Origin: a phage
Reading direction: 5' to 3' (one strand)
Length of the DNA stretch: 64,000 nt
Assembly: GCA_026683435.1 (NCBI GenBank)
Contig: GCA_026683435.1_4866.1
The translations under genes were made by a program, and so were the position numbers. Positions 1-64,000 of this stretch are shown piece by piece. The notes below the pieces were generated by a model, which worked only from the letters and a program-made list of their open reading frames with translations, did not search any database and was not told the origin of the DNA. Within the stretch, counting starts at the first letter, position 1. Every line of letters begins with the position of its first letter.

Positions 1-1324
1 GTTCATGCAAATAGAGGGAAGAGGTGGTGGTCTCCAATCTTATGGTCGAGGAGTAAGTCGAACCGCGTCCCGTAACCGGATAACGCGTGATGAACGAGAA
101 GTAGTCATTCCAAATATCGTAACCTGACAAATAGAGGAGTTCCGCTAAGCTCAGTCCGCGGACAAGCTTACGGTCACGTCCTTCCGGCAGGTCTTCAATA
201 TCGTAAAAGATTTTGAAGCTGCGTTTGTCCTGGTAGATTAATGCCACGTAATGGTCCGGATCAATCATCAGCGGTTTATGTCGAAGCTCGCGCGCTTCCA
301 TTCTGTTGATGAGTGTTTCGATGCCATCGTCGGTAGTGAAAAGGTCATACACCCGCCCGGAGACTTCCAGGAACTCACGCTTGAGTGTTTTGGTGTTAAC
401 GCCGTATAAGTTGCCGTCCCCTGCCCGGATGTTACTGAGGTAACGTTCACGGATGTGGTATTGAGCCACAGGCAGTAATGCCTTCAGGGTTTGGTACAAA
501 CCGATACGGGTATCCGTTGGACGAATCGCATCTTCGCGACCCATGACCTTGGAACCGGTTGAGAATGAAGACAGTACGTTACGCGTACCGTTCATTAACT
601 TACGTGACGTCACTTTACGACGTGCAAAACCACCTTTACCATCCTGGATGTTGAAGAAGTACATCCAGATGTCATTAAAGGTTTGTTGGAGCTTCCAGCG
701 AACCGGGTCAGTCAGTTCCGTTCGCGTACTGCGGTCGGGGATTGCACGCGCCAGAGAAATCAGACGACGGTAGAGTCCGCCAATCTCTTCTTCTTGGTCG
801 CGGCCATCCTGACGAATGACCAAATCACGTAATCCCGCAGGCAGAACCAGCACATAGCGGCTGAGACTGACCGGACGGAACTTATTGAAGAAATCGACTG
901 TCTCGTCGCGACGCATCGACTCGTTGCGACCCGGAGTCAGTTGTTCGTAGTAGCGTAGGAAGAAGTTGAAGCCGGTGTCTGCACCTTTATCACTGGGCAG
1001 AGCCGGCTCGAAATCTTTTTCTTTCTCATTCCAGATAGCGAATCGCTTCCCGGAACAGATTTCTTCGTACAGCTGTTTCAGCTGGAACAATGCCAAACAA
1101 ACGGTCGGCGAAATGATATCCAGTTTGATATCAATGTACGAGAACGTTGAGTCTCGTGCTTCGCTCCCTGTGAGGCCAAAAATTTCGGTTGAATACAGTC
1201 CTTCAGGGTGAAAGTTTTTCGTCAGTCCCTGAAAGGTGTCTGTTGTTGTAACTGGTTTTAAATGCGACACCAGGGACTTATTAACGTTCAGTAGATAAAA
1301 ATCTACCCAGTTAAGCTTTCTCAC
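1..1324 (-). CDS. partial CDS (C-terminal part lies beyond left edge), hypothetical protein
   Basis: Manual translation of the minus strand gives an uninterrupted frame of >440 codons from about 1324 to position 1 (…GLYRRLISLARAIPDRSTRTELTDP…); absent from ORF track because no stop in window; start uncertain (GTG at 1324-1322 or internal codon). Confidence 0.5.
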   Translation of the reverse strand, partial: MRKLNWVDFYLLNVNKSLVSHLKPVTTTDTFQGLTKNFHPEGLYSTEIFGLTGSEARDSTFSYIDIKLDIISPTVCLALFQLKQLYEEICSGKRFAIWNEKEKDFEPALPSDKGADTGFNFFLRYYEQLTPGRNESMRRDETVDFFNKFRPVSLSRYVLVLPAGLRDLVIRQDGRDQEEEIGGLYRRLISLARAIPDRSTRTELTDPVRWKLQQTFNDIWMYFFNIQDGKGGFARRKVTSRKLMNGTRNVLSSFSTGSKVMGREDAIRPTDTRIGLYQTLKALLPVAQYHIRERYLSNIRAGDGNLYGVNTKTLKREFLEVSGRVYDLFTTDDGIETLINRMEARELRHKPLMIDPDHYVALIYQDKRSFKIFYDIEDLPEGRDRKLVRGLSLAELLYLSGYDIWNDYFSFITRYPVTGRGSTYSSTIRLETTTSSLYLHE

Positions 1325-1354
1325 TTTTTAGGCTCCTGAATTGGAAGAAACATT

Positions 1355-4300
1355 ATGGCAAAAAGAGGCAAAGACGGTTTCGATGATATCGATTTAGATA
1401 GACTCGACGACTGGGATGATTTCGGTGAACCACCCCGTCCCAAAGACGAGAAAAAACGAAGCCCGATACTCAGTACCCTGAATGTTGCCAGGAAGTCGGC
1501 GTTGTCAACTATCTGGCCAGAAGGGAAACGCGACCAAGTTATCCTCAAGGGGATGCCTAAGCCGGCAGCTGATGCATACGAGGGCTATCAGTCAGCGGCA
1601 GCTGCAGCAAAGGACATTTACGCCCATACGAAAGGGGAGCTTGAGAAGACCGAGCGCACGCTGAAGATGCAAGCGCGCCAACTCGGTCCGACAATGAAGA
1701 AATACTTGCCGGATGCAGTTACTAAGCGCATCGACAAGTGGTCAAAATCTGACCAGTTAGATTACCAGAACTACGATCCGAATCAGGCATTGATGGATCG
1801 TGAACTGGGCGACGTATTCTCAGGTGTGCCAAAGGACGCCGACGAACAACGTCAGCTGCAGGACCGCATGGTAGAGGATAAGCTCCGCGACAGCATCAAA
1901 GAGATGCGCGCGGATGCAATGCACCAAACCATGATTGGGATGGCGAAAGACATTAACCTGCTAACCGGGTTAAGCCGTGGGGTATTCTTAAACATCGAGC
2001 GTAAGAAACTCGAATTGCAATACCGTACCCTGTTCGCCATTCAAGACATCGTGAAGATGAAGCAGTCGGAGTTCGATCGTAACACGCCTGCTTTAGAAGC
2101 CATCGTGAAGAACACGGCGCTGCCAGACTACGCGAAGGAAGATTTCTCAGAAGTCCGTTGGGCAAACGTTAAACGCCAGGCTGCGGAATGGATGAACCCA
2201 TTGCGTTATGCTGACGGGTTTATGGACATGATTCGCGAAAATACCAAGAAGAAAATTTCTGGTATATTCGGCGAAGGTCGTGGTTTGTTAGAGTCTGTTC
2301 TCGGCATGGGTGTTGAAGACGATTTCGGCATGAGCGACAGCTCTTCGTTGACTGCCGAACGTCGCAAAACAAATGCTCGCGATAAAGCAACTGCATGGGG
2401 TAGCGGATTCCTTGCGAAGAAACTACTCGGCCCACAAATCGAGAAACTCCAGAAATGGACTCGTGAGGAGATGGAGAAAAATCCAGAGGTCATGAAACGC
2501 CTGCAGAAGGGCGCGTTCACCTTTGGTAATCTTTCCTCTATCTCGAACTCAGCTATCGCAGGCGAAACGCAAGGACCTTTGGCGGATTTGTTCCGGGTAC
2601 TGAATGAACTCGGTATTGTCCAACCGTTAAACCGTGAGAAAGCCTTCCTTGATGAGCGTAATGGCGAAACGTTAAGTCGCTCGGCGAAGTTTGACCGTAA
2701 AGCGTATCTTAGCCTGGTTGAAGTTATTCCTGCCTGGCTGGCAGAGATTAACAAATCTGTTCGTCGTGGCTATGGCGAACATGCCGATCTGGAATACGAC
2801 ATCACCAGTCGTGGTTTCGTGGACCGCAAAGTGGTCGGTAACCGTGTACGCAAAGCGGTTGCAAACGATGAGCAGCGCCTGCGTCTCCAAAATTCCATTA
2901 ACAGCACTGTGGATTTTGTTGACCGTGGCAAAACGCTCTCGCAGAAGGATCGGCAGCATCTTGCCGACTATATCGAGTCACGTGCCTCGCAGGGCCGCGC
3001 ATTCGACGTAGAAGCGATTCTGAAAGACCCGATGCATCTTCATCGGTATATGCCAGGAAACGCCGCAGAACGCATTAAGGAAGCGTTACAGGGGCATTCT
3101 GATAGCTTGGTCGGTGGTAGCAACGAATTAAGTAACGAGCTGGCCCGCAAAATCTCCACAGTGCAGTCATCTATCACCCAACGTCAGGCAATTATCGACG
3201 AGGCGGTGAATATTTACGGTGAGCGAGCATTGCGTGATGCGGGTATCTTTAACTACGACGCGAAGAGTGACACTTTCGGCGTGGATAAAGACCTGTCCGA
3301 TCCCTATACCTTGTTTAATGACTTGGCGATGGGTAAGACACGCAGCGGGCGTGCATTGACTCGTGACCAGGAGATTCAACGTAAGCTGCAAAACGGTTCG
3401 GCGTTAGGCGACTATCTGCGCCGAATGAACCAAGGGGCAAGTGGTGGTGCCGATGACACGTCGTTGCCGCCGGCTTTACGTGGCGGTGGTAAAGGCCGCG
3501 GAATGTCGCCTCGGCAGTTAGCCGCAGTTCTCTACGGTGAAACCTCGACTAACTTTGTTGAATTGTTGAGTCAACGTAACCGCGGCGAAGAAGCACCACG
3601 GAATAACTTTGACGGCATCATCGAAGCGATTCGGGGTAATAACAACAGCGACACCCTCCAGAAAATTCTGGAACACGTTAGAAGTATGGACGAAGAAGGG
3701 GTTCTCCTGGCTTCGTTAGCAGGGGGTGCTGGTTCTGGTGACGAAGAGATGGGACCACCTCGTCCTGGTGGTGGTAGCGGTGGCGGTAAACGCCGCCGTA
3801 TTATCATCGGTGAGGATGGGCTTATTCGTCGTTGGGGCGGTGTGTTGTTCGACACTGCAGCAGGAATCGGTGGCTTTGCAAAACGTGGTGTTAAAGGTGC
3901 CTGGAATAAACTGAATCAGTTCGGTGGCTGGGCGCGCGGTAAAATCGCGGGGATGGGCGGCGGAGAAGGTCCTGGTTTCTTAACCCGGATGCGTGGCCTT
4001 ATCAGCGGTAGTGTCCGTGGGGGCTTTGAAGCGGTAAGCTCTTTCGGTAAAGGATTGCTGGGTATCCGCGACGTTTACGATGACCATGGTAATGTTGTAC
4101 TGCAAGGTGCACGTCTGGAAGCTGGAGAATACTATCAGGTCATTGATGGTAAAATGGTTCAGCTGAAAACGCTGGACGACATCAAACTGGGGAGTGATAT
4201 TGTTGACTCCGCAGGTAATCTGGTATTAGCAGCCGCTGACTTAGCCGCTGCGGGTAAACTCCGCTACTATAAAGGCGGGAAAATCCAAGCACTGACCCAA

Positions 4301-7300
4301 GGTCTGGCCAGTAAGATTGGCTTAGGCTTTAATAAGGTGGCTAAGCTACCGAAACGGTTCCTGGATTTCCTGTCACCGAAAGCAGGCAGCATCGTTGGTA
4401 AGATTAAGGACTGGCTGAACGAGATTCCGGAGGGTGAAGAAAAGACACGTCTCCAGAAAGCGTTCAACCGCGTAACGAGCTTACCGGGTAAAGTGCTCGG
4501 TTTTGCGAAACGTGGTGTCGACCGTCTGAAAGACATGATTACCGACAACCCACTGACGCGTTGGTGGAAAGGCCGTAAAGATGGTGGGGGTGGTGGTTTC
4601 AGTATCTTCTCATCAACCGGAAAGAAAACCAACCACATTCTTATCCGTATCTACAAACTGTTGAACCAACGTTTACCGGGTGATCCGGAAGACGAAAGTT
4701 GGACAGAAGAAATGGAGAAGGGTGTCGGTGGCGGTGGTAGTACGATCGGCCGTGCAGTTCGCGGGGCGTATAATCGTGCGAAATCGTCGTTGTCTGAACG
4801 TTTTGGTGGACGTTGGTCAAGAACAAAAGCGTTCTTTGGTCGTGGACGTGACCGCCTGCGTGGTTGGTTCAGTGGTTTCCGAGGCCGGGCTGGGGATATG
4901 CTCGATGGGTATCGTGGAGCACGACACGACATTGCTACACGTTACGAAGTTGAACGTCGGTTGGCTGGACGTGATGACGACGTTGCTGAGTTTTATCGCA
5001 GTCATTTGAACGCGAAAGGTGGCCTTTCTGGCCGTAAAGTCTACGGTGACGCGAAGGACGACCTTGAGACCGCGCGCGATGCAGCAGGTCGGGTTATCAA
5101 CAAAGGGAAGAACGCTGCCAAATCTGCAGGTGCAAGGTTATTCGAACGCTTGGACCGAATGATTGGCTTGCAAGAGATGTCATGGTTTAACACCATGCGC
5201 GAATCAGTATCCCGTGCAGGTGGTGACGATGGCATTATTCGTACCATGTTTGCGAAGTTCGGTAAACGTAACAAGCCACCTGAAAGTGATGAAAAACGCG
5301 ACTACCTTAACTTCTTCAAACGTTGGCGTGAGAAACGTAAGGAGAAGAAAGAGAAAGCGCAGGGCTCCAAAGGGAAATCTGGCGGTCTGTGGGATATGGT
5401 GAAAGGCTTACCTATCATCGGTCCCATCGTCAGTATCTTGGGAACTGTGGGTAATATACTCGGTTCTATCACGAAATGGGGTGTGTTAAAACCAGTAGGT
5501 CTTTTAGGTAAGGCTGCGTGGAATGTCGGTAAGTTCGCAGTAACCCGTTTGGCGGCACCCGCGGTGTCCGCTGTGGCAACTGCGGCATCTGCCGTCGTGA
5601 CAGCAGTGGGCTGGCCGGCAATTCTTATCGGTGGTGCGATCGCTGCGGCTGGTTACGCCGCGTACAGGATTGCAACGACTACCTATACCCAGTACCTGGA
5701 TAAGATGCGTTTAGCTCAGTACGGTTTCCGTGATTACGATAAGTGGTCGTCGGACGACGGGGCGAAAGCGCGTTACTTAGAAGACGCATTGCGTGAGTAT
5801 GTGTCTTACGCGGAAGATGGCCAAGCCAGTCTCCGCGGGCTAAGTGGAAAAGACGTTCAGAAGTTAGCTGAAGGGTTCGGTATTAACGTCGAGGAAAAAG
5901 GCGAGATGTTGGCCTTCCAAGCGTTTATGCTTCAGCGCTTTATTCCGATTTATCTCCGCTGGATTACGGCACTGAAGTCAATGCCGAACAGTATCCAGTT
6001 GGCTGACGTCGGCGATGCGAAGAAAGTATCGAAAGAGGACATGCTGACTCTCTTCAACAAAATGAAGATGACTAAGGATGCAAAAGCGTTCTCTTCGTTA
6101 ACTGACCCACGCAAAGTCAACCAAGGTTTCTTCTCGAAGGCTTGGGACGTCGTAACCTTTACACCGAAGGAGTTTTTGAGCGGTGAAGAGGTTATGGAAG
6201 TGCAGAATGAAGTCGAGCGTGCAATCAAGTCCAGAATGGACGATAAGAAAGCACGTAAGTACGGAATGGCACCGGCCGTGGAGGGGATTAAATCCGCTGG
6301 CGTTGATGAAGCTATCAACAAACTAGGACAGCTGGATAACGAACGTAACAAAAATCTGGCGAAGGTAGAAGGTTGGGAAGACGGAACAGAGCAGGTTCAG
6401 ATTCAGGTAGACTGGAATGCGGTGCTCGACCAGAAAGACATGAATGCGATGGAATCGGTGCGTTGGAAGACTTACGGCTTTACCACCATCGATAACGCCA
6501 CCCGCACTTTGATCACGGTATTCGAGAAGAACGTCATCAAAGACATTGACGTGAAAACCGCAAGCTACAAAGGAGATTGGAAGAAAGCAATCGCCTCGAT
6601 GGTTCCAGACGCTATCGGCACACCGAAAGAAGATCGTTTGAAACGGTGGTTCTTTGACCGTTTCTTACCGGTATTCATGACGTATTTGGTTGGGGTGAAG
6701 CGTTACCTGCCAACAGCCGATCCGCTGAACTTGAAACTGACCGGCGGCTACCTGTACGAAATCAGTCTGATGATGTCAACTGCCTACAGCTTGAAAGGTG
6801 GTATAAGACAGTCGGTGTGGGAAGTGAATATCAACCCATTAGGGGGTGAGGCTAACACGAACCCATCGTCTATCAAAGCCGAGCTGGAAACGCTGAAGCT
6901 GTTGTCAAAAGAAGCTGACCTTGCCGTGCGTAACATGATTAAAGCCATTAAAAATAATGGCAAGCGTGCACGCTGGAAGGATCGTAACAAGAACCGCAGT
7001 TCTCTGGAAGTTACCGATGAAGATGAAGAAGACTCGAACATCAGTTCGGGAGATTCTTTGTCATCTGACGGTGCTCGCGCCTCAGGCTACATTCCATCGG
7101 GTACGAGTGGTGGTGTGCCGGGTAACTTGGGTCAAGTCGTCGATGCGGTTGGTGGTGTGCGGAACTACGCTGCAATGACCACTGGTTCGTCTTCGATTAA
7201 CCTGAGTGATGTGAAAGACGGTGATTATAAGTCACTGGCTGAAAAATACCCGATAGAAATGTTGGGTAGAAAGGGTGCGTTGAACGTTCCGAATATCAAA

Positions 7301-8476
7301 GCATTGATTACCGATGCGGCGAACATGATGGGCGTGCCACCTGCAGTAGCGTTAGCAATGGCTAAAGCGGAATCCGGTTTTAACTACACCGCTAAAAACC
7401 CGTATGCTTCGGCGTCTGGGCTGTTCCAGTTCATTGACGGCACGTGGAACGGGATGATGAAGGGGTATTCGCGGAAGTTCGGTATTCCGCGTGTTAACCA
7501 AATGGACCCGTGGGCGAATGCTATATTGGGTGTACAGTTCATTCGTGACAACATCCAACAAGCACAGCGTGACCTGGGTGGTAAAGCACCACCTCCAGCC
7601 GTGGCTTATCTGTACCACTTCTTGGGTGCAGGCGGCGGTAAGAAGTTCTTGGAAGCATGGAAGCGTAATCCGAATATGGCGGCATCAAGTGCTCCTGGGA
7701 TTACATCTGCAATACTGAGAGGGAATGCCAACGTCTTCTACAGCAACGGTCGTATACGTAGCGTAGACGGGGTTATTCAGGAACTGAACCGCCGCATGGG
7801 CGCAATTTCCGCCAACGAAGTCGCTGCCGATCCGAGTAAGACGAAGGATATGGTTGCAGGCTTGTCGCCTAATTCACCAACCAACCCGGCAGCAGCAATG
7901 GGTGCACCGGCCGCTAATGATCCGAGTCTGTCGCCAGCAGATAACCTGCCGGCAGATAATGCTAATCGTCGTGATGACGCATTGACGCAGAAAGGGGCCA
8001 TGGCGGCACAAGATGCAATGGCTACCGCCGCAGGTAATGTAGGACCAGCAGCACCTACACCAACCACAGGCGGTACCGGAACATCCGATGCCTCAACAAC
8101 GGCCGAAACCGTAGCGTCGCAAGCTGCAGCAGAAGGATTGTCTGCGACGGATGTTGCTAAAGTGAAAGCAGGCGCGGAAGCGCAGGTTAACGCAGCAGCT
8201 CGTCCAGTTGCCGCTCCAACTTCTGATGCTACAGCATCGACGCCAACGCTGAATGGTGACCCGATAGATGTTCAGCAGCTCAAGGTACTGATTCAGTCTC
8301 GCGATTACTTGAAAGAGATTCGTGATATTTTGAAATCAAATCCAAGAGCGGCAAACGACACACGGGGTGGTAGTATCCAGCAAGCGGCAAATGTGGCTCC
8401 TCCGGGCTCAGCTGCACGTAGGCAGGAAATAACCCAACCGACACCGTCGTTAAACGTAAGTCGGAAAGCAAGCTAA
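1355..8476 (+). CDS. giant tape-measure-like tail/ejection protein with C-terminal lytic transglycosylase (SLT) motif
   Basis: 2373-aa ORF; Gly-rich repeats; long hydrophobic segment (GLPIIGPIVSILG…AAGYAAYRI); SLT family-1 motif AESGFNYTAKNPYASASGLFQFIDGTW at nt ~7361-7447. Confidence 0.85.
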   Translation: MAKRGKDGFDDIDLDRLDDWDDFGEPPRPKDEKKRSPILSTLNVARKSALSTIWPEGKRDQVILKGMPKPAADAYEGYQSAAAAAKDIYAHTKGELEKTERTLKMQARQLGPTMKKYLPDAVTKRIDKWSKSDQLDYQNYDPNQALMDRELGDVFSGVPKDADEQRQLQDRMVEDKLRDSIKEMRADAMHQTMIGMAKDINLLTGLSRGVFLNIERKKLELQYRTLFAIQDIVKMKQSEFDRNTPALEAIVKNTALPDYAKEDFSEVRWANVKRQAAEWMNPLRYADGFMDMIRENTKKKISGIFGEGRGLLESVLGMGVEDDFGMSDSSSLTAERRKTNARDKATAWGSGFLAKKLLGPQIEKLQKWTREEMEKNPEVMKRLQKGAFTFGNLSSISNSAIAGETQGPLADLFRVLNELGIVQPLNREKAFLDERNGETLSRSAKFDRKAYLSLVEVIPAWLAEINKSVRRGYGEHADLEYDITSRGFVDRKVVGNRVRKAVANDEQRLRLQNSINSTVDFVDRGKTLSQKDRQHLADYIESRASQGRAFDVEAILKDPMHLHRYMPGNAAERIKEALQGHSDSLVGGSNELSNELARKISTVQSSITQRQAIIDEAVNIYGERALRDAGIFNYDAKSDTFGVDKDLSDPYTLFNDLAMGKTRSGRALTRDQEIQRKLQNGSALGDYLRRMNQGASGGADDTSLPPALRGGGKGRGMSPRQLAAVLYGETSTNFVELLSQRNRGEEAPRNNFDGIIEAIRGNNNSDTLQKILEHVRSMDEEGVLLASLAGGAGSGDEEMGPPRPGGGSGGGKRRRIIIGEDGLIRRWGGVLFDTAAGIGGFAKRGVKGAWNKLNQFGGWARGKIAGMGGGEGPGFLTRMRGLISGSVRGGFEAVSSFGKGLLGIRDVYDDHGNVVLQGARLEAGEYYQVIDGKMVQLKTLDDIKLGSDIVDSAGNLVLAAADLAAAGKLRYYKGGKIQALTQGLASKIGLGFNKVAKLPKRFLDFLSPKAGSIVGKIKDWLNEIPEGEEKTRLQKAFNRVTSLPGKVLGFAKRGVDRLKDMITDNPLTRWWKGRKDGGGGGFSIFSSTGKKTNHILIRIYKLLNQRLPGDPEDESWTEEMEKGVGGGGSTIGRAVRGAYNRAKSSLSERFGGRWSRTKAFFGRGRDRLRGWFSGFRGRAGDMLDGYRGARHDIATRYEVERRLAGRDDDVAEFYRSHLNAKGGLSGRKVYGDAKDDLETARDAAGRVINKGKNAAKSAGARLFERLDRMIGLQEMSWFNTMRESVSRAGGDDGIIRTMFAKFGKRNKPPESDEKRDYLNFFKRWREKRKEKKEKAQGSKGKSGGLWDMVKGLPIIGPIVSILGTVGNILGSITKWGVLKPVGLLGKAAWNVGKFAVTRLAAPAVSAVATAASAVVTAVGWPAILIGGAIAAAGYAAYRIATTTYTQYLDKMRLAQYGFRDYDKWSSDDGAKARYLEDALREYVSYAEDGQASLRGLSGKDVQKLAEGFGINVEEKGEMLAFQAFMLQRFIPIYLRWITALKSMPNSIQLADVGDAKKVSKEDMLTLFNKMKMTKDAKAFSSLTDPRKVNQGFFSKAWDVVTFTPKEFLSGEEVMEVQNEVERAIKSRMDDKKARKYGMAPAVEGIKSAGVDEAINKLGQLDNERNKNLAKVEGWEDGTEQVQIQVDWNAVLDQKDMNAMESVRWKTYGFTTIDNATRTLITVFEKNVIKDIDVKTASYKGDWKKAIASMVPDAIGTPKEDRLKRWFFDRFLPVFMTYLVGVKRYLPTADPLNLKLTGGYLYEISLMMSTAYSLKGGIRQSVWEVNINPLGGEANTNPSSIKAELETLKLLSKEADLAVRNMIKAIKNNGKRARWKDRNKNRSSLEVTDEDEEDSNISSGDSLSSDGARASGYIPSGTSGGVPGNLGQVVDAVGGVRNYAAMTTGSSSINLSDVKDGDYKSLAEKYPIEMLGRKGALNVPNIKALITDAANMMGVPPAVALAMAKAESGFNYTAKNPYASASGLFQFIDGTWNGMMKGYSRKFGIPRVNQMDPWANAILGVQFIRDNIQQAQRDLGGKAPPPAVAYLYHFLGAGGGKKFLEAWKRNPNMAASSAPGITSAILRGNANVFYSNGRIRSVDGVIQELNRRMGAISANEVAADPSKTKDMVAGLSPNSPTNPAAAMGAPAANDPSLSPADNLPADNANRRDDALTQKGAMAAQDAMATAAGNVGPAAPTPTTGGTGTSDASTTAETVASQAAAEGLSATDVAKVKAGAEAQVNAAARPVAAPTSDATASTPTLNGDPIDVQQLKVLIQSRDYLKEIRDILKSNPRAANDTRGGSIQQAANVAPPGSAARRQEITQPTPSLNVSRKAS

Positions 8477-8485
8477 TCGTAGGGG

Positions 8486-10747
8486 GTGGCAACACCCCCT
8501 AATCATCTTACAGAGAGGTTTTACGTGGAAGCAAGACAACTAAAAGATTCAGGATGGGTAACCGGCCTGTTTGGCGGTACAACCGCACAACGCGATGAGC
8601 GTTTCCTGGGTTTGCGTCGTTACTCTAACGCGATGCTCTCGTTTGAAGATACCACGATGGGTGGTTCGCAAGCGTTAAATGCGCCGCCGCAGTTTACGAT
8701 GTTTGCTGATCCGAGTTCAACAGGCGCCTTTGCACAACCTGATGCGGGTCGTGGCTCGTACTCAAAGTACGTTAAAGGTCAAGACCAACGTGGTTCCTAT
8801 CGTTTAGGGACTTTCTATTACGAAGCTATTAACCAAAACAGTTTTTATCTTCATTGTCGTTTCGGTAAACCTCGATATATCGGGGTCGCTGCATTCTTCG
8901 CGAATATGTACGATTCCAACCTAGCGTATCTGGCGCGCACAGGTGACTACCCTGGTATGTTGCGTGCGATGGGGACGTATGTTGCCGCCGCAGCAATATG
9001 GGCCGCAGTAGGTACGGTTGCCTTTGCGGTTATTCTAATTACACCACGTATGTTGAAGATGGTGCTGAACAAGCAGACTTCTCGCTACTACTACGTGAAA
9101 CCGACAATGCACTTGTATCTGCGCGCTGTGCAGAATATGGTTAACACCCAGTTAGTTTATCGCCGATTGGTACCAACGGGTGTGTTAGGGACTTTCCAGC
9201 TTGCTAATGCTGTAGACGGGTCTGAGAAAGGCGGTACTGCTAATAAGTACAACGGCGACCGTAAAGAGTGGTACTCCATGCTGCCAGAAATCTGGACAGC
9301 TGATGGTGAGTTCGATATCTATCGAATGATTAACCGCTACCAAACATTAGCCAACTACCAGGCGAAAACCATCGATAAAATTCGTAAAGAGTCGAGTAAC
9401 GAAGAGGACATGGCTCGTCGTTTGCGAAACTTCTATCTGGAAGCGACGTATTCAACAACCCATTTGGAGAAAGCTGCGCAGTACGAGGTTTCTTTACGTA
9501 ACCTTGAATACGTAGCCAAAGCTGGTAAAGGGTACGATGCTGGTTTTGAAAACGTCGACAACAAAGAAGACGAACTGGTAGCAGGGATGAACGGCAGCAT
9601 TCAGGATGCTCAGTCACAAGGAGGTAAAGCTGAAAACTTCGAAAACGAAGGTGATGCGCAACGTAAAAAGCTTGCCGAGCGTATGGCACAGGTTGAAAAG
9701 AACCAGGCTCAGGTTGCTAAAAGTCAGACTGAAGCAAACTCAATGGATGAGAATAATCTCGACATTGGGAAGATTGAAAACTGGATGGACCAAGGCCAGA
9801 AAGAATCTGTCGGTAGCGTCTTCAAAGACTATATCGATATTTTAGAAGGCGCTATGGATGGGTTAACTTCGAACATCGCTTCGGAGATACGCAATGGTTC
9901 GCAGTGGATTACTTGGCGTGTTGATGGACGTGATACCGTAGGGCGTTCGTTCTCCAACACCACCAAAGAACCTGAAATCTCTGGCACGGTTAACTCCGCC
10001 ACACAGAAAGCACGTTCTTTAGAAGTAAACCTCTCTGGTGGTAAGACTGGTTTCGACGCAGTCGATGGTCTCATTACTGGGTTGAAGTCCGCCTTTACAG
10101 GCGCACTCGATTTCTTGCATTTATCAGGGATTATGTCGCTGTACAACTCGTCAGTGATTGACTTCCCGGAAGTGTGGGACTCCTCAGACACCTCAGGTGA
10201 CGATATCTCGCTAAGTATTCCCCTTCGCTGTTGGTCGGGTAACGACTTAGATGTGTTCCAGGATCTGATTGTCCCGTTGTCGTTCTGGTTAGCGGCAGTT
10301 TGCCCGTTAGCAACCGGTAAACAATCGTTTACGCACCCGTTCTATCTGGAGTGTTATTCTCGTGGTCATTATTCCATGCGTAATGCCATGGTAACTAACT
10401 TGAGTCTCCAGTTTGGTACAGGTGGGTTAGGGTGGCGTGCTGACGGTCTGCCGTTGTCGTGTGATATACAGGTAACTATTCGTGACCTGTCGCGTGTTAT
10501 GTACATGCCGATTGTAACTGATATTGGTGTGTTTGATGATGATAACAAGTTCAGTGAATTTATGTCTGTGTTGGGCGCTGCCACGCTTTACGAGCGTACC
10601 AACGGTATCGCGCAGGCTAAAATCAATGCGTCTATCTGGGCGCAGAACTGGGCAAGTGCCTGGTCACAGGGCAGCATCGTCAACGCCGCATTAGATATCA
10701 TACCAGCACGACAAATCGCGAACATTTTCCTACCACAAGCGCGATAG
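8486..10747 (+). CDS. hypothetical virion/tail-module protein with internal hydrophobic segment
   Basis: 753-aa ORF directly after the giant protein; track start is GTG at 8486 inside a hairpin; alternative GTG at 8525 has RBS gagagg. Confidence 0.75.
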   Translation: MATPPNHLTERFYVEARQLKDSGWVTGLFGGTTAQRDERFLGLRRYSNAMLSFEDTTMGGSQALNAPPQFTMFADPSSTGAFAQPDAGRGSYSKYVKGQDQRGSYRLGTFYYEAINQNSFYLHCRFGKPRYIGVAAFFANMYDSNLAYLARTGDYPGMLRAMGTYVAAAAIWAAVGTVAFAVILITPRMLKMVLNKQTSRYYYVKPTMHLYLRAVQNMVNTQLVYRRLVPTGVLGTFQLANAVDGSEKGGTANKYNGDRKEWYSMLPEIWTADGEFDIYRMINRYQTLANYQAKTIDKIRKESSNEEDMARRLRNFYLEATYSTTHLEKAAQYEVSLRNLEYVAKAGKGYDAGFENVDNKEDELVAGMNGSIQDAQSQGGKAENFENEGDAQRKKLAERMAQVEKNQAQVAKSQTEANSMDENNLDIGKIENWMDQGQKESVGSVFKDYIDILEGAMDGLTSNIASEIRNGSQWITWRVDGRDTVGRSFSNTTKEPEISGTVNSATQKARSLEVNLSGGKTGFDAVDGLITGLKSAFTGALDFLHLSGIMSLYNSSVIDFPEVWDSSDTSGDDISLSIPLRCWSGNDLDVFQDLIVPLSFWLAAVCPLATGKQSFTHPFYLECYSRGHYSMRNAMVTNLSLQFGTGGLGWRADGLPLSCDIQVTIRDLSRVMYMPIVTDIGVFDDDNKFSEFMSVLGAATLYERTNGIAQAKINASIWAQNWASAWSQGSIVNAALDIIPARQIANIFLPQAR

Positions 10748-10769
10748 TACACCACAGAGGTAGCGCATT

Positions 10770-11309
10770 ATGAGTTTATTTGGAAAGACCGCAAAAGAGT
10801 TGGTTTACGATCTTATCGTGTCCCAGAATCCCGGACTGGCTGGTAAGGGCGTGACCATCGATAAATTGTCGTTCGGTAACCCGTCGCACATCACCGCAGC
10901 CGATCCTGACCCAGAACAGTACACCAGACTGAACACCAGTCTCGATGTTTCTGGTATCGTTGAGAAAGGTACGTTTGGTAAGATGGGTCTTACTTACCGT
11001 CGACTGGACGTAGCCCACCTGTTTGAAAACGTGGTGCTGTCTGTAGATGGTAGTAGCGCATCCACTGCTGCTGATCTTGTCCCGTTATTGCAGGCTAAGT
11101 ATAACTGGATGATTGACACATCGGAGATCTATGCAAACGAGTCAATGACATCTTCCACGAAACACAATTTGCGTTTCAATGGCAAGTCTTTGGCTTGGAC
11201 TGGCACGGTTGAAGTTTATCTAACCGAAGTTCCAAGTGATGGCGTCGATATCAGTAAACTGATCACTGTTACTGAGCTGAATGGCTTGGTTTATGAAGTC
11301 TCGATATGA
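10770..11309 (+). CDS. hypothetical protein (end of plus-strand structural island)
   Basis: 179-aa ORF, RBS gagg upstream, followed by strong terminator. Confidence 0.7.
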   Translation: MSLFGKTAKELVYDLIVSQNPGLAGKGVTIDKLSFGNPSHITAADPDPEQYTRLNTSLDVSGIVEKGTFGKMGLTYRRLDVAHLFENVVLSVDGSSASTAADLVPLLQAKYNWMIDTSEIYANESMTSSTKHNLRFNGKSLAWTGTVEVYLTEVPSDGVDISKLITVTELNGLVYEVSI

Positions 11310-11335
11310 CGCAGGCGTAACAAAAAATAAGTATT

Positions 11336-11372
11336 ACGAGTACCCCGTCGGGGTACTCGTTTGCTTTATTTT
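11336..11372. terminator. bidirectional intrinsic terminator between convergent genes
   Basis: hairpin acgagtacccc-gtc-ggggtactcgt with A-run upstream and T-run downstream. Confidence 0.7.
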
Positions 11373-11795
11373 TTAGCGTTCAATAATCACTTTTACGATA
11401 TCTTCTACCGGAGGGTAATACCACAGAACCACGCTGTTTCGTCCCAAGTCTTTTGGAAACGTTTGACAGTACGCAATGTCGGTGCCGAAGCGCTCAGAGA
11501 GCTTTAAAACGTTCTCTGGGAATTGACAGCCTCCTCGCCAATCATGCGTATAGAGTACCTGCTGTAGTAACTTCACATTAGCATCGAAGAAGTACAGATT
11601 TTCCACTGGCGCAATATGTGGTACCGGAATTGGCGTGTCTGTAAGTACGAACTCCAAACCACCACATTGTTCTGAACGCTCCGCTAGGAATTTCAGATGC
11701 CATGGCATTAGACCGTGGTCTTCCCAGACGATATTGTTGACCAGTAAACGATCAACGTATTCATCGTAATCAACCGTGAACAGTTTCTTCGCCAT
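11373..11795 (-). CDS. hypothetical protein
   Basis: ORF track 11373..11810; start moved to ATG 11795 (MAKKLF) which has RBS gagg; track start has none. Confidence 0.55.
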   Translation of the reverse strand: MAKKLFTVDYDEYVDRLLVNNIVWEDHGLMPWHLKFLAERSEQCGGLEFVLTDTPIPVPHIAPVENLYFFDANVKLLQQVLYTHDWRGGCQFPENVLKLSERFGTDIAYCQTFPKDLGRNSVVLWYYPPVEDIVKVIIER

Positions 11796-12711
11796 CGGTA
11801 AACGCCTCATCTTTTACAGTAAGGGAACCGTTTACTTCGATTTCAGCGGCGGTCATGTCTGCTTCTTTAACGAATATACCGTCCGCGTTCAGGAAACCCT
11901 TACGGTCTTTGATTTCATCCCACGCCAGAGAGAAACACTGTTCCAGAGTCATATCGTACGCATTAGCCAGCGCATTGGCGTATTCGACCATCTGCGCGAA
12001 GTGACATTCGATCATTACCGCGTCGCTGTTCTCGAAGTGTTTATATTCGAGTTGCTTAGCTGAGTCGATGCCGGCTTGATCCCAGATGTAATCAACAGCT
12101 GCTGTGAGATGGAAACGCATTTTGTGGAACAAGTAATGACTGTTCCCGGCATGTGGGTTCTTTGAACGCGCTTCGTTGACATATGTGCTGATATCGGTCG
12201 AGTCAAACTTAATGAGTTCCATCAAGTTAACCAGCACGACCAGAGCATCACCGATACCGTCCATGATGTAACGGCGTTTGTTTTTACTGATACCGGTTGC
12301 CGCTTCACCGTCTTCTTCGTAGAGTTTGGTGGCTTGGCTATACCAGACGCCGTTATCCAGAATACCACGCGCTTTAGACCAACCCATAACGTTAGTAATA
12401 CATTGTGGGATGGTGTACAAAGGTACGTAACGCGGACGATCAACCGTACCACGATACTCGACACCTTCCAATGTCCACGGCATTTCGAAATCGTTTACTT
12501 CTAAACTCTGATCGCCGGTAAAGACTTTACCTTCGACGTAAGTGTGACCGGTTTCACTGTTCACGCACAGGGTGTACAGTTTCTCAAAGGACCACGGTTT
12601 AACAAACTGACGTTGGCAAAATCCAGCCAGAAGCTCATTAATCTGTGCCAGGTACTGGTTAGGTTCAACAATTACGTTGTACGGAATCTGGATAATGAAA
12701 CGATCGCCCAT
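11770..12711 (-). CDS. hypothetical protein
   Basis: 313-aa ORF; RBS aaggag upstream of ATG. Confidence 0.7.
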   Translation of the reverse strand: MGDRFIIQIPYNVIVEPNQYLAQINELLAGFCQRQFVKPWSFEKLYTLCVNSETGHTYVEGKVFTGDQSLEVNDFEMPWTLEGVEYRGTVDRPRYVPLYTIPQCITNVMGWSKARGILDNGVWYSQATKLYEEDGEAATGISKNKRRYIMDGIGDALVVLVNLMELIKFDSTDISTYVNEARSKNPHAGNSHYLFHKMRFHLTAAVDYIWDQAGIDSAKQLEYKHFENSDAVMIECHFAQMVEYANALANAYDMTLEQCFSLAWDEIKDRKGFLNADGIFVKEADMTAAEIEVNGSLTVKDEAFTDGEETVHG

Positions 12712-12741
12712 TTTGATAGCTCCTTAAACAAAAAAATAACT

Positions 12742-12763
12742 AGGGTGTCCATATGGACACCCT
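12742..12763 (-). terminator. intrinsic terminator (minus strand)
   Basis: palindromic hairpin agggtgtccatatggacaccct followed by T-run on minus strand. Confidence 0.6.
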
Positions 12764-12773
12764 AATACGTATT

Positions 12774-12962
12774 TTAAATCTTGCACGCACCACCGGTGCA
12801 GTTGTCGTCGTCTTTCGACGGGTCAACGCCACCTTCCACACCTGCATCCGGGTCAAGTCCAGGGATAACCATCTCGTCATCCGGAGACATGTTTACATCC
12901 GCACCTAACCCATCACGATACATGAACGTTGTGGCTTGCCCACGACCGAGTTCTCCAGCCAT
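12774..12962 (-). CDS. small hypothetical protein (62 aa)
   Basis: ORF with RBS gaggaaa; own terminator downstream. Confidence 0.5.
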   Translation of the reverse strand: MAGELGRGQATTFMYRDGLGADVNMSPDDEMVIPGLDPDAGVEGGVDPSKDDDNCTGGACKI

Positions 12963-12974
12963 ATTTTCCTCTAC

Positions 12975-13454
12975 TTAATTAATCAGGTGTATCACAACGT
13001 CTGGCGTTACTACGTCGACCAGACTGCGATAGATTTTATCGTAACTGAACTTGTTGAAGAAGAAACCCGCTTCGTCGACAATAACCAAGCCGAATTTCTC
13101 GTAGCCGGATATACCAGCACCCGTCGCGCGTTTCCAACCCTCGGGCAAGTAGTTACAGTGTACGGTCAACCAACCGTTCCCGGCAGCCTTTTCATGGAAC
13201 TTCTCCACTACTTCGTTTCGTAACGATTCATTGTGGACCAGATACAGAACGCTGCCGTGGAACTTTGCTGACATATCAACGGCGTGTGTTGTAACGCCCT
13301 TCTGACGACCGGCACCGTAACGGATGGTACGGAACTCACTCAGTGCAATGTGTGGCAGGAAGCCACAGCTGCGGGCTTCATCGGAGTCCAGTTCGATAAG
13401 ACCTTTGGACAGTTCTTTTACCACGGCACGATAATCGATCCGAGTTATAGACAT
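12975..13454 (-). CDS. hypothetical protein with Walker-B-like motif (LVIVDEAGFF)
   Basis: 159-aa ORF with RBS; motif seen in translation only. Confidence 0.65.
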   Translation of the reverse strand: MSITRIDYRAVVKELSKGLIELDSDEARSCGFLPHIALSEFRTIRYGAGRQKGVTTHAVDMSAKFHGSVLYLVHNESLRNEVVEKFHEKAAGNGWLTVHCNYLPEGWKRATGAGISGYEKFGLVIVDEAGFFFNKFSYDKIYRSLVDVVTPDVVIHLIN

Positions 13455-13465
13455 CTGTTTTCACC

Positions 13466-14233
13466 TTATTTGTAGTTAACCATATACGGCGCGCCCTGCT
13501 TAGTAAAGCCAACCGTCAGCTTGCTCGCCTCTTCTTTTACCCATGCGGGTAATTCTTCACGGAATGCCGGATTCAGGAACCAAATCTGCTCATAGCGCCC
13601 GTCAATCTTTTCAACAACACGTTCCCAACCTTCGACGTACGTCAACGAGAACCATTTAGAACGCGCCTGGCGTGCCCAGTAGTGGTATTCGATGGTTCGA
13701 CCGACGTGAGTCAAGACATCAATCAGAACTTGGTAGAAGCTCGGCTTTCCGATGACATGGCTATACTCGAAGATAACAGACTCTTCGCCAGGGACGAAGT
13801 TATCTTCAAAATTCTTCTCCCCTGTTAACGGTACCATTATCGTGTCGTCGTTGATACATAACAACCAGTGCTTATTCGAAAATATCGGCGTGTCGCCTGA
13901 GAAACGAGCCCAGCGATAATTTTCAATCGCGACGCCAATCTGTGGCCGTAGTGTATCGACCACCTTCGCTATCGCTGCAGGGTCTATCGGCTCATAAACC
14001 AGACAAATCGCTTGCGCTTGCTCTCTTTCCTGCTCAGGTTCCGCAGGTCGTGGTCGCCGCCCCAGCATCAAAATACCACTAAGATTAGTTTCCCCAATCT
14101 CAATGATTTCTATTTCGCTAGTGGGAAGCTGCCGTTTAGCGTCCTCCATGTCGACGGCCCCTAATAACCCGTATTCGTAGTCGTCAAATTCCACTGTGTA
14201 GAATTCATCGGAGAACGCAAAGAGTTTCATCAT
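13466..14233 (-). CDS. hypothetical protein
   Basis: 255-aa ORF, RBS ggagaaa. Confidence 0.7.
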   Translation of the reverse strand: MMKLFAFSDEFYTVEFDDYEYGLLGAVDMEDAKRQLPTSEIEIIEIGETNLSGILMLGRRPRPAEPEQEREQAQAICLVYEPIDPAAIAKVVDTLRPQIGVAIENYRWARFSGDTPIFSNKHWLLCINDDTIMVPLTGEKNFEDNFVPGEESVIFEYSHVIGKPSFYQVLIDVLTHVGRTIEYHYWARQARSKWFSLTYVEGWERVVEKIDGRYEQIWFLNPAFREELPAWVKEEASKLTVGFTKQGAPYMVNYK

Positions 14234-14234
14234 C

Positions 14235-14498
14235 TTATTTCTCCATTGTTTTAAAGAGAACGTCTACGCTGTTACGGAGCATATTCAGTTCTTCTTCTTT
14301 CTTACGCAGCAGCATTTCAGGAGCGTTCTTTGCAAACTCTTTCAATGCCATTTGGACGACATGCGAATCGGTTTCGTCCGGGAACAGAGCCTTTAATGCG
14401 ACCCATTCTTCCGCCGTGAAAACGTCGCCTTTGCGAACATTACGCTGTTGTGGTAGTCGAATTGTTTTAGTGAGTCGGTCAGTCATAGCTCCACCCAA
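14235..14498 (-). CDS. hypothetical protein
   Basis: 87-aa ORF packed between neighbours. Confidence 0.5.
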   Translation of the reverse strand: MGGAMTDRLTKTIRLPQQRNVRKGDVFTAEEWVALKALFPDETDSHVVQMALKEFAKNAPEMLLRKKEEELNMLRNSVDVLFKTMEK

Positions 14499-15019
14499 AT
14501 CAGTTTAAAGGTATCACCTTCTAAGCCAGTCGGATGGATAATCATCGCTTCGGTATAGATAGGCTCTTCTTCTGCAATGCGGTGTTCAGCTGCTAAGCCT
14601 GAAAGGTGCATGTAGAGGTCTTCATCCATATCCCCGTTAAAAGATGAGGTCAGGATGAAAGGTGTGGATTCTGCGATTTGCAAAAGCGTTTCTTTGCTAA
14701 TCTGCATCTCCATTGTCCGACGTCGTTCCATCCAACTGCCTTGTTCGTGGATATACGGGTCGGTATTAATGCGAACGACAGGTTCCGTAGACACACCCAG
14801 ACCACGCGACATCATCTGGATGGCCAGAAGCGTCCACCATTCTTGTTCAGCTATCGGGAAACCGATAGCTTTCATCGTCCCGTCCGGTTGTGGAACGTGC
14901 AATTGCCCACGATGCTCGTCTGGAAACTCGATGATCTTCTGTCCATTGACAGGAACAAACGGCGGTTCGTCCGTAGCAACCACCACTTTAGGTTTGAATG
15001 GAACGACGTTGTCAACCAT
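14483..15019 (-). CDS. hypothetical protein
   Basis: 178-aa ORF, RBS aggagcg. Confidence 0.65.
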   Translation of the reverse strand: MVDNVVPFKPKVVVATDEPPFVPVNGQKIIEFPDEHRGQLHVPQPDGTMKAIGFPIAEQEWWTLLAIQMMSRGLGVSTEPVVRINTDPYIHEQGSWMERRRTMEMQISKETLLQIAESTPFILTSSFNGDMDEDLYMHLSGLAAEHRIAEEEPIYTEAMIIHPTGLEGDTFKLIWVEL

Positions 15020-15031
15020 AAACGCTCCTAA

Positions 15032-16069
15032 TTAGATAGCGACAGGCGCAGATATTTTTTCATGAGACTGATACCCAACGATCTCAAAATCTTCGAACTT
15101 ATAATCGAAGATAGAATCCGGTTTACGCTTGATGACCAGTTTCGGTAAAGGTAAAGGTTCGCGCGTCAGCTGCAATTTAGCCTGTTCCAGATGGTTGGAG
15201 TACAGATGTACGTCACCACCACTCCAAACGAAATCGCCTGGAACCATGTTAACTTGCTGAGCTACCATGTGTACGAGTAATGCGTAAGACGCGATGTTGA
15301 ACGGTGTTCCCAGGAAGAAGTCTTGGGAACGTGCATACAGCTGACATGAAAGAATGCGGCGAGGTATTTCAAGTGCGTCCATCTCAACGTGGAACACTGC
15401 GTCGTCTGCAACAGCTTCATTACTAAAGCGGGAATCGTTAAATTGATCTGGAAGGTTCTTTTCAAACCAATCAAGACGCTCGTCGATAGACAGCTCACGA
15501 GTGTAGAACTGAAAGAACGCATGACACGGAGCTAACGCCATTTGATCCAACTCACCCACATTCCATGCGCTGACAATAATACGGCGACTGTCAGGATCGT
15601 TACGCAGTTGGTCAATCACCTTAGAGATTTGGTCGTGTAGTTTCAGAAGTACACGCGCATCGAACATTTGTGAACCGTCGTCCGCGTCGCCATAATCCAC
15701 GTATCCTGCATCTTGCAGTTTCTCGAGTAAAGCTGCATTTTTCTTAGGCACCAGTTTCACATCTTTCCAACGTCTCCACTGTTCCCCATACAGGGGGCCA
15801 AGGTTCCCATTTTCATCTTGCCACTCCCGCCAAATGGTAACGCCGTTATCTTCCAGATATTTGGTGTTGGTATCGCCACTAAGGAACCACAGCAGTTCGT
15901 GAATAATAGAACGCAGGTGGAGTTTTTTAGTCGTGACTAGCGGGAAACCTTTGCGCAAATCAAAACGCATTTGGCGACCAAAGACGGAGAGCGTCCCTGT
16001 TCCAGTACGGTCGCCTTTAACATGCCCTTCATCCAGAATATTCTGCATCGTTTCAAGGTATTGCTTCAT
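15032..16069 (-). CDS. thyA: thymidylate synthase (ThyA family) with two insertions
   Basis: Motifs [25 protein letters not shown], catalytic [10 protein letters not shown], dUMP-specific [17 protein letters not shown]-terminus [20 protein letters not shown]…APVAI closely like E. coli ThyA; 345 aa versus about 264. Confidence 0.9.
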
Positions 16070-16929
16070 TAGATACTATCCCTCTTTAAGCTTTCAAATA
16101 AGTAAAGTAGATCATCATTCATCACCACATTCACACCGCCATCTGTGTAGGCTGCGGTTATTTCAGGTACACGTTCGAACAGGATACGATTCCAGCGCAC
16201 TGAGTCACGAACATATTTGTCCAGCAGTTCGTTTAACGTAGTTGCGAGTGCAGCATTGATTGTCGGCAACTCGTCGCGTTTAAACGGCCGGTGGCAATAG
16301 GGCGCAAGGTGCGTAGCGACACAACTGTCCAGGACAGTCTGGAACATCAGACAGATGGCTGGCCCAGACATCTGTCTAGAACCAGGCAATTTATCGCCAG
16401 TAAAATCATCAGACGCGGGAACAAACAACCCGATGCCGTTCATTTCACCTTTCGTGTTGATTAGCACACGATGTCCGTTGTATATTACACGGCCGAATTC
16501 CAGGCCGCAGATACGCGCCAACATTCGGTATTGTCGCGCCAAACTATGCAGCTCGGTAACGTAGCTGTGGGGCTCGTGCTCATCTTGCAATATGAGTCCA
16601 ACCACTTCGGTGGCAACAACAAAAAGGTTATGAAGACGGAACTCTTTGGTGTTTCCCGTGGTGCGGTCTTTTATAGCTGCATCCAGTGGAATAACGAAAT
16701 CTCCCACGTTCGTGTGCTTGCCGAAGTGCAACAGACCAACGAACGCCCAAAGAGAGCGACCCATGGCCGCCGCCACTTTCAAGTTGTCCATCTTCTGCAC
16801 ACCTTCAGCGACGTCGCCTAATGTGCGATAGAACTTGGCAAGCTGCTGCTCGCGTGTCCCGTATTGGTAAATCTTCGCTTGCCGGTACCAATCATCAACC
16901 GCCTGAGTCTGCTGAATAATACTAAGCAT
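16069..16929 (-). CDS. hypothetical protein
   Basis: ORF track 16069..16995; start moved to ATG 16929 (MLSIIQQ) preceded by AGGAGG. Confidence 0.7.
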
Positions 16930-17341
16930 ACTCTTCCTCCTGATACGCGTAGCAGATTGCAAAGTTAAGCTGGCCGGTTGCGCGAGAAACGACAACGGCG
17001 ATAGTCTGGTCTTCTACACCCGACATCGGTGTGCCCTGGTTAACCATTTGACCTGCGGCTTTACTTACCGGACCCAGCAAACGCCAGCTGTACAGACGGC
17101 TACGTAACGCGGCGTTTTGTAAGAAAGCGGAGCCGCAATCATAGTCGACGTTAAACGCTGCAAACATTGGACCACAGTCCGCCATTGTGCCGTTTAACGG
17201 TAACTCGCTCGTCACCACGATTTTCACCGGCTTGTCTTTGAGACGTTGCGCTAACGCTTCCCAGTTAGCGTTATTAGTGCCAGCGACGATGGTGTTGTTC
17301 AGAAGTAAGCCAACGCCTTTTTCAAACGCGATATTGTTCAT
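16922..17341 (-). CDS. hypothetical protein
   Basis: 139-aa ORF, RBS aaggag. Confidence 0.65.
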   Translation of the reverse strand: MNNIAFEKGVGLLLNNTIVAGTNNANWEALAQRLKDKPVKIVVTSELPLNGTMADCGPMFAAFNVDYDCGSAFLQNAALRSRLYSWRLLGPVSKAAGQMVNQGTPMSGVEDQTIAVVVSRATGQLNFAICYAYQEEEYA

Positions 17342-17389
17342 TATAGTTCTCCTTGGGGTCTTTTACATACGTACAGCCGTGGCCGTAAA

Positions 17390-17752
17390 TTATCGAAGAA
17401 TAAGAATTTGGCTACTGTCGTGCACATTGTACGTATTCATCCTGGGCTTGCTAGGCGGGTTGAATCCCATCAATAATTCGCACAATACACGACCAGGCTG
17501 CCCACTGAAGATAACCAGGTGTGTGGTGTCTTCGCCGTCTCCAAGTCGGGAGAAAGCAACGCGTGGTGATGCAGCTTGCGTGTAGAGTTGCAATAGTTGA
17601 AACTTACCTTCTGCGAAGGGAGCAAGTTTCTCTTTCCACTCGACCATAGATGTTTCGTCGAGTTCTAACGTGCGTACACGTCTCCCGTCACTATCCGGAA
17701 CACCACAAACAAACACGATTCCGTGACGATTAAAGAAGAAGCCGATTTGCAT
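17390..17752 (-). CDS. hypothetical protein
   Basis: 120-aa ORF, RBS aaggagt. Confidence 0.6.
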   Translation of the reverse strand: MQIGFFFNRHGIVFVCGVPDSDGRRVRTLELDETSMVEWKEKLAPFAEGKFQLLQLYTQAASPRVAFSRLGDGEDTTHLVIFSGQPGRVLCELLMGFNPPSKPRMNTYNVHDSSQILILR

Positions 17753-17782
17753 TTACATACTCCTTAAGATAAAAAATAAAGA

Positions 17783-17806
17783 TACCCTCTCCCGAAGGAG
17801 AGGGTA
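17783..17806 (-). terminator. intrinsic terminator (minus strand)
   Basis: hairpin taccctctc-ccgaag-gagagggta, T-run on minus strand. Confidence 0.65.
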
Positions 17807-17810
17807 CGAC

Positions 17811-18473
17811 TTAGATGCGGGTTTCATTATCCCAGTAGTTCCGAATGACTTCCTGGGCTTCAGCATCAGACGGGTTGCCTGGAATAGCGTCTTCTACTGC
17901 AAACGGCAATACGTCCTTGATAGACGTCAGCTCAAATCGCTCAACTTCCAGTTCGACTTTTACCCATTCACCGAATGTCGTGGAGTCACGCAGTTCGTTG
18001 ACAAGGTCTTCGAAACCTGCCTGCGATTCGATAACTGGGTGACCTGCCAGTTTAAAGAACAGATCAATATCCCAATGCTTCGCACCTTGCTCTGCCAGTT
18101 CACCTGGTTCGAGTTTGATACGACGCACGAGATGTGCAAGATTGCCATCTTCGTAGAAGGTCAGACCCGAAGCAAACCCGATATCCGAGTTCTCTTCGAT
18201 ACGTCCGTCAGATGCTTGTCGTTTTAACGTTAAGACTGCGGTTTTATCGGTGGACAACCGCACACGACGTTTGCCGTTAACGACCGGCATGATGACATCC
18301 AGGAACGTTTCACCTGTCTGACCAAACAGCCATTGCCAACCTTCTTCAGTGGGTTTAACCCACATGCAATACTCACGTTCCTTCTCCGTAGAGATGGACT
18401 CACGCGCAACAGTAATGACTTCTTTTTCCTGCTGCTCGTCTAAGTTTTTGAGAATATCAAATAGTCCCATCAT
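17811..18473 (-). CDS. hypothetical protein
   Basis: 220-aa ORF. Confidence 0.7.
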   Translation of the reverse strand: MMGLFDILKNLDEQQEKEVITVARESISTEKEREYCMWVKPTEEGWQWLFGQTGETFLDVIMPVVNGKRRVRLSTDKTAVLTLKRQASDGRIEENSDIGFASGLTFYEDGNLAHLVRRIKLEPGELAEQGAKHWDIDLFFKLAGHPVIESQAGFEDLVNELRDSTTFGEWVKVELEVERFELTSIKDVLPFAVEDAIPGNPSDAEAQEVIRNYWDNETRI

Positions 18474-19308
18474 CGATTCCTAGTTTCTTCAAAAGTTCGG
18501 TTCGATCAAACGTACTGTCCTCAGGATCGATATGTTCAGCTATCATCTCAATCAGATTTGGTAGCCAGTCCCAGTGTGCTGGGAATATCTTACGCCCTTG
18601 CATCATGTAATAATGCTTAAGCGGGATACGTGCTCGCAGAATCTCTGCAAATACATTACCTAACGATGTCCCGTCGACCGACAGTATAAAGAGTTTATTT
18701 ACCAGCGCATGGATAAAACGGCTTTCTGTAACCGGGGTAAATGAACCGGGCTTATAGCTGGTTCCTCCGTAGATTTCCGCTTTCAGATTACGACCTAACC
18801 GGATACAGTCGGTGCCATCCAGTGCACGCAACTTCTCAATATCAGGCCAGGTGTTCACTGCCTGTCGCATGATATCAAATTCCATCACCAAAGTGCGGTT
18901 ATCAATTTCACGCATTAAGTAATCCAGAATACGCAGGTAATGATAATAACCTTCGAGCGTCCGGAAAGGTCCGTGGGGGGTAACAAAATACTCACCAGGG
19001 CGAGCATAGAAGTTACTCGCCATCCGACCTATCTCAGTTCGCCCCTGCGAATAGATGTTGAAGTGATTCAGACCGTCTGTAGACGGCGTGATGTCCACCA
19101 AGGTACTCTGGTAACCCATACGCAGTAAATAGCGTACAAAGGCTTCCTTTTCTTCTGGTGGGAGGATGGGACGTAAAACAGGATATGTGGCTTCTACCGA
19201 GGCGGGCAACGTAAACCCAAAAGCAGCTGCCAAAGCATCCACCGATGCACCATCGACACGTAGACGTTCCAACGCACTACGCAAAAACTTACCTTCATCT
19301 TTCGACAT
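18457..19308 (-). CDS. hypothetical protein
   Basis: 283-aa ORF. Confidence 0.7.
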   Translation of the reverse strand: MSKDEGKFLRSALERLRVDGASVDALAAAFGFTLPASVEATYPVLRPILPPEEKEAFVRYLLRMGYQSTLVDITPSTDGLNHFNIYSQGRTEIGRMASNFYARPGEYFVTPHGPFRTLEGYYHYLRILDYLMREIDNRTLVMEFDIMRQAVNTWPDIEKLRALDGTDCIRLGRNLKAEIYGGTSYKPGSFTPVTESRFIHALVNKLFILSVDGTSLGNVFAEILRARIPLKHYYMMQGRKIFPAHWDWLPNLIEMIAEHIDPEDSTFDRTELLKKLGIDDGTI

Positions 19309-19317
19309 AGAGGTACC

Positions 19318-20592
19318 TTACAAGGCGAAATAGCTCTGCACCAGCGTACTGGCAGACTGATATTGGACACTACCACCGGCGATAACGTACGGACGTTTCT
19401 CGGTGGTCAGGAGTGCTTGAATCGCATTACTGTTGGCGTACGTGTAAAGCTTAAGCTCAACCATTCCCGGATTCGTTTTAGAGATATCCCAGTTTGGATT
19501 AAGCGTTTTAAACAACGTCAACAGTCGTTGGCCGTAGGTGCTGTAACCCACACCCGGCTCAACGTTAAGGTTCATCAGAAGATTCTGAATAACAGTATCT
19601 GCAATCTCAGCACCTTGACCTGGCTGTAGTTTAGGCAAGTAATACTCAACAGAATTGAGATTACCCGCAGCCGCAGCCTGTATCATCAGTTCGCCGTACA
19701 ACGCTTGTTGTGCAACAGGATCGGTGATAGCCTGAATCATCGGATCGATGCGATTCGGCAGACCGTATTGATTGAGCTTCGTGGACATACCGTATATCAA
19801 CGCAGACGAGGTGTTGATATCCAGCGAGGAGAAATTTCCACTCCCGCCCGTAAAGCTATCAATGATCCCGTCGATAGACAAGAAGTCGTCCAGGTCCTTA
19901 AAGCTATCAAACGTGTGCGTAACATCGTCAATCAGTGCGGTGACTTGCCACTTGGCGCTATTGGCCATATCGACGTAGTTACCGATTTCACGCTGTACCT
20001 CACCAGGCAGTTTGGCAAGCTGTCCCGCGATGTTCATCGTGGATTCCAGGCGAGCTTTCACTGACGCATAATCTGTCCCGACCGCGCTTAAAGCGCTATC
20101 GCGAAGATCAGTCAGTGTATCCCATCCCTTACTTAACAGACTACCTGCGCCGCCCGGTGAGAGATAGCTCAGTGCAGTTTTCCCTTCCTGGTTTACCTTC
20201 TGAAAGGGTTCGGACACATCACGCTTCTGTGGATCGATAACTGGCAGCGCTTCTTTCGTGTTGGAAGCAAAAGTAGGCACACGTTGTGGCGGCGATACTC
20301 CGGAAGCCGCTGAACCTGCTGCCTTTTTACCACCCACCGTGACTTGGTCGCCACCCCCGAACACGTTACCAAATTTTTCACTTATCGTGTTGCCAATGTT
20401 GGAGATCTTGTCGAACGTCTCTCCGGCTTTAGCAGTTGCGTTATTGTACAAATTTTGAGCACTTTCAATACCGCGCTCGGCATTACCAATCGTTGACTGG
20501 ACACGGTTTTGAACATCGTTAACTTTGTTCTCTATTGCGCCCGTTGTGCTGCTTATCTGGTTGGTAATCCCATCAAGGTTGTTCAGTTTCAT
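19318..20592 (-). CDS. hypothetical protein (Gly/Ser/Thr/Asn-rich)
   Basis: 424-aa ORF. Confidence 0.7.
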   Translation of the reverse strand: MKLNNLDGITNQISSTTGAIENKVNDVQNRVQSTIGNAERGIESAQNLYNNATAKAGETFDKISNIGNTISEKFGNVFGGGDQVTVGGKKAAGSAASGVSPPQRVPTFASNTKEALPVIDPQKRDVSEPFQKVNQEGKTALSYLSPGGAGSLLSKGWDTLTDLRDSALSAVGTDYASVKARLESTMNIAGQLAKLPGEVQREIGNYVDMANSAKWQVTALIDDVTHTFDSFKDLDDFLSIDGIIDSFTGGSGNFSSLDINTSSALIYGMSTKLNQYGLPNRIDPMIQAITDPVAQQALYGELMIQAAAAGNLNSVEYYLPKLQPGQGAEIADTVIQNLLMNLNVEPGVGYSTYGQRLLTLFKTLNPNWDISKTNPGMVELKLYTYANSNAIQALLTTEKRPYVIAGGSVQYQSASTLVQSYFAL

Positions 20593-21451
20593 TGGAACTC
20601 CAGAATCTATACGTCGCTAACGGAACGTTGTCGCTGACCTCATATTCTCTACCACTACGATGGCGAACTTTGAAAGTGATTTCGAACTCACGCACGTCCA
20701 GCGCTTGTAAGATTATTAGAAACCAACGCCAGGTGATTGCCTCGGTGTGACGCATCGCCTGTTTCATGTTGTTTCGTCTGTCCCCACGTTTGGATGATGT
20801 GCCTGGGCACAACTTAGGGTTGTTGACGTAGTTCGTCGTCCACCGTTCCAGTTTATCACCATCGATTTTATACCCACGAATAATTTTGTAGATTAAACGC
20901 AGGAGAATATGCTTCATCACATGTTCGATGGTGTGATCGATGTTCGCGATATACTCGTTAACGTCGTGAGATGCAGGATGCTCGAAACGCTCTTTACGTT
21001 TCTTCCTGTTCTCATTACGTAAGTTCTTAATGAAGTCCTCACGCACAAACGTACTGTCGAATACAAAACACTTCGTGTCAAAGCTTCCCCGCTTAGTCAG
21101 CATGGTGACTGTTAGCGTTTGCATCTCCAGGATAACTAATCCCTCGATGAAACGTTTCCACGTAAAATCGACTGTCAGGTTACGTACCGAACCACCCGTA
21201 AGTGAGGTGTTCAGCCGGTTAACGCGGTCAGTCATCGTGGTCAGTTTGCTGTCACGAAACTGTTTCAGATACTCCGGGTCGTTGACATGTTGACGGATAA
21301 GGTCTTTCCATATCCCGTCGCTAATACCCATCAACTTAACCAGATTCCAATAAGCATTCCTTAACGGGTAGCTGGTATCCGACGCTGGTGGCGTACCGTG
21401 CCAAATTTGCTCGCGTGTGCTATTCAGCGGCGGCTTTTTCTCATCATCCAT
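20573..21451 (-). CDS. hypothetical protein
   Basis: 292-aa ORF. Confidence 0.7.
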   Translation of the reverse strand: MDDEKKPPLNSTREQIWHGTPPASDTSYPLRNAYWNLVKLMGISDGIWKDLIRQHVNDPEYLKQFRDSKLTTMTDRVNRLNTSLTGGSVRNLTVDFTWKRFIEGLVILEMQTLTVTMLTKRGSFDTKCFVFDSTFVREDFIKNLRNENRKKRKERFEHPASHDVNEYIANIDHTIEHVMKHILLRLIYKIIRGYKIDGDKLERWTTNYVNNPKLCPGTSSKRGDRRNNMKQAMRHTEAITWRWFLIILQALDVREFEITFKVRHRSGREYEVSDNVPLATYRFWSSNETEQP

Positions 21452-21484
21452 ACATCACCTTGTTACAAGGGAATAGATTAAAAG

Positions 21485-22015
21485 TTAGAGATAGTGTTCC
21501 ACTATCACTTCTAACTCGCGGAAGATATGTGCGGTTTGATTAAACAGCGTATCCTGCTCGGGTGTTTGTTTATCAAATGCACGCTGATACAGTTCTAACA
21601 TAGCGAAGACTGTGCGCAGTTTTTCGCGCGCGACTTCAGGATCGGATGCACCGAAATAGTGATCAAGCCATCGTGGTTCTGAACTCTCTCCTTTTCTATC
21701 GATTGCCTCAGGCAACTCTAACCAACGTTGATTGGGAATGTTGCTACTGGATACACGGTTATACTCAGAAATGAAGAATTCCAATCGCTCCACCAACGTG
21801 TCAAAATCTCGAATACGTAATTCGAGTTGTCCACGCAATGAAAAAGGAAGGTATTCTTTCCCATTATATTCCAGAGGCTCTGTAATGAGTTCTAAGCCCA
21901 CCATCACTCTGTGCAGGGTGTTATGGGTATTCTTATGAAACTCAGCCTCCAAAGAGCGTCTGCGAGCTTCTACAGCCTTACGACGCAGGAGTGTTGAAAG
22001 CCATTTAAAAAGCAT
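21485..22015 (-). CDS. hypothetical protein
   Basis: 176-aa ORF. Confidence 0.65.
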   Translation of the reverse strand: MLFKWLSTLLRRKAVEARRRSLEAEFHKNTHNTLHRVMVGLELITEPLEYNGKEYLPFSLRGQLELRIRDFDTLVERLEFFISEYNRVSSSNIPNQRWLELPEAIDRKGESSEPRWLDHYFGASDPEVAREKLRTVFAMLELYQRAFDKQTPEQDTLFNQTAHIFRELEVIVEHYL

Positions 22016-22046
22016 AGGTGTTATCCTATTATGAGATGTTGTCTCG

Positions 22047-22081
22047 GATAGATAATATCTGTCTGAGTTCTTTTTGAGATG
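22047..22081. promoter_or_regulatory. conserved intergenic element, copy A
   Basis: GATAGATAATATCTGTCTGAGTTCTTTTTGAGATG; aligns with copies at 31167, 40259, 49531. Confidence 0.5.
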
Positions 22082-22091
22082 AGGTTATCCC

Positions 22092-22562
22092 ATGAGCGAA
22101 GAAGTGAAATACCAAGCGTTCGACGGAGATGTGGACAACGAAGATTCGCTTCTCCGCCAAACACAACAGCTACGCGTTAAGCTCGTCACGGATATGGTGA
22201 ACGACGGTGAAGTACACAAAGACTTAAAAGCCGTCGACCGAATCGAACGCCTAATCAACGGCATCGACAAACAGGTCATGACGAAGCGGAAAATTAAAGC
22301 TGCTGAGAAAGGCGCTGAGGCGACTCAAGATTTGGCCAACAGTTTAAACGGCTTCTTAATGACCCGTGCTGGCGTTGGTATCAAACGTCACGATGATGAA
22401 GAAGATTTAAATAACGGATACCAACCCACCGTCCCACAGATTGCCGCAGTACGGCCTCCGAAAGAAGGTGAGTTGGCACCAGTAGGCGAAAAGATTGACG
22501 TTGACCAGATCATGGCGTCTGCGTTTGCGAGTCGTCGTCCTGCTGATGACGACGAAGACTAA
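22092..22562 (+). CDS. acidic hypothetical protein
   Basis: 156-aa ORF with RBS gaggt; lone plus-strand gene in a minus block. Confidence 0.6.
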   Translation: MSEEVKYQAFDGDVDNEDSLLRQTQQLRVKLVTDMVNDGEVHKDLKAVDRIERLINGIDKQVMTKRKIKAAEKGAEATQDLANSLNGFLMTRAGVGIKRHDDEEDLNNGYQPTVPQIAAVRPPKEGELAPVGEKIDVDQIMASAFASRRPADDDED

Positions 22563-23238
22563 ACAGCGCAGTGTCCTTTACGTCAGTACCGACGTATTGT
22601 GCAAGAAAACGGGTGGACTCCTTAAAGGGGTTCACCTTATCTCTTTTTATTTGCGCGATTGCTTCTTCCGTTAATTCGCTGGTCAGCATACTCGGTCGGG
22701 TAATCGTAAAATCCGGAATCGGTTTCTGGAAATGGTTCGCGTGTTGTTCTATCCACGGATACCAATCGTACATTATCCAACCATCCCATGCAGATGCAAG
22801 TCGTCCTGGTGTAAGATCGCTGTGAGGAATAACAACGACGTCTACTTGCACTTCGTTATAGTAGTAACGCAGTTCTTCCAAAAACGCATGACGTTCTTCA
22901 TCATCGAGATCAGCGTATGGCCACAGGTTAAACGTTAAGACAGGTCGCTCGATAGGAGCGTGCATCTGTATCGTCATTAACATTGCCTGTACTTCGTTCT
23001 TTAGCGTAAGCAACATTTCTGTTGGCTGCGCGTTCTGCAACGCGCGTTTATCACGCTCCGCGAACTTTTTATTCCAGTCCTGAATTCCTACCACTTCGGC
23101 CCACGCATCTGTGAACCGCATCCGATACACTTCTAAATCAAGCTTCTCTAATACATCAGGCTGCAGCACTTTCGCCCAACCAATTCGTGTATCGAAGATT
23201 GTGTCGATATCGACTAAGAAACGGCGTCCTAATCTCAT
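22510..23238 (-). CDS. hypothetical protein
   Basis: 242-aa ORF. Confidence 0.65.
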   Translation of the reverse strand: MRLGRRFLVDIDTIFDTRIGWAKVLQPDVLEKLDLEVYRMRFTDAWAEVVGIQDWNKKFAERDKRALQNAQPTEMLLTLKNEVQAMLMTIQMHAPIERPVLTFNLWPYADLDDEERHAFLEELRYYYNEVQVDVVVIPHSDLTPGRLASAWDGWIMYDWYPWIEQHANHFQKPIPDFTITRPSMLTSELTEEAIAQIKRDKVNPFKESTRFLAQYVGTDVKDTALFSLRRHQQDDDSQTQTP

Positions 23239-23903
23239 TCCGGGCGTCCTAAGTTGTTACCGATGTGCATTGCTTTAAAGTACGAAGACCATGTACGCGG
23301 CGCTTTTGAACTAGTACGCTCAGCCCCTTCCAGGTTGATGCGACCTTTACCGGTTTGCCGTAGCGATTGATAGAACGCACGTTGTAACGTATCGTTACCA
23401 CCACGCGCCCACAGGAACTCCTGGAGCGTTGAGTCGTGTCCATCCGAGTACATGATGTACGCTTCTGGAAACGAAACACCCGAAGCTTTGGAAGGCCCTA
23501 CTACCTGACCTGAGAGTTTATCGCGGACTTTATCGTTCTTCGCCACCGCCATTTTCTTCTCATGCATCTGCGTCTGGCGACGTGCAGGCAGGCGGAAGAC
23601 TAAATGGGGGTAACGGGTACGTTGTAGGATACCGGTTTTCGGTTCCGTGAGCCACAGGCGCTGACACAAGCTCAGTCCCATCGCTTCGCAAATTTTAATA
23701 TTGCGCATATGGTCAATTTTGACCTTGCCACCAGTTGGGTTGTAAACAGGCAACCCTTCGCGCAGACGATTGAACTCTTCGTCAGACATTCGCGAGAAAG
23801 CGCGCTTGGCAGCTTCCGCGTTAATCCCGGTCGGGTCAACTAAGTTCAGTAACTGTAAAGCATAAGCTTCTGCTTTTTTTCGCCGTGCCGGGTCTAATCT
23901 CAT
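23235..23903 (-). CDS. hypothetical protein
   Basis: 222-aa ORF, 4-nt start/stop overlap with neighbour. Confidence 0.65.
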   Translation of the reverse strand: MRLDPARRKKAEAYALQLLNLVDPTGINAEAAKRAFSRMSDEEFNRLREGLPVYNPTGGKVKIDHMRNIKICEAMGLSLCQRLWLTEPKTGILQRTRYPHLVFRLPARRQTQMHEKKMAVAKNDKVRDKLSGQVVGPSKASGVSFPEAYIMYSDGHDSTLQEFLWARGGNDTLQRAFYQSLRQTGKGRINLEGAERTSSKAPRTWSSYFKAMHIGNNLGRPE

Positions 23904-24175
23904 TTTTTCATCCTCTCGCGGAGCACTGGAAGAACCACACGTTCCAGGTCTTCAATCCAGTACGGGATATCTTCATTGTGTTCAGGCACACCGACCGCAT
24001 CAACCTTCGGTTTATCATTAATCAGGTTGCCGTAATGGGCATTTACCTGATGACTAAATTCAGACAGTGCATGTCGCGGTGCTGAGAACTCGTTATGGAA
24101 CGCGGTGCTAAGTTCCTGGCTAATACCAGCGAGACCCAGACACAGACGCTCTACAATATCTTTCTGATAACGCAT
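23900..24175 (-). CDS. hypothetical protein
   Basis: 91-aa ORF, 4-nt overlap with upstream gene. Confidence 0.5.
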   Translation of the reverse strand: MRYQKDIVERLCLGLAGISQELSTAFHNEFSAPRHALSEFSHQVNAHYGNLINDKPKVDAVGVPEHNEDIPYWIEDLERVVLPVLRERMKK

Positions 24176-24200
24176 CGCTAATCCTCAGGGGGAAAAAACA

Positions 24201-24216
24201 GGCGGGTTGCCCCGCC
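24201..24216 (-). terminator. intrinsic terminator (minus strand)
   Basis: hairpin ggcggg-ttgc-cccgcc with T-run on minus strand. Confidence 0.5.
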
Positions 24217-24221
24217 CATGC

Positions 24222-25715
24222 TTATTTCTTCTTAGTCAAGAACTTAGGTTCCAGACCATCCACGGCCATCGCCAGTAATGACATTGCTGTTAAGCAACGC
24301 TTACCACCTTTGACTTCCTGATCCTTGAACATCCAGTATTCCACTGTATTGTCCAGAATTTCATTCCAGTCCCACTTTTCGTCGATAACTTTATAAAGCT
24401 CCGCCGGTGAGAGATGGTACTTCATTTCCAGTCGGTGGTAGTTATTCTGCATGTACGCTAGTGCGGCGGTGATTTCCAACGCACGGCGCAAACGCGGGTT
24501 GCTGTCACACATGTCGCGAATCGTGGTACGCATGAAAGATGTACCAGGTAGCAAATCGAGGGTATAGTTAGCACCACTACGTTTGTAGCCCCATTCATCT
24601 TTCAGTGTGTCGCTCAGGTAATGCCACAGAGAGAGGTGATAAAGCAGACCCATCTCCTGCGAGAAGACCATTTTGAACTTAACGCCTGTGTGACCACCCT
24701 TCGCACGGTACTGCGTGAAAACAATTTCTTTCAGGTCGTTCACCGAAGCATTCATTGCTTTCGAACGCGCAGTCGGGTATTTCTCTTCGTTTACACCGGT
24801 CTTCGCGTTGTAAGTCTGATCCTGCTTCAACTCACCAGACTTGGTTGCAACCAGCAGGGAGTTAGTTAAGAACGACAACTGACGGCGCGGGATACCCGCA
24901 AACTTCAGATCATCGCCTGCATCGTCCAGCAGTTTACCGTTCGCCTTCGGTCCACCACGGCCACCTGCCGCCATTGCTTTACCCGCATCGTCGGCCAACT
25001 GAGCAACGAAGCCCATATAGAAACCACCACGCGCAAACGCAGACGGCCAACGGCTCATCATATTCGATTTCTGCAACGCATCGTGGGCGTTCAGGATGTT
25101 CTGTTCAGAATCACCGACTTCTGATTTGGCATGTTTCTCTTCCAGGGAAGAAGTGTGCCATTCGGACAGGGAGTCAATCGAGTACAACCACGGGTCGAGA
25201 ATCTTTTTCGCAGAGCGACGGATTGGGTCCGGGAACGGTGTTTCGCGTGCCTTACCAGCCATGTACTCTTTGAAACGTTTTTCGACTTCGTCACGGATAT
25301 AAGCAGAGTAATACTCCTCACCCGCCATGATATCCGAGCCAACCATGTTGTAACGACCTTCGTGGATCAGGTCCAGCACGCCGCCCGTTGGTGGTACTTC
25401 TAATCCGTTTGCTTTCGCTGCGGAAATGTACCCTGTTTCCAGACGACTTAATGCTGCCGTAACTTCGGTATCATATTTCGATCCCCAGGCTGCATTATAA
25501 CGTTGCAGAATCATGAAAATACAGAAGTCCAATAAGGTGGACTTAAAGGTATTCCCACGACCTGCGAAGCCCATGATGTGGGCAAAACCACCGTTGAGGT
25601 AGTACAAACCATCTTCCCCGCGCTCGTAGTTACCGAGAGCGTGGTCCATGATGGTATATACGTTAAAACGAGGGCGAATCACTTCACCCATGACTTGTTT
25701 AGCTGGACCTGCCAT
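24222..25715 (-). CDS. hypothetical protein (497 aa)
   Basis: long ORF; no family recognised by eye. Confidence 0.75.
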   Translation of the reverse strand: MAGPAKQVMGEVIRPRFNVYTIMDHALGNYERGEDGLYYLNGGFAHIMGFAGRGNTFKSTLLDFCIFMILQRYNAAWGSKYDTEVTAALSRLETGYISAAKANGLEVPPTGGVLDLIHEGRYNMVGSDIMAGEEYYSAYIRDEVEKRFKEYMAGKARETPFPDPIRRSAKKILDPWLYSIDSLSEWHTSSLEEKHAKSEVGDSEQNILNAHDALQKSNMMSRWPSAFARGGFYMGFVAQLADDAGKAMAAGGRGGPKANGKLLDDAGDDLKFAGIPRRQLSFLTNSLLVATKSGELKQDQTYNAKTGVNEEKYPTARSKAMNASVNDLKEIVFTQYRAKGGHTGVKFKMVFSQEMGLLYHLSLWHYLSDTLKDEWGYKRSGANYTLDLLPGTSFMRTTIRDMCDSNPRLRRALEITAALAYMQNNYHRLEMKYHLSPAELYKVIDEKWDWNEILDNTVEYWMFKDQEVKGGKRCLTAMSLLAMAVDGLEPKFLTKKK

Positions 25716-25730
25716 TTAGCGCTCCGTCAA

Positions 25731-26030
25731 TTAGCGTTTTTTCAGTGGGAGTAACAGACGACGTTTATGCCAAACTTCGAAATGCATTTCTGCCCACTCG
25801 GTGACTTGACTGTCATCTTTAGGGTTGATATTAGAAATGCTTTTGAAGCGGTTACGGTTACGTTCGTCGATTTCGATTTCCAGAACGCGTTGACCATCAG
25901 CACGTGTGGTCACGTTCAGGATTTTACCAACCACGATCGGACTACCATCGGTATTCTTCTTCGTCGGGGTGGTGTAAATCTCAGGTTCGATACGAGAGGT
26001 TAAAGCGCGAGTCAGTAATTTGATTCTCAT
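25731..26030 (-). CDS. hypothetical protein
   Basis: 99-aa ORF. Confidence 0.55.
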   Translation of the reverse strand: MRIKLLTRALTSRIEPEIYTTPTKKNTDGSPIVVGKILNVTTRADGQRVLEIEIDERNRNRFKSISNINPKDDSQVTEWAEMHFEVWHKRRLLLPLKKR

Positions 26031-26128
26031 CAGATGTTACCTTTTTGCAGTTCTCGTACATAAGGTTTGGGTGATACGTAAAAGACTTACTATGTAGCCC
26101 AATCCCTTATATATTCGAGGTTGATAGA

Positions 26129-26884
26129 ATGAATGTTAATCCACTTGCAGCGTTGTCGGGCTTTGTTGCCAAAGCATCCACGATTCTGCCTAAAGCCTTT
26201 AGCGGCTCTCAACAGGAACTCGCGCTGACCACCTATGACGACATGTCTGATGTGTCCAAGTGGATGCAGCAAGAGAAGTTTTTAAACTTTACCGGAATGC
26301 TTGTACCCGTACCACCGGGCTTCAACACGTATGTGATGGACCACATAGAACGGTTGGAATCTGTATGGGCTGTGCTCCAGAAGATTCAGGAAGGGGTTTT
26401 AAGTCCCATCGACAAACGTTTCGGCGCGATGACCCACGACCTGGGCATGTTAACTCTGCCGATTGGGTTTAAGTTCAAAGACCTGAACTATCCACTGAAA
26501 AACATTAACCCGAAAGACCTGGTTGAGAAACTGGCGAAGTCGTACACCAACAATGTGATCGACCAGCGTGCGATTGAAAAGACCTACCACAGTGCAGGTG
26601 AGATTGACGTTGCGTTTAATCGTGCCAAAGCGCTGAACCTGGAAGTGACTAAGAAACTCCAGAAAGGTATTGACCGTACAGTTGAAAGCATCAACGTCTC
26701 TGTAGACATTATCTCTAATTCACAAGTCCATCCTAATGTGGCGGCAGAGTTAGTGAAAATGGCTGACATGGGTGCTGACTGGGTTGAGCTGTTCGGACTG
26801 TTTATGAAACAGATTAATGAACTGACAGAATGCCTGAACGTAACCGGTGATCGCCTCAAGACCCTGAAAGCAAACAAAAAATAA
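26129..26884 (+). CDS. hypothetical protein
   Basis: 251-aa ORF followed by strong bidirectional terminator. Confidence 0.7.
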   Translation: MNVNPLAALSGFVAKASTILPKAFSGSQQELALTTYDDMSDVSKWMQQEKFLNFTGMLVPVPPGFNTYVMDHIERLESVWAVLQKIQEGVLSPIDKRFGAMTHDLGMLTLPIGFKFKDLNYPLKNINPKDLVEKLAKSYTNNVIDQRAIEKTYHSAGEIDVAFNRAKALNLEVTKKLQKGIDRTVESINVSVDIISNSQVHPNVAAELVKMADMGADWVELFGLFMKQINELTECLNVTGDRLKTLKANKK

Positions 26885-26900
26885 AAAAAAATAAGCATTA

Positions 26901-26923
26901 CCCACTCCCATAAGGGGAGTGGG
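26901..26923. terminator. bidirectional intrinsic terminator
   Basis: hairpin cccactccc-ataa-ggggagtggg flanked by A-run and T-run. Confidence 0.75.
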
Positions 26924-26934
26924 TAGGCTTTATT

Positions 26935-27858
26935 TTATTTGCATTTAGAACCGTTGACAAATGTCGGCGGTATCCATTTCAAAATCTTTGTCCGATTCCC
27001 GTCACGTGGACCGAGCCAGTAAGTACGCCAGTGTGCACGACGCATATGCGCACATCTGCTACCTTGTGTTCTTTTCTCCGTATCAGTATCAAATTCTTCA
27101 AGATACTCGCTTTGTGCTTTTACGGTGGAGAGGACAGTCGGTTTAGATTTTGGTTCAATGTGGTAATTGGCGATACGTTTCTTTCCAGTTAATTGTCTCA
27201 GTTTGACGGGTGTAGGGTTGTGCGGGATCAGTGAGAATGTAAACATGGTAGCGCCGACAATGCGTAACGTTTTCTCATTGGCCGGCGTACCAGTTTCCGC
27301 CACACGCAAGGATACAAAGCCGTCACCCACGTCCACGATTTCAAAGGTTTCCCCCTCGATACGTTTTCCAAAAATCATCATTGTTAAACAATCTTTCCCT
27401 TTAAACATTCGCCGACCGAAAACGTAAGTCTTTTCTTGGATACCGATATCTTTAGCGCGATAGCACACTGAAAAGGAGACGGCCCAACCGGGAATCTTGT
27501 CTATCCAGCTGCGTGGTATCTCAGTGAGAACGTCGCCAAGTAGAACTTGTTCAAAAATATTAAGATCAAATTCCATTTGGATACCCCCGTATCGCCAGCC
27601 GTAGGCAAGAGACAGGAAGTCTGCGGTGCATTCTTCGGCGAAGCAGTTCTTTAGGAACGCCTCAATCGGTATAAAGTGCTGGCCTATCTCGCCACAATGG
27701 GCTATTGCGTATTGCTCGATGATGGCGGGATCTCCACTTCTGGATTTCACACGTTCGTCGATTTTAGTAAGACCGTTTAAGAAATTACTCGGGGATTCGC
27801 GCATACCGATTACATCTACATTTACCGATTCTGCCAAATCAAAAAGAAAGCTGTCCAT
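26935..27858 (-). CDS. hypothetical protein
   Basis: 307-aa ORF, RBS aaggag. Confidence 0.7.
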   Translation of the reverse strand: MDSFLFDLAESVNVDVIGMRESPSNFLNGLTKIDERVKSRSGDPAIIEQYAIAHCGEIGQHFIPIEAFLKNCFAEECTADFLSLAYGWRYGGIQMEFDLNIFEQVLLGDVLTEIPRSWIDKIPGWAVSFSVCYRAKDIGIQEKTYVFGRRMFKGKDCLTMMIFGKRIEGETFEIVDVGDGFVSLRVAETGTPANEKTLRIVGATMFTFSLIPHNPTPVKLRQLTGKKRIANYHIEPKSKPTVLSTVKAQSEYLEEFDTDTEKRTQGSRCAHMRRAHWRTYWLGPRDGNRTKILKWIPPTFVNGSKCK

Positions 27859-27898
27859 TTAATACTCCTTTAGATTAATGGTCGATTAAAATAAAACT

Positions 27899-27922
27899 AC
27901 GGACACTCCGAAGAGTGTCCGT
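27899..27922 (-). terminator. intrinsic terminator (minus strand)
   Basis: hairpin acggacactc-cgaa-gagtgtccgt. Confidence 0.65.
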
Positions 27923-27926
27923 TTAA

Positions 27927-28469
27927 CTAGAATTTACTAATAGCGAGTGGCTGCATTGGCTCAATCACAATCAGTATTTCTTTCAGACGTGAAACGATAT
28001 GCTCCCAGACCTGCGCTTCGAGATGACGTAGCATAGTGGTGAACTCCTCCATATACATCTTTTTATACTCTTCGCGGTTGAGATTTTCCCACGCTTCTTT
28101 CAATGGGCCTGCTTCCGGTCCAGACATCTTAATCATCATTTCGATGTCCTTCATTTCATCAAAGGCTTTACCGACCTTATCAATAACCTCATCGGTCTTG
28201 AGTTCGAGTGAGAAGCGACCCATCTTAGACTGCAGGAAGCCGTCTTCAATGTCTTCGTCGTTGTATTCGAAACACGCAATACGTTGCGCGAGTTGATGAA
28301 CTTCATTTACCGCGATATTGACATACGCTGCAGAGATAAGCCCAGCGAGGTGCTGACGATCGATATTCTTCGGTATTAGATAGTCTTCACACTTACGCTT
28401 AAACTCGAACAACGCCGCTGGAAATATTTCACGAAATTCGTCATCGAGTAAGTCAATGAATATCTTCAT
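27927..28469 (-). CDS. hypothetical protein, tandem paralog family member 1
   Basis: 180-aa ORF; N-terminus MKIFIDLL. Confidence 0.7.
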   Translation of the reverse strand: MKIFIDLLDDEFREIFPAALFEFKRKCEDYLIPKNIDRQHLAGLISAAYVNIAVNEVHQLAQRIACFEYNDEDIEDGFLQSKMGRFSLELKTDEVIDKVGKAFDEMKDIEMMIKMSGPEAGPLKEAWENLNREEYKKMYMEEFTTMLRHLEAQVWEHIVSRLKEILIVIEPMQPLAISKF

Positions 28470-28479
28470 TCAACACCCT

Positions 28480-29049
28480 CTATAGTTGAAAACTGAAACG
28501 CAAATGGATTTCCCTTACCGTATCTACCACTTTCCGATAAACGTCTCCCATCACATCCCTCAAATCACGCTCAAGCAGATACACGATTTTCTCACACAGC
28601 TCGCTGCTAAAAGGATAACGTGTCACTGTATAACTGCCCGGATGTTTTTCGGCATGTTCGATGATTGCTTTATCACTAACGGCATACGCGGCAACACGCT
28701 TGCCGTCGTCACGATAGACTACATAAGCGATGTTGTCGAAAGACTCGACGTGGCGTCGAAAATTCGCTACCAAATCCGAAACATCATCGCGTTCAGTCAG
28801 CGAAGTTATTCTGCCAGCATAAACCCCATCGACCAGATCGGCATCAGTAATCTCAACCTGTAAAACGCGCTCCGTTAACGCAATCAAATCTTTCAAAAAG
28901 GGATTGAGCAGCAGCAACATGATGTGCTTTCGATGTTCTTCAGGCATGATACTCTCAAGCATGGCGTCGTAATCTCTGTTGAGAGTTTCGATGAGGCCTT
29001 TCCACATTTCCTCATGCCCAGGCGTGGTCAGATCAAGGTAGATTTTCAT
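28480..29049 (-). CDS. hypothetical protein, tandem paralog family member 2
   Basis: 189-aa ORF; N-terminus MKIYLDLT. Confidence 0.7.
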   Translation of the reverse strand: MKIYLDLTTPGHEEMWKGLIETLNRDYDAMLESIMPEEHRKHIMLLLLNPFLKDLIALTERVLQVEITDADLVDGVYAGRITSLTERDDVSDLVANFRRHVESFDNIAYVVYRDDGKRVAAYAVSDKAIIEHAEKHPGSYTVTRYPFSSELCEKIVYLLERDLRDVMGDVYRKVVDTVREIHLRFSFQL

Positions 29050-29585
29050 TCAATAACCTCCCCATATTTCTCGCCGAGGTACAACAGCTCACGGCGACAG
29101 ATAGCCAGCACTTTCATTTCCGCTTCACGATACAACTTGGTGATTTTGTCAATGATTGGCTGGTCAACGATATCAGACCATGTTACCGTGTCCGTAACGT
29201 TTGACGATTGTCCGTTAATGACCACAGCAACGTACGTCTCGCCGAGGTTCTCTTGATGTAACCCCGCCAGAGATTCACCGACCTTATCAAAGGCTTCACT
29301 CAACAAGTCGGTGATTTGGTCCGTCCCTTCTACCAGTTCAAAACGATGGGGATAGTTCAGAATGTTACGCAGCCGCGTGAACATACGTTCAATAAGCTGA
29401 TTTACCATATCCCCAGTGTCACAGATAGTCACATCTACACCCGAACCTATTTCGTCAGACAAACGATTTTCGTGGACGGCCAACGCATCGTGAAGTTCAA
29501 ATTCCACGTCACGTTTTAATCCTAACAGAATTTCATCTAGCTGACGTCTCGACTCCGACAGAGCGAAGTCAATTACGATTTGCAT
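29046..29585 (-). CDS. hypothetical protein, tandem paralog family member 3
   Basis: 179-aa ORF; N-terminus MQIVIDFA. Confidence 0.7.
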   Translation of the reverse strand: MQIVIDFALSESRRQLDEILLGLKRDVEFELHDALAVHENRLSDEIGSGVDVTICDTGDMVNQLIERMFTRLRNILNYPHRFELVEGTDQITDLLSEAFDKVGESLAGLHQENLGETYVAVVINGQSSNVTDTVTWSDIVDQPIIDKITKLYREAEMKVLAICRRELLYLGEKYGEVIE

Positions 29586-29595
29586 CTAATGCTCC

Positions 29596-30003
29596 TTAAA
29601 AGTTACTTAACTCGGGCTGCGTATACCAGTATCTGCACGCTACGAGATCCACAACGTTATATTTCAGTTGTCCACCGTGCTGTGACGTGTCTGCCAATTC
29701 ACGCGCAAGCTTGAACGCCAAGTCTCCACGGTTGTCGAGGATAAGCAACACAACACGTTGCACCTCATTAAAGATATCCAGTTCACGTAAACAACTGTAG
29801 CGGTCGCTAAGATGCTTAATAACGCCTTTATAAACATCTCCTGGTACAGCAGTGCCATTTTCTGCCGCGTGGAATGAAACAAGCACGATTTTAATTAAAA
29901 TCTCGACAACCATGGAGTATATCATTCCACGGTTGCCGTTAATTTCCACATGCTTTAGATACTCTTGCAAGTCCATCAATGACTCGCTATACACCTTTAA
30001 CAT
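29596..30003 (-). CDS. hypothetical protein
   Basis: ORF track 29596..30084; start moved to ATG 30003 (MLKVYSESL) to avoid 71-nt overlap. Confidence 0.5.
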   Translation of the reverse strand: MLKVYSESLMDLQEYLKHVEINGNRGMIYSMVVEILIKIVLVSFHAAENGTAVPGDVYKGVIKHLSDRYSCLRELDIFNEVQRVVLLILDNRGDLAFKLARELADTSQHGGQLKYNVVDLVACRYWYTQPELSNF

Positions 30004-30013
30004 ACCGCCCCCA

Positions 30014-30385
30014 TTAGCTGGTAGCTGGCCAAACCCCCGGCGATGGAATCGCATCGTATCCACGCCATTTCTTAATGGCAACAAGGCTAGTGCCTGGGGA
30101 GCCGTCTAAATCGAAACCGACGGTTGCAACCACATCAACTTCGGTTTCTAAGTTAGAGTGGCCGATCGGAGAGAGGTGGGAGAAGCTGACGACTTTACCG
30201 CCCTGGATGGCGGTATCTCGAACTATACGAGCCATCTGTCTTATTTCTTGAGAAACTGGGCCGCGTAGGGTGGTTACCCGCGACGATAACGTCAACCAGT
30301 TTTCGCTCTCGGGTGCGACTATGTACAGAATAGTCCCTTCTTTAAAGTATTGTTTAACCAGTGTTTCAAATTCGTCTTGCGTCAT
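30014..30385 (-). CDS. hypothetical protein
   Basis: 123-aa ORF. Confidence 0.5.
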   Translation of the reverse strand: MTQDEFETLVKQYFKEGTILYIVAPESENWLTLSSRVTTLRGPVSQEIRQMARIVRDTAIQGGKVVSFSHLSPIGHSNLETEVDVVATVGFDLDGSPGTSLVAIKKWRGYDAIPSPGVWPATS

Positions 30386-30398
30386 GTTAAATACTCCT

Positions 30399-31133
30399 TC
30401 AGTAGTTTAGTTTCTCAGAGACTTCTTTACGGATGCGACACATCACCACCATCGCACCATTCGGAATTTGGCTCACGCAGTTATCCGTGTAAAACTTACC
30501 TTCACAGAGATAAAAGTCCAGACACATGGCATCGGTCAGTTCGTGCCACAGTGTGCCGAAACCGTACTGCCAAGGGCCAGAATGAACGACATCGTAATCG
30601 CCTTCAGTTATGCCAAAAGCGGCAGTAGCGGAAGACCACAGTGTTGAGGAGGTGGTATAAGTGTCATACCAGTAACCGAGCAGACGATGGTTACGACGTA
30701 TCTCAGCTAACCGCTCGTACATTGGGATGAATACATCTTCCACCTGCGTGACAAAATCAGCCAGCATCAACTTTTCCGTGAACCACTCGATCCACGCAAA
30801 GATTTGTTCTTCAACGTCTTGTTGACTTAACCCCGTGGAAGTGATACCTTCTTCGTAGCTGTAACCTTCGTAGACGTCAACAACATTAATCTCTACATGT
30901 TCTAGCGTGAACAACCGTTCGGTGTTGATGCAGTCGTACATCTCTTGTAACCACGCAGTGAAGACTTCTATACAGACGTTGATGGCTGTATACTTGAACT
31001 CGTCACGCAGAGGATACCACTGTGGGTTATCCTTTAGTTCGTTCTTCGCGAACGCGGGCCAATGCTTTTCGAACAACGCTTCAAAGAACTGGGGCGTGAG
31101 GTTTAAAAGCACTGGCACTTCGACTTTAAGCAT
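30399..31133 (-). CDS. hypothetical protein
   Basis: 244-aa ORF, RBS aaggag. Confidence 0.7.
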   Translation of the reverse strand: MLKVEVPVLLNLTPQFFEALFEKHWPAFAKNELKDNPQWYPLRDEFKYTAINVCIEVFTAWLQEMYDCINTERLFTLEHVEINVVDVYEGYSYEEGITSTGLSQQDVEEQIFAWIEWFTEKLMLADFVTQVEDVFIPMYERLAEIRRNHRLLGYWYDTYTTSSTLWSSATAAFGITEGDYDVVHSGPWQYGFGTLWHELTDAMCLDFYLCEGKFYTDNCVSQIPNGAMVVMCRIRKEVSEKLNY

Positions 31134-31166
31134 CGTGAATAAATTCTCCTTAAGGTTACGTCCCTG

Positions 31167-31201
31167 TAGATAATATCTATCTCAGATTACTTTAAGAGAT
31201 G
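31167..31201. promoter_or_regulatory. conserved intergenic element, copy B
   Basis: TAGATAATATCTATCTCAGATTACTTTAAGAGATG; overlaps stop codon of upstream minus gene. Confidence 0.5.
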
Positions 31202-31927
31202 CAAGAAGCGTGCTGCCTGTTCTGTAAAGTGAAAATACTCGATGGTATCAGGTTCGTCCGAGTGAATGTCATCCGGGTCCAGCAGGTAGCCCGAGATATC
31301 ATCCGTTAAAACCCAAGCGTCTCCCTGCAGGAAAATACCCATCGGTTTTTCTACCACGGACATCACCAAGTCGGAATAAGAGTTACCTTCTGCTACCTTT
31401 ACAATGTCTTCACACGGGTCAACAATATACAGGTTGCAGAGACTACGATCTTTAAGACTGCGATGAAACATCGCTCGATCGTACCAAATAACCTGAGAAC
31501 AATTATCTTCGTCACCCGCCACATCGACCAACTCTGTCCAGAACCGATGTAAGAACCAGTTCAACGCACCGGTTATTAGCTCGTTCGGTTTCAGCATTCT
31601 AACGTGTTCGTCGTACAACTCTTCCATTGTCCAGATTCGACAATGCTCACGATCGATTGTCGGTAGCGGAGGTATTTGCGGCGGGACTTGTTTAGGCATC
31701 GGTTCATCACATCTTGCGTTGTAACGCGCAATTGTTTCGGTAACCAGCTCTGCCACAACATCACAAGCCGCTTCAAATCCCCACTTGTACAACACGTCGT
31801 AATCTTCCATGGGCGCAGCACCAAACTCACGGTTCGTTGCCATCCACGACATCCATCCGTATTGCTCCACACAGTTAATCAGACTTTGTGTGTGGAGCGT
31901 GAGCGATTCACTCACGACTCGCAACAT
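31187..31927 (-). CDS. hypothetical protein
   Basis: ORF track 31187..31987; start moved to ATG 31927 (MLRVVSESL) with RBS gaggtg. Confidence 0.65.
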   Translation of the reverse strand: MLRVVSESLTLHTQSLINCVEQYGWMSWMATNREFGAAPMEDYDVLYKWGFEAACDVVAELVTETIARYNARCDEPMPKQVPPQIPPLPTIDREHCRIWTMEELYDEHVRMLKPNELITGALNWFLHRFWTELVDVAGDEDNCSQVIWYDRAMFHRSLKDRSLCNLYIVDPCEDIVKVAEGNSYSDLVMSVVEKPMGIFLQGDAWVLTDDISGYLLDPDDIHSDEPDTIEYFHFTEQAARFLHLLK

Positions 31928-31928
31928 G

Positions 31929-33443
31929 TTACACCTCTTCTTCTCGCAGTATGCGACGGTTTGCGTAATACGCACACCACAACCCATGATACTCTTTACC
32001 GATATAGATTAAGAAGTAACGGATGTAGTATTTTTCAGGACGACACACCGCGATGTAATAACGGCCTTCGGGTTCTTTAATACGGTTGATTTCCGTACGA
32101 GACGGAATATCAATACCACGCGTCAAAATAACCGAGACAGGTCGTTTACCCATCGGAAAGTCAATCTTTAACGTTATTGACTTATCGACGCTACGGTAGT
32201 ATTCCTTAACAGGCTTACCTTTGTCATCGAACAACAAGTCAGTAATATCATTTAAGACATAACCCTTTTCCTGATGCAGAACATCACGCAACGTTGTAGC
32301 GAGTTCGTCACGAATATCCAGCGCACGGTACGACAATAAGGGCGGGCGAAGCATTCTGGAGATGGCCAGGTCTTCAAAGAACCAGACATTGGAATCTTCT
32401 CCACTGAAATGCATCTTGTCTGCCGGTAATCCATCACCTGCCACGTCAACGAACTTCTTACGTTTAACGAACTCATTGTTAACAACACCGATTGGATCAT
32501 ACTGCCGCATCTTCGGTGTATCTTTCCATGCCAGGGCGGCGTGGTTGTTTACAATCGTGTAGATGTTATCCCACGGTTGTTTAGTGAACATTACGGAAAA
32601 GTGTGCATCAGGAATCATTTTCCCAATAAACACCAAGTCGTCCTTGTTCTTTGCATGGTTGCCACCAAACATGTAATAGAAAGTTTCATCTTTCACTTTT
32701 ACAGTAGGATGGTCCTCGTTCACCAACGGATAGCAATATTTAACCGTACAAATCGGCGGATATGCCGCAAGGTTCATCCCAGCGGCGATGGGCTCGGGTT
32801 CCGCGGATGCAGGCAACTCATCCTTCGACCAGTACGGCTGATATGGAACGCCGTCGTTGGTCGCTGTGATGGCTGAACCTTTTCTAGCCAATTCGTCCGC
32901 CCGGTCGTTACCGTAGTGGCCGGAGTGTCCTTTGATTTTGATAACCTTAACACCCCGTCCTTCTTTTTTCATCTGCTGTTTGATTTCCCAGATACGAACA
33001 ATAAGTTCTTTGTTCGCCAGCGGAGTACCGTCAGCACGAACCCAACCGCGTTTATGCCAGCCGTCTATCCACTCGTTAAAAGTGTTTACAACGTAACTGG
33101 CATCCACGTAGATGATATAGTTCTTCGCGCGGAAGGGCGCGTTCTCAAACAACGTGATGAAGGCGATTAACTCGCCCACATCTGAGTAGAACTCTTTCGG
33201 AACGGGAATAACGGCGTCGACAAATTGAACGGTGTCCGGCAACTCCGGACACTTCACATCCTGCGGCACTTTTTTGTATCCAACAGTGGTAATCCGTTCT
33301 GAAACACCCGGATGGCTATAAGCCTGACTGTCTTCCAAATCTCCGTTGTTGAATAAATAACCATGAATACCAGCCCCCGAACCTTTCGGGGACTCAGTAT
33401 GACTACCATCGGTATAAATAACCGCTACGTCGACGTCTTTCAT
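31929..33443 (-). CDS. RNase HI domain fused to C-terminal domain of unknown function
   Basis: N-terminal ~190 aa carry RNase HI motifs: TDGS, ELIAF, YVDASY, WHKRGW, KGHSGHYGNDRADELA; C-terminal ~310 aa unassigned. Confidence 0.85.
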   Translation of the reverse strand: MKDVDVAVIYTDGSHTESPKGSGAGIHGYLFNNGDLEDSQAYSHPGVSERITTVGYKKVPQDVKCPELPDTVQFVDAVIPVPKEFYSDVGELIAFITLFENAPFRAKNYIIYVDASYVVNTFNEWIDGWHKRGWVRADGTPLANKELIVRIWEIKQQMKKEGRGVKVIKIKGHSGHYGNDRADELARKGSAITATNDGVPYQPYWSKDELPASAEPEPIAAGMNLAAYPPICTVKYCYPLVNEDHPTVKVKDETFYYMFGGNHAKNKDDLVFIGKMIPDAHFSVMFTKQPWDNIYTIVNNHAALAWKDTPKMRQYDPIGVVNNEFVKRKKFVDVAGDGLPADKMHFSGEDSNVWFFEDLAISRMLRPPLLSYRALDIRDELATTLRDVLHQEKGYVLNDITDLLFDDKGKPVKEYYRSVDKSITLKIDFPMGKRPVSVILTRGIDIPSRTEINRIKEPEGRYYIAVCRPEKYYIRYFLIYIGKEYHGLWCAYYANRRILREEEV

Positions 33444-34162
33444 TATTCTCCTCGCAACTGCGGTGGAATGTATTCACCTGTGCACATTTCGCGGTGGGCT
33501 TCTAACATGCGTTCGAAGCCGTACGTACGCGCAACCAGGGCCAAATGATAGATGCGTGCCGTAGAATACGCTTCCTTCGCAGCATCAAAGCTAGCGTTAT
33601 GCTCGTACGCTTCTTTGCCACGGGTCCAGTGGTGCGCTTCTGCGTGCCAGTTCGGTTCCAGACCAAACGCATATGCAATACGTTCTGCAGTCCGGTCAGA
33701 GTCCAATATAGAAAACTTGCGGTACTTGCCCGGCGGGATATCGCACTGCGCGAACGCGTTCATCAGAATTGGAGCATCGAAATCGGGACCGCGCATGGTG
33801 ATAACCATTTTCACGTTGCCCAGATCATCCAACCATTTTTTAGCCGCCCACAGTGCTTCTGGCAGTGGAGTGGTCCCAGAAAACGCTTCAATGCGTGCTT
33901 TCTCGCTCGGTGCGTATTCGGGGTCGCCTTTACCTTCCCAATAACCGACCGTTTGTGGATCGATGTAGAAGATTTCTTTTGCTTTTGCATCGTTGGGGTC
34001 GATTTTGTGGTAACATGAACCGATCATTTTCATTGTCGGAACATCGAATGCCACGTTTGCCAACGTTAAGATGTAGGCATCTGGACGTAAAGCCAGGGTC
34101 TCTAAGTCCGTCCCAACAACAACGGTGGGCGTTAAAACAGGCAGAATTTTAGGATAGGTCAT
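33443..34162 (-). CDS. DEDDh-type 3'-5' exonuclease
   Basis: Exo I motif VVGTDLETLAL, later HNASFDAAKEAY (H-x4-D); 239 aa. Confidence 0.75.
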   Translation of the reverse strand: MTYPKILPVLTPTVVVGTDLETLALRPDAYILTLANVAFDVPTMKMIGSCYHKIDPNDAKAKEIFYIDPQTVGYWEGKGDPEYAPSEKARIEAFSGTTPLPEALWAAKKWLDDLGNVKMVITMRGPDFDAPILMNAFAQCDIPPGKYRKFSILDSDRTAERIAYAFGLEPNWHAEAHHWTRGKEAYEHNASFDAAKEAYSTARIYHLALVARTYGFERMLEAHREMCTGEYIPPQLRGE

Positions 34163-34221
34163 TTCAACTCTCCACGAGATTATATATCACACTATTGACT
34201 ATTAACGTAAAAAAGGAAATC

Positions 34222-34245
34222 CCCTCTTACCCGAAGGTAAGAGGG
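34222..34245 (-). terminator. intrinsic terminator (minus strand)
   Basis: hairpin ccctcttacc-cgaa-ggtaagaggg, T-run on minus strand. Confidence 0.65.
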
Positions 34246-34250
34246 AGTTT

Positions 34251-34730
34251 TCATTGCACAAGGCAACTACTTTTGTGCCGTTCGTAGGCACGATTAAAAG
34301 ACTCTCTGTCTTCGCGATAGCTGCGAATGAGAGACTTAATCTGTCGTGACAAATCACGACTAATGTCTTGAGGGCTACGAGAACCAGGGTCGAGATATAT
34401 CCCGGAGGGTATACCATGAAGAGTGGGGCGAATAAACTCTTCACAAAGCGGTGCGGTCATCGGGGTGTGCCACCCTTTAGCTTCTGCATAGTTGTTTACT
34501 GACTTAGCGTACAGATAAACGTAATAAGCATAAGCGTTCACATCCGCAACAAACATTTTCCCTGCCAGCTTTTTCGCCTCAGGACTGTTCCCACCGTTAT
34601 ATACTGGTGGGTGTTCTAAAGGACGAAAAGGCCAATCTCCGGTTGAGGAGTAATCTGGGTCTACGTGACGGATGACCCCAGGGCATCCTGTCAACAATAG
34701 CACCAGTATCGCCACCAAAAATAACTTCAT
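34251..34730 (-). CDS. lipoprotein (candidate outer-membrane partner of upstream gene)
   Basis: N-terminus MKLFLVAILVLLLTGC has signal peptide with lipobox LTGC; 159 aa. Confidence 0.75.
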   Translation of the reverse strand: MKLFLVAILVLLLTGCPGVIRHVDPDYSSTGDWPFRPLEHPPVYNGGNSPEAKKLAGKMFVADVNAYAYYVYLYAKSVNNYAEAKGWHTPMTAPLCEEFIRPTLHGIPSGIYLDPGSRSPQDISRDLSRQIKSLIRSYREDRESFNRAYERHKSSCLVQ

Positions 34731-34739
34731 GTATGCTCC

Positions 34740-35255
34740 TCATGGATTATTAAGCGTACTGATAATCTCCTGTCGGAAATCGTTTGCCGCCTGCGACCCC
34801 ACTGGGCGAGAAGCTGCCTGGTGTTTCTTGGCAGGCGGGCTAGACGGATTTAACGGTGCCTGTGGTGTTACCGGCTTGAGTTCTTCAGGCGGAACCGCGG
34901 CCCCAGTGCCTGTCCCTGTTGGAGATTTGGTACCATCATATGGCGATCGAGAACCCAGGCATGTGAAGAGACGATCGTACAGCTTATTGTTCTCCACTTC
35001 GCCATGATCGGACTTCTCTTTTAGCTCCTTATAGGATATCTCCAGATACTGAGTACGCGATTGGACGCTAACCAGTGTGTGGTATTGAACAATGTAGGCA
35101 TATGAGACAAATGCAGAGAACGCGATCAGTGCCACTATCACTAGTGTCACTATTTTCCCGGCTCGTGTTACTTTCTCCCCCTCGCCCGGTTTAAATGCTT
35201 CCCACAGAATCTGTAAGAATGGAAGCAGTTTGAAAACTGATGCTATCATGCTCAC
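34740..35255 (-). CDS. inner-membrane-anchored protein with short coiled-coil and Pro/Ser/Thr-rich C-terminus
   Basis: 171-aa ORF; single hydrophobic helix IVTLVIVALIAFSAFVSYAYIV near N-terminus. Confidence 0.7.
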   Translation of the reverse strand: MSMIASVFKLLPFLQILWEAFKPGEGEKVTRAGKIVTLVIVALIAFSAFVSYAYIVQYHTLVSVQSRTQYLEISYKELKEKSDHGEVENNKLYDRLFTCLGSRSPYDGTKSPTGTGTGAAVPPEELKPVTPQAPLNPSSPPAKKHQAASRPVGSQAANDFRQEIISTLNNP

Positions 35256-35273
35256 CTCGGAGAGTTTTTAATT

Positions 35274-36653
35274 ATGTATGATTTACAAGGCTTTATTCAA
35301 ATAGCGGCTCTGATTGATAATGGCCCTGGCAACACCGCTCCGGTAGGTGAGTTGTCTGAGCTGTCATATTCGTTCGCTAAAAGCAAGCAGTATTTTACTA
35401 AAGAAAATCTGCAGGTGGAACTGGTTGCTTTTACTTCTAAACGTGACGAGTTGCCTATTAAGACCCCGGCCGTCTTTAGCGACCACGTTCTTACTGTTTC
35501 CCAATGGATCTACCAACAGTCTATCCTGGGCAACTTAAGAAACGACGAAGTTGAATTCCAGCGTTTGCTGTTGGGGCAATTTAATAGTGTCATCAGCGGT
35601 GTTCAGTCTGGCGCGATGATTCAGACTAACAGTAACTGGTTCCCACGTTGGGTCAGTTGGAAACTTGAAACCACAGCAGATAAAGTCGAAGACCCGTCTG
35701 ATGTAAATAACCAGATTATTCTCTGGTTTGCTGATGAAGATTTCAATCAGGACTATACTGGATTTGAAATTGAAGTCCAAATGCCGATATTACCGGTTGA
35801 TACTTTCTTGGCTGTGAAATCTGTAGTCGAAAAGGCAATGGAAGGGTTCAACCTTCCGGATCACCATAATAAGATTAACGAATTAGCTGACGGTTATCCG
35901 TACACTAGCCTGATTACTAACATCTATACTTGGCACGACCAGGAAGACTTTGACTCCACCTTACCGATACCGATGTCGGCTATCATCTACGGACGCGCGG
36001 GTCGTAACCCGAGCAGGATTAAACAAGCGTTACGTGATTACATTTTGGCAAACTCCAGTTTTACTGTGGCGTTGGGTGTCAAAGTGTTCCCAGAAATCTT
36101 TACGACCACCAAGTTCACAATTGTTCCCGGTTGGTCAATTCGTGGGATTCCAAATGAGGAAGATGTTGCGGCATTATACTCGCCGATTCTCCCATATGAT
36201 TTCTGGGTCAAAGCAATCTCCCGATTTGGGGAGTGGACTGTTCAAACCATTACGGAAAAAAATAGTGGAGCGATCTCGATTCCAACTACCGATGTAACGG
36301 ATTTACCGTCCATCTATAAATCGTTGAACGCCGTGGTTATCGCTGGCCCTGAAAACGATTCACGCAAAACGACCCTGCATGACACAATTCCTGACTACGC
36401 ATTAATCGGCACTAATAATGCGGATATTGCGAGAATGTCGAAGAAAACCACCGAGTGGTTGGATCTGTTCTTCCAGGCGTTAATTGCAGCCGAAGAGTAC
36501 CATCCGCACTCCACCCCGTTGGATATCGTGAAGCTCGTAGACGACGTTGATCCTAACGTTTACTTCTACGTCTTCGAATTCGATAACGTGGAATATCGTG
36601 TCTTGGCCCGTAAGGCCATTTGGGATGTTCCTGCGGTAGAGCCAAAAGCCTAA
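35274..36653 (+). CDS. hypothetical protein (probable virion protein)
   Basis: 459-aa ORF; plus-strand island ending in strong terminator. Confidence 0.75.
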   Translation: MYDLQGFIQIAALIDNGPGNTAPVGELSELSYSFAKSKQYFTKENLQVELVAFTSKRDELPIKTPAVFSDHVLTVSQWIYQQSILGNLRNDEVEFQRLLLGQFNSVISGVQSGAMIQTNSNWFPRWVSWKLETTADKVEDPSDVNNQIILWFADEDFNQDYTGFEIEVQMPILPVDTFLAVKSVVEKAMEGFNLPDHHNKINELADGYPYTSLITNIYTWHDQEDFDSTLPIPMSAIIYGRAGRNPSRIKQALRDYILANSSFTVALGVKVFPEIFTTTKFTIVPGWSIRGIPNEEDVAALYSPILPYDFWVKAISRFGEWTVQTITEKNSGAISIPTTDVTDLPSIYKSLNAVVIAGPENDSRKTTLHDTIPDYALIGTNNADIARMSKKTTEWLDLFFQALIAAEEYHPHSTPLDIVKLVDDVDPNVYFYVFEFDNVEYRVLARKAIWDVPAVEPKA

Positions 36654-36663
36654 GGAGGGTTAA

Positions 36664-37287
36664 ATGGCACAACTGTTGCCTAACACGCCTCAGGTTAACC
36701 TTGAGGGGTTGTTCAAGGTTAAGACACCTTATACGTTGCCAGATAAAGTGATTTACCGTGTTGACGCGGTACAGAACTTTCCGAAACTCCAACGTAATAA
36801 TATTGACGTTTATAACAAGTATTATAAACCTGTCGGCCTAACTCGTGACGACTATATCAGCGACGCTAATGTCGAAGCCTCGATTGTAACATTAAAGTCG
36901 AGGGACGGTCAAGTCTACGAGTTGCCTGATACGTACATTGAGACGTATCCTGGACTGAACGGGTTAAATTATAGACGCAATGTGGTGGTTATTGACCTGG
37001 CATTAATACCCGAATACGTCGATGTCACACTGCTAACGAACGACCTGAAAAGCATCTTAGAACGCGGTTTAGGAATCGAAGCACGTGTGGACATCACATC
37101 GATGGATTACGAAGGGACGGTGACGGAAGAAGAACACTTGCAAATGGAAGCGGTGCGTAAAGCCAAAATCCGTGAGCAGGTTCCTCTGACAGAACAAGTT
37201 GCAACACTCACTAAGCAGAATCAAGAACTGCAGGCGTTGAATGATGCGATGTTGAAAATCCTGAAAGATAACGGGTTAACAAATTAA
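36664..37287 (+). CDS. hypothetical protein with C-terminal coiled-coil
   Basis: 207-aa ORF, RBS aggagg. Confidence 0.7.
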   Translation: MAQLLPNTPQVNLEGLFKVKTPYTLPDKVIYRVDAVQNFPKLQRNNIDVYNKYYKPVGLTRDDYISDANVEASIVTLKSRDGQVYELPDTYIETYPGLNGLNYRRNVVVIDLALIPEYVDVTLLTNDLKSILERGLGIEARVDITSMDYEGTVTEEEHLQMEAVRKAKIREQVPLTEQVATLTKQNQELQALNDAMLKILKDNGLTN

Positions 37288-37303
37288 AGAAAAAAAAAGA
37301 ACT

Positions 37304-37324
37304 ACCTACTCCCTTGGGAGTAGG
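37304..37324. terminator. bidirectional intrinsic terminator
   Basis: hairpin cctactccc-ttg-gggagtagg flanked by A-run and T-run. Confidence 0.75.
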
Positions 37325-37345
37325 TAGGCTTTTATTTTTATCGCA

Positions 37346-38503
37346 TTATTTACCGATGATATCACGGACCATTGCTTTGATTGTGGCAACAGTACGTTTC
37401 TTTTTCGGCAGCTTGCGGATTTCTGCGTACAGTTTATCCAGGTTCAGCGTTTTCTGTACCTGCGCAACAATCTGCATTTGCTCTTCGTCGATCTTCACTT
37501 CGACGGTTTGTTCCTGCATTTTGCCCAGTTCCTGAATCACACTGGAAACCGATACCGGATAAGCTGTTGATTTTGGACGTTCGATACCGAGGGTAACAAA
37601 GATTTCGTCGTCAATAAACACATTTTCGATATCAACCAAGTTTTCCAGAATGATTTCATCGTGGTCTTCATCTTCCGACGCATTCGGGTATGGACGTTTG
37701 TAGGTGTAATCCCACACGTCATAACCGAGTTTATCTGCGAGTTGTACGAAACCTTCCCAGGTTACTTCGCCGGGGTTGATAGTCTGACCACGGAAACCGG
37801 GGTTGGCCGTAAAGACTTTCACCCAGTCGATGTTCGCGATGTTACGACACTCTTCCAGCGGCGCGTAACGATCTCCCACTTCGTCATTGTCAGTCTCTTC
37901 AACATGCTCTGCTTCACAACGCTCGAAAGTAACTGAGTGTGGTTTACCGTCACCGAAGATAACGGAGGCAGCACGCCAGTCTTCGATAGTCCACTGGACA
38001 TGAGTCAATTCAATGTAACAATGCCCAACCTTAACACGACCATGTGGAGCACTTACTGGTTTAATCAGCTCACCTGGTTCGAAGAAGAATTCGTCAGAAT
38101 GTGCAATGGCATACCAGACACCATCAACACCTTCAACGAGAATAGACCAGTTATAAGGCGCGTGGCAATTTTGGAAAGCTACGCCCAGCATACTTCCCCA
38201 ACGGTCATCTGGCGAATATTTCAGTGGCGGCAGGTTATCAAACTGAAGAGTTTGAGAAGAAAGGCACAACTTATTACGCAGGTGCGGCAGCGGCAGATAA
38301 GCCTCCACATTGTTATCGACCAGCGCATTGTAAAGATCCGGGTTGATAACACCGGTGCCAGTGACGTGTTGTGCAATCAGAGCTTCTGAATATGCACGAA
38401 TACCTTCGTAGCTAAGCACATACGCACGGTCACGTACTACACGAGCCATATCTTCGATTACGGAAATTGGAAATTTCATGTTAATAGTCCTTATAAAAGT
38501 CAA
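37346..38503 (-). CDS. hypothetical protein
   Basis: 385-aa ORF. Confidence 0.7.
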   Translation of the reverse strand: MTFIRTINMKFPISVIEDMARVVRDRAYVLSYEGIRAYSEALIAQHVTGTGVINPDLYNALVDNNVEAYLPLPHLRNKLCLSSQTLQFDNLPPLKYSPDDRWGSMLGVAFQNCHAPYNWSILVEGVDGVWYAIAHSDEFFFEPGELIKPVSAPHGRVKVGHCYIELTHVQWTIEDWRAASVIFGDGKPHSVTFERCEAEHVEETDNDEVGDRYAPLEECRNIANIDWVKVFTANPGFRGQTINPGEVTWEGFVQLADKLGYDVWDYTYKRPYPNASEDEDHDEIILENLVDIENVFIDDEIFVTLGIERPKSTAYPVSVSSVIQELGKMQEQTVEVKIDEEQMQIVAQVQKTLNLDKLYAEIRKLPKKKRTVATIKAMVRDIIGK

Positions 38504-38539
38504 TGGTATTTTCAGATGATTAGTTACTGCTGTAAAAAA

Positions 38540-38806
38540 CTAGTTACGGTCGGAATTAAAGACGTGCCAGGTACTACGCCAGCGGAAGAATCGGGTTATG
38601 AAACCACGTATGTGGTAGCCTGAGAACAACATCCAGATCGTGAGAAAAAGCTGCGCCCATGGAGTGGTGAGTTCCATCAAATGCGCGACTATCGCACCAA
38701 CTATCAACATTACCGTGGAGAATAACAAACTATACATCATCGGAATGTTGTGGCTATAGCGTTTCTCCATCCAGTAGAGAAAATTTATTAAACGTTTCAC
38801 GAACAC
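38540..38806 (-). CDS. small membrane protein with two predicted helices (holin-like topology)
   Basis: 88-aa ORF; two hydrophobic stretches and basic C-terminus. Confidence 0.5.
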   Translation of the reverse strand: MFVKRLINFLYWMEKRYSHNIPMMYSLLFSTVMLIVGAIVAHLMELTTPWAQLFLTIWMLFSGYHIRGFITRFFRWRSTWHVFNSDRN

Positions 38807-38830
38807 ACATCCAAGAATTAAATAAAAGGT

Positions 38831-38852
38831 GGTCAGACCCGAAGGTCTGACC
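38831..38852 (-). terminator. intrinsic terminator (minus strand)
   Basis: hairpin ggtcagacc-cgaa-ggtctgacc. Confidence 0.65.
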
Positions 38853-38857
38853 GTTAA

Positions 38858-39451
38858 TTACGCATCGGCCTCAAAGAACGGCTGGTTTGGTACCACTGCG
38901 TATTCGAGCACGAACAGATGTTCTGGGGCATCTTCTGCTCGCCACAGTTTGTGGCACGTTGCCAGTTTTTCCAGGATGGTCAACCAGCTGAGCTGGCAGA
39001 AAGCACGGTCGCCGAAGAACAGTTTCTGCAGTGCAATCGACACATCCATATACGCCTGTTTGAAGTCGAGTTCTTTATCGTAACCCGCCGACTGTCGCCA
39101 CGTCAGCACGAAACCTGCTTCGGTTTCGTTAATTGCTGGACGTAAACCACAAATCCACATCAGTGCCAGATTAACGTTCCAGTCGAATTCGATACCTTCG
39201 TCTTCGTCATCACCAAACGCCGCGTTTAACGCATCGTAGAAACCGTGGTTCTCTGCGAACCATTCGCCGTACTCAACGTAGACCGGTGCTTCGACAGCTT
39301 CCCCATCGACTTCACCGATAGGACGCTCTACATAGTTCGGGTTGGTTTGAACGTGTTCCGCACCCGCGCGAATTAATTCGTAGACATCTTTGGCGGTGAT
39401 TTGTGCGGCTGTTTTAAGACCTGGATACCAGGGGCGTGTTACGAGTGTCAA
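38858..39451 (-). CDS. hypothetical protein
   Basis: 197-aa ORF, 4-nt overlap with upstream gene. Confidence 0.65.
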   Translation of the reverse strand: MTLVTRPWYPGLKTAAQITAKDVYELIRAGAEHVQTNPNYVERPIGEVDGEAVEAPVYVEYGEWFAENHGFYDALNAAFGDDEDEGIEFDWNVNLALMWICGLRPAINETEAGFVLTWRQSAGYDKELDFKQAYMDVSIALQKLFFGDRAFCQLSWLTILEKLATCHKLWRAEDAPEHLFVLEYAVVPNQPFFEADA

Positions 39452-40170
39452 AGCAATGCTCCTTTCATGATAGTGTTATTTGCCAGTAGTGTACCGGCCG
39501 CAGGTGATATTTTGGTGTACAGCGTATCCCAGATTTTCTGAAGCTCAGCGACGCGTTGGTCGCGGTCTTCCTTCGCAAAAGCAAGCTGACGTGTTTCAGC
39601 TTTCGGTGGCGTCATTTTCGCACCGTAGAATGCTGCGTCTTTTCGGTAGCTGTCCATCCAGCGTTTCCCGACCGATGATTTCTTTTTAATCATCGCAACA
39701 GCAGCGCTCTCACCGAAGCGGTAGCCTAATGCAATTTCGGCTGTGCTCGGCTTGCGTTTGAGTTGTTTTGTCAGATGATCCTCGATGTGTTTCATGTAAA
39801 CAGCAGCAAGCTGTACAGCATATTTCGGTTTATTAAGGTCTGCGTTCTTTGGGATGTTAAGTTGTTTCCCATACAGACGTATCATGGAGCGTTTAGTACC
39901 TGTCGTCATTTGGACAACACTACTAGCACTGCTCGATTTATTCTTACCCACGTTTTTATTAAAACGGGATTCGCGGTAAATGGTGGTCGCAAGCATCCCG
40001 GCATGTACACCTTGCTTTTGAGATGCAGAGACGATGAGAGGTTTAATCTCATTGAACTGGTCCTGGATAAGGACAAATTCTTTTTGATGTTTGTTACTGG
40101 TGGACTGGTAAGAAGCGTTGCTGTTGAATGTGGTCACTGCTACCAGAAGAAATAAAATGGTGCGAAACAT
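39448..40170 (-). CDS. secreted or signal-anchored lytic transglycosylase-like protein (candidate endolysin)
   Basis: N-terminal hydrophobic signal MFRTILFLLVAVTTF; motif ESRFN…SSSASSVVQMTTGT parallels the SLT motif of the giant protein. Confidence 0.65.
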   Translation of the reverse strand: MFRTILFLLVAVTTFNSNASYQSTSNKHQKEFVLIQDQFNEIKPLIVSASQKQGVHAGMLATTIYRESRFNKNVGKNKSSSASSVVQMTTGTKRSMIRLYGKQLNIPKNADLNKPKYAVQLAAVYMKHIEDHLTKQLKRKPSTAEIALGYRFGESAAVAMIKKKSSVGKRWMDSYRKDAAFYGAKMTPPKAETRQLAFAKEDRDQRVAELQKIWDTLYTKISPAAGTLLANNTIMKGALL

Positions 40171-40258
40171 GGATGTATCTCCAAACGGATTTATACTTTT
40201 CCGTTCCCAATCCGGGAAGACGGCGCGGACGGCATTGTGCTCCTTTGTAATGTGCCCT

Positions 40259-40291
40259 GATGATAATATCTATTTGAAACTTTTTGGGATG
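40259..40291. promoter_or_regulatory. conserved intergenic element, copy C
   Basis: GATGATAATATCTATTTGAAACTTTTTGGGATG; overlaps stop codon of macro-domain gene. Confidence 0.45.
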
Positions 40292-40770
40292 ATTTTCTCT
40301 GCTTCCCTCAGCAGGGTGTCTGGTAAATAGAATCGATAAGTCTGCTCCGTGTGCTGTAGTCGTTTCTGTAAGTGTATAAAGATTTCCAATCGCTCATGGT
40401 AACGTAACCAGCCGTTAGCCATCCCTAGGGGCGGTATCGCAATCCCTCCTTCTAAGTCTTCCCCTAGTCGCGCCAGCGCATCAATGCCGGACGTGACATA
40501 GTAAATCTGCGATTTATAGCGAAAATGGGTTTTAGTAGGAAGGAGTATTACCCCTTCCTCAGGATAACAATAGACCTCACCAATAACGATTTGCTCTTTA
40601 CGGCATTTCTGGCGATAGTCATTATAAAGCGATGGGAAGCGTTCTCGGCACGCCAAAGCAATGCCCCTTCCCATTGCACCAACACAGTTAACTGTAACGA
40701 CCTTGAAGCGCTCAGGCGCGTTAAACAGGTCGTGGGAGATAATAGCCTCGTCGATCAGTTCTAGTGGCAT
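40270..40770 (-). CDS. macro-domain protein (putative ADP-ribose binding/processing)
   Basis: Motifs VTVNCVGAMGRGIALACRERFP and GIAIPPLGMANG resemble the two macro-domain signatures; 166 aa. Confidence 0.65.
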   Translation of the reverse strand: MPLELIDEAIISHDLFNAPERFKVVTVNCVGAMGRGIALACRERFPSLYNDYRQKCRKEQIVIGEVYCYPEEGVILLPTKTHFRYKSQIYYVTSGIDALARLGEDLEGGIAIPPLGMANGWLRYHERLEIFIHLQKRLQHTEQTYRFYLPDTLLREAEKIIPKSFK

Positions 40771-40969
40771 CTATTGCCATACCCCATTGTGAAATAACCG
40801 GAGACTGAAGCAACGATTCCAGCTCAGTAAGAACTCTGGCTTTTGCTTCTTCGCGCAACTTACGGACTTCCGGATCGGGTTTACCTGCGCCTAAATATTG
40901 GGGTTCTGTTTGTGGGGTAGGGAAACCACAGAAAGAACTAACCATTATTCCGATGATTGTTTTTTGCAT
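40721..40969 (-). CDS. small hypothetical protein with N-terminal hydrophobic signal
   Basis: 82-aa ORF with RBS gaagga; 50-nt overlap with macro gene lowers confidence. Confidence 0.35.
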   Translation of the reverse strand: MQKTIIGIMVSSFCGFPTPQTEPQYLGAGKPDPEVRKLREEAKARVLTELESLLQSPVISQWGMAIDATRTDRRGYYLPRPV

Positions 40970-41392
40970 TTAGCTATTCCTTCTCACCCAGGTTTGTACC
41001 GCTGACTCGAAACCTTCGTGTTCGATACCGAGTCGTTTCATTGCCAACATAGTGTTGAGGCTATTCGTAATTTCTTCACGGTAGCGATGGTCGTCCATCT
41101 TACGCCAACACTTCTCCGGGTCAACACCTAAGCGTTGGAGTAGATACGCCTCACGCACCATACCAGGCCGCCAGAATTTAGGGCGGGTAATCGCGATTTC
41201 AATCATGGGTGTCATGTCCAACGTGTGCGCGAGAATACTAACCGGCGTTTCCCCAACTTTATCACGTAACGCTAAACGTAACCACCACTGAACGTTTGCT
41301 TTGGTTTCAGGTAACAGATCGTAGAATAAGGCTGTTTCTTCTTCTGATAAATGATCGTATAGTGATTTTGTTTCGCGAATAGCGGTAACCAT
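40970..41392 (-). CDS. hypothetical protein
   Basis: 140-aa ORF. Confidence 0.6.
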   Translation of the reverse strand: MVTAIRETKSLYDHLSEEETALFYDLLPETKANVQWWLRLALRDKVGETPVSILAHTLDMTPMIEIAITRPKFWRPGMVREAYLLQRLGVDPEKCWRKMDDHRYREEITNSLNTMLAMKRLGIEHEGFESAVQTWVRRNS

Positions 41393-41410
41393 TTTAATGC
41401 TCCTTTAGAT

Positions 41411-41929
41411 TTAATCAATCTCGCGTTTAGGGCTCCTGTGAAACTTCACTTCAGGATTATCCTTAAATGTTTCCCAGATAAGGGACGCACCACCAAGCTC
41501 TTTGGTTTTCGTGGTGCGCAGGTGTGAGTCGCCGAGCATAACAGCACAACGTCCTTTTGCCATATACTTTTTAATTTTTTCAACCATTTTAGCTTCACGA
41601 ATATAAAAAGAACGGCTAAAGTTTACAGCCATTCCCTTTTTATCCTTGATATCTTTAGCGTAGGTTGCGTCGCTCCAGTCATCGATCCCAATAGCAGGGA
41701 TGCCGAGTTTCTTAGCCAACTCCAGCCCCATGGGCCCAATAGAGTACATCTTCTCCTTTAATGCCTTATCTTGCGCTTTTGCAGTGTGATATTCATACGG
41801 CCCCAGTTCTTCACACAGTAAAAAATCGTATGGTTTTTTCCGATGGTTATCGATGATCGCCCATTCAACACGATTACGATCGGCCGTGGTATGAATTTCC
41901 CCATATATGTCAACACGAATGTCTGTCAT
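41411..41929 (-). CDS. hypothetical protein
   Basis: 172-aa ORF. Confidence 0.65.
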   Translation of the reverse strand: MTDIRVDIYGEIHTTADRNRVEWAIIDNHRKKPYDFLLCEELGPYEYHTAKAQDKALKEKMYSIGPMGLELAKKLGIPAIGIDDWSDATYAKDIKDKKGMAVNFSRSFYIREAKMVEKIKKYMAKGRCAVMLGDSHLRTTKTKELGGASLIWETFKDNPEVKFHRSPKREID

Positions 41930-42171
41930 TTTAATTCCTCAAAAACTATAGACGCCGGCAGCGTACCAAGCGCTGCTTTAATACACGTACTCAGCGGAGT
42001 ATCATCGAACGCAACACGACCGATAGTACCCACGTTGATGTGTTTTGGATTTACGGGTAAGAACTCCTTCGCCCGTTCGTACTCAGCCCAACAGACATCG
42101 GTGTTTAAAGCTGAAAACCCAGGACGGTGAAACATAAATAGCACCCCTCGCGTAAAAAATACCCCACTCAT
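41926..42171 (-). CDS. hypothetical protein
   Basis: 81-aa ORF, 4-nt overlap with downstream gene. Confidence 0.45.
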   Translation of the reverse strand: MSGVFFTRGVLFMFHRPGFSALNTDVCWAEYERAKEFLPVNPKHINVGTIGRVAFDDTPLSTCIKAALGTLPASIVFEELK

Positions 42172-42206
42172 AGTGAGGCATAATCGTAAGGAGTGCTAAA
42201 ACAGGA

Positions 42207-42722
42207 CTATGCTACCGCAGTCCTTAAAGGATCATCTGCTTCCGCAGGAACCTGCTTCGTAAATTCAAGCCATTGTCCGTCTGTAGAGACGGTCTTGTCA
42301 AAACCGCGAGCGGTAAAGAACGCAATACCAGCTTCCTGGCAAGCGTATATTCCCCCATGCGCACTGGTGAACTTTTCATTCACATCAAGCGCATCAAAAA
42401 TCTGCGTCATCGTTTTGCGACGGCGTGCCATTTCGGACACGAACATCGTACGAATCTTCAGAACCCCAGCGATTACGCGATAGAGACAGTAACCAACAGG
42501 GGTACCCCCTTCCAGAGCAACACAAGCACGGTTCCCCGCCAACAGTTTCTCCAGAGTGAGGTTCGGAATCTCACCTTTTTCGATATGGAGTATGGTACGT
42601 TGGTGGTTCAGAAATTTATAATGCAGCCCCAACAGCTGTTTATTTTGTGCTTCCGTTAAATCTGAAGATGAGGAAAGAATGACAATTTCGGCCATGAGCT
42701 GAATTCCTAAGTGAGCTTTCAC
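42207..42722 (-). CDS. GNAT-like acetyltransferase (tentative)
   Basis: 171-aa ORF; GTG start at 42722 or ATG at 42695; C-terminal YACQEAGIAFFTARGF resembles a GNAT motif. Confidence 0.55.
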   Translation of the reverse strand: MKAHLGIQLMAEIVILSSSSDLTEAQNKQLLGLHYKFLNHQRTILHIEKGEIPNLTLEKLLAGNRACVALEGGTPVGYCLYRVIAGVLKIRTMFVSEMARRRKTMTQIFDALDVNEKFTSAHGGIYACQEAGIAFFTARGFDKTVSTDGQWLEFTKQVPAEADDPLRTAVA

Positions 42723-42763
42723 CTGCGATGAAAGCGAGTAACGAAGAATTGCGTTTGTGTTTT

Positions 42764-42787
42764 CTTAAGTTTACCGGTAAACTTAAG
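42764..42787. promoter_or_regulatory. perfect 24-bp palindrome (candidate operator)
   Basis: CTTAAGTTTACCGGTAAACTTAAG, about 40 nt upstream of the GNAT-like gene. Confidence 0.6.
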
Positions 42788-42841
42788 CGGTGTATACCGC
42801 TGCAGGTAAAGACCAGTTCTCTATCGGAACCGTGTCTTTGA

Positions 42842-43120
42842 TCAACAACGTCGTTGAAAACGCTGCGATGCTGAGGTAACCTTCCGTCGCCACATTCGCT
42901 CATGGCGCTTCTGATTACCACGCCAGTCTTCCCCGACTGTACGTGAAACTGCAAAATCATCCGGCCCGCAGACTTCCGCGATGTCTGCTAGAAGGTTCTT
43001 TGAAGACCCTATAGCCATCCCCGCGCTCGAAAGAACGATACGCCGGGTTGGCACGGCCGCCCCTGAACCCACGACCACGGGATCAGAGACTGTTTCACTG
43101 TTACATGATACTTCTCCCAC
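42842..43120 (-). CDS. hypothetical Gly/Ser-rich protein
   Basis: 92-aa ORF with GTG start and RBS aggaggg. Confidence 0.45.
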   Translation of the reverse strand: MGEVSCNSETVSDPVVVGSGAAVPTRRIVLSSAGMAIGSSKNLLADIAEVCGPDDFAVSRTVGEDWRGNQKRHERMWRRKVTSASQRFQRRC

Positions 43121-43138
43121 TTCGTAATTACCCTCCTG

Positions 43139-43246
43139 TTAAAACCAACCTTGCGTCAATGCAAGGATTGCGCCTAGGGCGTATGCGCCTGCTCCTAGTA
43201 CCAGACTACAGATGATACACCCAACCCACTTCACTAAAATAACCAT
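43139..43246 (-). CDS. small hydrophobic peptide (35 aa)
   Basis: Manual translation MVILVKWVGCIICSLVLGAGAYALGAILALTQGWF; below ORF-track cutoff; weak RBS. Confidence 0.3.
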   Translation of the reverse strand: MVILVKWVGCIICSLVLGAGAYALGAILALTQGWF

Positions 43247-43365
43247 GATGCCAGAAATGCTCCGATTGCACAGATGATAATCGTAATGCCAAGGTCTGTC
43301 CAGGTGGCACCATCATACGCACCTGTTGCAATCATCGCCGCGTTGACACTATTCACGACTGTCAT
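43234..43365 (-). CDS. small hydrophobic peptide (43 aa)
   Basis: Manual translation MTVVNSVNAAMIATGAYDGATWTDLGITIIICAIGAFLASWLF; RBS aaggga. Confidence 0.35.
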   Translation of the reverse strand: MTVVNSVNAAMIATGAYDGATWTDLGITIIICAIGAFLASWLF

Positions 43366-43552
43366 AAGCCGGGTCCCTTAAACGCGGGGGCTTGCTCCAC
43401 AGATTACCGAAGTAAACCCCTTCTAAGAACACCAAAACAACTAAGCCCCAAAAGGCAGGCGTAGCGCGAGACATGAAAATACCGAGTAGCACCACAGTGT
43501 GCATTACCACAACTGCCCAAAACTTTAAACGACCAGGTTTACGTCTTGCCAT
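43349..43552 (-). CDS. small membrane protein (67 aa)
   Basis: ORF track 43349..43597 (GTG start); trimmed to ATG 43552 (MARRKPGRLKFWAVVVMHTVVLLGIF…). Confidence 0.45.
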   Translation of the reverse strand: MARRKPGRLKFWAVVVMHTVVLLGIFMSRATPAFWGLVVLVFLEGVYFGNLWSKPPRLRDPAYDSRE

Positions 43553-43643
43553 GGAATGCCCATCCTTTCGTGCGGATAATCCAACCCCAGGCACCACGAA
43601 TCAACCACAGTGCAATACCGGTTAATACGATACCTTCAATCAT
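43539..43643 (-). CDS. small hydrophobic peptide (34 aa)
   Basis: Manual translation MIEGIVLTGIALWLIRGAWGWIIRTKGWAFHGKT; RBS ggagaa; ATGA overlap with upstream stop. Confidence 0.4.
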   Translation of the reverse strand: MIEGIVLTGIALWLIRGAWGWIIRTKGWAFHGKT

Positions 43644-43831
43644 GTCCGTTCTCCTATATCTCGCCACTCACAACGCGTGTCGAACAGACGTTCTTTAAGA
43701 GCAGCAGCTAAATAAACGACCGCAGCGATAACCACTACGGTTGCACAAAAGGAGAGGTACAGTACCATCACAACAAACTGAAGGAACTGAAAACCCCACC
43801 AAGCCCATAAGCGCCAACCGTTATGATGCAT
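43640..43831 (-). CDS. small membrane protein (63 aa)
   Basis: ORF track; hydrophobic helix FQFLQFVVMVLYLSFCATVVVIAAVVYLAAAL. Confidence 0.5.
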   Translation of the reverse strand: MHHNGWRLWAWWGFQFLQFVVMVLYLSFCATVVVIAAVVYLAAALKERLFDTRCEWRDIGERT

Positions 43832-46331
43832 ATTTGATTATTACCCCTTCGTTATAAACCGGTGGAAGCGTTACACCTTCTGGCTCCACGACACAGTAGG
43901 TGGCTTCGTTAAGTTTAGAATGAACTTCCGCTTCATGCGAAACGACCAGCAATTGAGAAAACTCTCCCGACAACGCCAACGATTTAATGAAGTTGACCAG
44001 TCGATTTTTGTGTTCTTCATCCATGCCTTCAGAGGGTTCATCCAATAACAAAGGATAGTTTTGTAAACCAAGCGCTTTATACGCTGTTAAACGAAACATC
44101 ATGTTAAAGATAATACGCTGTGCCTTCGAACCTTTCTTCACATCCGGCACCAGTTCTTCATGGTCTTTTAATCGCACCGGGAAAGTATAATCCAAATCCC
44201 CGTCGGTTAGATCGCATGGAATAACCTGCATCGGATATGCCCATACCGTTTCGATATACCGATTCATTAAATCCATGATGCGGGTAATCGCAGCATAAAA
44301 GTAACGACGCAATAATCCCTTTTCGGGTGAGACGGCATTGATAATCAATCTGGCATGATGGTGTTCTTTGAGCAACTCAGCTTGCTCTTTTTCCAATTCC
44401 GCTAAACGTGCAATAGCCCCTTCCATTTGACGAAACCGTTCACGAGCGGAAGTGTACGCATCGAGCTTCGCTTCGCGTCGGTTTAACAACTCGCGAACCA
44501 CGACGTTGTTAACGGAGATGTTCATTTCCGATACCAGATGTTCGTAGCCTTTTTGGAAACGTTCGATTGCTTCTTTGGTTTGTTGCAGTTGGGTGGTTTC
44601 GCGTTCCAGCACATTGGCTTGTCTGCGGTATTCTATCAGTCGACGGTTAGCCCCGTCCAGTTGTGAACGGATATGTTCAATTTTCTGGCTCAGCGCACCA
44701 TCAACGTTACCTACTGCGGCAACAGCCTCTTGCCATTCCCGTTCCGCTGTTGCAAGCTTCTCCGATTGACGCAGATACATCATGGCCGAATCTAGCTCTT
44801 CAGTAAAGGCACGTGCAATGGCACCGTAACGATCCCGCGCCATGGTGAAGATATCCAGCTCCTGCAGTTTACGGAAAAACAAACCGACAACGGGATGGTT
44901 GGAATACGACATGACGATTTCGCGAATCGTACGTAAGCTACGGACGTCCTCTTCAATCTCTTTGCGGTCACGCAAAAGACTATCCATTTCGTCTTTCAGC
45001 TGCTTCTTCCAACCTTCATTATCGTTGATGGCCTTTTCAATTTCAGGTAACGACTTACGAATCCCAGGACGGAAACGGTGGTTACACTGTGGACAATCAA
45101 CTTCTGCAGTTTCTAAGAAGTGTTGACGGTCGTGGTATAAACCGTGTAGCACATTCTCACAACGTTGCAGCTTTTCAGATAGACCCGCAGAGGTTAAATC
45201 CATACCCTGTAAACGCTTCTCTAACGCTCCCAGGCGCTCTGTTGTCTTTAACTGGTCCAGATGCATGGACAACGGTAAATTCCAGTTACAGGCATCGTTT
45301 AACGCGTTCTGAATGCTATCCACATCGATGCGGGTGCCTTCAAACAGAGCCGGGAACATCCAGTTCTGTTGGAACGTTGCCAGTTCCTGTTTTAAGCTGT
45401 CGATTGTTTGTTTTAGACCGGTATGGTTGCGCATCAGATATGCTTGACGCGACTCCTCATCCAGTAGCTGTGACAACTCTTTATTGTACATGTTGCATTC
45501 AGTTTCAGCAGAGGCCGCTTGCTCACGCCAGGCAACCACACGACTTTGAAACTCGTTAATCAGTTCGTCAGAAGGCAGAACGCCATAACGTTCCATAATG
45601 AGTTTTACAGCCGGTTGCAACGAGGCAATGCGTTTCCGGATACTATCAACCGAAACGGCGTTATCTAAACCGGGTCTCGCTTCAATGGTGCGGTTTAGTT
45701 CCTGAAGCTCAACGTCCAGTTCTTTCAAACGAACTTCTAAACGTGCACGATCTTCTTCATCGTCCACCACGCGCATTTTTGCCTCACCGATTTTACGGCC
45801 GGTGTGCTCAATGGCCCCACTTAAACTGGAAGCGAGTTTACGCAGACGACGATAACAACCAACGACGTACGTCAGATCAGATTCTGACATTAACGTAAAC
45901 CATTTACGACGAACTTCAGTGGTAGCGTCTGTTAATAAGGTTTCACCGTTAATTAACTCTTTGATTTCTTTGGTGATCCCGGTTAACTGTTCCACCATGG
46001 AGTTGTAAACTTTGGCGTTTACCGAGTCTACGACGGAGACACCTTTAGTGATGTTGAAGATACTACAAGACAGAGAAGAGCCACGACGCAGGACTTCAAA
46101 CTTAAGACGGTCGTCCCCAACTAACGCGTAGTTAGTGTAGGAACCACCTTCACGGAATTCTGATTTTGCTGGAGCTAAGGGGAGAAAAACAGATAGGAGG
46201 CTTGTTTTACCGCAGCCGTTGCCACCGAGGATGATGGTAACGGTTGACTTAAGGGTGAAATCAAACGTTTCGATTTCATGTAACCCCATGCCGGTAAATC
46301 CTTTCAAAATGATACGTTCGACCTTGAGCAT
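43821..46331 (-). CDS. Rad50/SbcC-like recombination/repair ATPase
   Basis: N-terminal Walker A GGNGCGKTSLL; central CxxC zinc hook (CPQCNHRF) within coiled-coil-like sequence; C-terminal Walker B LLLDEPSEGMD; 836 aa. Confidence 0.85.
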   Translation of the reverse strand: MLKVERIILKGFTGMGLHEIETFDFTLKSTVTIILGGNGCGKTSLLSVFLPLAPAKSEFREGGSYTNYALVGDDRLKFEVLRRGSSLSCSIFNITKGVSVVDSVNAKVYNSMVEQLTGITKEIKELINGETLLTDATTEVRRKWFTLMSESDLTYVVGCYRRLRKLASSLSGAIEHTGRKIGEAKMRVVDDEEDRARLEVRLKELDVELQELNRTIEARPGLDNAVSVDSIRKRIASLQPAVKLIMERYGVLPSDELINEFQSRVVAWREQAASAETECNMYNKELSQLLDEESRQAYLMRNHTGLKQTIDSLKQELATFQQNWMFPALFEGTRIDVDSIQNALNDACNWNLPLSMHLDQLKTTERLGALEKRLQGMDLTSAGLSEKLQRCENVLHGLYHDRQHFLETAEVDCPQCNHRFRPGIRKSLPEIEKAINDNEGWKKQLKDEMDSLLRDRKEIEEDVRSLRTIREIVMSYSNHPVVGLFFRKLQELDIFTMARDRYGAIARAFTEELDSAMMYLRQSEKLATAEREWQEAVAAVGNVDGALSQKIEHIRSQLDGANRRLIEYRRQANVLERETTQLQQTKEAIERFQKGYEHLVSEMNISVNNVVVRELLNRREAKLDAYTSARERFRQMEGAIARLAELEKEQAELLKEHHHARLIINAVSPEKGLLRRYFYAAITRIMDLMNRYIETVWAYPMQVIPCDLTDGDLDYTFPVRLKDHEELVPDVKKGSKAQRIIFNMMFRLTAYKALGLQNYPLLLDEPSEGMDEEHKNRLVNFIKSLALSGEFSQLLVVSHEAEVHSKLNEATYCVVEPEGVTLPPVYNEGVIIKYAS

Positions 46332-46398
46332 GTTTGCCTTCTAATGAGAAAGTATTAGTCGTTCATATCCAAAAGGTCATGCGTAAAAAAGAAGAAAT

Positions 46399-46416
46399 GG
46401 AACCCCGAAGGGTTCC
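46399..46416 (-). terminator. intrinsic terminator (minus strand)
   Basis: hairpin ggaaccc-cgaa-gggttcc with T-run on minus strand. Confidence 0.55.
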
Positions 46417-46427
46417 AGAGAGGAGAG

Positions 46428-47054
46428 TTATTGCGGAATAAACTTACGGTGTCCGAGTGATTCCCAAAAACTATCGGTGCGCTCTTTGGTTAATTCATAC
46501 CACGCCCGCCCGGCATCAGAATCGACAACCTTTAACGTTTCAGTAAGCAGGAATTTGAACAGTTCGGCACTACGACCGGGTGCCACGCCGTCGAGATATA
46601 TCGGGATTAAATAACCGGTTTTGATTTCTTCGTACGCTTGCGATTGGTGCTGGCCAACAACCCAGGCATCAGCAGCGCTACCGACCAAAGTGGTGTTTAC
46701 AGTCAACTCATCAGAAATCCAGTTAACTGTATCAGCCATTATTGAATCGCCATTGACGTAGAAGAAAACCAAACGCTTAGGTTGCTCCACCGAACCAGCC
46801 AAATCTAATGCGGTGGTTCCGGTAAAGATCGTATTGTTAGGGTTACGTTCTGCAATAGGTAGAGCAAACCACGCTTCTAGCTGTTCCCAGCTACGCGGCA
46901 GTGCTTCTTTAAACCACTTCACCAATCGCGGGTATTCCAGAAACCCTTCTACCTCTTCTTCCATCAGATTGATACGCAGTTTGGTATCCCGACGATTCGC
47001 TTTCTGACACGTCACCATGTCGTCGATGAAACGAATCAGGGTAATCTCGTTCAT
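46428..47054 (-). CDS. hypothetical protein
   Basis: 208-aa ORF. Confidence 0.65.
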   Translation of the reverse strand: MNEITLIRFIDDMVTCQKANRRDTKLRINLMEEEVEGFLEYPRLVKWFKEALPRSWEQLEAWFALPIAERNPNNTIFTGTTALDLAGSVEQPKRLVFFYVNGDSIMADTVNWISDELTVNTTLVGSAADAWVVGQHQSQAYEEIKTGYLIPIYLDGVAPGRSAELFKFLLTETLKVVDSDAGRAWYELTKERTDSFWESLGHRKFIPQ

Positions 47055-47081
47055 GTTTAATCCTTCTTCAACAAAAAAAGA

Positions 47082-47101
47082 AGGTAGCCCGTAGGCTACC
47101 T
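47082..47101 (-). terminator. intrinsic terminator (minus strand)
   Basis: hairpin aggtagcc-cgta-ggctacct with T-run on minus strand. Confidence 0.6.
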
Positions 47102-47108
47102 CTCGTAT

Positions 47109-47609
47109 TTACAGCCCCATATGCATAAGGGAAATGATTGGGACCTTATGGCCACGAATCATTGCATACGGTTCGTACATTTGTGCGTTGGTTTCGAATA
47201 ACTCACAGGCCGGAATACGGTCACCGGTAGAGAGTTGTAAGACCTCAATTTGGTCGCCCCAGAAGTTATTCACTAATACGTGGTCGACGGTGTTGTCTTC
47301 ACGACCTTCAGGGGTGCTACGATAGGTGGCTGCATCGTACCAACCTTTGCGGTATACTTCATATCCCGCGTGAAGCATCCGGTAGTACGGACGTAGCTGT
47401 GGGGCATTCAACGCAGCATCTAACCATTCGCTGTGGATGCTGTTAATCAGTACAGTTGCTTCTGCTGGCCAGTCGGTGCGATTGAGGGTTAACTCGCCTA
47501 ACAACTTCAACTTCCAACCAGTAGAAAGAATAGCACGGGTACGTTCAGGGTTAACGTTCATCTGAGTAAAGAAAGAAGAACGGGTATCGTCGAGAATGTT
47601 CATGTTCAT
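47109..47609 (-). CDS. hypothetical protein
   Basis: ORF track 47109..47675; start moved to ATG 47609 (MNMNILDD) with RBS aagga so the upstream hairpin is intergenic. Confidence 0.6.
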   Translation of the reverse strand: MNMNILDDTRSSFFTQMNVNPERTRAILSTGWKLKLLGELTLNRTDWPAEATVLINSIHSEWLDAALNAPQLRPYYRMLHAGYEVYRKGWYDAATYRSTPEGREDNTVDHVLVNNFWGDQIEVLQLSTGDRIPACELFETNAQMYEPYAMIRGHKVPIISLMHMGL

Positions 47610-47647
47610 TTGCTTAATCCTTACGGGTAATAGTCGATTAAAAAGGA

Positions 47648-47683
47648 CCCTGCGGCTAAGTGTTGGGGAAATCACCGCAGGGC
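47648..47683 (-). terminator. hairpin with long loop (putative terminator)
   Basis: ccctgcgg…ccgcaggg 8-bp stem followed by T-run on minus strand. Confidence 0.4.
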
Positions 47684-47709
47684 CAAAGTGAGATGGGTCG
47701 TCATCTCAC

Positions 47710-47738
47710 GTTATAACATCTGTCTGAAAACTTTTCGG
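47710..47738. promoter_or_regulatory. partial copy of conserved element (copy E)
   Basis: GTTATAACATCTGTCTGAAAACTTTTCGG; shares ATCTGTCTGA with copy A. Confidence 0.3.
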
Positions 47739-48122
47739 TTACTGGTCGAGCGCTATTGAACCACGCACTTCGCCTTGTTGTTCAATAACCAGGAGGCGCT
47801 GTTTGGTTTTCGTATTGTAAGCGAGCGACGCGCGAAGCGTCGGGTCGCACGTTATTGTCTCTACTGGCACAATCTCTTGTGCCTTTGAGTTCAACAGAAA
47901 GTAATAACCTGCCGGACAAGTTTCCTCGCCCTTTGCGTGGACTAGGATGTACTCGTCGTGCCGGCTGACTTCTTCACATCTACCATCGTCGCCAGTACAG
48001 ACTTCGAACGAAGGCGGGTTGTACTGATACGGTGTGCCTGGTAGTAAATCTTCTACGCTGGTTGTAGCTGAAGCAGAAGCGGTCAAGAACACCGCCGCGA
48101 TAATACCCATAAATCCACGCAT
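47739..48122 (-). CDS. small secreted Cys-containing protein, paralog S1
   Basis: 127-aa ORF; signal peptide MRGFMGIIAAVFLTASASA; motif ILVHAKGEETCPAGYYF. Confidence 0.7.
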   Translation of the reverse strand: MRGFMGIIAAVFLTASASATTSVEDLLPGTPYQYNPPSFEVCTGDDGRCEEVSRHDEYILVHAKGEETCPAGYYFLLNSKAQEIVPVETITCDPTLRASLAYNTKTKQRLLVIEQQGEVRGSIALDQ

Positions 48123-48135
48123 GTTGTTTCCTTAC

Positions 48136-48546
48136 TTAAAAGTCGAGTTTATTGATGCCCACGTTTTTCTTAATCGTAGGGTCGTACATGATAACCGTCA
48201 GGGCATTGTCGCCTGGGTCGCGAGTAAACTCGGCAACGGCTTCACCACTGCAGGCTTGGTTATCATTATAGTTCATGGATTCGGCTTGCCCGGTTGCCAT
48301 GTTAATGACCCCGTATTCAGGGTCGCCACATGCGACACCGCCCATCGTTTTCACTAACAGATAACGGTTGTTATCGGACATCGCAACGATCTGGCAGCTA
48401 CCGCCTTGTACGTCAGAGTTCTGGCACCAGAACTCTCCGCCGTATTCGTGATCGTTAACAACTTTTGGTAACTCGATACTTCCAGCACGAGCGAAGAAGC
48501 TAATGGCCAGAGTAGCAAGTAAAACTGGTAATAAAAAATGTTTCAT
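48136..48546 (-). CDS. small secreted Cys-containing protein, paralog S2
   Basis: 136-aa ORF; signal peptide MKHFLLPVLLATLAISFFARA; motif LLVKTMGGVACGDPEYG. Confidence 0.7.
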   Translation of the reverse strand: MKHFLLPVLLATLAISFFARAGSIELPKVVNDHEYGGEFWCQNSDVQGGSCQIVAMSDNNRYLLVKTMGGVACGDPEYGVINMATGQAESMNYNDNQACSGEAVAEFTRDPGDNALTVIMYDPTIKKNVGINKLDF

Positions 48547-48568
48547 AATAGCACCTCAATTTTTTGAG

Positions 48569-49060
48569 TTATTCTGAATAGTCGATTGTTTTGATGGTTT
48601 CCATACCGTAGTACATAGCGATGGAGGCCAGAGTTTTGGTATCCGGTCGCTGTACAAAACCGGCCCTGAAATCTTTGCTGCAAATTTTCTCCACTGATAG
48701 TTCATCACGATTAGGGATAAGCCATAACGCGTCACCGTTGTGACGGTCGACTGCACCCCACCAACCTCCTGGGCAATCTTTATCGCCCGGACGGTGTACG
48801 ATAGCGACACGACCGTTGAAGGATATGTCAACTACACGACACTGTTTCTTAAGCAGCTTACGCGCATTGCACCAGAACGGCTTATCATTAAGATTGATGG
48901 TGCGGGTATATGCTGGAATGCTGCCGTTAATACTGCCCTGGAACCCGCTGAATTCGTCAGCGCGTGCCTTAGAAATCCGTAGCCCAACAACAACTGCCAT
49001 CAACAGCACAGTAAAAAGCACCACTTTGGCCAAGTGGCGATTAACGTTATTGCATTTCAT
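48569..49060 (-). CDS. small secreted Cys-containing protein, paralog S3
   Basis: ORF track 48569..49105; start moved to ATG 49060 (MKCNNV) with RBS ggagat; motif AIVHRPGDKDCPGGWWG. Confidence 0.65.
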   Translation of the reverse strand: MKCNNVNRHLAKVVLFTVLLMAVVVGLRISKARADEFSGFQGSINGSIPAYTRTINLNDKPFWCNARKLLKKQCRVVDISFNGRVAIVHRPGDKDCPGGWWGAVDRHNGDALWLIPNRDELSVEKICSKDFRAGFVQRPDTKTLASIAMYYGMETIKTIDYSE

Positions 49061-49448
49061 TTTTGATATCTCCACGAATGAGGGTGATGCGACCAACGAG
49101 CACATCGTTGTGATAAAAACTCACAGCAACCAGATCTGGTAATTCCAACGGTGATACGCTGACCGAAGTGACTTTTGGTTGATCGCACGATATGTCGATT
49201 AACCGCTGATACATTTTCAATTTCTTATCAGCGATAACCAGCCCTGTGCAGTTCTTACCGTCCGTCAGTCTGTAGATTTGTAACTGTTCGACCTCACGCA
49301 TCAGTTCCGGTTTTTCATTCGGCGCAATGCCATAATCCGAATCAGCTGATGTGTATTCAGTCACGTCTGGCTTATCGAAAGCATAAGTTGCTGCAATGCC
49401 ACATGCGGCCAGAACTACTACTGCTTGTAAGAACTTCTTGATAGTCAT
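49047..49448 (-). CDS. small lipoprotein or secreted protein S4
   Basis: 133-aa ORF; N-terminus MTIKKFLQAVVVLAACG with lipobox-like LAAC. Confidence 0.65.
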   Translation of the reverse strand: MTIKKFLQAVVVLAACGIAATYAFDKPDVTEYTSADSDYGIAPNEKPELMREVEQLQIYRLTDGKNCTGLVIADKKLKMYQRLIDISCDQPKVTSVSVSPLELPDLVAVSFYHNDVLVGRITLIRGDIKNEMQ

Positions 49449-49484
49449 GTTTTACTCTATAGTCGATTGGTTTAAAAAAGAATA

Positions 49485-49502
49485 GGCTACCCGAGGGTAG
49501 CC
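49485..49502 (-). terminator. intrinsic terminator (minus strand)
   Basis: hairpin ggctaccc-gag-ggtagcc, T-run on minus strand. Confidence 0.6.
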
Positions 49503-49530
49503 AGTTGAGTTAATCTCTTAACTCTCACCT

Positions 49531-49561
49531 AGGTAATATATATCTGAGATATTTTACAATG
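49531..49561. promoter_or_regulatory. conserved intergenic element, copy D
   Basis: AGGTAATATATATCTGAGATATTTTACAATG; begins at stop codon of upstream minus gene. Confidence 0.45.
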
Positions 49562-50150
49562 TGAACGTTGTGTTAAGAATACGAAAACCCAACGCACGCT
49601 TAGCGATTTGCATATTTGCAGGCGTAAAGTCCACCAGTTTGATTTGAACGATCGATAAATCGTAAAGCTTGTGAAGCACTTCGATTTTGTGTCGCCAATC
49701 TGTTTTTTGGTGCAGCTCTATCGTCGTTGGTATCTCGCCTAGTCTCGGCAACTGTGCTCCAAGTAAACGATGGTGGACTTTACCGTTTATAGTTGGAGTG
49801 CCTTCCGTGACCATCAGCCGCGCATCGATGTAGTTATTTCGCTTAGCGTATTCCATAAAAGTTTTGACGTTTATCTTTTCCTCGTATAGAATGCTGCGAA
49901 AGTATTCGTAAATGATGTGTCCCGCCACCTTACCACTTTCCGAGTCCGGAATAACCTTATCGATGAAAATCGCAGAGACCACTTCGCTCCCACGCGAATG
50001 CATTGTAATGACCCTATCCCCGTGCTGTGCGGCAGTTAATAATCCACTCACATCAAGCCCCACCGGAAACAAGCCACGACTACGCATTACGTGCAGGTCT
50101 TCTAACTTGTTCTCTTGCAGTCGTAAAATACGTTCTGTCATATACCACAC
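49554..50150 (-). CDS. hypothetical protein
   Basis: 198-aa ORF. Confidence 0.65.
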   Translation of the reverse strand: MWYMTERILRLQENKLEDLHVMRSRGLFPVGLDVSGLLTAAQHGDRVITMHSRGSEVVSAIFIDKVIPDSESGKVAGHIIYEYFRSILYEEKINVKTFMEYAKRNNYIDARLMVTEGTPTINGKVHHRLLGAQLPRLGEIPTTIELHQKTDWRHKIEVLHKLYDLSIVQIKLVDFTPANMQIAKRALGFRILNTTFTL

Positions 50151-50188
50151 CTCAAATTAATTTGAGTTAAGTGTAAAAAATAAGAGGA

Positions 50189-50215
50189 CTCCAGTAACCC
50201 TCGTGGTTACTGGAG
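50189..50215 (-). terminator. intrinsic terminator (minus strand)
   Basis: 11-bp stem ctccagtaacc/ggttactggag, T-run on minus strand. Confidence 0.6.
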
Positions 50216-50220
50216 ATAAA

Positions 50221-50748
50221 CTACACACTCAACGTTTCAATGAATTTGATGCGCGCTGGGTGAAATGTGTGATAAACAGTTACCGGTGCGTGCGGGCCTT
50301 CGGCTGCGTGTATTGCGCCATCGTATCCGCTCAGCAACAGATGGTCATATATCGCACCACAGTTATACGCCACTGATGCCCATAGTGGTAACTTGTCAAA
50401 CTCTTTAGGGTGTTGGTGGTAAACCTCCATCAAACCCTTTTCAGGATGACGCTCTTGGATACGCTCCCACTCATTTGTTTCAATGAGCAAGTTCCCTTTC
50501 TTCTGTGCAACTGTCTGGTATTGATGCGGGGAAAGAATCTCGCGGAAATTACCGATATCGACGAACGGGTCAGTAGGATCGTCGATAAACGGATTGGTGA
50601 TTTCCAAAGAAACGTGGTTGATTAGCCGGCTGGGATTCGCTTTAACAATTTCAGCAGGGACGTCGATGTCTTTATAGACAACTTGAGAACGTGAAAGGTT
50701 AGCCTCAACAAACGGCTTATCAGTAACAATATAACCTTCGAGTTTCAT
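50221..50748 (-). CDS. hypothetical protein
   Basis: 175-aa ORF. Confidence 0.65.
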   Translation of the reverse strand: MKLEGYIVTDKPFVEANLSRSQVVYKDIDVPAEIVKANPSRLINHVSLEITNPFIDDPTDPFVDIGNFREILSPHQYQTVAQKKGNLLIETNEWERIQERHPEKGLMEVYHQHPKEFDKLPLWASVAYNCGAIYDHLLLSGYDGAIHAAEGPHAPVTVYHTFHPARIKFIETLSV

Positions 50749-51311
50749 TATAAGGCTCCTTTAAAGTGGTATGTCATGCTTTCTACGAGGTGAGAAGTCT
50801 GGCTTTCAAAGAAGTGTAAAACGGGTTCGAGCGGCACACCACCGAGATTATAAATAGTGACGTCCTGCTTTAATCCCGCATTAACTTCACTAAGAAAAGA
50901 CTCGATTGCCTGTTCGCTGTTCGTTGTGGAGAGGGTGATCATTGTTTCACCATCTTCGCTAAAGCCTGACGCATCTTGTAAACGTAAAACGCTTGGCACA
51001 GTTTTACTAATACGGATGTCTGGCGGAAGGACGACCTCCAATTGTGGCGTACGTACTTTACGCGCAAGGTAATTAACAAACAGATTGACATCAAGCTCAC
51101 TGACTCCGCAGCAAATGCAGTTTAGAACTGTTGCCAAACTCGTTGTCTTCCGTTCAAAAATTCCCTTGATCTGTTTAGCTTTATCGCTGTAAAGGAACAC
51201 CAGTAGTTGGTCGGGATTATCTGGTAAATCCTTTTCCACTCCCTCCCATTCCGGATCGTCGCGGATATGTTCTTGCCAGATATCGTTACGTATTTCTAAC
51301 AAGCGGAACAT
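50748..51311 (-). CDS. hypothetical protein
   Basis: 187-aa ORF. Confidence 0.65.
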   Translation of the reverse strand: MFRLLEIRNDIWQEHIRDDPEWEGVEKDLPDNPDQLLVFLYSDKAKQIKGIFERKTTSLATVLNCICCGVSELDVNLFVNYLARKVRTPQLEVVLPPDIRISKTVPSVLRLQDASGFSEDGETMITLSTTNSEQAIESFLSEVNAGLKQDVTIYNLGGVPLEPVLHFFESQTSHLVESMTYHFKGAL

Positions 51312-51320
51312 ATACCCTCC

Positions 51321-51902
51321 TTACGCAACGTAAACCGCGCGATGGTTGCGGAAGCCGTGTTCTTCGGTAAGGTGGCGGGCGTAGGTGTGTTCAATAGACG
51401 GAGTATAACAAAGCAGATGCAGTTCCTGCCCTTCAGCTAGGCCAGGCAACATCACACTCAACCAGTCCATTCCACCGTTCTGTTGAAGCATGTCTTGAGT
51501 TAGCGTTAACGGTTGAACGATATGTTCCGGATTGCAATCGTCTTCACTTTTTGTAAAACGAAGAATTCCCGGACGAGAACCCTCCACCAGTACCGTGCGC
51601 GGTAAGTCAAACGCGACCACTTTCGCTTTCTGTTCGTAGGACGATTTATAACGACGTAACAGTCCAATATCGGTATCTAGTACGGTAGCCATCACGTTAT
51701 ACAGCATCACTAGACGGTCGTCGTTATCGGTGGTGACGTGTTTTACGAACACCAACATCGGAATACCTTCGCGTTGGAATACCACGAAGTCTGCTTCTTT
51801 GTATTTCTCGCAACCTTCTACTACCCGTGGGGCTTTCACGCGATAGCGGCGGGTCAGTTCTTCGTAGTTCATTTCATGTTGTTCAATAATTGGTTGTGGC
51901 AT
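51321..51902 (-). CDS. hypothetical protein
   Basis: 193-aa ORF. Confidence 0.65.
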   Translation of the reverse strand: MPQPIIEQHEMNYEELTRRYRVKAPRVVEGCEKYKEADFVVFQREGIPMLVFVKHVTTDNDDRLVMLYNVMATVLDTDIGLLRRYKSSYEQKAKVVAFDLPRTVLVEGSRPGILRFTKSEDDCNPEHIVQPLTLTQDMLQQNGGMDWLSVMLPGLAEGQELHLLCYTPSIEHTYARHLTEEHGFRNHRAVYVA

Positions 51903-51934
51903 GGTTAAATACTCTTTACGGTTAAAAAATAAGA

Positions 51935-51951
51935 AGGGGGTACAAGACCCC
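51935..51951 (-). terminator. intrinsic terminator (minus strand)
   Basis: hairpin gggggt-acaag-accccc with T-run on minus strand. Confidence 0.5.
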
Positions 51952-51962
51952 CGATGGCGAGA

Positions 51963-53237
51963 TTACAGTAAACGCAAATCTGCGACAAACAATAGTTGAC
52001 GGCCGTACTTAGTCACTTCTTTCCAGCCATTGTTAACACCCCATTTGATGATAGCGTCGTAATGCCATTGTTTCAGTTCGTTGGTACCCCACGCATCCCG
52101 TACCGCCTTCGCCGACATCAAATAAGCAGGTTCGGCAACGGAGCGCATTTCAGAATCTGGCAGGCGAGAAACAACATAACTGTTCACACGCTGCAGCTTT
52201 CCTGTCACCTGTATCCAGAACGCAGGCGATATTGTATTTGTCGGTCGGCAGTCAAATACCCACGCCGTGTCATTTTCACTGGCCGGGGTCTTGCGTTTAT
52301 AGATGCTTAACAGTATTTCTGACTGGATAACTTCGCGGAAAACAGCAAGAAGAGTGAGGACTTTCTCATTAACCACCTCATCCTTTTCGACCTTATAGTA
52401 ATCTTTAAGGTTTCCTGGCTCTGTTATCGGCATTACTGACCAAACATCGGCGTCTAACATCTCACCGAAATAATGGTTAGCGTTTTCATCAGATGTCCAG
52501 AACATCATATTGCTATCATTGGCTATGGTGACTAGATCACGCAGTGCTTCCTTGGTGTCTTCGTCAATTTCCACAGGTTTGGCTGCTTCACGCGGTGCGT
52601 TTTTCGTGTAGAATCTGCGCTTGCTTACCGCTCTATTCCATACGGTAGTAATTTGGTACGCAGTGAATTCGGGGAACTGCTGCACCAACACTTCCGCATC
52701 AACATCAAGCCGCTCTGAATTAAAGTTTTGTAATTTCTCATTAAACCCTGTATTCAGCTCTCCGCCAATCCACCAGTTGCTATCGCTTAGTGCAGGCATG
52801 TCAGGTGTTAACTCGAACACCGGTTTACCGGTCAGCAGAGTAAGAATGTAGTGCACCCACATTGTGTTACCCTCAGCAATGGCGCGTCCGATGTTTTGAT
52901 TACCCGATAGGTAAGCTACCCGCGAATCCCCTTCGAATGTCATGGTTAATTCAACCCACGGCGCTAAGTCAGAGACGTGGTGGCCTAAACGGCACTTTAC
53001 TTCCCCTTTGTCAAGCAGACGCTTTTCGACAACGGTTGAGAGCTTTTGTGGCAGGCACGCACAATCCTGCCACGTTACGTCGCTGTAAGCCATACTCCGA
53101 ATATTGAACTGCATTCCCAACAGTACAATTGAGTTAGTAATTACTGCATTAAAGAATGCTTCTTTCGGTGTCTGGTAAACTAATTCGTATTCGTTATACA
53201 TTTGGTATTTCCTTTTAAAGTACACTAAAGTGACCAA
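51963..53237 (-). CDS. hypothetical protein
   Basis: 424-aa ORF (start may be internal ATG). Confidence 0.7.
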   Translation of the reverse strand: MVTLVYFKRKYQMYNEYELVYQTPKEAFFNAVITNSIVLLGMQFNIRSMAYSDVTWQDCACLPQKLSTVVEKRLLDKGEVKCRLGHHVSDLAPWVELTMTFEGDSRVAYLSGNQNIGRAIAEGNTMWVHYILTLLTGKPVFELTPDMPALSDSNWWIGGELNTGFNEKLQNFNSERLDVDAEVLVQQFPEFTAYQITTVWNRAVSKRRFYTKNAPREAAKPVEIDEDTKEALRDLVTIANDSNMMFWTSDENANHYFGEMLDADVWSVMPITEPGNLKDYYKVEKDEVVNEKVLTLLAVFREVIQSEILLSIYKRKTPASENDTAWVFDCRPTNTISPAFWIQVTGKLQRVNSYVVSRLPDSEMRSVAEPAYLMSAKAVRDAWGTNELKQWHYDAIIKWGVNNGWKEVTKYGRQLLFVADLRLL

Positions 53238-53238
53238 A

Positions 53239-53259
53239 AACTGTTACTAAAGAACAGTT
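53239..53259 (-). terminator. putative intrinsic terminator (minus strand)
   Basis: hairpin aactgtt-actaaag-aacagtt with T-run on minus strand. Confidence 0.4.
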
Positions 53260-53322
53260 GGTGTTTAAGCGACTGTGGGTTTATACACAATGCTCACTAA
53301 GATGACATCTATCTGTAAAAAC

Positions 53323-53640
53323 TTAGTATACGACCAGTACGATGCAGTCATCGATAGCCAGATTCAGTAATGAGTAGTCGTTACTTAACCGCTGGTAACG
53401 CATCCCTTTTTCAAACTGACTTAATTGTTCAGTCGGCATGACGTATACCGCGCTTTGCACTACTCCCGTAAACAGTTCGTCGTAGAACTGGTCTACTTCC
53501 CCGACTTTGTAAAAGCGCATTCTTTGATTGTTAGCAAAGACGCTGTCTAGCTTCCCGTTACTGGCTTTCTGTAACGCAGTAAAGGCACTGTCTGCATCAT
53601 TACGCTCTAATGCACTTTTAATGGTTTGAAATAAAGACAT
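53323..53640 (-). CDS. hypothetical protein
   Basis: 105-aa ORF. Confidence 0.6.
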   Translation of the reverse strand: MSLFQTIKSALERNDADSAFTALQKASNGKLDSVFANNQRMRFYKVGEVDQFYDELFTGVVQSAVYVMPTEQLSQFEKGMRYQRLSNDYSLLNLAIDDCIVLVVY

Positions 53641-53824
53641 GGTACTGCACTCCTCGTTAGGTTAGAAGTCAAGGTCAACTACAAAACAAAAGGATGTCGG
53701 TATCCTACGGATACCTCCGTTTATGTTCGCATCCAATACATAAACCCCCTTACCCCCGTACTCTCCTCGATTGTCAAACGATGAGATCGAAACGTAAAAA
53801 AGTGTAGTATGAGAGGAGGGTGGT

Positions 53825-54757
53825 ATGAATAAATCTAAGTCAGGGTTGCACATCTTCTCGATAGGTATCGTCGCGGAAGATAAACCTCGTGGTGCCACTC
53901 GAGTTAAAGTCATCCCTATCGAAGTTAACTTTATTAATCCTACAGCTGTCGATGCAACAGAGACACCTGTAGAGAAGCAACACAACAGTTTAAGTGGTAC
54001 TGACAACCTTACTGTAAAGCAAGGTAATGCCATCACTGCAAAATGGATGAAGTCCAACAGCAACCGGGTTAACCCTCCGGATGTGAAAAAAGAAGACTAT
54101 GTAAGAATCTGGCGTATCGGTGAAACCGATATGTACTTCTGGGAAGATTTAAACAACAGTAACGTTAAGCGACTGGAAGATGGGGTATATGCCTGGTCTG
54201 CTGACCCAGTAAACCAGATGGCCGATGACCTCTCTAACGCCTACGTACTGAATGTCTCCCCGATGGATGGTCACGTTACTTTACGCACCAGTATGACTAA
54301 CGGTGAGAAAAATGCGTATTTGCTCCAGCTGAATACCCGTGACGGGTTTTGCCAGTTAGTGGATGACGAAGGGCGTAAGTTCTACCTCAACTCTCCAGAG
54401 GATGACTTAGGGTTTGAAAACGCCTGCCGGTCGAAGATTAATATCAATAAAGAGGACGCTTTCATTTATGCTAAACGTTCTATTAATCTCGAGACAAAGA
54501 CGATTAACGAGAAGTGCGAAACTCGCAACTCTACAGCGTCGAAAAACATGGCATGGACGACTGAAGACTGGAAGACCACATGCCCAACGAATCTATTTAC
54601 CGGTAACCTGGAAGTAGGTAAGGATTTCCTCTATAATGGCAAGGGTGAAGGTAAGGGTACATTCACAGTTACCGAATCGGTTATCGGCGGCATCACCTTT
54701 AGTCTTCACTTGCATACTGGCCATGGTCCGGGCAACGACACCAGTACACCGCACTAA
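53825..54757 (+). CDS. hypothetical protein (probable virion protein)
   Basis: 310-aa ORF with RBS gaggaggg. Confidence 0.7.
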   Translation: MNKSKSGLHIFSIGIVAEDKPRGATRVKVIPIEVNFINPTAVDATETPVEKQHNSLSGTDNLTVKQGNAITAKWMKSNSNRVNPPDVKKEDYVRIWRIGETDMYFWEDLNNSNVKRLEDGVYAWSADPVNQMADDLSNAYVLNVSPMDGHVTLRTSMTNGEKNAYLLQLNTRDGFCQLVDDEGRKFYLNSPEDDLGFENACRSKININKEDAFIYAKRSINLETKTINEKCETRNSTASKNMAWTTEDWKTTCPTNLFTGNLEVGKDFLYNGKGEGKGTFTVTESVIGGITFSLHLHTGHGPGNDTSTPH

Positions 54758-54965
54758 TTTAATTACGTGTGAGCTGTATATTGTGACAATAAACCTCCTA
54801 ACTGTAACGATAACCCAAATCGCTTGTACACGGTTAGCCACTTTTTTCGCACAAAAGCCGGTTTATTGTCAACTAATTTACGAGACGGGGCAGTTAATAT
54901 GCCTCGAAGTACAAGTAGTTGAACATAGGGTTCTTCTGCTATCATTTGTTAATGGAGATAAGTAA

Positions 54966-55175
54966 ATGAGCATTCGTGAAATCACCGCAGGCAGCGACGT
55001 TTCTGGTCTGGTAGAAGCAGGCACTGTTCAGGTTTCTGGACTGAGCACCGTTACCGAAGTTACCGAAGCGCTGGCTAAGAAAGCCGAAGCTGAAGGCGGC
55101 GTAGCATTTAAAGTTACCGCTTGTGGCGGCAACAACAAAATGTTCGGCAACGCCATCTATTACGTAAACGCGTAA
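54966..55175 (+). CDS. YdgH/BhsA/McbA-like (DUF1471) small protein, no signal peptide
   Basis: 69-aa ORF with RBS ggaga and strong terminator; pattern GTVQVSG…ALAKKAEAEGG…FKVT…GNNKMFGNAIYY matches DUF1471 signature. Confidence 0.75.
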   Translation: MSIREITAGSDVSGLVEAGTVQVSGLSTVTEVTEALAKKAEAEGGVAFKVTACGGNNKMFGNAIYYVNA

Positions 55176-55206
55176 TCGGCCTGCAGGCAAAAAAAAGATA
55201 TAGGTA

Positions 55207-55229
55207 CCCTACTCCCAACGGGAGTAGGG
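55207..55229. terminator. bidirectional intrinsic terminator
   Basis: hairpin ccctactccc-aac-gggagtaggg flanked by A-run and long T-run. Confidence 0.75.
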
Positions 55230-55237
55230 TTTACCTT

Positions 55238-56500
55238 TTATTTTTTTCGTGCTTTGTAGCGATGCATTTCAACAAATGGCTTACCCCAAGCCCCGAAAGG
55301 CCCGACGATCGCCTGCGCGTCGTTTACCAAATTCTGGTTATACCAACGCGCGTTCCCCAACAAAAAGTTTTCCCGGTCGAAGAATGTGGTATTAAAGACC
55401 CACTCCCCTTCTTCCCAGGTCGGCCAGTACCCTACACATTTACCAATACGGTTAAAGATAGGACCTAGCGTCTTCTTCCCATCTGGGTCAGTCGGGTCTT
55501 TTAAATAGAACCGGCCCCAGATAGCGTTGTGGCTTATTCCGTGAATCTCTTTTTCGAGATACGGGTTGTCTATCGTAAAGATAAACGAGGATTCGTGCGT
55601 CAGCAACGCTTTTAACGTTTCTGAGTTACGAATACGTTGAACGGACGTAGGCGTACTTAAATCACCTACACCGATGGCGTCCCAATCGTAATAGCGACGG
55701 GTTTCCAATACAATCTTCGCCACGCTAAGGTTTGGCAGACTCAGCATAATCGCACGGTCGCTGAAATAGCCCTGCGGTGGCAACCAATGCAGAATACCCC
55801 CGATGACGAACCCAACGGTTTTCCCTGTAATGGAATCGGGTAAGGTCAACATTAACGAAGAATAGTAATCTCGCGTAGTATCGAGTTTGTTCATCGTTAA
55901 ACCGGATATGGGGTAAGTCTTCACTTTACCAATATTCGCCATCACTAGACAGCCGATGTCGGGTGTGTTGGCTCTCCGCACGATGTTACCAGCGCCGGTT
56001 AAGCGAACACCCACTGGGTCAGATTGGTGCGGTACCCATTGACCGTTGATGTTGTACAGTACCCCGGTACGGTATTTCTCTTTCCACTCATCGTCGCAGA
56101 CTACAACAACGTCGTGTGCATCATCAGGATTGAAGTCCTGAGTGTAGTGGTACCCAGGAGGGCACAGGTGCGTTTCTACGGGCACATCTGCATTAATAGA
56201 CTGGTAATGTGCCTCAACGAATTCGAGCTTCGGTAGGCCCTTCCCAAGCGTTGGAATCGCGATTCCTGACTTGGTGTTTAACCAATCTTGCAACGTGTCC
56301 GTACGGTTTTGTAAATCAGCCAGGTGATACTGGCTATAGAAGGTATATTCGGCACCTAGTGCTTCTAGTCCTACTTCGAAAAAGTGGTAGTTAGCACAAA
56401 GGGTATTTAAGGGCTGCGTGACATCGATGGTTCCCCAAGTTCGGGTGTCTCGAGAGAAGCCAAAAGCGCTGTCGGCCCGCACTTGATAAGCAGTAGTCAC
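55238..56500 (-). CDS. hypothetical protein
   Basis: 420-aa ORF between two plus-strand virion islands. Confidence 0.7.
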   Translation of the reverse strand: MTTAYQVRADSAFGFSRDTRTWGTIDVTQPLNTLCANYHFFEVGLEALGAEYTFYSQYHLADLQNRTDTLQDWLNTKSGIAIPTLGKGLPKLEFVEAHYQSINADVPVETHLCPPGYHYTQDFNPDDAHDVVVVCDDEWKEKYRTGVLYNINGQWVPHQSDPVGVRLTGAGNIVRRANTPDIGCLVMANIGKVKTYPISGLTMNKLDTTRDYYSSLMLTLPDSITGKTVGFVIGGILHWLPPQGYFSDRAIMLSLPNLSVAKIVLETRRYYDWDAIGVGDLSTPTSVQRIRNSETLKALLTHESSFIFTIDNPYLEKEIHGISHNAIWGRFYLKDPTDPDGKKTLGPIFNRIGKCVGYWPTWEEGEWVFNTTFFDRENFLLGNARWYNQNLVNDAQAIVGPFGAWGKPFVEMHRYKARKK

Positions 56501-56567
56501 TGGCTGTTTCCTCTAAGGATTCGGGTCATAGTATGAACTCGACGCCCTCAGAGAAAAGGAGTGTAAA

Positions 56568-59500
56568 ATGGCTGTCGTCCCTGACCCGCACTATCAAGAA
56601 CCGGGGAATATGCAGACCGGTGAAGCGGTAACGCCGATCGGTACTAAGTACCGGATGCTGTTCCCCGCACACGCCCCCTTTTATACCACATCCCTGGTGG
56701 TCAAGAGTGGCGGCAAGAAATTAACATTAGGTGATGATTACGTCATCACCCATGCGTACGTTACGGGCATGGCCCGCACTGGTCATGTTTGTCACGGCGG
56801 CGTGTGGATTACCAACCCGAAATACCAGAGTGGCTTTACACTCGATTACCATGCAATTGGTATCGGCGAAGCCACTGCAGAAATGATCGCCGCAGAACGA
56901 GAAGCGAATAAAGATCGGTATCCCGTAGACTGCCAATGGGATAACGTCATTGGGGATTTATATTTCCCACCGGTCGATATTAAGTTCGACTGGGAAAACT
57001 GGCGTGGCGAATCCGAGTTGATGGAAGCCATTGTTGCGGTTGGTGCTAAGCTCGGTGAAGCGATCAGCCGCGTTGACCCGATTGCTCGTAACACGTTAGA
57101 CCTTCAATATCGCGCCGGCGTCACGCTTATCACATCCGAGCAGTATGCGACGTACGACGGTACTGGCGGCTACACGTATAACGCGTCACGTCGTCGTTAT
57201 TCGTTATCTTACCAGAATACGACATTCGATGCGTATTCGTTAGCGGTAAAATACCGTTTACCGAGCATTCCACCGGAAACAACGTTGAATCCAGGCGAGT
57301 TGATCGATTGGATGCTCTGTTACGCAAACGGTGGGGCAAGTATCCTGCGTCTTCAGTTGAAGCAACGCGCGATTTATCTTACCTTAACGACAGCGATTGG
57401 TTCCGGTTCGTCTAATTACAGCTATACGTTGACGACTGGCCTGACCGATACCGAGTTGGCGGGTGAGGTTGAGTTTAGCGTGGTCAGACGCGAAGGTAAC
57501 GGCATTTACGACATCACCGTTAAAACAAGCAAGCAAACCGTTAACTACAGCTTTAACGTTGACAACCCACCGAGCGAATTTGCGCCAGGGTATCAGAAAA
57601 CTAATGTCGCAAAATGGTTGAAGTTTAAATCGGGCGTCAACCTAAACTGGTGGGCAGGTGAGAACGATTACGTCCAGATTCGTTCATTACCAGGCGCACC
57701 GGCACCTGACGTTAACAATGACGTGTACCAGCTGCTGGTAAAATATCACCAGATTGTCGATAAACTGTACCGTGATGCACCGGCACACACACACGTGCCG
57801 CGCAAGGATAACCCGCATCGCGATTCGTGGGGCGCAATCCGTGCTTTGGAGAATAACGGTATTGCTTCGGACGCGACACTGGTATACGGAAAAACGCAAC
57901 CGCAGCTGACAGATTACGTTAACAATCTGTTGCCGAAACTGTCAACGCTGGCGAATAAGCTTTTACGCTTACCGACGGCTGCACAGTCTATCAACGGCAC
58001 GTTCGGCATGAAGCCTGGCCTGACTTCAATAACGTCAGCAGTGGGTACCGATGAGTCTGAAGGCGTGGGTGCACAATTCACGGTTGACCCGAGGGTTATC
58101 CGTTTTATTGGACGCGATTCGCAAACCGTTAACGCCGGGAACAATCCGATTACATGGCAAGGTGGGGCTAACCAGCTCATCCTTTATCCGGATTCCCGTG
58201 GATTGGAGTTCAACGGTAAGAAACTGTTGGACCCTACTACGGTCGGGCCGTACCTGCCGGGTAACGAATCAGGTGGTGATGGACTGTTTTACGGAGCATC
58301 CACAGCTACTGTAACCATTAACGGTAACGGTATTCAGTCGGTTCCGTTCATTTGTACTTTTGTTCCACCGGAGTCCGACGACCTTGGCCTGATGGCTGTC
58401 CGTTTGTTGGCTACTGAATTCGGTGATCGTGAGGACTTGGCCGCAACGCCGGCACTCATCAAGAAATTGGATCAGCAGTTTACGGGCAAGTTGGTTGCCG
58501 TTAAATCGTACATCAACGACATGCCACTGACGAGTTCTATTTACATCGATAAAACTAACTTCGGCTTATCGAACGTACAGAACATCCCAGATGTACAATT
58601 GCCGATTTCCCCGCTCCAACAAGCTGAGCTGGACAAGTATGCAGTCGTCGGTCACAAACACACTTCTGCCGCGTTCGGGATTAAGCGTGCAACAACGACG
58701 GAGTTCGGTTTAGTACAGTTCGGCACCGCGGTTGACGATGCCACGCTGGCATTAGACGGCGGTGAGGTCATCCGACAGGCGGACGCCATCACAGAGATAG
58801 TGAAGGTTGCGAAGACAGTCGACTCTGGTGCTTCAATCAACATTATTCGTTACGGTTTACCCGGCACGGATATCATTGAAAACGGCATCACTTACACCGA
58901 CTGGATGGTTACTATTAAAGCGAACGATTATTTCGTTGGTCGCGAGTACAAAGTACCTCTCTCCACATTTAACTTGGCGGAGCTATTCCCAGCGACGCAC
59001 GAAGATGCCGAGTTTGGCGTGTATGTTGACGCGGCGGGCGATGATGGCAAGTACATTATCTACGAAAATCCAAATACGGCAGAAACTGAGACGATGACTA
59101 AAATAGGTTCCATCGTCACCAGTGAAACCGGTGTGGTGTTTGTAGAAATCCGCAACGTGACGCGTTTAGGTGAGTTTCGTGAATTAGGCGAGCATATCGA
59201 GGATGATAACGCCCATATTCGTCGGGGCATGACGCAAGCTGAATTCGGATTTACTTACGGTACCGGCGGGCCTGTGTGGTCCACGGGTGCACCGGGTACA
59301 AAACGTATAGATGCCGATTGGCGTTACGCGCAGGCTAGCAGCTATACGCCTATGTTGAAAGCGGACTACGATCCGGCTGCTGATAAATGGACGTTTAAAA
59401 CAACCGGTTTAACTGTAGCCGATTATCGTTTTGTCCACAACACATTCCCAATGTTCCAGAATAACGGCATTACCGCGACGTGGACACCTTTAACCGCAAC

Positions 59501-60281
59501 AGCGGACAGTGTGCTAGAAACGGTAATTGGGTGTTGCCATCACTCGGCCACGTTCATGCACCGTATTTCTGTACTCGTCGTACGCACCGCAGGGCGTATT
59601 ACCACTCCAGGCGGCGTGAGCACGTATGCGGGAATCGCGGTTAACTACGGACGTGCTGCTCAGGTTGTTATTGGCTTGAACGGTGTTACTGGTTCCGGCC
59701 ATGACTGGACGGCACTTAATCCATCGGTGCGTTTCAGCCACACGCGAACAGCGGACGGTATTTCGTTCGAGGGAACGATTAACATCGATTCCAAAACGAT
59801 TAACTTTGAGCTGACGCTAACCGCGACAACAAAGACGCTGAAATACACCTTGCAGTCGACCGGAGAGTCGTGGACTGAGGATTTGTCTACCCGTCTCCGT
59901 CCTGACTATATCGACTTGACGAAACTGATTACCGATCCGAGTACGCCGATTTATCACGGCGTGGGTGGTTTGTTTAGTTCCGACACCGAAGTGCGTTTGA
60001 CTTACGCTAACCTGAACACGATGCCGACAAAGAATCGTTATTACGCCACGTTCCTTGACTATGCGATTAACTATTCCGGCTTAAACCGCGCAAGATTCTT
60101 TACTGGCGTGGTGGATGCAGGTTCAACGATTAATGAGATGAACAGCGCGATGTGCAACTATTCATACAGTTCGTTCCGACCAGTGGATACAGGTAAAATT
60201 CCACTGGTGGCACACCCATCCAAGATGATGACGTTCAATCCGAAAAACACGTCAGCTCGAACACTTATTATTCGTGATTAA
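56568..60281 (+). CDS. large tail-fibre-like protein
   Basis: 1237-aa ORF with RBS aaggag; directly followed by a second giant fibre-like ORF. Confidence 0.75.
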   Translation: MAVVPDPHYQEPGNMQTGEAVTPIGTKYRMLFPAHAPFYTTSLVVKSGGKKLTLGDDYVITHAYVTGMARTGHVCHGGVWITNPKYQSGFTLDYHAIGIGEATAEMIAAEREANKDRYPVDCQWDNVIGDLYFPPVDIKFDWENWRGESELMEAIVAVGAKLGEAISRVDPIARNTLDLQYRAGVTLITSEQYATYDGTGGYTYNASRRRYSLSYQNTTFDAYSLAVKYRLPSIPPETTLNPGELIDWMLCYANGGASILRLQLKQRAIYLTLTTAIGSGSSNYSYTLTTGLTDTELAGEVEFSVVRREGNGIYDITVKTSKQTVNYSFNVDNPPSEFAPGYQKTNVAKWLKFKSGVNLNWWAGENDYVQIRSLPGAPAPDVNNDVYQLLVKYHQIVDKLYRDAPAHTHVPRKDNPHRDSWGAIRALENNGIASDATLVYGKTQPQLTDYVNNLLPKLSTLANKLLRLPTAAQSINGTFGMKPGLTSITSAVGTDESEGVGAQFTVDPRVIRFIGRDSQTVNAGNNPITWQGGANQLILYPDSRGLEFNGKKLLDPTTVGPYLPGNESGGDGLFYGASTATVTINGNGIQSVPFICTFVPPESDDLGLMAVRLLATEFGDREDLAATPALIKKLDQQFTGKLVAVKSYINDMPLTSSIYIDKTNFGLSNVQNIPDVQLPISPLQQAELDKYAVVGHKHTSAAFGIKRATTTEFGLVQFGTAVDDATLALDGGEVIRQADAITEIVKVAKTVDSGASINIIRYGLPGTDIIENGITYTDWMVTIKANDYFVGREYKVPLSTFNLAELFPATHEDAEFGVYVDAAGDDGKYIIYENPNTAETETMTKIGSIVTSETGVVFVEIRNVTRLGEFRELGEHIEDDNAHIRRGMTQAEFGFTYGTGGPVWSTGAPGTKRIDADWRYAQASSYTPMLKADYDPAADKWTFKTTGLTVADYRFVHNTFPMFQNNGITATWTPLTATADSVLETVIGCCHHSATFMHRISVLVVRTAGRITTPGGVSTYAGIAVNYGRAAQVVIGLNGVTGSGHDWTALNPSVRFSHTRTADGISFEGTINIDSKTINFELTLTATTKTLKYTLQSTGESWTEDLSTRLRPDYIDLTKLITDPSTPIYHGVGGLFSSDTEVRLTYANLNTMPTKNRYYATFLDYAINYSGLNRARFFTGVVDAGSTINEMNSAMCNYSYSSFRPVDTGKIPLVAHPSKMMTFNPKNTSARTLIIRD

Positions 60282-60293
60282 GGAGATTTTTGA

Positions 60294-63200
60294 ATGAAAA
60301 CGTATCCTTACGATCCTCGGGGTGTAAATCCTGAGTGTCACTTCATCGAGGAACGTATCATCGACTCCGACAATCCTAACGATCGGGTGGTGATGCTAGA
60401 TCATCGCCCGTTTTTCGAAGGATTGGTGGTAAGGCTCGCCGGCTCGTCCATACCGCTTACCCGCGGGACGGACTATGAGCTGGAGTATGCTTTAACACCG
60501 TTGGACGACTCGGTGACGACCCCGGTGTTTTGCGGGGTGCATCTTATTAACCCTAAACTGCGTGGTGCGGTGGTCTTTGAAGGCCAGATGCTCGGGGGTA
60601 CGTTTTACAGTGGTTTGATTGAGATGTTGGATGAGCTAATTAAGGCTCTCAACAATCCAACGGCTGCAGATTGGCTGCTTTTAGGTAATCGACCCTCCCT
60701 GTACCCAGCCACCCCTGCAGCGGTAGCTTGGTCAGACATGCTGAATAAAAAGTATGTTGCCTCTGCAGTGCATGATGTGGAGTTAGATGCCGGGGCGGCC
60801 AACGAGCAGATTCGTGAAAAGCTTACTGAGCTGAAAGATGCGGTTTTGGGCTTAGGAACTGAAATCGCCACATTTAACTACCCCGGACACATTGCGTCGA
60901 CTAACCCCCATGGGACTACCGCGGCGCAGGCCGGTGCGCATCCTGTCAACCTGAAAACGCCAGATACTTTCCTGGCGTATGGAAAGACGTTGCGTCAATT
61001 AACCAGCGAGGTCCGTGCACTGGGCCTGCAACAATCGGATATCGACAAGTACATTTCTAAATGGGTATCGAAAGAATCCAAAGGGGTGTTTAACGCGACG
61101 ATATCCGGTACTCGTGCCCTGTTCCGTTCTCCTGCTGGTGAATCCGAAATTGTGTTCTCTGCTGAGGCATTCACTCTTAAATCTAATGGCTCTGTTGTGT
61201 TGGCGTGTGGGTATGCCGACACTACTGGAACCGTCCGGTTTATGGAGTGGAAAGCAGGCATCAATACATTACGTATTGAGTCGACTGGCAGTGCCTTGGG
61301 GATGGATAAGCTGACGCTTAATGGTACGACGTTACTGACCACAACTGCTCTCATGGGCTATCAACAAGACCCTGGTACCGGCGGTGGTACCGTTGACCCG
61401 GATGACAACAAACTGTACATTAGCGGGGTGAACGGCATCACTTTCACGGGTAAAGGGTCAAAAGCCGATCCCGTCACCGGGAAGGTCACAGCCAAACCCG
61501 CGACGACCTCTGAACCTGGCGTTGTGACGCTGACTGATAAGCCGAGCGATGTAGTCAAAGGGCAAGCAGCCACCCCGTCGGCGCTTTTGCCGTATGAGGG
61601 CGACCTGTCTTCGTACGTCAGGAAGACAACGCTGCTGAATAACCAGCCGATGAACACTGGTAGTCGAACGCTGACGAAAAAGGATTTAGGTTTAGACTTG
61701 GCTGATAACACAGCTGACGTCGATAAACCACTTTCTGATGCGTTGGCAGAAGCAGTTACCGGTCTTAGTGATAAAGGTCACCATCACAACTTCGCCGATT
61801 TACAGATCCCAACGGCTTCTCAAACAGTTCCCGGTATCGCTCGATATTCTACCAACCTAAACGGCTTGTCGGGTAATCGCGGCGTTACCCCGAACGTTCT
61901 GAACGATTTGTCAAAACGTTTAGACGTAGTTGCAGCTGCGCTAGCAAACGCGAAAGAGGATTCCGTGACCGATTTTGCCGCTGTGCGTGGTAAGACTTGG
62001 ACTGTGGGATCTACACGTACCACCCTCGCCGTAACGGATTTGAATTATTTCTATCTGTTAAATGGTGCACGTAAAGAGGGGACGGTATCTGGTTCGATAG
62101 ACCTGCAAACCACCCCGATGTTCCAGTGGTTCTCTCCAGATAACCGTATGGAAAGAACGTGGCAGAACGCGGTAATTAATATCGGTGACGGTATTGATTT
62201 TAGTGGGTTTGAGGTTGCCGTCCCGGAAACGAACTACGGTGCGCAGATTGGGTTAACGGCAACCGGCATGGGTGACTTATCGGTTGTTAACCTTTTAGCA
62301 AAAACGTGGGTTCGTTGCGATACAGGTAAACTACGTATTTGGGTTCGTGGCGGTGGTGCTGTTTCTGTTTATCTGGACGGTGTAATTATCGGTGCGGGTA
62401 TTACAGAAGCGGGGTATCTGGAGGCGACTGTCAAAGAGGGGTGGAAGCAACATTGCCTGGCGTTTCGTGCGGAATGTAACAATAGCGCGAAAGCAGCTGC
62501 TATACGCTTCACCATTTACGATGGTGATTACCCGGTTGCGGTGTCGGACAAAAACACCAAGGTCGCCCGTTTGCAGGAGTTTGTTAAGACCGCGAACGGT
62601 TTACGACATTATCTTTACGTGAACATGATAACCGACGCATTGTATTCACGTGCGGAACCCATTGTGGACACTGAAGGTATTAACCTGGAGCGTGGGTACA
62701 TTGGTTACATTGATGTACCCGAGACGGGATTGGTTGCAGGTACGACTTACGAGTTTGAAACGACGTTTGATTTTGGCATGGCGTCCGAACTTAAACGACA
62801 CTTCGAAACACGTCTGGCGCACGGAGTGAGTAATGCCGACTGGTCGTTGACGGATAACCCAAAAATGTTACCGCTAAACAAAGTCGATCCGTTGCCTAAA
62901 CAGTGGCTTTATGCGTACCCTAATAGTCCAGTTTCTGGTAACCACTATATTCGATTAGACCGAGGGTTATTCGATTATAAATTTGATAGTACCATTTCAA
63001 GCCTAGTGTTTGTTGGAGCGGTTGTCTCCACAGAAAGCGCATCACCGTACTGCTGGTTTACACCAAGCAACCCGAAAGAAAAAGGGATGGCGACGTTTGA
63101 AGGTTCTGTGGTGGTCGATGTTGATTTGTCGGAAGCACAAACAGTTCGCGTTCGCGATATCACATTAAACTTCATGGCCCCGTCTGCAGATGATAAAAGC

Positions 63201-64000
63201 AAGACTAGGGTACTGAGATGGAGTGGCAATCGTCCAGAATTGAATTGTGGCTTCATCACGTCTCCTTATAACCAAGCAACTGGAGGCATCATCTCGACCA
63301 CGCAGGGCAGTGTTACAAATAAGGTGCTTGAAAATCCGAGGGTAATTAAAAACCTGACGAGCCAATCTACCGAGTGTTTAGATTTTCTTTCGGTTCATAC
63401 CGATAGTGAGCCTGCGCCGCTTGGAGATCGTTGGCTTGTACGTTATCGATACATTGTTGATACGCAGGTACTGCGCATCTCAATGGTTTCTAAGTTGATA
63501 GCCAATCCGCTGGTGCAGGTTTACGAAATGGAATACGACATTCCGTTTGATGCGATCGATTACTTTAAAGGTGGGGCGCTAGCCATCCACGTTTCCGGTA
63601 TTGAAACTGGAGACAACGTGACTATTAACCACGGTTTGATGCAGCCGATCATCTCAGATGTGGATATAAATCGTTTCCATTATTTACGTTCACTGTTTGA
63701 GTCGTATATTGAAAGGACACCAGATAGACAGTCTTCCGGCCACGAGGAGATGACAGTAACAACGGTACCTTTTGCGTCATTTGGAGATAACGTTGATCAC
63801 CCGGTTACGGAATACATCACGATGTCTGCTGCAAGTGAAGGTTATCCGGAACTTGCACCGAACGGTAAACTCCCCGCGCCGTTTTATAAAGGGCTGCAGA
63901 AACGTGGTGCTCCGCTACTTGAGTCGGCTCCTGCCGACTATACGGCTAACGGTGGTGAATGGAAGAACGGCTTTATGCGGGCCTATCGCCCAACTCAAAC
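60294..64000 (+). CDS. partial tail-fibre-like protein (C-terminus beyond right edge)
   Basis: Manual translation from ATG 60294 (RBS aggag) is open to the window end; absent from ORF track; contains KKDLGLDLADNTADVDKPLSDA and GHHHNFADL, motifs typical of phage tail fibres. Confidence 0.75.
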   Translation, partial: MKTYPYDPRGVNPECHFIEERIIDSDNPNDRVVMLDHRPFFEGLVVRLAGSSIPLTRGTDYELEYALTPLDDSVTTPVFCGVHLINPKLRGAVVFEGQMLGGTFYSGLIEMLDELIKALNNPTAADWLLLGNRPSLYPATPAAVAWSDMLNKKYVASAVHDVELDAGAANEQIREKLTELKDAVLGLGTEIATFNYPGHIASTNPHGTTAAQAGAHPVNLKTPDTFLAYGKTLRQLTSEVRALGLQQSDIDKYISKWVSKESKGVFNATISGTRALFRSPAGESEIVFSAEAFTLKSNGSVVLACGYADTTGTVRFMEWKAGINTLRIESTGSALGMDKLTLNGTTLLTTTALMGYQQDPGTGGGTVDPDDNKLYISGVNGITFTGKGSKADPVTGKVTAKPATTSEPGVVTLTDKPSDVVKGQAATPSALLPYEGDLSSYVRKTTLLNNQPMNTGSRTLTKKDLGLDLADNTADVDKPLSDALAEAVTGLSDKGHHHNFADLQIPTASQTVPGIARYSTNLNGLSGNRGVTPNVLNDLSKRLDVVAAALANAKEDSVTDFAAVRGKTWTVGSTRTTLAVTDLNYFYLLNGARKEGTVSGSIDLQTTPMFQWFSPDNRMERTWQNAVINIGDGIDFSGFEVAVPETNYGAQIGLTATGMGDLSVVNLLAKTWVRCDTGKLRIWVRGGGAVSVYLDGVIIGAGITEAGYLEATVKEGWKQHCLAFRAECNNSAKAAAIRFTIYDGDYPVAVSDKNTKVARLQEFVKTANGLRHYLYVNMITDALYSRAEPIVDTEGINLERGYIGYIDVPETGLVAGTTYEFETTFDFGMASELKRHFETRLAHGVSNADWSLTDNPKMLPLNKVDPLPKQWLYAYPNSPVSGNHYIRLDRGLFDYKFDSTISSLVFVGAVVSTESASPYCWFTPSNPKEKGMATFEGSVVVDVDLSEAQTVRVRDITLNFMAPSADDKSKTRVLRWSGNRPELNCGFITSPYNQATGGIISTTQGSVTNKVLENPRVIKNLTSQSTECLDFLSVHTDSEPAPLGDRWLVRYRYIVDTQVLRISMVSKLIANPLVQVYEMEYDIPFDAIDYFKGGALAIHVSGIETGDNVTINHGLMQPIISDVDINRFHYLRSLFESYIERTPDRQSSGHEEMTVTTVPFASFGDNVDHPVTEYITMSAASEGYPELAPNGKLPAPFYKGLQKRGAPLLESAPADYTANGGEWKNGFMRAYRPTQ

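Follow-up and report, generated by a model that had tools for sequence, protein, structure and literature searches.

This locus raises the question of why a virulent phage should carry, side by side, four small genes whose products appear to be destined for the cell envelope. The window, meaning the whole 64,000-nucleotide stretch that was analysed, belongs to an SPN3US-like giant (jumbo) Salmonella phage (Seoulvirus, Chimalliviridae) with nucleotide identities of 96-98% to Seoulvirus genomes. An earlier note on this DNA had described four consecutive minus-strand open reading frames, and all four were confirmed at their coordinates (127, 136, 163 and 133 aa).

The gene array and its signal peptides

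The genes, here called A, B, C and D, are homologues of SPN3US gp183, gp182, gp181 and gp180, respectively:

47739..48122, minus strand: gene A (gp183 homologue), 127 aa, four-cysteine paralogue; of the four types, the nearest to YfjS/YafY
48136..48546, minus strand: gene B (gp182 homologue), 136 aa, four-cysteine paralogue
48569..49060, minus strand: gene C (gp181 homologue), 163 aa, four-cysteine paralogue with an N-terminal extension
49047..49448, minus strand: gene D (gp180 homologue), 133 aa, divergent two-cysteine paralogue (Cys67, Cys88)

They form a tightly packed cassette on one strand in the order D-C-B-A. Genes C and D overlap by 14 nt, and an alternative upstream ATG at 49105 would lengthen C to 178 aa. 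The motifs ILVHAKGEETCPAGYYF, LLVKTMGGVACGDPEYG and AIVHRPGDKDCPGGWWG as well as LAAC were verified within the array, and a family search of the window found no member elsewhere. Three elements flank the cassette:

49485..49502, minus strand: G+C-rich hairpin with a trailing T-run, in the interval between gp179 and gene D
49524..49540, minus strand: TATATTAC(N4)GTG motif, which fits the published early-promoter consensus of phiKZ and 201phi2-1 (PMC7058600 Table 2) and is kept in SPAsTU
47688..47709, minus strand: weak hairpin GTGAGATG-ACGACC-CATCTCAC followed by TTT, downstream of gene A, read from the sequence

The upstream hairpin, for which equivalents are kept in SPAsTU, phiEaH2, ChrisDB and Kwan, is probably the terminator of the preceding unit and would thus show where the cassette begins as a unit of its own. 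Since the TATATTAC 8-mer by itself was not enriched in the window (3 found, 1.7 expected), the putative promoter is called only from its position and its conservation in SPAsTU. The weak hairpin downstream of A was not flagged by the terminator scan; it may form the end of the cassette unit.

Signal peptides were assigned as follows (a slash marks the predicted cleavage site):

48066..48122, minus strand: signal peptide of A, aa 1-19, MRGFMGIIAAVFLTASASA/TT
48484..48546, minus strand: signal peptide of B, aa 1-21, MKHFLLPVLLATLAISFFARA/GS
48959..49060, minus strand: signal peptide of C, aa 1-34, ending VVLFTVLLMAVVVGLRISKARA/DEF
49380..49448, minus strand: signal peptide of D, aa 1-23, MTIKKFLQAVVVLAACGIAATYA/FD, with the lipobox-like LAAC (Cys16) inside

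The criteria for a type I signal peptide were a positive n-region, a hydrophobic h-region free of charged residues, small amino acids at -3 and -1 and the absence of a twin-arginine motif. All four proteins showed these features, no RR motif being visible in any of them, and in a rule-based scan of the 78 gene-like open reading frames of the window they ranked within the top seven scores (at least 3.7). The n-h-c organisation and an AXA-type cleavage site were kept in A-D and in all of their orthologues (30-70% identity) despite sequence drift, and bacterial homologues of C have short signal peptides that end AHA/DEF or AHA/DGGF at the aligned position. The proposal that each of the four proteins begins with a signal peptide is thus borne out by high scan scores and by conservation, and from these features all four are inferred to be Sec-exported and periplasmic. 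In UniRef the bacterial homologues bear the name 'Secreted protein'.

A lipobox had also been suggested for D. The LAAC is indeed present, with Gly at +2, but Cys16 is absent from SPAsTU, P0062 and P0066 and is missing or shifted among the orthologues, which have conserved cleavage sites of the TYA/F, SFA/D and VSA/P type. D as a conserved lipoprotein was therefore ruled out. In A, B and C the cleavage site is of the AXA type, and a lipobox is absent.

Paralogy, predicted fold and relatives in genomic islands

A, B and C are clear paralogues by sequence comparison, with a similarity beyond chance. BLASTP between the paralogues gave E-values of 5e-8 for B-C and 7e-6 for A-C, while hhalign of family alignments with trimmed signal peptides gave 1.3e-8 for A-B, 3.1e-8 for A-C and 1.4e-16 for B-C, so that B is the closest paralogue of C. 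The Cys-containing motif attributed to three of the proteins was found as described, and four cysteines were in register in every orthologue of A, B and C.

The family is, however, not limited to these three. Against the expanded A-type alignment, D reached 88.5% probability in hhalign (E 2.7e-6, 80 columns), compared with an E-value of 0.52 for the reversed sequence as a control, and its two cysteines paired up with Cys3 and Cys4 of the family. The AlphaFold2 (AF2) models of D (pLDDT 86.8) and B (pLDDT 86.7, pTM 0.81) both have seven strands, in identical order. A search of the whole BFVD library with the model of D returned its own orthologues first, followed by three members of the A and B types. 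Profile comparison and predicted fold thus both support D as a divergent fourth paralogue, and the array that had been described as a duplicated family with similarity among three members holds with all four included. The four proteins are predicted to form one superfamily, consisting of a Sec-type signal peptide and a domain of ~100 aa with seven beta strands. Cys1 and Cys2 are missing from D, and bacterial YfjS likewise has only the last two cysteines; because the first two disappear together, disulfides Cys1-Cys2 and Cys3-Cys4 appear probable.

No known family had been recognised in the earlier note, which remains true of direct database scans. A-D gave no match in Pfam (E <= 1), NCBIfam or PADLOC, matched only families of unknown function in PHROGs (5248, 8968, 17072 and 9424) and stayed below the gathering score of 27 bits of the Pfam model PF20494 YfjS_YafY, to which K-12 YfjS scores 228.6 bits. 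Profile comparison changes this picture. An alignment of four YfjS sequences matched the expanded A type with 91.1% probability (E 1.1e-6, 91 columns, cysteines in register; E 0.26 for the reversed control), and the A-type HMM matched YfjS-like proteins with E-values of 3.6e-8, 3.4e-9 and 1.2e-5. By these values the superfamily is a remote relative, or branch, of the PF20494 lipoprotein domain family.

Several other candidate relatives were rejected. YfjT/YkfB, YpjK, YfjW and the island DUF4339 and IrmA proteins are not family members by family HMM tests. A PDB sequence match to the designed protein ThreeFoil (3pg0) was the sum of three identical repeats with per-repeat E-values of 0.71-3.4, a ricin-B or beta-trefoil lectin gave no significant single-repeat match, and the long repeat proteins P0039, P0046 and P0052 reflected the same artefact of summed weak repeat matches. 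For a beta-propeller (WD40 or TolB-like), no closed propeller of at least four blades was found.

Close homologues were found outside phages. The cassette also occurs as a block in genomic islands of the CP4-57/CP4-6 type in Enterobacteriaceae, where C-type and B-type genes are directly preceded by a YfjS/YafY lipoprotein gene in the slot that D occupies in the phage. An island locus of Salmonella Infantis carries, in phage order, a YfjS_YafY gene, a C-type gene (71%), a B-type gene (71%) and an A remnant, and shares 72% nucleotide identity with the phage cassette over 871 bp. In an E. coli locus (L018) a YfjS-like gene overlaps the C-type gene, and the cassette homologues share their island segment with an IrmA-family gene. 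Gene B is 71% identical to a 136-aa protein of a Salmonella island and 46, 38 and 34% identical to the clusters P0031, P0037 and P0048, respectively, which occur in E. coli, Salmonella, Citrobacter, Serratia, Shigella sonnei and Edwardsiella. A P0031-type gene is also present in Klebsiella, and a contig scan with P0031 returned few loci, all of them enterobacterial. Gene C shares 71% identity with protein P0002 of the Salmonella Infantis island but only 43% with the copies of SPAsTU and phiEaH2, and a word-indexed homologue search with C alone returned relatives at the Seoulvirus level only. Exchange of genes between the phage and the islands is evident. Known defence genes occur in the islands as well, namely a Gabija-like pair of OLD-family ATPase and UvrD helicase in one locus and abpAB and rnlAB in CP4-57.

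Conservation and candidate functions

The array was found in 64 phage records from four genera, in 3-5 copies and always upstream of gp184, gp185 and SbcC. The D-B-A core is retained in all four genera and in more distant metagenomic relatives. Relative to phiEaH2, D, B and A are 50-61% identical while the flanking genes are 25-55% identical, so that the three are conserved at least as well as their neighbours, and dN/dS values of 0.10-0.14 indicate purifying selection on the cassette. By these comparisons conservation of the cassette extends over the SPN3US-like jumbo-phage clade, and the earlier picture of a duplicated exported family in a virulent phage is upheld as a tandem cysteine-containing array with predicted export in a jumbo phage. 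The envelope or periplasm as the site of action is the natural reading. Receptor masking, superinfection exclusion and inhibition of periplasmic host enzymes, which the earlier note named, are candidate functions. A literature search for SPN3US gp180-183 or their signal peptides found nothing relevant.

The identity of the locus, an exported-protein cassette that is related to YfjS/YafY and shared with islands, is very probable. The function proposed for it, namely that the proteins bind targets in the periplasm and thereby keep out competing phages or mobile elements, is the best guess and a tentative one, and the explanation as a whole, identity and exclusion mechanism together, is given a rough probability of 0.4. 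During infection, A-D would be translated in the cytoplasm, exported through Sec and cleaved by signal peptidase I, with lipidation as a possible alternative for D of the SPN3US subgroup. Their cysteines would be oxidised by DsbA, and the proteins would stay in the periplasm and bind components of the envelope or of the incoming phage. The outcome would be superinfection or entry exclusion, in which the entry of competing phages or mobile elements is blocked. The known defence genes of the islands are a context that supports this role, and a benefit from exclusion would suit a lytic phage and a resident island alike.

Similarity of A-D to known exclusion proteins was not detected in scans of the Pfam, NCBIfam, PADLOC and PHROGs type. 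SPN3US adsorbs to flagella (PMC11428620), a receptor that a soluble periplasmic protein would not easily mask, which counts against exclusion. The sole experimental datum on a relative also points away from it, as YafY is an inner-membrane lipoprotein whose overproduction activates the Cpx envelope stress response (PMC6538781).

Among the alternatives, the one that survives best, itself improbable, is that A-D regulate or inhibit peptidoglycan hydrolases in the periplasm, in the manner of Ivy or T4 Spackle. They would bind a lysozyme or lytic transglycosylase, be it a host enzyme, one of the phage's own or one from a superinfecting phage, and would thereby time lysis or keep a tail lysin from penetrating. 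In islands of E. coli and Edwardsiella, the B-type gene adjoins a gene for a 295-312-aa secreted protein, whose C-terminal domain aligns with the family with all four cysteines in register (E 5e-5 and 5e-4; 80.7% probability and E 1.3e-5 in profile comparison) and whose N-terminal domain had Ivy as the top Pfam match in both species (E 0.0014 and 0.0074). Compared with E. coli Ivy across the CKPHDC loop, the N-terminal domain scored 26.1 in hhalign, against 11.4 +/- 2.2 (maximum 20.3) for 200 shuffles. A-D themselves, however, matched no family model of the lysozyme inhibitors Ivy, PliC and MliC, CKPHDC-type loop included.

Slightly less probable again is that A-D manipulate envelope stress signalling, through Cpx or another pathway, and so alter the envelope over the long infection cycle of the jumbo phage, with a shutdown of flagella or pili as one example. 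Cpx activation represses motility, which would fit such an effect. The flagella are the receptor of SPN3US (PMC11428620), and when 90 E. coli lipoproteins were overproduced, Cpx responded to NlpE and YafY alone (PMC6538781). However, the Cpx response to excess YafY may be an artefact of overexpression, deletion of yafY had no phenotype in the same study (PMC6538781), YafY is a remote homologue and none of A, B and C is a lipoprotein.

Accessory, moron-like cargo that plays little part in the lytic cycle and whose benefit would lie in the ecology of bacteria, for instance in adhesion or interaction with a host as with the IrmA proteins, whose genes adjoin the cassette in some islands, is doubtful to a somewhat greater degree. 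It would agree with the IrmA-family gene in the same island segment, with the variation in copy number among phages from 3 to 5 and with the exchange of gene C with island copies. Against it stands the D-B-A core, which occurs in all four genera and the distant metagenomic relatives with dN/dS near 0.1 and is as well conserved as its neighbours or better. This retention and the low dN/dS argue for a function that is selected within the phage.

A set of lysis proteins, spanin-like or antiholin-like, with D as the outer-membrane lipoprotein, is very unlikely. The LAAC of D with Gly at +2 and the predicted periplasmic location of all four proteins would suit it, but the lipobox cysteine is not conserved, the A-D domains comprise ~100 aa of beta structure where o-spanins are short and proline-rich, and no membrane-anchored coiled-coil partner, holin or endolysin is adjacent, the neighbours having no recognisable function or being SbcC. 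With the lipobox cysteine unconserved and the combination of lipobox and partner absent, D was ruled out as an o-spanin. A role as virion or assembly components, for which nothing beyond encoding in a phage genome speaks, has almost no likelihood: A-D are not virion components, since none is among the 86 proteins that mass spectrometry identified in purified SPN3US virions (PMC5694885 Supplementary Table 1) and none appears in three SPN3US proteomics papers, and signal peptides would remove them from the cytoplasm, where capsids are assembled.

Exclusion is the preferred function, and an extended form of it, unlikely as it stands, holds that the cassette is a hitherto unrecognised module for envelope-level exclusion or defence that is traded between nucleus-forming jumbo phages and defence-rich CP4-57-type host islands. 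If this were true, phage copies would exclude rivals and could also neutralise island copies, or island copies could defend the cell against cassette-bearing phages. The result would be a periplasmic arms race that acts before the phage nucleus can shield the genome.

Comparison with known systems

The superinfection-exclusion proteins T4 Spackle, T4 Imm, T5 Llp and Cor are the favoured functional analogy. Like A-D, for which export is predicted, they are small exported phage proteins located in the envelope, and no relationship to A-D in sequence or fold was detected. T4 Spackle is helical, whereas A-D are predicted to be all-beta. Ivy (PF08816), a periplasmic inhibitor of C-type lysozyme, is small, periplasmic and contains disulfides, as is predicted for A-D, and a sub-threshold Ivy-like domain is fused to the family-like domain in the island protein that adjoins the B-type gene. 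It differs in that A-D do not match it, and the fusion protein lacks the histidine of CKPHDC.

Work on jumbo phages (chimalliviruses) has so far centred on the phage nucleus and on evasion of cytoplasmic defences, and the words periplasm, signal peptide, secreted, lipoprotein and superinfection are absent from a 2026 review of jumbo-phage biology. A conserved cassette under purifying selection, with predicted export, suggests that these phages would also act in the periplasm. If its function is exclusion or defence, it would represent a new protein family for envelope-level conflict between phages and between phages and islands.

The nearest counterparts are the 'Secreted protein' clusters P0031, P0037, P0048 and P0002 of the islands (WP_001585292.1, WP_000734138.1), which are homologues of B and C with 34-71% identity and share with them equal length, a signal peptide and four cysteines. 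They sit in integrated CP4-57-like islands rather than in a lytic phage, next to genes for a WYL regulator, DUF932, antirestriction, RadC and CbtA/CbeA. More remotely, A-D share with the YfjS_YafY proteins (PF20494) of the E. coli cryptic prophages CP4-57 and CP4-6 an envelope-targeted domain of ~110 aa, in which the CxxG(Y/W)Y...(V/L)(D/N) hairpin and the second cysteine align. They differ in the extra N-terminal disulfide pair that is predicted for A, B and C and in their signal peptidase I-type signals, while YfjS/YafY have a lipobox followed by Asp at +2 for inner-membrane retention; the unconserved LAAC of D has Gly there. The relationship to YfjS/YafY and to the secreted proteins of CP4-57-type islands places both sets of unannotated genes in a common context, and it offers a tractable system in E. 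coli K-12 and Salmonella for finding their function.

Gene layout and conservation of the array

Between positions 47000 and 50200, the window shares 96-98% nucleotide identity with Seoulvirus genomes, among them JN03, EC001, SPN3US, and the SPFM phages. SPN3US is a member of the Chimalliviridae for which flagella serve as the receptor (PMC11428620). The ORFs found for the four genes, D, C, B, and A, agree in coordinates and length with those listed in the earlier note.

Genes of the array and their SPN3US counterparts (all annotated as hypothetical)
D: 49047-49448, minus strand, 133 aa, SPN3US_0180
C: 48569-49060, minus strand, 163 aa, SPN3US_0181
B: 48136-48546, minus strand, 136 aa, SPN3US_0182
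A: 47739-48122, minus strand, 127 aa, SPN3US_0183

The genes are tightly packed, with an overlap of 14 nt between D and C and gaps of 22 and 13 nt for C-B and B-A, respectively, and a purine-rich ribosome-binding site lies 5' of each start codon. An alternative upstream ATG of gene C (48569-49105, minus strand), annotated in JN03, gives 178 aa and a 59-nt overlap with D. The start used in SPN3US is the 163-aa one; it comes with a GGAG ribosome-binding site and gives a proper signal peptide. Between gp179 and D, a conserved G+C-rich hairpin with a T-run was found at 49485-49502 (minus strand), and TATATTAC CTAG GTG occurs just after the gp179 stop codon at 49524-49540 (minus strand), oddly upstream and not downstream of this terminator-like hairpin. 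The arrangement TATATTAC(N4)GTG is kept in SPAsTU and matches the early-promoter consensus of phiKZ and 201phi2-1 (PMC7058600). Since the 8-mer alone was not enriched within the window, it is considered only a candidate early promoter.

B and D were found by tblastn in an identical set of 64 phage records. In the retrieved phage loci, the array always occurs on the same strand, upstream of gp184, gp185, and SbcC (gp186) homologues. Its order is D-C-B-A in Seoulvirus and Erskinevirus and D-B-A in Machinavirus, and Wellingtonvirus carries D-B-A with an additional four-cysteine type, named E. In a metagenomic relative at greater distance, two family copies lie near the SbcC gene. Identity to phiEaH2 was 50, 61, and 56% for D, B, and A, respectively, and 25-55% for gp177-179, gp184, and gp185, so that D, B, and A are conserved at least as well as their neighbours. 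The dN/dS ratio was 0.10-0.14, with synonymous sites near saturation. In SPAsTU, phiEaH2, ChrisDB, and Kwan (loci L004 3243-3482, L005 3242-3481, L006 3217-3468, and L008 3212-3457), D is preceded by a conserved ORF of roughly 80 aa that lacks a signal peptide (MELVIA...YRVI.C...); neither the window nor SPN3US has it.

Paralogy and export signals

BLASTP aligned B with C (5e-8), A with C (7e-6), and A with B (0.09), while the A-D pair gave no alignment. Orthologue alignments to which sequences from six further phages were added, with signal peptides trimmed, yielded hhalign E-values of 1.3e-8 for A-B, 3.1e-8 for A-C, and 1.4e-16 for B-C, and four cysteines are in register across all A, B, and C proteins. 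Mature D has only two, which align with Cys3 and Cys4 of the other types. Against an A-type alignment enlarged by divergent metagenomic members, D matched with 88.5% probability (E 2.7e-6, 80 columns; reversed-sequence control E 0.52). AF2 models of mature B (pLDDT 86.7, pTM 0.81) and mature D (pLDDT 86.8, pTM 0.78) each contain seven strands in the same order. Searching BFVD with the D model ranked its own orthologues first, and the next three entries in the whole library were Erwinia phage B- and A-types (probability 0.99-1.00, TM 0.45-0.63). Because of this profile similarity of D and A and the shared predicted fold of B and D, all four proteins are paralogues, with the first cysteine pair lost in D; the tandem duplication proposed in the earlier note therefore holds and extends to D. 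As Cys1 and Cys2 vanish together, we infer disulfides Cys1-Cys2 and Cys3-Cys4.

The N-terminus of each family member is short and positively charged and is followed by a hydrophobic stretch free of charges and an AXA-type site (e.g., ASA↓T, ARA↓G, ARA↓D, TYA↓F, VRA↓D, AHA↓E, and VSA↓E). Orthologues at 30-70% identity retain this layout, though the peptide sequence itself drifts. In a rule-based scan of the 78 gene-like ORFs of the window, A-D were all within the top seven scores (at least 3.7), and UniRef names bacterial homologues "Secreted protein". The short signal peptides of bacterial C-type homologues end with AHA↓DEF or AHA↓DGGF at the aligned position, which supports predicted cleavage of the C product at ARA↓DEF, not a membrane anchor. 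The signal peptides proposed in the earlier note are thus indirectly supported. The LAAC lipobox of D is confined to the SPN3US subgroup, the position reading LAFLG in SPAsTU and LAFSG or TAFVG in other relatives, and Machinavirus copies place a cysteine elsewhere within the hydrophobic region; D is therefore not a conserved lipoprotein.

Two further ORFs with export signals occur outside the array.
34251-34730, minus strand: ORF of 159 aa that starts with a textbook lipoprotein signal (MKLFLVAILVLLLTGC↓PG), directly downstream of ORF 34740-35255; not an A-D family member, possibly a gene for lysis or for an envelope function
39448-40170, minus strand: 240-aa ORF with a strong Sec-type signal peptide (MFRTILFLLVAVTTFNSNA↓SY), probably another exported phage protein

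Relatives in bacterial islands

A-D had no match in Pfam, NCBIfam, or PADLOC and matched only PHROG families of unknown function. Searched exhaustively with HMMER, a set of 1.84 billion representative proteins yielded 29 hits to an A/B/C/E profile. Three of these were long repeat proteins whose scores sum weak repeat matches, and three (P0036, P0051, and P0006) were products of scrambled SPFM assemblies. In several assemblies among records LR535901-LR535917, the region is matched only by some 40 pieces in shuffled order, and the resulting chimeric predictions (e.g., P0036 and P0051) appear as spurious family members. The other hits, about two dozen, were all 106-164 aa long, with a signal peptide in nearly all.

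Several clusters among the representative family proteins are bacterial.
P0031: 136 aa, 46% identity to B, in E. coli, Salmonella, Citrobacter, and Serratia
P0037: 137 aa, 38% identity to B, in E. coli and Shigella sonnei
P0048: 152 aa, 34% identity to B (hhalign 96.8%), in Edwardsiella tarda with several copies per genome

A P0031-type gene turned up in Klebsiella as well in a subsequent scan. Among 5426 complete E. coli genomes, 142 contained P0031-type DNA, chromosomal every time. The homologues sit in islands of the CP4-57/CP4-6 type, which contain AlpA, a YfjJ-like gene, a YfjP-like GTPase, a WYL regulator, and DUF932 as well as an antirestriction gene, RadC, DUF987, and CbeA/CbtA. There are often defence genes close by, for example those for an OLD-family ATPase and a UvrD helicase side by side. 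In E. coli K-12 CP4-57 (L016) and in L018, the stretch from the WYL regulator to DUF932 is a slot of variable content for genes of small exported proteins, holding YfjS, YfjT/YkfB, IrmA-family proteins, and B and C types. The ykfB gene is driven by an intragenic FliA promoter inside yafY (PMC4183435), which is curious, SPN3US being flagellotropic.

The protein closest to phage C (P0002, 71% identity) is encoded in a chromosomal island of Salmonella Infantis, which rules out a phage contaminant. This island encodes, in order, a secreted protein of 189 aa, a lipoprotein of the YfjS_YafY family (PF20494), a C type and a B type (each 71% identical to its phage counterpart), and a 62-aa A remnant (62% identity over 26 aa); the cassette order is the phage order D-C-B-A. 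Nucleotide identity to the window is 72% over 871 bp. The 62-aa ORF (L020 9039-9227), an A-type fragment (VNCPAGYYFILDSLAKEIL...) fused to a YkfB/YfjT-like C-terminus, looks like a decayed fourth cassette gene. In an E. coli island, a YfjS-like gene overlaps a C-type gene 49% identical to phage C. The island genes directly 5' of the YfjS-like gene encode secreted proteins of 189 aa (L020 6946-7515) and 211 aa (L018 2601-3236), which gave weak matches to the family HMM (E 0.0035) and the YfjS HMM (E 0.023), respectively, and could be additional distant relatives. The Salmonella B copy is nested within the Seoulvirus B clade of a neighbour-joining tree, and phage C is 65-71% identical to the Salmonella island copy versus 43% to the C genes of SPAsTU and phiEaH2. 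On these grounds, genes have moved between the phages and the islands of host chromosomes, in one direction or the other.

K-12 YfjS scored 228 bits against PF20494, a model to which A-D gave no match. The A-type HMM matched YfjS-like proteins at 3.6e-8, 3.4e-9, and 1.2e-5, and a four-sequence YfjS alignment matched the A type with 91% probability (E 1.1e-6, 91 columns; reversed control E 0.26), with both cysteines and the "PP.F" N-terminal motif in register. Given these profile matches and the common position in the cassette, the phage proteins are a remote branch of the YfjS/YafY superfamily, which corrects the earlier reading that no known family was recognisable.

Putative role of the cassette

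The observations fit small putative periplasmic binding proteins made during infection, and the envelope-directed role first suggested for them is plausible. Exclusion is tentatively ranked first, at a probability of about 0.3, because a lytic phage and a resident island would both gain if the cassette proteins blocked the entry of competitors.

Control of peptidoglycan hydrolases is ranked second. A secreted 312- or 295-aa protein adjoins the B-type gene in E. coli (L014 10476-11414) and Edwardsiella (L012 5060-5947) islands, respectively. Its C-terminal domain aligns with the family, four cysteines in register (80.7% probability, E 1.3e-5), and its N-terminal domain has Ivy as best Pfam match in both species, below threshold, and aligns with E. 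coli Ivy across the CKPHDC loop at a score some 6.6 SD higher than that of shuffled controls. The island proteins have CERGNC or CENGSC in this loop and thus lack the histidine. This hints at a connection with peptidoglycan hydrolases, at two removes from the phage genes.

Manipulation of envelope stress signalling is ranked third; YafY is an inner-membrane lipoprotein whose overproduction activates Cpx (PMC6538781). Accessory cargo and then a lysis function are placed lower still. A virion role comes last and is contradicted by the SPN3US proteome, A-D not being among the 86 proteins of purified virions (PMC5694885 Supplementary Table 1).

The cassette gives access to a side of jumbo-phage biology, the periplasmic one, that is unexplored. 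Its proteins are an uncharacterised branch of the YfjS/YafY superfamily, their genes arranged as a mobile unit, and its D protein resembles YfjS itself, both being without the first cysteine pair.

Follow-up and report, generated by a model that had tools for sequence, protein, structure and literature searches.

A leaderless DUF1471-domain protein encoded among the tail genes of SPN3US-like jumbo phages

Our analysis of a 64,000-nucleotide stretch of phage DNA (hereafter the window; GenBank assembly GCA_026683435.1, contig GCA_026683435.1_4866.1) shows that a 69-codon gene within it encodes a DUF1471 protein of the kind that enterobacteria send to the periplasm, here made without a signal peptide and held in a fixed position between tail genes in several genera of jumbo phages. 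We propose, with a probability of roughly 0.45 for the account as a whole, that this is a captured host domain which accumulates in the cytoplasm and would act there as an accessory or assembly factor for the neighbouring baseplate and tail-fibre proteins.

In DNA, and in reverse orientation, the region is 98-99% identical to SPN3US, a phage of Salmonella, and to some 30 related jumbo phages of about 240 kb (Seoulvirus), and the gene is SPN3US_0172 (gp172, ACQ60_gp094), whose protein is 100% identical. It is the same known gene as SPN3US gp172 and its annotated orthologues, with no material difference, and we call it gp172 throughout. RefSeq already names gp172 a "DUF1471 domain-containing protein", the orthologues of Erwinia phages Kwan (gp191) and Wellington bear the deposited name "putative multiple stress resistance protein BhsA", and PHROGs holds gp172 in phrog_8068 (E=3e-33, function unknown); Caitlin gp182 and EarlPhillipIV gp168 are further annotated orthologues, and the records of the group carry a domain name or "hypothetical protein" only, without a function. 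The gene, the domain label and the proteomic detection of the product are thus already public. The searchable literature contains no description of a leaderless DUF1471 gene fixed in the baseplate module across a jumbo-phage clade, nor of the extreme codon bias of gp172 and its own, putatively phage-type, promoter; a literature search on DUF1471 and phage found no paper on gp172, and the comparative jumbo-phage review of Iyer et al. makes no mention of DUF1471, BhsA or RcsF. A separate observation concerns GenBank records LR535903-LR535913 (Salmonella phages SPFM5-SPFM15), several of which annotate in the gp172 region a 61-aa protein (P0009-P0011) composed of gp172 segments in permuted order, for example MFGNAIYYVNVTEVTEALAKKAEAEGGVAFGSDV...; by tblastn only about 30-60% of gp172 is covered in the SPFM records, as two pieces in four of them, which suggests that these assemblies are locally scrambled.

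That gp172 consists of a single DUF1471 (YdgH/BhsA/McbA-like) domain is near certain. The protein matches PF07338 (YdgH_BhsA-like, formerly DUF1471) with E=3.3e-11 and 43.5 bits, where the gathering score is 27, and the match spans residues 16-66, or profile positions 2-54 of 55. An AlphaFold2 model built from 31 aligned sequences of phage and bacterial relatives (mean pLDDT 89) has a short strand, a strand, a long helix and two further strands, as in the published mixed alpha+beta fold of DUF1471 with its short N-terminal strand, strand, long helix, strand and strand (Eletsky 2014, PMC4092069), and its fold neighbours are those that Eletsky et al. found. The initial annotation, made from the letters alone, had recognized a DUF1471 pattern and proposed a Pfam search as its check; the profile match above the gathering score and the confident predicted fold bear it out. 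By profile, gp172 has the same domain as the DUF1471/YhcN proteins BhsA/YcfR, McbA/YbiM, YbiJ, YahO, YhcN, SrfN and YdgH, with which it shares the signature residues G19, V21, L36, A40, G44, G54-G55-x-N57, G61, A63 and Y66, and it has the size of a mature host protein.

The resemblance does not extend to any particular host paralogue. The closest bacterial sequences, BhsA-like proteins of Salmonella, Serratia and Yersinia, are 43-52% identical to gp172, and the nearest NCBIfam models, McbA (NF040473, 40.9 bits against a cut-off of 110), BhsA (NF047859, 39.4 against 90) and YbiJ (29.6 against 110), leave it far under every equivalog cut-off (90-125 bits). We therefore reject orthology to BhsA or McbA, and since the scores fall under the equivalog cut-off, the "BhsA" label on the Kwan and Wellington proteins expresses family-level resemblance only. 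With RcsF, the outer-membrane lipoprotein sensor of the Rcs phosphorelay, the similarity is one of fold only (11% identity): RcsF has redox-active disulfide cysteines and a lipoprotein signal, whereas gp172 has a single non-conserved cysteine, Cys53, and neither lipobox nor leader, and it is not a member of that group. The DUF1471 family has been stated to occur only in Enterobacteriaceae genomes (Eletsky 2014, PMC4092069); gp172-type proteins depart from this in being phage-encoded, though by phages of Salmonella, Escherichia, Proteus and Erwinia. Unlike the stress-regulated chromosomal genes of the family, gp172 is encoded by a lytic jumbo phage within a block of tail genes.

Most members of the DUF1471/YhcN family carry an N-terminal Sec signal and are periplasmic, whereas gp172 has none and is made in the cytoplasm, and its lack of a leader is as close to certain as the domain itself. 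Signal peptides were judged by a hydropathy and charge heuristic (Kyte-Doolittle, 11-residue window), by which the best N-terminal window of gp172 scores 1.08, against 1.9-2.7 in bacterial relatives. An N-terminal extension of the frame is impossible, because the in-frame codon at 54963-54965 is a TAA that abuts the ATG. The early reading that the protein has no hydrophobic leader is thereby confirmed, and the feature is one of the clade. The 21 distinct phage-type proteins recovered by profile searches (66-78 aa) start with M(SI)(K/R)E(F/I) or MK/QxF and none has a hydrophobic N-terminus, while all ten recovered bacterial relatives (78-91 aa) have one, as a classic MK...h-region...AxA leader. 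Since the phage N-terminus aligns to the bacterial signal-peptidase site, the phage protein corresponds to the mature domain, including its first short strand; our results show, in other words, a mature enterobacterial periplasmic protein in which the Sec leader of about 20 residues is swapped for Met plus 2-4 residues. When 1.84 billion cluster representatives were searched exhaustively with the HMM, 298 matched, and among the best 150 of these the complete leaderless clusters number four, all phage-type, and the remaining apparently leaderless entries are fragments or have mis-called starts. A comparison with bacterial DUF1471 proteins by phylogeny, which had been suggested at the outset, separated phage from bacterial sequences in 167 of 200 neighbour-joining bootstraps, on a small bacterial sample, and in IMG/VR all seven confirmed loci lie on contigs of 224-248 kb.

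The position of gp172 in the tail module is conserved, again near certainly. Because gp173, gp171 and gp170, all tail proteins by published mass spectrometry, flank the gene (Table 1), the description of the locus as a virion-gene island was accurate; gp171 is an essential gene and possibly encodes a baseplate or fibre protein (PMC5105663). The order is fixed. A gene for a baseplate protein (+, about 305 aa) is followed, after a gap that measures 160-410 bp across relatives, by the DUF1471 gene (+), by the gene for the gp171 homologue (-, about 418 aa) and by that for a large tail protein (+). This arrangement is shared by Seoulvirus, Machinavirus, Wellingtonvirus, Derbicusvirus and metagenomic contigs (the set compared comprised SPN3US, pEa_SNUABM_29, Caitlin, pEa_SNUABM_9, EarlPhillipIV, Kwan and five metagenomic lineages). 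Kwan is a partial exception, with a 53-codon ORF in the gap and gp190 between the DUF1471 gene and the gp171 homologue. In most pairs the identity of gp172 is no lower than that of the tail genes on either side, even where the latter has dropped to about 42%: between the window and Caitlin it is 78% for the DUF1471 protein and 61% and 64% for the flanks, and between Caitlin and L017 it is 94%, with 74% and 77%. Values of dN/dS are 0.06-0.25 among closely related orthologues and rise to as much as about 0.8 when the divergent allele of pEa_SNUABM_9 is one of the pair, which shows that the gene is under purifying selection. Given the fixed order, an identity that tracks the flanks and these dN/dS values, gp172 is a vertically inherited, constrained gene of the clade. 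As in a moron, a promoter-like motif of its own and a terminator are present, but the gene is found at the same site in every relative examined; with no patchy presence, and with co-divergence from the flanks, we reject a sporadic moron.

The same evidence bears on whether gp172 could be a dispensable hitch-hiker, that is, a useless captured host fragment or a mis-called ORF. The gene is small, of unknown function and patchily detected in virions, as such a passenger might be. Its low dN/dS among close orthologues, its retention in every examined member of several genera, the peptides observed by mass spectrometry, the top codon bias of the window and the confident fold all speak against this, and we regard the idea as very improbable, and by conservation and peptides together as effectively refuted.

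Two variants of the locus deserve mention in their own right. In pEa_SNUABM_9 (L010:5001-5210) the flanks are 81-84% identical to those of Caitlin and the upstream gap is Caitlin-like, and the DUF1471 protein is only 46% identical; such an allele within such flanks indicates, as far as comparison of the sequences goes, an allele replacement by recombination. In Wellingtonvirus (Kwan and Wellington) a second leaderless DUF1471 gene lies directly 3' of the first. It is Kwan gp190 (L003:3742-4302), or Wellington A0A345BLJ6, and encodes 186 aa with an N-terminal PF07338 match (29.7 bits) and a C-terminal extension of about 120 residues which is acidic and of low complexity and therefore probably disordered.

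The signals around gp172 are collected in Table 1. The 69-aa frame and the strong ribosome-binding site of the initial annotation are both present, and orthologues have GGAG or GAGGG at the position that matches the Shine-Dalgarno sequence of gp172. Its frequency of optimal codons (Fop 0.88) ranks first among the 81 ORFs of the window (mean 0.535, z=4.3), and orthologues have 0.74-0.85; these values were computed with the standard E. coli optimal-codon set of the literature, not one derived from Salmonella. Because of this rank and of a published table note on abundance in the cell (see below), gp172 looks very highly expressed. An 82-codon antisense ORF (54942-55190, -) spans the whole DUF1471 gene and exceeds it in length, so that a naive longest-ORF gene caller chooses the wrong strand here; the Pfam match, the conservation and the published peptides from the + strand rule it out as a real gene. 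By inspection the gp172 sequence contains no prohead-protease motif A-x-E, and processing by that protease is rejected.

Table 1. Features of the gp172 locus, and further matches to its promoter-like motif, in window coordinates
Feature	Position	Strand	Remarks
gp173 orthologue, baseplate assembly/puncture protein, 310 aa	53825-54757	+	phrog_3216, E=2.4e-122; RefSeq; tail by published mass spectrometry
Gap 5' of the DUF1471 gene, 208 bp	54758-54965	+	
P1-like motif, TTACG-N10-TATATTG	54763-54783	+	directly 3' of gp173 stop; position and sequence conserved in 10 aligned gaps
Conserved non-coding block GCCACTTTTTTCGCACAAAAG, A/T hairpin	54837-54857	+	CAC-T.TTTTC core invariant in 10/10 orthologous gaps
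P2 promoter-like motif TTACGAGACGGGGCAGTTAATATG (TTACG-N15-TATG)	54878-54901	+	TATG invariant in 10/10 orthologous gaps
9-mer TGCTATCAT	54937-54945	+	within putative 5' UTR of gp172
Shine-Dalgarno GGAG	54954-54957	+	8 nt 5' of gp172 ATG
DUF1471 CDS (gp172 orthologue)	54966-55175	+	ATG to TAA, 69 aa, starts MSIREITAGSD...
Bidirectional intrinsic terminator	55189-55247	both	A8 run, stem-loop 55206-55230, T-rich run
gp171 orthologue, 420 aa, convergent	55238-56500	-	phrog_3337; phiKZ ORF130 homologue; tail by published mass spectrometry
gp170 orthologue, 1237 aa	56568-60281	+	tail, paralogue family C (PMC10052503 Table S2)
Motif matches before same-strand starts, (T-rich)TTACG-N13-15-TATG	26059-26081, 41048-41070, 42169-42189, 46364-46386	-	

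The upstream gap, which had been put at 200 bp, contains two copies of a promoter-like motif. Ten aligned orthologous gaps give the consensus T-rich-TTAC(A/G)-N11-15-TATG, with two copies per gap, the proximal one 40-65 nt 5' of the ATG, and at the P1-like position they read TTTTTACAG-N13-TATATGAC. Across the window, TTAC[AG]-N11-15-TATG occurs 11 times against 5.7 in shuffles, and five of the 11 matches are followed within 80 nt by the start of a gene on their own strand (P=1.5e-4). Among these five starts are those of an sbcC-like gene (43821-46331) and of a 98-codon ORF (25731-26030) that has the second-highest codon bias of the window. In phiKZ, the element AAanTTACc around -24 marks the middle promoters, and the late ones have a TATG whose G is +1 (PMC4666361). 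P2 resembles both elements, here as a match of sequence only, and by analogy with the phiKZ promoters a phage RNA polymerase would transcribe gp172 from G54901, which is probably its start and would give a putative 5' UTR of 64 nt (54902-54965). No sigma-70 promoter was found in the 208-bp gap, and we reject one as the driver of gp172.

Other parts of the gap are also conserved. Across the ten gaps the non-coding block between the motifs has the consensus CCACTTTTTTCGC, with two near-invariant positions, and in the Caitlin-type block, CTATTTTCGCA-AATAG, both sides of the stem have changed. Most of the Erwinia-phage relatives have, between both motifs, a covarying GC hairpin with a T-run, that is, an intrinsic terminator, which is absent from the window (the orthologous gaps compared include L005:3231-3500, L010:4729-5000 and L003:3229-3455). 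Rfam families gave no match at E<=1 in the gap or around the gene, folding of the gap is marginal against shuffles (z=-1.8), and the putative 5' UTR folds no better than shuffles (z=-0.7). The segment 54758-54901 could, to judge from these patterns, encode a short non-coding RNA or a structured 3' UTR of gp173. In SPN3US-type gaps a perfect 11-bp inverted repeat, GACAATAAACC ... GGTTTATTGTC (54783-54875), brackets the conserved block; it is not evident in the gaps of Erwinia phages.

Downstream, the stem-loop begins 30 bases past the gp172 stop and has an 11-bp stem with seven G-C pairs. The terminator folds at -31 kcal/mol (z about -5) on both strands, no shuffle being as stable, and is therefore common to gp172 and the convergent gp171. 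A strong terminator had indeed been claimed for the gene, and the 11-bp stem-loop with its T-rich tail substantiates this; the orthologues of Caitlin and EarlPhillipIV show a matching architecture 3' of the gene. With promoter-like motif, GGAG and bidirectional terminator, gp172 would form an insulated single-gene unit.

A further claim about the gap, that it shares a short string with the leader of the gene at 35274, stands as to presence but not as to meaning. The 9-mer TGCTATCAT occurs three times in the window, in the gap, at 35241-35249 (25 nt before the ATG of gene 35274) and, within a gene, at 52511. Of 200 gap 9-mers, 71 recur somewhere in the window, and four recur in the 60-nt leader of another gene, against a mean of 4.13 in shuffled gaps, so that the apparent enrichment of TGCTATCAT taken alone is that of a word picked after the fact. 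Copies with one mismatch are not enriched (13 against 11.3 expected), and the 9-mer is not conserved in Erwinia phages or in pEa_SNUABM_29, which is of the same genus and has TACTTTTCAT at this position. At chance level, unconserved and with an intragenic third copy, it is rejected as a shared regulatory element.

Where gp172 resides can be judged from published proteomics of SPN3US. In virions purified on step CsCl gradients it was found with four unique peptides, six spectra and 81% coverage, as the smallest virion protein and one of low abundance; its status was left unresolved, it was missing from 47(am1) particles, and the authors suggest that the low-mass region of the gel may have been missed (Ali et al. 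2017, PMC5694885). Table S2 of Reilly et al. 2020 labels it "Tail" and is the sole source of the note "Unusually high abundance in cell"; its spectra there number six in wild type, three in am59-supD, none in tailed am59-supF, two in "heads" and 13 in a crude differential-centrifugation pellet, and three purified prohead-plus-tail samples have none, with 39 for gp171 and 27 for gp173 (PMC7411985). Wild-type virions purified on dual gradients in triplicate (79,677 spectra) have no row for gp172, with 85, 86 and 79 spectra for gp171 and 13, 14 and 12 for gp173, in a table that includes even trace non-virion proteins such as gp174 (Scheuch et al. 2023, PMC10052503 Table S2). It had been predicted that a protein without leader would either stay cytoplasmic or be built into the particle, and the published data, a trace in step-gradient virions and absence after stringent purification, fit that alternative. 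In view of this pattern and of the codon bias, the simplest reading is that gp172 is an abundant soluble protein that binds tails weakly or contaminates less pure preparations.

These data also bear on the possibility that gp172 is a genuine structural component of tail or baseplate, present in low copy number. An envelope-type domain of the host would then have been taken into the particle, possibly for contact with surface polysaccharide, and would be missed in some preparations because a 7-kDa protein would run off gels or be stripped by the second CsCl gradient. Its four peptides and 81% coverage in CsCl-purified wild-type virions, and the authors' own remark on low masses (PMC5694885), are what one would expect of such a component, as are the label "Tail" (PMC7411985) and the constant place of the gene within the baseplate module; a signal peptide is not required of virion proteins, and SrfN, a DUF1471 protein, binds sulfated polysaccharides (PMC4092069). 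We nevertheless consider it unlikely. From step to dual gradients the true tail proteins rose two- to three-fold, with spectra going from 35 to about 83 for gp171 and from 8 to 13 for gp173, while gp172 was absent from all three replicates. Its scatter over the other samples, with nothing in the tail-containing ones and am59-supF, a little in "heads" and most in the crude pellet, fits a contaminant from an abundant pool, and the extreme codon bias would be disproportionate for a low-copy part.

The reading that we prefer, a soluble accessory or assembly factor, can be set out as a sequence of steps. Capture of a BhsA/McbA-like gene from a host probably took place in an ancestor of the SPN3US, Machinavirus, Wellingtonvirus and Derbicusvirus jumbo phages; the gene would then have lost its leader and become fixed between those for the baseplate protein gp173 and the tail protein gp171. 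Transcription by the RNA polymerase of the phage itself would start at the TATG of P2, GGAG and host-optimal codons would drive very high translation, and the strong bidirectional terminator would close the transcript. The protein would fold and accumulate in the cytoplasm and serve as an abundant accessory or assembly factor for the adjacent baseplate and tail-fibre proteins or, alternatively, as a labile peripheral component of the tail, and this is the weakest step; binding tails weakly, it would be lost on stringent purification. Small assembly chaperones that stay out of the virion offer a parallel: gp57A of phage T4 is small, abundant and encoded with tail genes. Similarly, gp172 is small, encoded with tail genes, apparently made in excess and absent from the particle or present in traces; the analogy is one of function only, there being no relation in sequence or fold. 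We favour the assembly role because of the strict synteny and the co-divergence with the flanks. The evidence for a morphogenetic role as such consists of gene position and weak co-purification, and since gp172 is absent from purified-tail samples and from dual-gradient virions, it may also be unrelated to the tail.

An abundance far above baseplate stoichiometry and an insulated transcription unit would suit a host-directed function equally well. In that case gp172 would be an effector with no part in assembly, remaining in the cytoplasm until holin lesions or lysis release it, as with leaderless endolysins, and then acting on the envelope; or it could act after the burst on neighbouring cells or debris, for example on surface properties or by receptor masking, echoing BhsA and McbA. 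The biology of the family, which is one of envelope stress, permeability and biofilm (PMC4092069), agrees with this, as do the very high expression (by Fop and the note in PMC7411985), the promoter-terminator cassette and the want of stable association with virions. The replaced allele of pEa_SNUABM_9 within its 81-84% identical flanks and the tandem copy of Kwan and Wellington with its probably disordered tail are also patterns more typical of host-interaction genes. Yet nothing points to export or to an effect on the envelope, gp172 has no link to lysis genes, and, unlike the typical accessory gene for host takeover, it belongs to the core genes, has kept its syntenic place among tail genes over deep divergence and has changed less than its flanks. 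We take an effector of this kind to be rather improbable. Its boldest form, that in this clade of jumbo phages an envelope-stress domain of the periplasm has become an effector, leaderless and expressed in massive amounts, which is released through holin lesions or at the burst and alters the outer membrane or surface polysaccharide, is in our view a long shot. If true, its targets would be the dying cell, debris and neighbours, with effects such as a smaller loss of progeny on debris, modulation of aggregation or biofilm, or disruption of the outer membrane, and it would provide a first mechanistic handle on the binding targets of DUF1471.

The practical significance of these results is limited, the gene being annotated already and no unusual mechanism having been shown. 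Their interest lies in the biology of the domain. DUF1471 proteins rank with the small envelope proteins that stress induces most strongly in E. coli and Salmonella. For phage biology, gp172 illustrates clearly how a domain from the host periplasm is put to new use in the cytoplasm or in assembly. For the family, a leaderless, constrained and highly expressed phage copy offers a simpler genetic system in which to ask what DUF1471 binds, in a phage, SPN3US, for which amber genetics and deep proteomics are already at hand.

Follow-up and report, generated by a model that had tools for sequence, protein, structure and literature searches.

Orthologues of the SPN3US tail proteins gp170 and gp169 at the probable fibre end of a Seoulvirus tail-tip gene module

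Genes of the locus and their identity

The window, meaning the whole 64,000-nucleotide stretch of phage DNA analysed here (GenBank assembly GCA_026683435.1, contig GCA_026683435.1_4866.1), closes with two giant genes on the plus strand (Table 1). ORF1 is preceded by an AAGGAG ribosome-binding site and has a length that stop-free random codons would reach with a probability of about 1.6e-26 (1237 codons), while the GGAG of ORF2 overlaps the TAA of ORF1. Translation bears out the preliminary description of this DNA, which placed a second frame 12 nt beyond the 1237-aa ORF and open from 60294 to the window end; it comprises 1235 codons with zero stops, and it was missing from the program-made list of ORFs solely because it runs past the end of the window. 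The rightward extension that had been advised was possible through a public contig that matches the window without a difference over 17,433 nt; on it ORF2 ends after 1376 aa, and genes of 1727 aa and then 400 aa come next.

Three smaller genes and a hairpin precede ORF1. The first, encoding a gp173-like protein, provides context for the tail-tip module, its phiKZ homologue gp164 being the central spike (PMC13250141), also named 'baseplate assembly protein'. The position of the DUF1471 gene that follows is kept, as judged by synteny, in all related phages examined, and the 7-kDa gp172 has been found in SPN3US virions by mass spectrometry (MS) (PMC5694885). Scans of the region for tRNAs and sigma-70 promoters were uninformative.

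Table 1. Coordinates of genes and features at the right-hand end of the window
Feature	Position	Strand	Details
gp173-like protein, phiKZ gp164 homologue	53825..54757	+	BLASTP 32% identity, E 6e-30; RefSeq label
YdgH/BhsA-like (DUF1471) protein, SPN3US gp172 equivalent	54966..55175	+	69 aa; Pfam PF07338, 43.5 bits (cut-off 27)
Terminator-like hairpin	55206..55230		Between convergent DUF1471 and gp171-like genes; 11-bp stem, 7 GC pairs; consensus match only
gp171-like protein, phiKZ gp130 homologue	55238..56500	-	420 aa; GTG start; BLASTP, phmmer, gene order
ORF1, SPN3US gp170 orthologue	56568..60281	+	ATG, 1237 aa; 98% identical; PHROG 7557 full-length
ORF1 aa 1-160, gp131-like N-terminal domain, putative fibre anchor	56568..57047	+	BLASTP, tblastn, hhalign
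ORF1 aa 161-390, inserted beta-sandwich domain (predicted)	57048..57737	+	Hypervariable between genera; AF2
ORF1 aa 407-417, H-x-H...NPH motif, end of N-terminal module	57786..57818	+	Common to phiKZ gp131 family
ORF1 aa 642-744, degenerate tail-fibre repeat copy (..NVQNIPDVQLPIS..GHKH..ATTTEFG..)	58491..58799	+	hmmsearch, module profile, E 1e-33
ORF1 aa 767-883, beta domain and H-x6-H helix	58866..59216	+	Common to gp168 aa 1297-1417, BLASTP E 1e-10
ORF1 aa 917-1237, variable beta-rich C-terminal domain, candidate receptor-binding part	59316..60281	+	Conservation 18-34%
ORF2, SPN3US gp169 orthologue	60294..64000	+	ATG 12 nt past ORF1 TAA; PHROG 8078; 1235 of 1376 aa inside window
ORF2 aa 1-220, gp131-like N-domain, helices, H199..NPH206	60294..60953	+	hhalign
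ORF2 aa 441-546, tail-fibre repeat module (DNTADVDKPLS ... GHHH ... ASQTVPG)	61614..61931	+	Module profile E 1e-39
ORF2 aa 560-830, confidently predicted beta-sandwich, lectin-like or carbohydrate-binding-module-like	61971..62783	+	
ORF2 aa 850-1150, hypervariable two-allele cassette within Seoulvirus, candidate specificity determinant	62841..63743	+	

Judged by its sequence, the window is from a Seoulvirus, an SPN3US-like jumbo myovirus of the Chimalliviridae: its DNA shares 94-98% identity with Seoulvirus genomes, and the gene map of the region corresponds to SPN3US gp173-gp167. ORF1 and ORF2 are direct orthologues of SPN3US gp170 and gp169, with equal lengths, and their neighbours and gene order agree. 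ORF1 shares 98% identity with gp170, and its sequence recurs at 100% identity in a protein encoded on a 239-kb contig from an Escherichia coli assembly; ORF2 is approximately 85% identical to gp169, although 99% identical to its counterpart in phage JN03, and SPN3US differs from the window solely in the ORF2 cassette allele at aa ~850-1150. Both giant genes are already catalogued, as the gp170/gp169 tail proteins of an SPN3US-like giant phage of Salmonella/E. coli, so that the preliminary observation holds without being novel. In SPN3US, gp168, gp169 and gp170 ('paralog family C') were detected in virions by MS and are missing from a tailless mutant (PMC5694885); they are similar to phiKZ gp131 and have been listed as baseplate or tail-fibre candidates (PMC5694885, PMC5105663; Ali et al. 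2017; Thomas et al. 2016).

The N-terminal module and its presumed docking partner

ORF1 and ORF2 belong to a family of four paralogues, gp170, gp169, gp168 and gp167, of which the last two lie just beyond the window; gp167 is the fourth member. Each of the four begins with a gp131-type N-terminal beta-domain, followed by helices and an H...NPH motif, and gp168, gp169 and gp170 are homologous in register over their first ~560 aa. Aligned by BLASTP, ORF1 aa 6-158 match phiKZ gp131 aa 12-170 (E 5e-9) and ORF2 aa 4-214 match the same protein (E 2e-7), while tblastn produced matches to the 'tail tip/tail protein' of 54 phiKZ-like phages. Profile comparison extends the homology across 214 columns, the ORF2 N-module aligning with the phiKZ paralogues at 99.8% and E 1e-29 (hhalign). 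Among orthologues the histidines and proline that close the module are invariant in the alignments (H409, P416 and H417 in ORF1; H199 and H206 in ORF2), as are the H, N, P and H of H..NPH in the phiKZ paralogues, and hhalign aligns both motifs. AF2 modelled ORF2 aa 10-100 with pLDDT 71-85 and predicted helices at aa 103-120 and 166-203.

Within ORF1 the module is split by the insert at aa 161-390, where conservation falls to 9-17% and which is missing in Machina-type and Vibrio-phage orthologues; AF2 gives aa ~197-377 a pLDDT of ~75-84.

The minus-strand gene upstream had been described as wedged between the DUF1471 terminator and the fibre genes. The gene is real and does lie between the DUF1471 gene with its hairpin and ORF1, but it is no intruder: it is part of this module and encodes its conserved docking protein, of gp130 type. 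Its product aligns with phiKZ gp130 over the full length (BLASTP, E 3e-16) and with PHIKZ130 in the PDB entry 9xqd_L (phmmer, E 9.6e-11), and the divergent order is the same as that of phiKZ gp130 and gp131-135. The gene module is kept in five genera and a Vibrio phage. Hence gp171 corresponds to the gp130 docking protein, and gp173 to the gp164 central spike; SPN3US gp171 is itself essential and tail-associated (PMC5105663). In phiKZ, gp130 is a baseplate protein of the outer periphery under which the fibres attach, and according to cryo-EM work from 2026 each of the 12 fibre sites beneath it is occupied by six gp131-like N-domains together with a six-helix bundle (PMC13250141). It is with the N-terminal ~220 aa of gp131, gp133, gp134 and gp135, the proteins found under gp130 (Sycheva 2012; PMC13250141), that ORF1 and ORF2 share their module, and the phiKZ fibre complex is likewise encoded by a cluster of several paralogues beside a divergently transcribed gp130 homologue.

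The two systems also differ. The gp164-type spike gene is near in the window, whereas in phiKZ it lies ~30 kb from the gp130-135 cluster. The window proteins are two to three times longer than the phiKZ fibre paralogues, with a tail-fibre repeat module as well as predicted lectin-like C-terminal domains, while the phiKZ proteins are without the DNTxDxxKPxS module. Conversely, the seven-bladed propeller of phiKZ gp131 (4gbf, present in the searched library) was unmatched by ORF1, ORF2 or their profiles.

A single tail-fibre repeat copy in each protein

All of the motifs to which the preliminary description drew attention are located in the translated frames: KKDLGLDLADNTADVDKPLSDA at aa 462-483 (nt 61677-61742) and GHHHNFADL at aa 495-503 (nt 61776-61802) of ORF2, and GHKH at aa 695-698 (nt 58650-58661) of ORF1. 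The motifs of ORF2 belong to one module, with which the degenerate copy in ORF1 aligns in register, and DNTxDxxKPxS...HxH represents a single unit of a repeat that is very widespread in tail-fibre and minor tail proteins of phages. By tblastn, the ORF2 module matched PhiPA3 gp164 as well as minor tail proteins of actinophages, and the module profile retrieves 17,146 representative proteins, in which the repeat is often in tandem; 10 of 10 sampled repeat proteins match PHROG tail-fibre or minor-tail families, and three of these match Pfam PTR (two above cut-off). Phage tail repeat proteins of this kind (Pfam PTR PF12789; PHROGs 35419, 13892, 24919, 523 and others, annotated as tail fibre, minor tail or tail collar fibre) have in common a ~50-aa unit, ..NGKPL..(L/V)TK.D.GL.NVDNTxDxxKPxS.., then HxH. 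The best matches have up to 20 tandem copies, whereas the window proteins have one each.

The absence of fibre-related profile matches for either protein had been named as the outcome that would refute a tail-fibre-like reading. Both ORFs match PHROG tail and tail-fibre families, the repeat region of ORF1 matching PHROG 35419 'tail fiber protein' with E 5e-4, and the reading is supported by these families together with the gp131-type module, the SPN3US orthology of 85-99% and the widespread repeat. On the other side, zero Pfam families reached threshold in scans of the whole proteins and six excised segments, the PTR model (PF12789) left the window copies undetected in both, and Phage_fiber_2 (PF03406) at ORF1 aa 619-634 scored 12.6 bits in the whole protein and 18.1 in the excised segment, below the threshold of 22.

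Similar DNTxDxDKPxS and His-box motifs had been said to occur in T4-type and other long tail fibres. The second half of this statement holds, the motif being common in other tail fibres, but the T4-type link is not supported; it bears on the proposal that ORF1 and ORF2 are homologues of the T4 long tail fibre (gp34/gp37-like), that is, iron-binding HxH needles which need a dedicated chaperone. T4 gp34-gp37 and lambda Stf likewise come as consecutive giant fibre genes, HxH motifs are present in T4 gp37 and lambda Stf, and the sizes are similar to those of gp34 and gp37. Nevertheless, the module profile is insignificant in T4 gp34-37 and lambda Stf (hmmsearch, best E 0.044), T4-like matches are absent from the tblastn and PHROG results, there is no detectable homology and the anchor module differs from that of the window proteins. 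Likeness to the multi-HxH needle of gp37 is generic only, with a single HxH per protein here against eight in gp37, and a comparison with chaperone genes, which had been recommended, found none of Tfa or gp38 type downstream, where the following genes are paralogues. We give this proposal practically no credence.

Downstream of the ORF1 repeat, the beta domain at aa 767-883 has an AF2 pLDDT of 70-89, and H876 and H883 are invariant.

Variable C-terminal domains and a proposal for the fibre

The C-terminal halves are predicted to be lectin-like beta-sandwiches, variable between genera. The AF2 models, for which alignments were built from database-hit orthologues, are poor overall (mean pLDDT 58-61), with the shaft and central regions at low confidence, although ORF1 aa 917-1147 reach pLDDT 62-89. 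For the whole ORF1 model the best Foldseek matches are ConA-like lectins (E ~1e-4), the domain responsible not being indicated by Foldseek; what is matched is a beta-sandwich of generic type, and the matches have TM-scores of only 0.3-0.5 and a large rmsd. Lectin-like or carbohydrate-binding beta-sandwich modules of phage tails, such as the phage Chi distal tail protein (8vjh_B), and legume lectins are comparable, at an identity of only 7-15% and with a generic fold. Sequence searches of the PDB, with single sequences and ortholog profiles, found no solved structure, only noise from glucokinase regulatory protein (E ~0.1), and hhalign found no homology between the C-terminal domains of ORF1 and ORF2, which are related in their central regions only. 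That the two proteins are tailspike-like enzymes, depolymerases or glycosidases degrading surface polysaccharide, we consider very improbable.

Of the 211 positions at which ORF2 differs from its SPN3US counterpart, almost all lie in aa 850-1150, at up to 46 per 50 aa, between flanks that are at least 98% identical. Compared with the window as DNA, one cassette allele has 99% identity and the other 71%. The window's allele is common to phages EC001, Lh1B, JN03 and SaP7, not SPN3US. The four reference phages with the window's allele include coliphages and the polyvalent SaP7, but by cluster membership both alleles are found in Salmonella-labelled and E. coli-labelled assemblies, so that a role for the cassette as a simple switch between E. 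coli and Salmonella is unsupported. Together, the conserved N-terminus, variable C-terminus and swapped ORF2 cassette form a pattern typical of receptor-binding proteins.

It is probable, in our assessment, that the region is the fibre end of a tail-tip gene module and that ORF1 and ORF2 encode baseplate-fibre proteins of an SPN3US-like phage, whose products most likely build fibres hanging from the baseplate. The analysis itself established gene structure, orthology and paralogy, the homology to phiKZ parts of both the N-module and the adjacent gene, the repeat, the conservation pattern and the predictions at fold level; virion and tail location come from the literature, and oligomeric state, metal binding, receptor binding and an extended-fibre form are what we infer. 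By homology with phiKZ, the N-terminal modules of several chains would come together, with a helical bundle, as the base of a fibre, and this base would attach at the baseplate's outer rim, beneath the gp130-type protein. The chains would run on into a conserved shaft with one repeat copy (..NGKPL..DNTxDxxKPxS..HxH..ATxxxxG..), whose conserved histidine pairs could bind metal on a three-fold axis, and the distal ends would present large lectin-like beta-sandwich domains, differing between paralogues and genera, to contact the host surface. The reported receptor of SPN3US is flagella (PMC11428620).

An unlikely alternative makes ORF1 and ORF2 peripheral baseplate (wedge or 'star-lobe') blocks whose beta-sandwiches decorate or enlarge the rim, the true host-binding fibre being formed by another protein, for instance gp168 alone. 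Ali et al. keep both options in their wording for paralog family C, 'baseplate or fibers' (PMC5694885), an HHpred-based reannotation names some Seoulvirus virion proteins 'baseplate wedge' (PMC6614189), and only gp168 had an amber mutation leading to an expected-essential call (PMC5105663). The AF2 models contain mostly globular beta domains, with a long shaft not obvious, and one repeat copy and a single HxH per protein are unlike typical repeat-rich fibres. Against these points, cryo-EM places the N-terminal module at the phiKZ fibre-attachment site, the central module is a tail-fibre repeat, and variable C-termini with a swapped cassette are typical of host-contacting parts.

The fibre proposal can be taken further, though only tentatively and with more doubt than confidence: gp170, gp169, gp168 and gp167 might assemble into a branched, hetero-oligomeric base of the fibre, comparable to the hexamer of gp131x3/133/134/135 in phiKZ, each chain bearing a different lectin-like distal arm, with the ORF2 cassette as an exchangeable specificity module that tunes flagellar or glycan recognition across Salmonella and E. 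coli. The MS abundances of gp168, gp169 and gp170 are roughly equal (PMC5694885), which, with the in-register homology over ~560 aa, is compatible with such a base but is no demonstration of it.

Seoulvirus phages are under development against Salmonella and E. coli, and the variable regions of the fibre genes, for which the candidates are the ORF2 cassette, the ORF1 insert and the variable C-termini, could help in engineering host range and in interpreting resistance, although the practical value is modest. Published genes are re-identified here, and their anchor module now has the phiKZ cryo-EM framework. Annotation of the module is tidied by equating gp171 with gp130 and gp173 with gp164, and by adding gp167 to the family. 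Separately, the RefSeq label 'tail fiber protein' sits on a 2373-aa protein that is the tape measure according to Ali et al. 2017.

Gene structure and genus identity

The preliminary description of two adjacent giant reading frames, the second open to the window end, was borne out by the ORF list and by translation, and the motifs it quoted were all located at their positions. ORF1 appears in the ORF list and ORF2 was read by translation as 1235 codons without a stop, having been missed by the earlier track because ORF listing leaves out frames that run off the window end. Both begin with ATG, and the probability of 1237 random codons lacking a stop is approximately 1e-26. AAGGAG precedes the ORF1 start, while only 12 nt separate the ORF1 TAA from the ORF2 start and a GGAG overlaps this stop codon, an arrangement which suggests that the two genes are translationally coupled.

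Megablast of positions 55200-64000 matched 23 full-length Seoulvirus genomes, with identities of 98.4% to JN03, 97% to the coliphages EC001 and Lh1B, and 93.9% to SPN3US, whose map provides the counterparts listed in the table. Rightward extension was possible on a Logan contig that equals the window over 17,433 nt and holds ORF2 complete at 1376 aa, followed by genes of 1727 aa and 400 aa; the same proteins are on record from an E. coli assembly, where they sit on a contig of 239 kb. The window matches a contig from sequencing run ERR6411844 exactly. Near-identical copies number in the hundreds, on contigs of about 240 kb in assemblies labelled Salmonella enterica or E. coli (protein ids P0001-P0120 and P0395-P0424), which suggests that Seoulvirus phages are frequently carried by, or co-sequenced with, isolates.

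Features of the tail gene region and their SPN3US counterparts. Differences are residues per protein between the window-type genome and SPN3US; the positions given on L016 and L002 lie directly outside the window.
Feature	Coordinates	Strand	SPN3US	Length (aa)	Differences	Invariant histidine pairs
Tape measure gene	1355-8476		gp239	2373
Spike gene	53825-54757		gp173
DUF1471 gene	54966-55175		gp172	69
gp130-like gene	55238-56500	-	gp171		0/420
ORF1	56568-60281	+	gp170	1237	24/1237	H409/H417, H696/H698, H876/H883
ORF1 insert (aa 161-390)	57048-57737
ORF2	60294 to window end	+	gp169	1376	211/1376	H199/H206, H496/H498, H836/H843
ORF2 cassette (aa ~850-1150)	62841-63743
gp168 gene	directly past window end		gp168	1727	55/1727
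gp167 gene	directly past window end; L016 23184-23714, L002 23552-24754		gp167	400

These are already known genes, belonging to a known phage genus and with a candidate function in print. Mass spectrometry of purified virions by Ali et al. 2017 (PMC5694885) detected gp168, gp169 and gp170; the authors placed them in a 'paralog family C' resembling phiKZ gp131, noted that a tailless mutant lacks all three, and gave them the label 'baseplate/tail fiber candidate'. According to Thomas et al. 2016 (PMC5105663), gp168 is a tail protein, and gp171 is essential and tail-associated. The SPN3US mutant pool includes an amber allele of gene 169. Flagella are the reported SPN3US receptor (PMC11428620).

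Putative anchor domain and fibre repeat

Homology and structure prediction together make it likely that ORF1 and ORF2 encode fibre proteins; the original finding was correct and its interpretation essentially right. The favoured mechanism comprises three steps, in which a gp131-type module would anchor each protein beneath the gp130-type protein, a shaft bearing the tail-fibre repeat would follow, and variable lectin-like domains would form the distal end.

The putative anchor is recognizable by pairwise BLASTP, which aligned ORF1 aa 6-158 with phiKZ gp131 aa 12-170 (E 5e-9) and ORF2 aa 4-214 with gp131 (E 2e-7). With ORF1 as the query, tblastn reached gp131 genes in 54 phiKZ-like phages, solely by way of the N-terminal domain. 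Comparing profiles of the Seoulvirus-group N-termini and of phiKZ gp131/133/134/135 gave a 214-column match at 99.8% (E 1e-29) that takes in an H...NPH motif common to both. The minus-strand gp171-like protein can be aligned from end to end with phiKZ gp130 (E 3e-16) and matches the solved chain 9xqd_L, PHIKZ130 (E 1e-10). The layout in phiKZ is alike, gp130 and gp131-135 lying on opposite strands. In the phiKZ structural atlas of 2026 (PMC13250141) the peripheral fibres number 12, and the model has the gp131 propeller at the distal end.

The family extends past the window, for gp167 has a gp131-type N-terminus and matches phiKZ gp135 (E 1e-12, pairwise BLASTP) and gp169 (E 2e-7); by its sequence, gp167 is a fourth member where the literature has three. 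The whole module of spike, DUF1471, gp130-like and four fibre paralogue genes is kept in Seoulvirus, Erskinevirus, Machinavirus, Wellingtonvirus, Derbicusvirus and one Vibrio phage.

Downstream of the anchor, DNTADVDKPLS...GHHH in ORF2 and NVQNIPDVQLPIS...GHKH in ORF1 align in register and are homologous, the invariant positions being N, K, D, P, S, H-x-H and G. The claim that these are tail-fibre motifs was upheld by a profile of the module of about 108 aa, which at a cut-off of E<=1e-3 recovered 17,146 representative proteins, single ones carrying as many as 20 copies in tandem. All ten sampled proteins matched PHROG families of tail fibre, minor tail, tail collar fibre or host-range proteins, and three of them also matched the Pfam family PTR, 'Phage tail repeat like' (two above cut-off); tblastn with the module found actinophage minor tail proteins and PhiPA3 gp164. 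No Pfam model reached threshold on the window proteins. The suggested link to T4-type fibres was not supported, as the profile gave no significant match to T4 gp34-37 or lambda Stf.

Three histidine pairs per protein are invariant among orthologues. In other fibres metal is bound on the symmetry axis, and by analogy the conserved pairs may do likewise. A short helix with an invariant H-x6-H directly follows a beta domain in ORF1 (aa 873-883), ORF2 (aa 833-843) and gp168 (aa ~1407-1417), which hints that there could be a second common module downstream of the repeat; the hhalign signal for it is weak (14.5%).

Paralogy, variable domains and the ORF2 cassette

The paralogues share more than their N-termini. 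Residues 39-574 of gp169 align to gp168 aa 31-558 (E 2e-22), ORF1 has the same modules split by an insert, and a second block is common to ORF1 aa 765-883 and gp168 aa 1297-1417 (E 1e-10). Central regions are homologous by hhalign (97%), which found no relationship among the C-terminal domains.

Receptor-binding tail proteins usually combine a conserved N-terminus with a variable C-terminus. Across orthologues, conservation covers aa 1-160 and 395-920 of ORF1, which is variable from aa 921 on; in ORF2 it extends to about aa 880, and the remainder varies. The ORF1 insert is hypervariable between genera, conserved within Seoulvirus, and missing from the Machina-type, pSal-SNUABM-04-type and Vibrio-phage orthologues; it is a beta-sandwich domain between the N-terminal anchor domain and the next helix.

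The mean pLDDT of AF2 models built from 27-30 diverse orthologues was 58 over ORF1 aa 38-1237 and 61 over ORF2 aa 1-1200. Regions predicted with confidence were the insert (aa ~197-377), aa 767-867 and aa 917-1147 in ORF1, and the N-domain (aa 10-100), aa 560-830 and aa 870-1130 in ORF2. The helical and shaft regions of both gave no confident model; poor single-chain prediction of such regions is expected of chains that fold only as oligomers.

Nearly all gp169 differences from SPN3US fall within the cassette, reaching 46 per 50 residues between flanks of >=98% identity. Two alleles can be told apart in the DNA: that of the window (99%) occurs in EC001, Lh1B, JN03 and SaP7, and a second, 71% identical to it, in the other 19 full-coverage records. 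A simple species switch between Salmonella and E. coli is not supported, since by cluster membership both alleles are found in assemblies carrying each label. From its sequence, the cassette looks like an exchanged specificity module.

Spike, DUF1471 and tape measure genes

The gp173-like protein is a clear homologue of phiKZ gp164 (32% identity, E 6e-30), the central spike in the 2026 atlas (PMC13250141). Spike, docking-protein and fibre genes form one module in the window, whereas phiKZ encodes gp164 some 30 kb away from its gp130-135 cluster. The YdgH/BhsA-like (DUF1471) gene is from a family whose usual annotation is that of a bacterial stress-resistance protein (BhsA). It occupies the same place in the tail-tip module of the relatives examined from Seoulvirus, Erskinevirus, Machinavirus, Wellingtonvirus and Derbicusvirus; in the Vibrio phage no gene is annotated there. 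The orthologue in SPN3US, gp172, is among the virion proteins found by mass spectrometry (PMC5694885). Near the left end of the window, a further large ORF is 99% identical to SPN3US gp239, the tail tape measure according to Ali et al. 2017 (PMC5694885), for which the RefSeq label 'tail fiber protein' is probably misleading.
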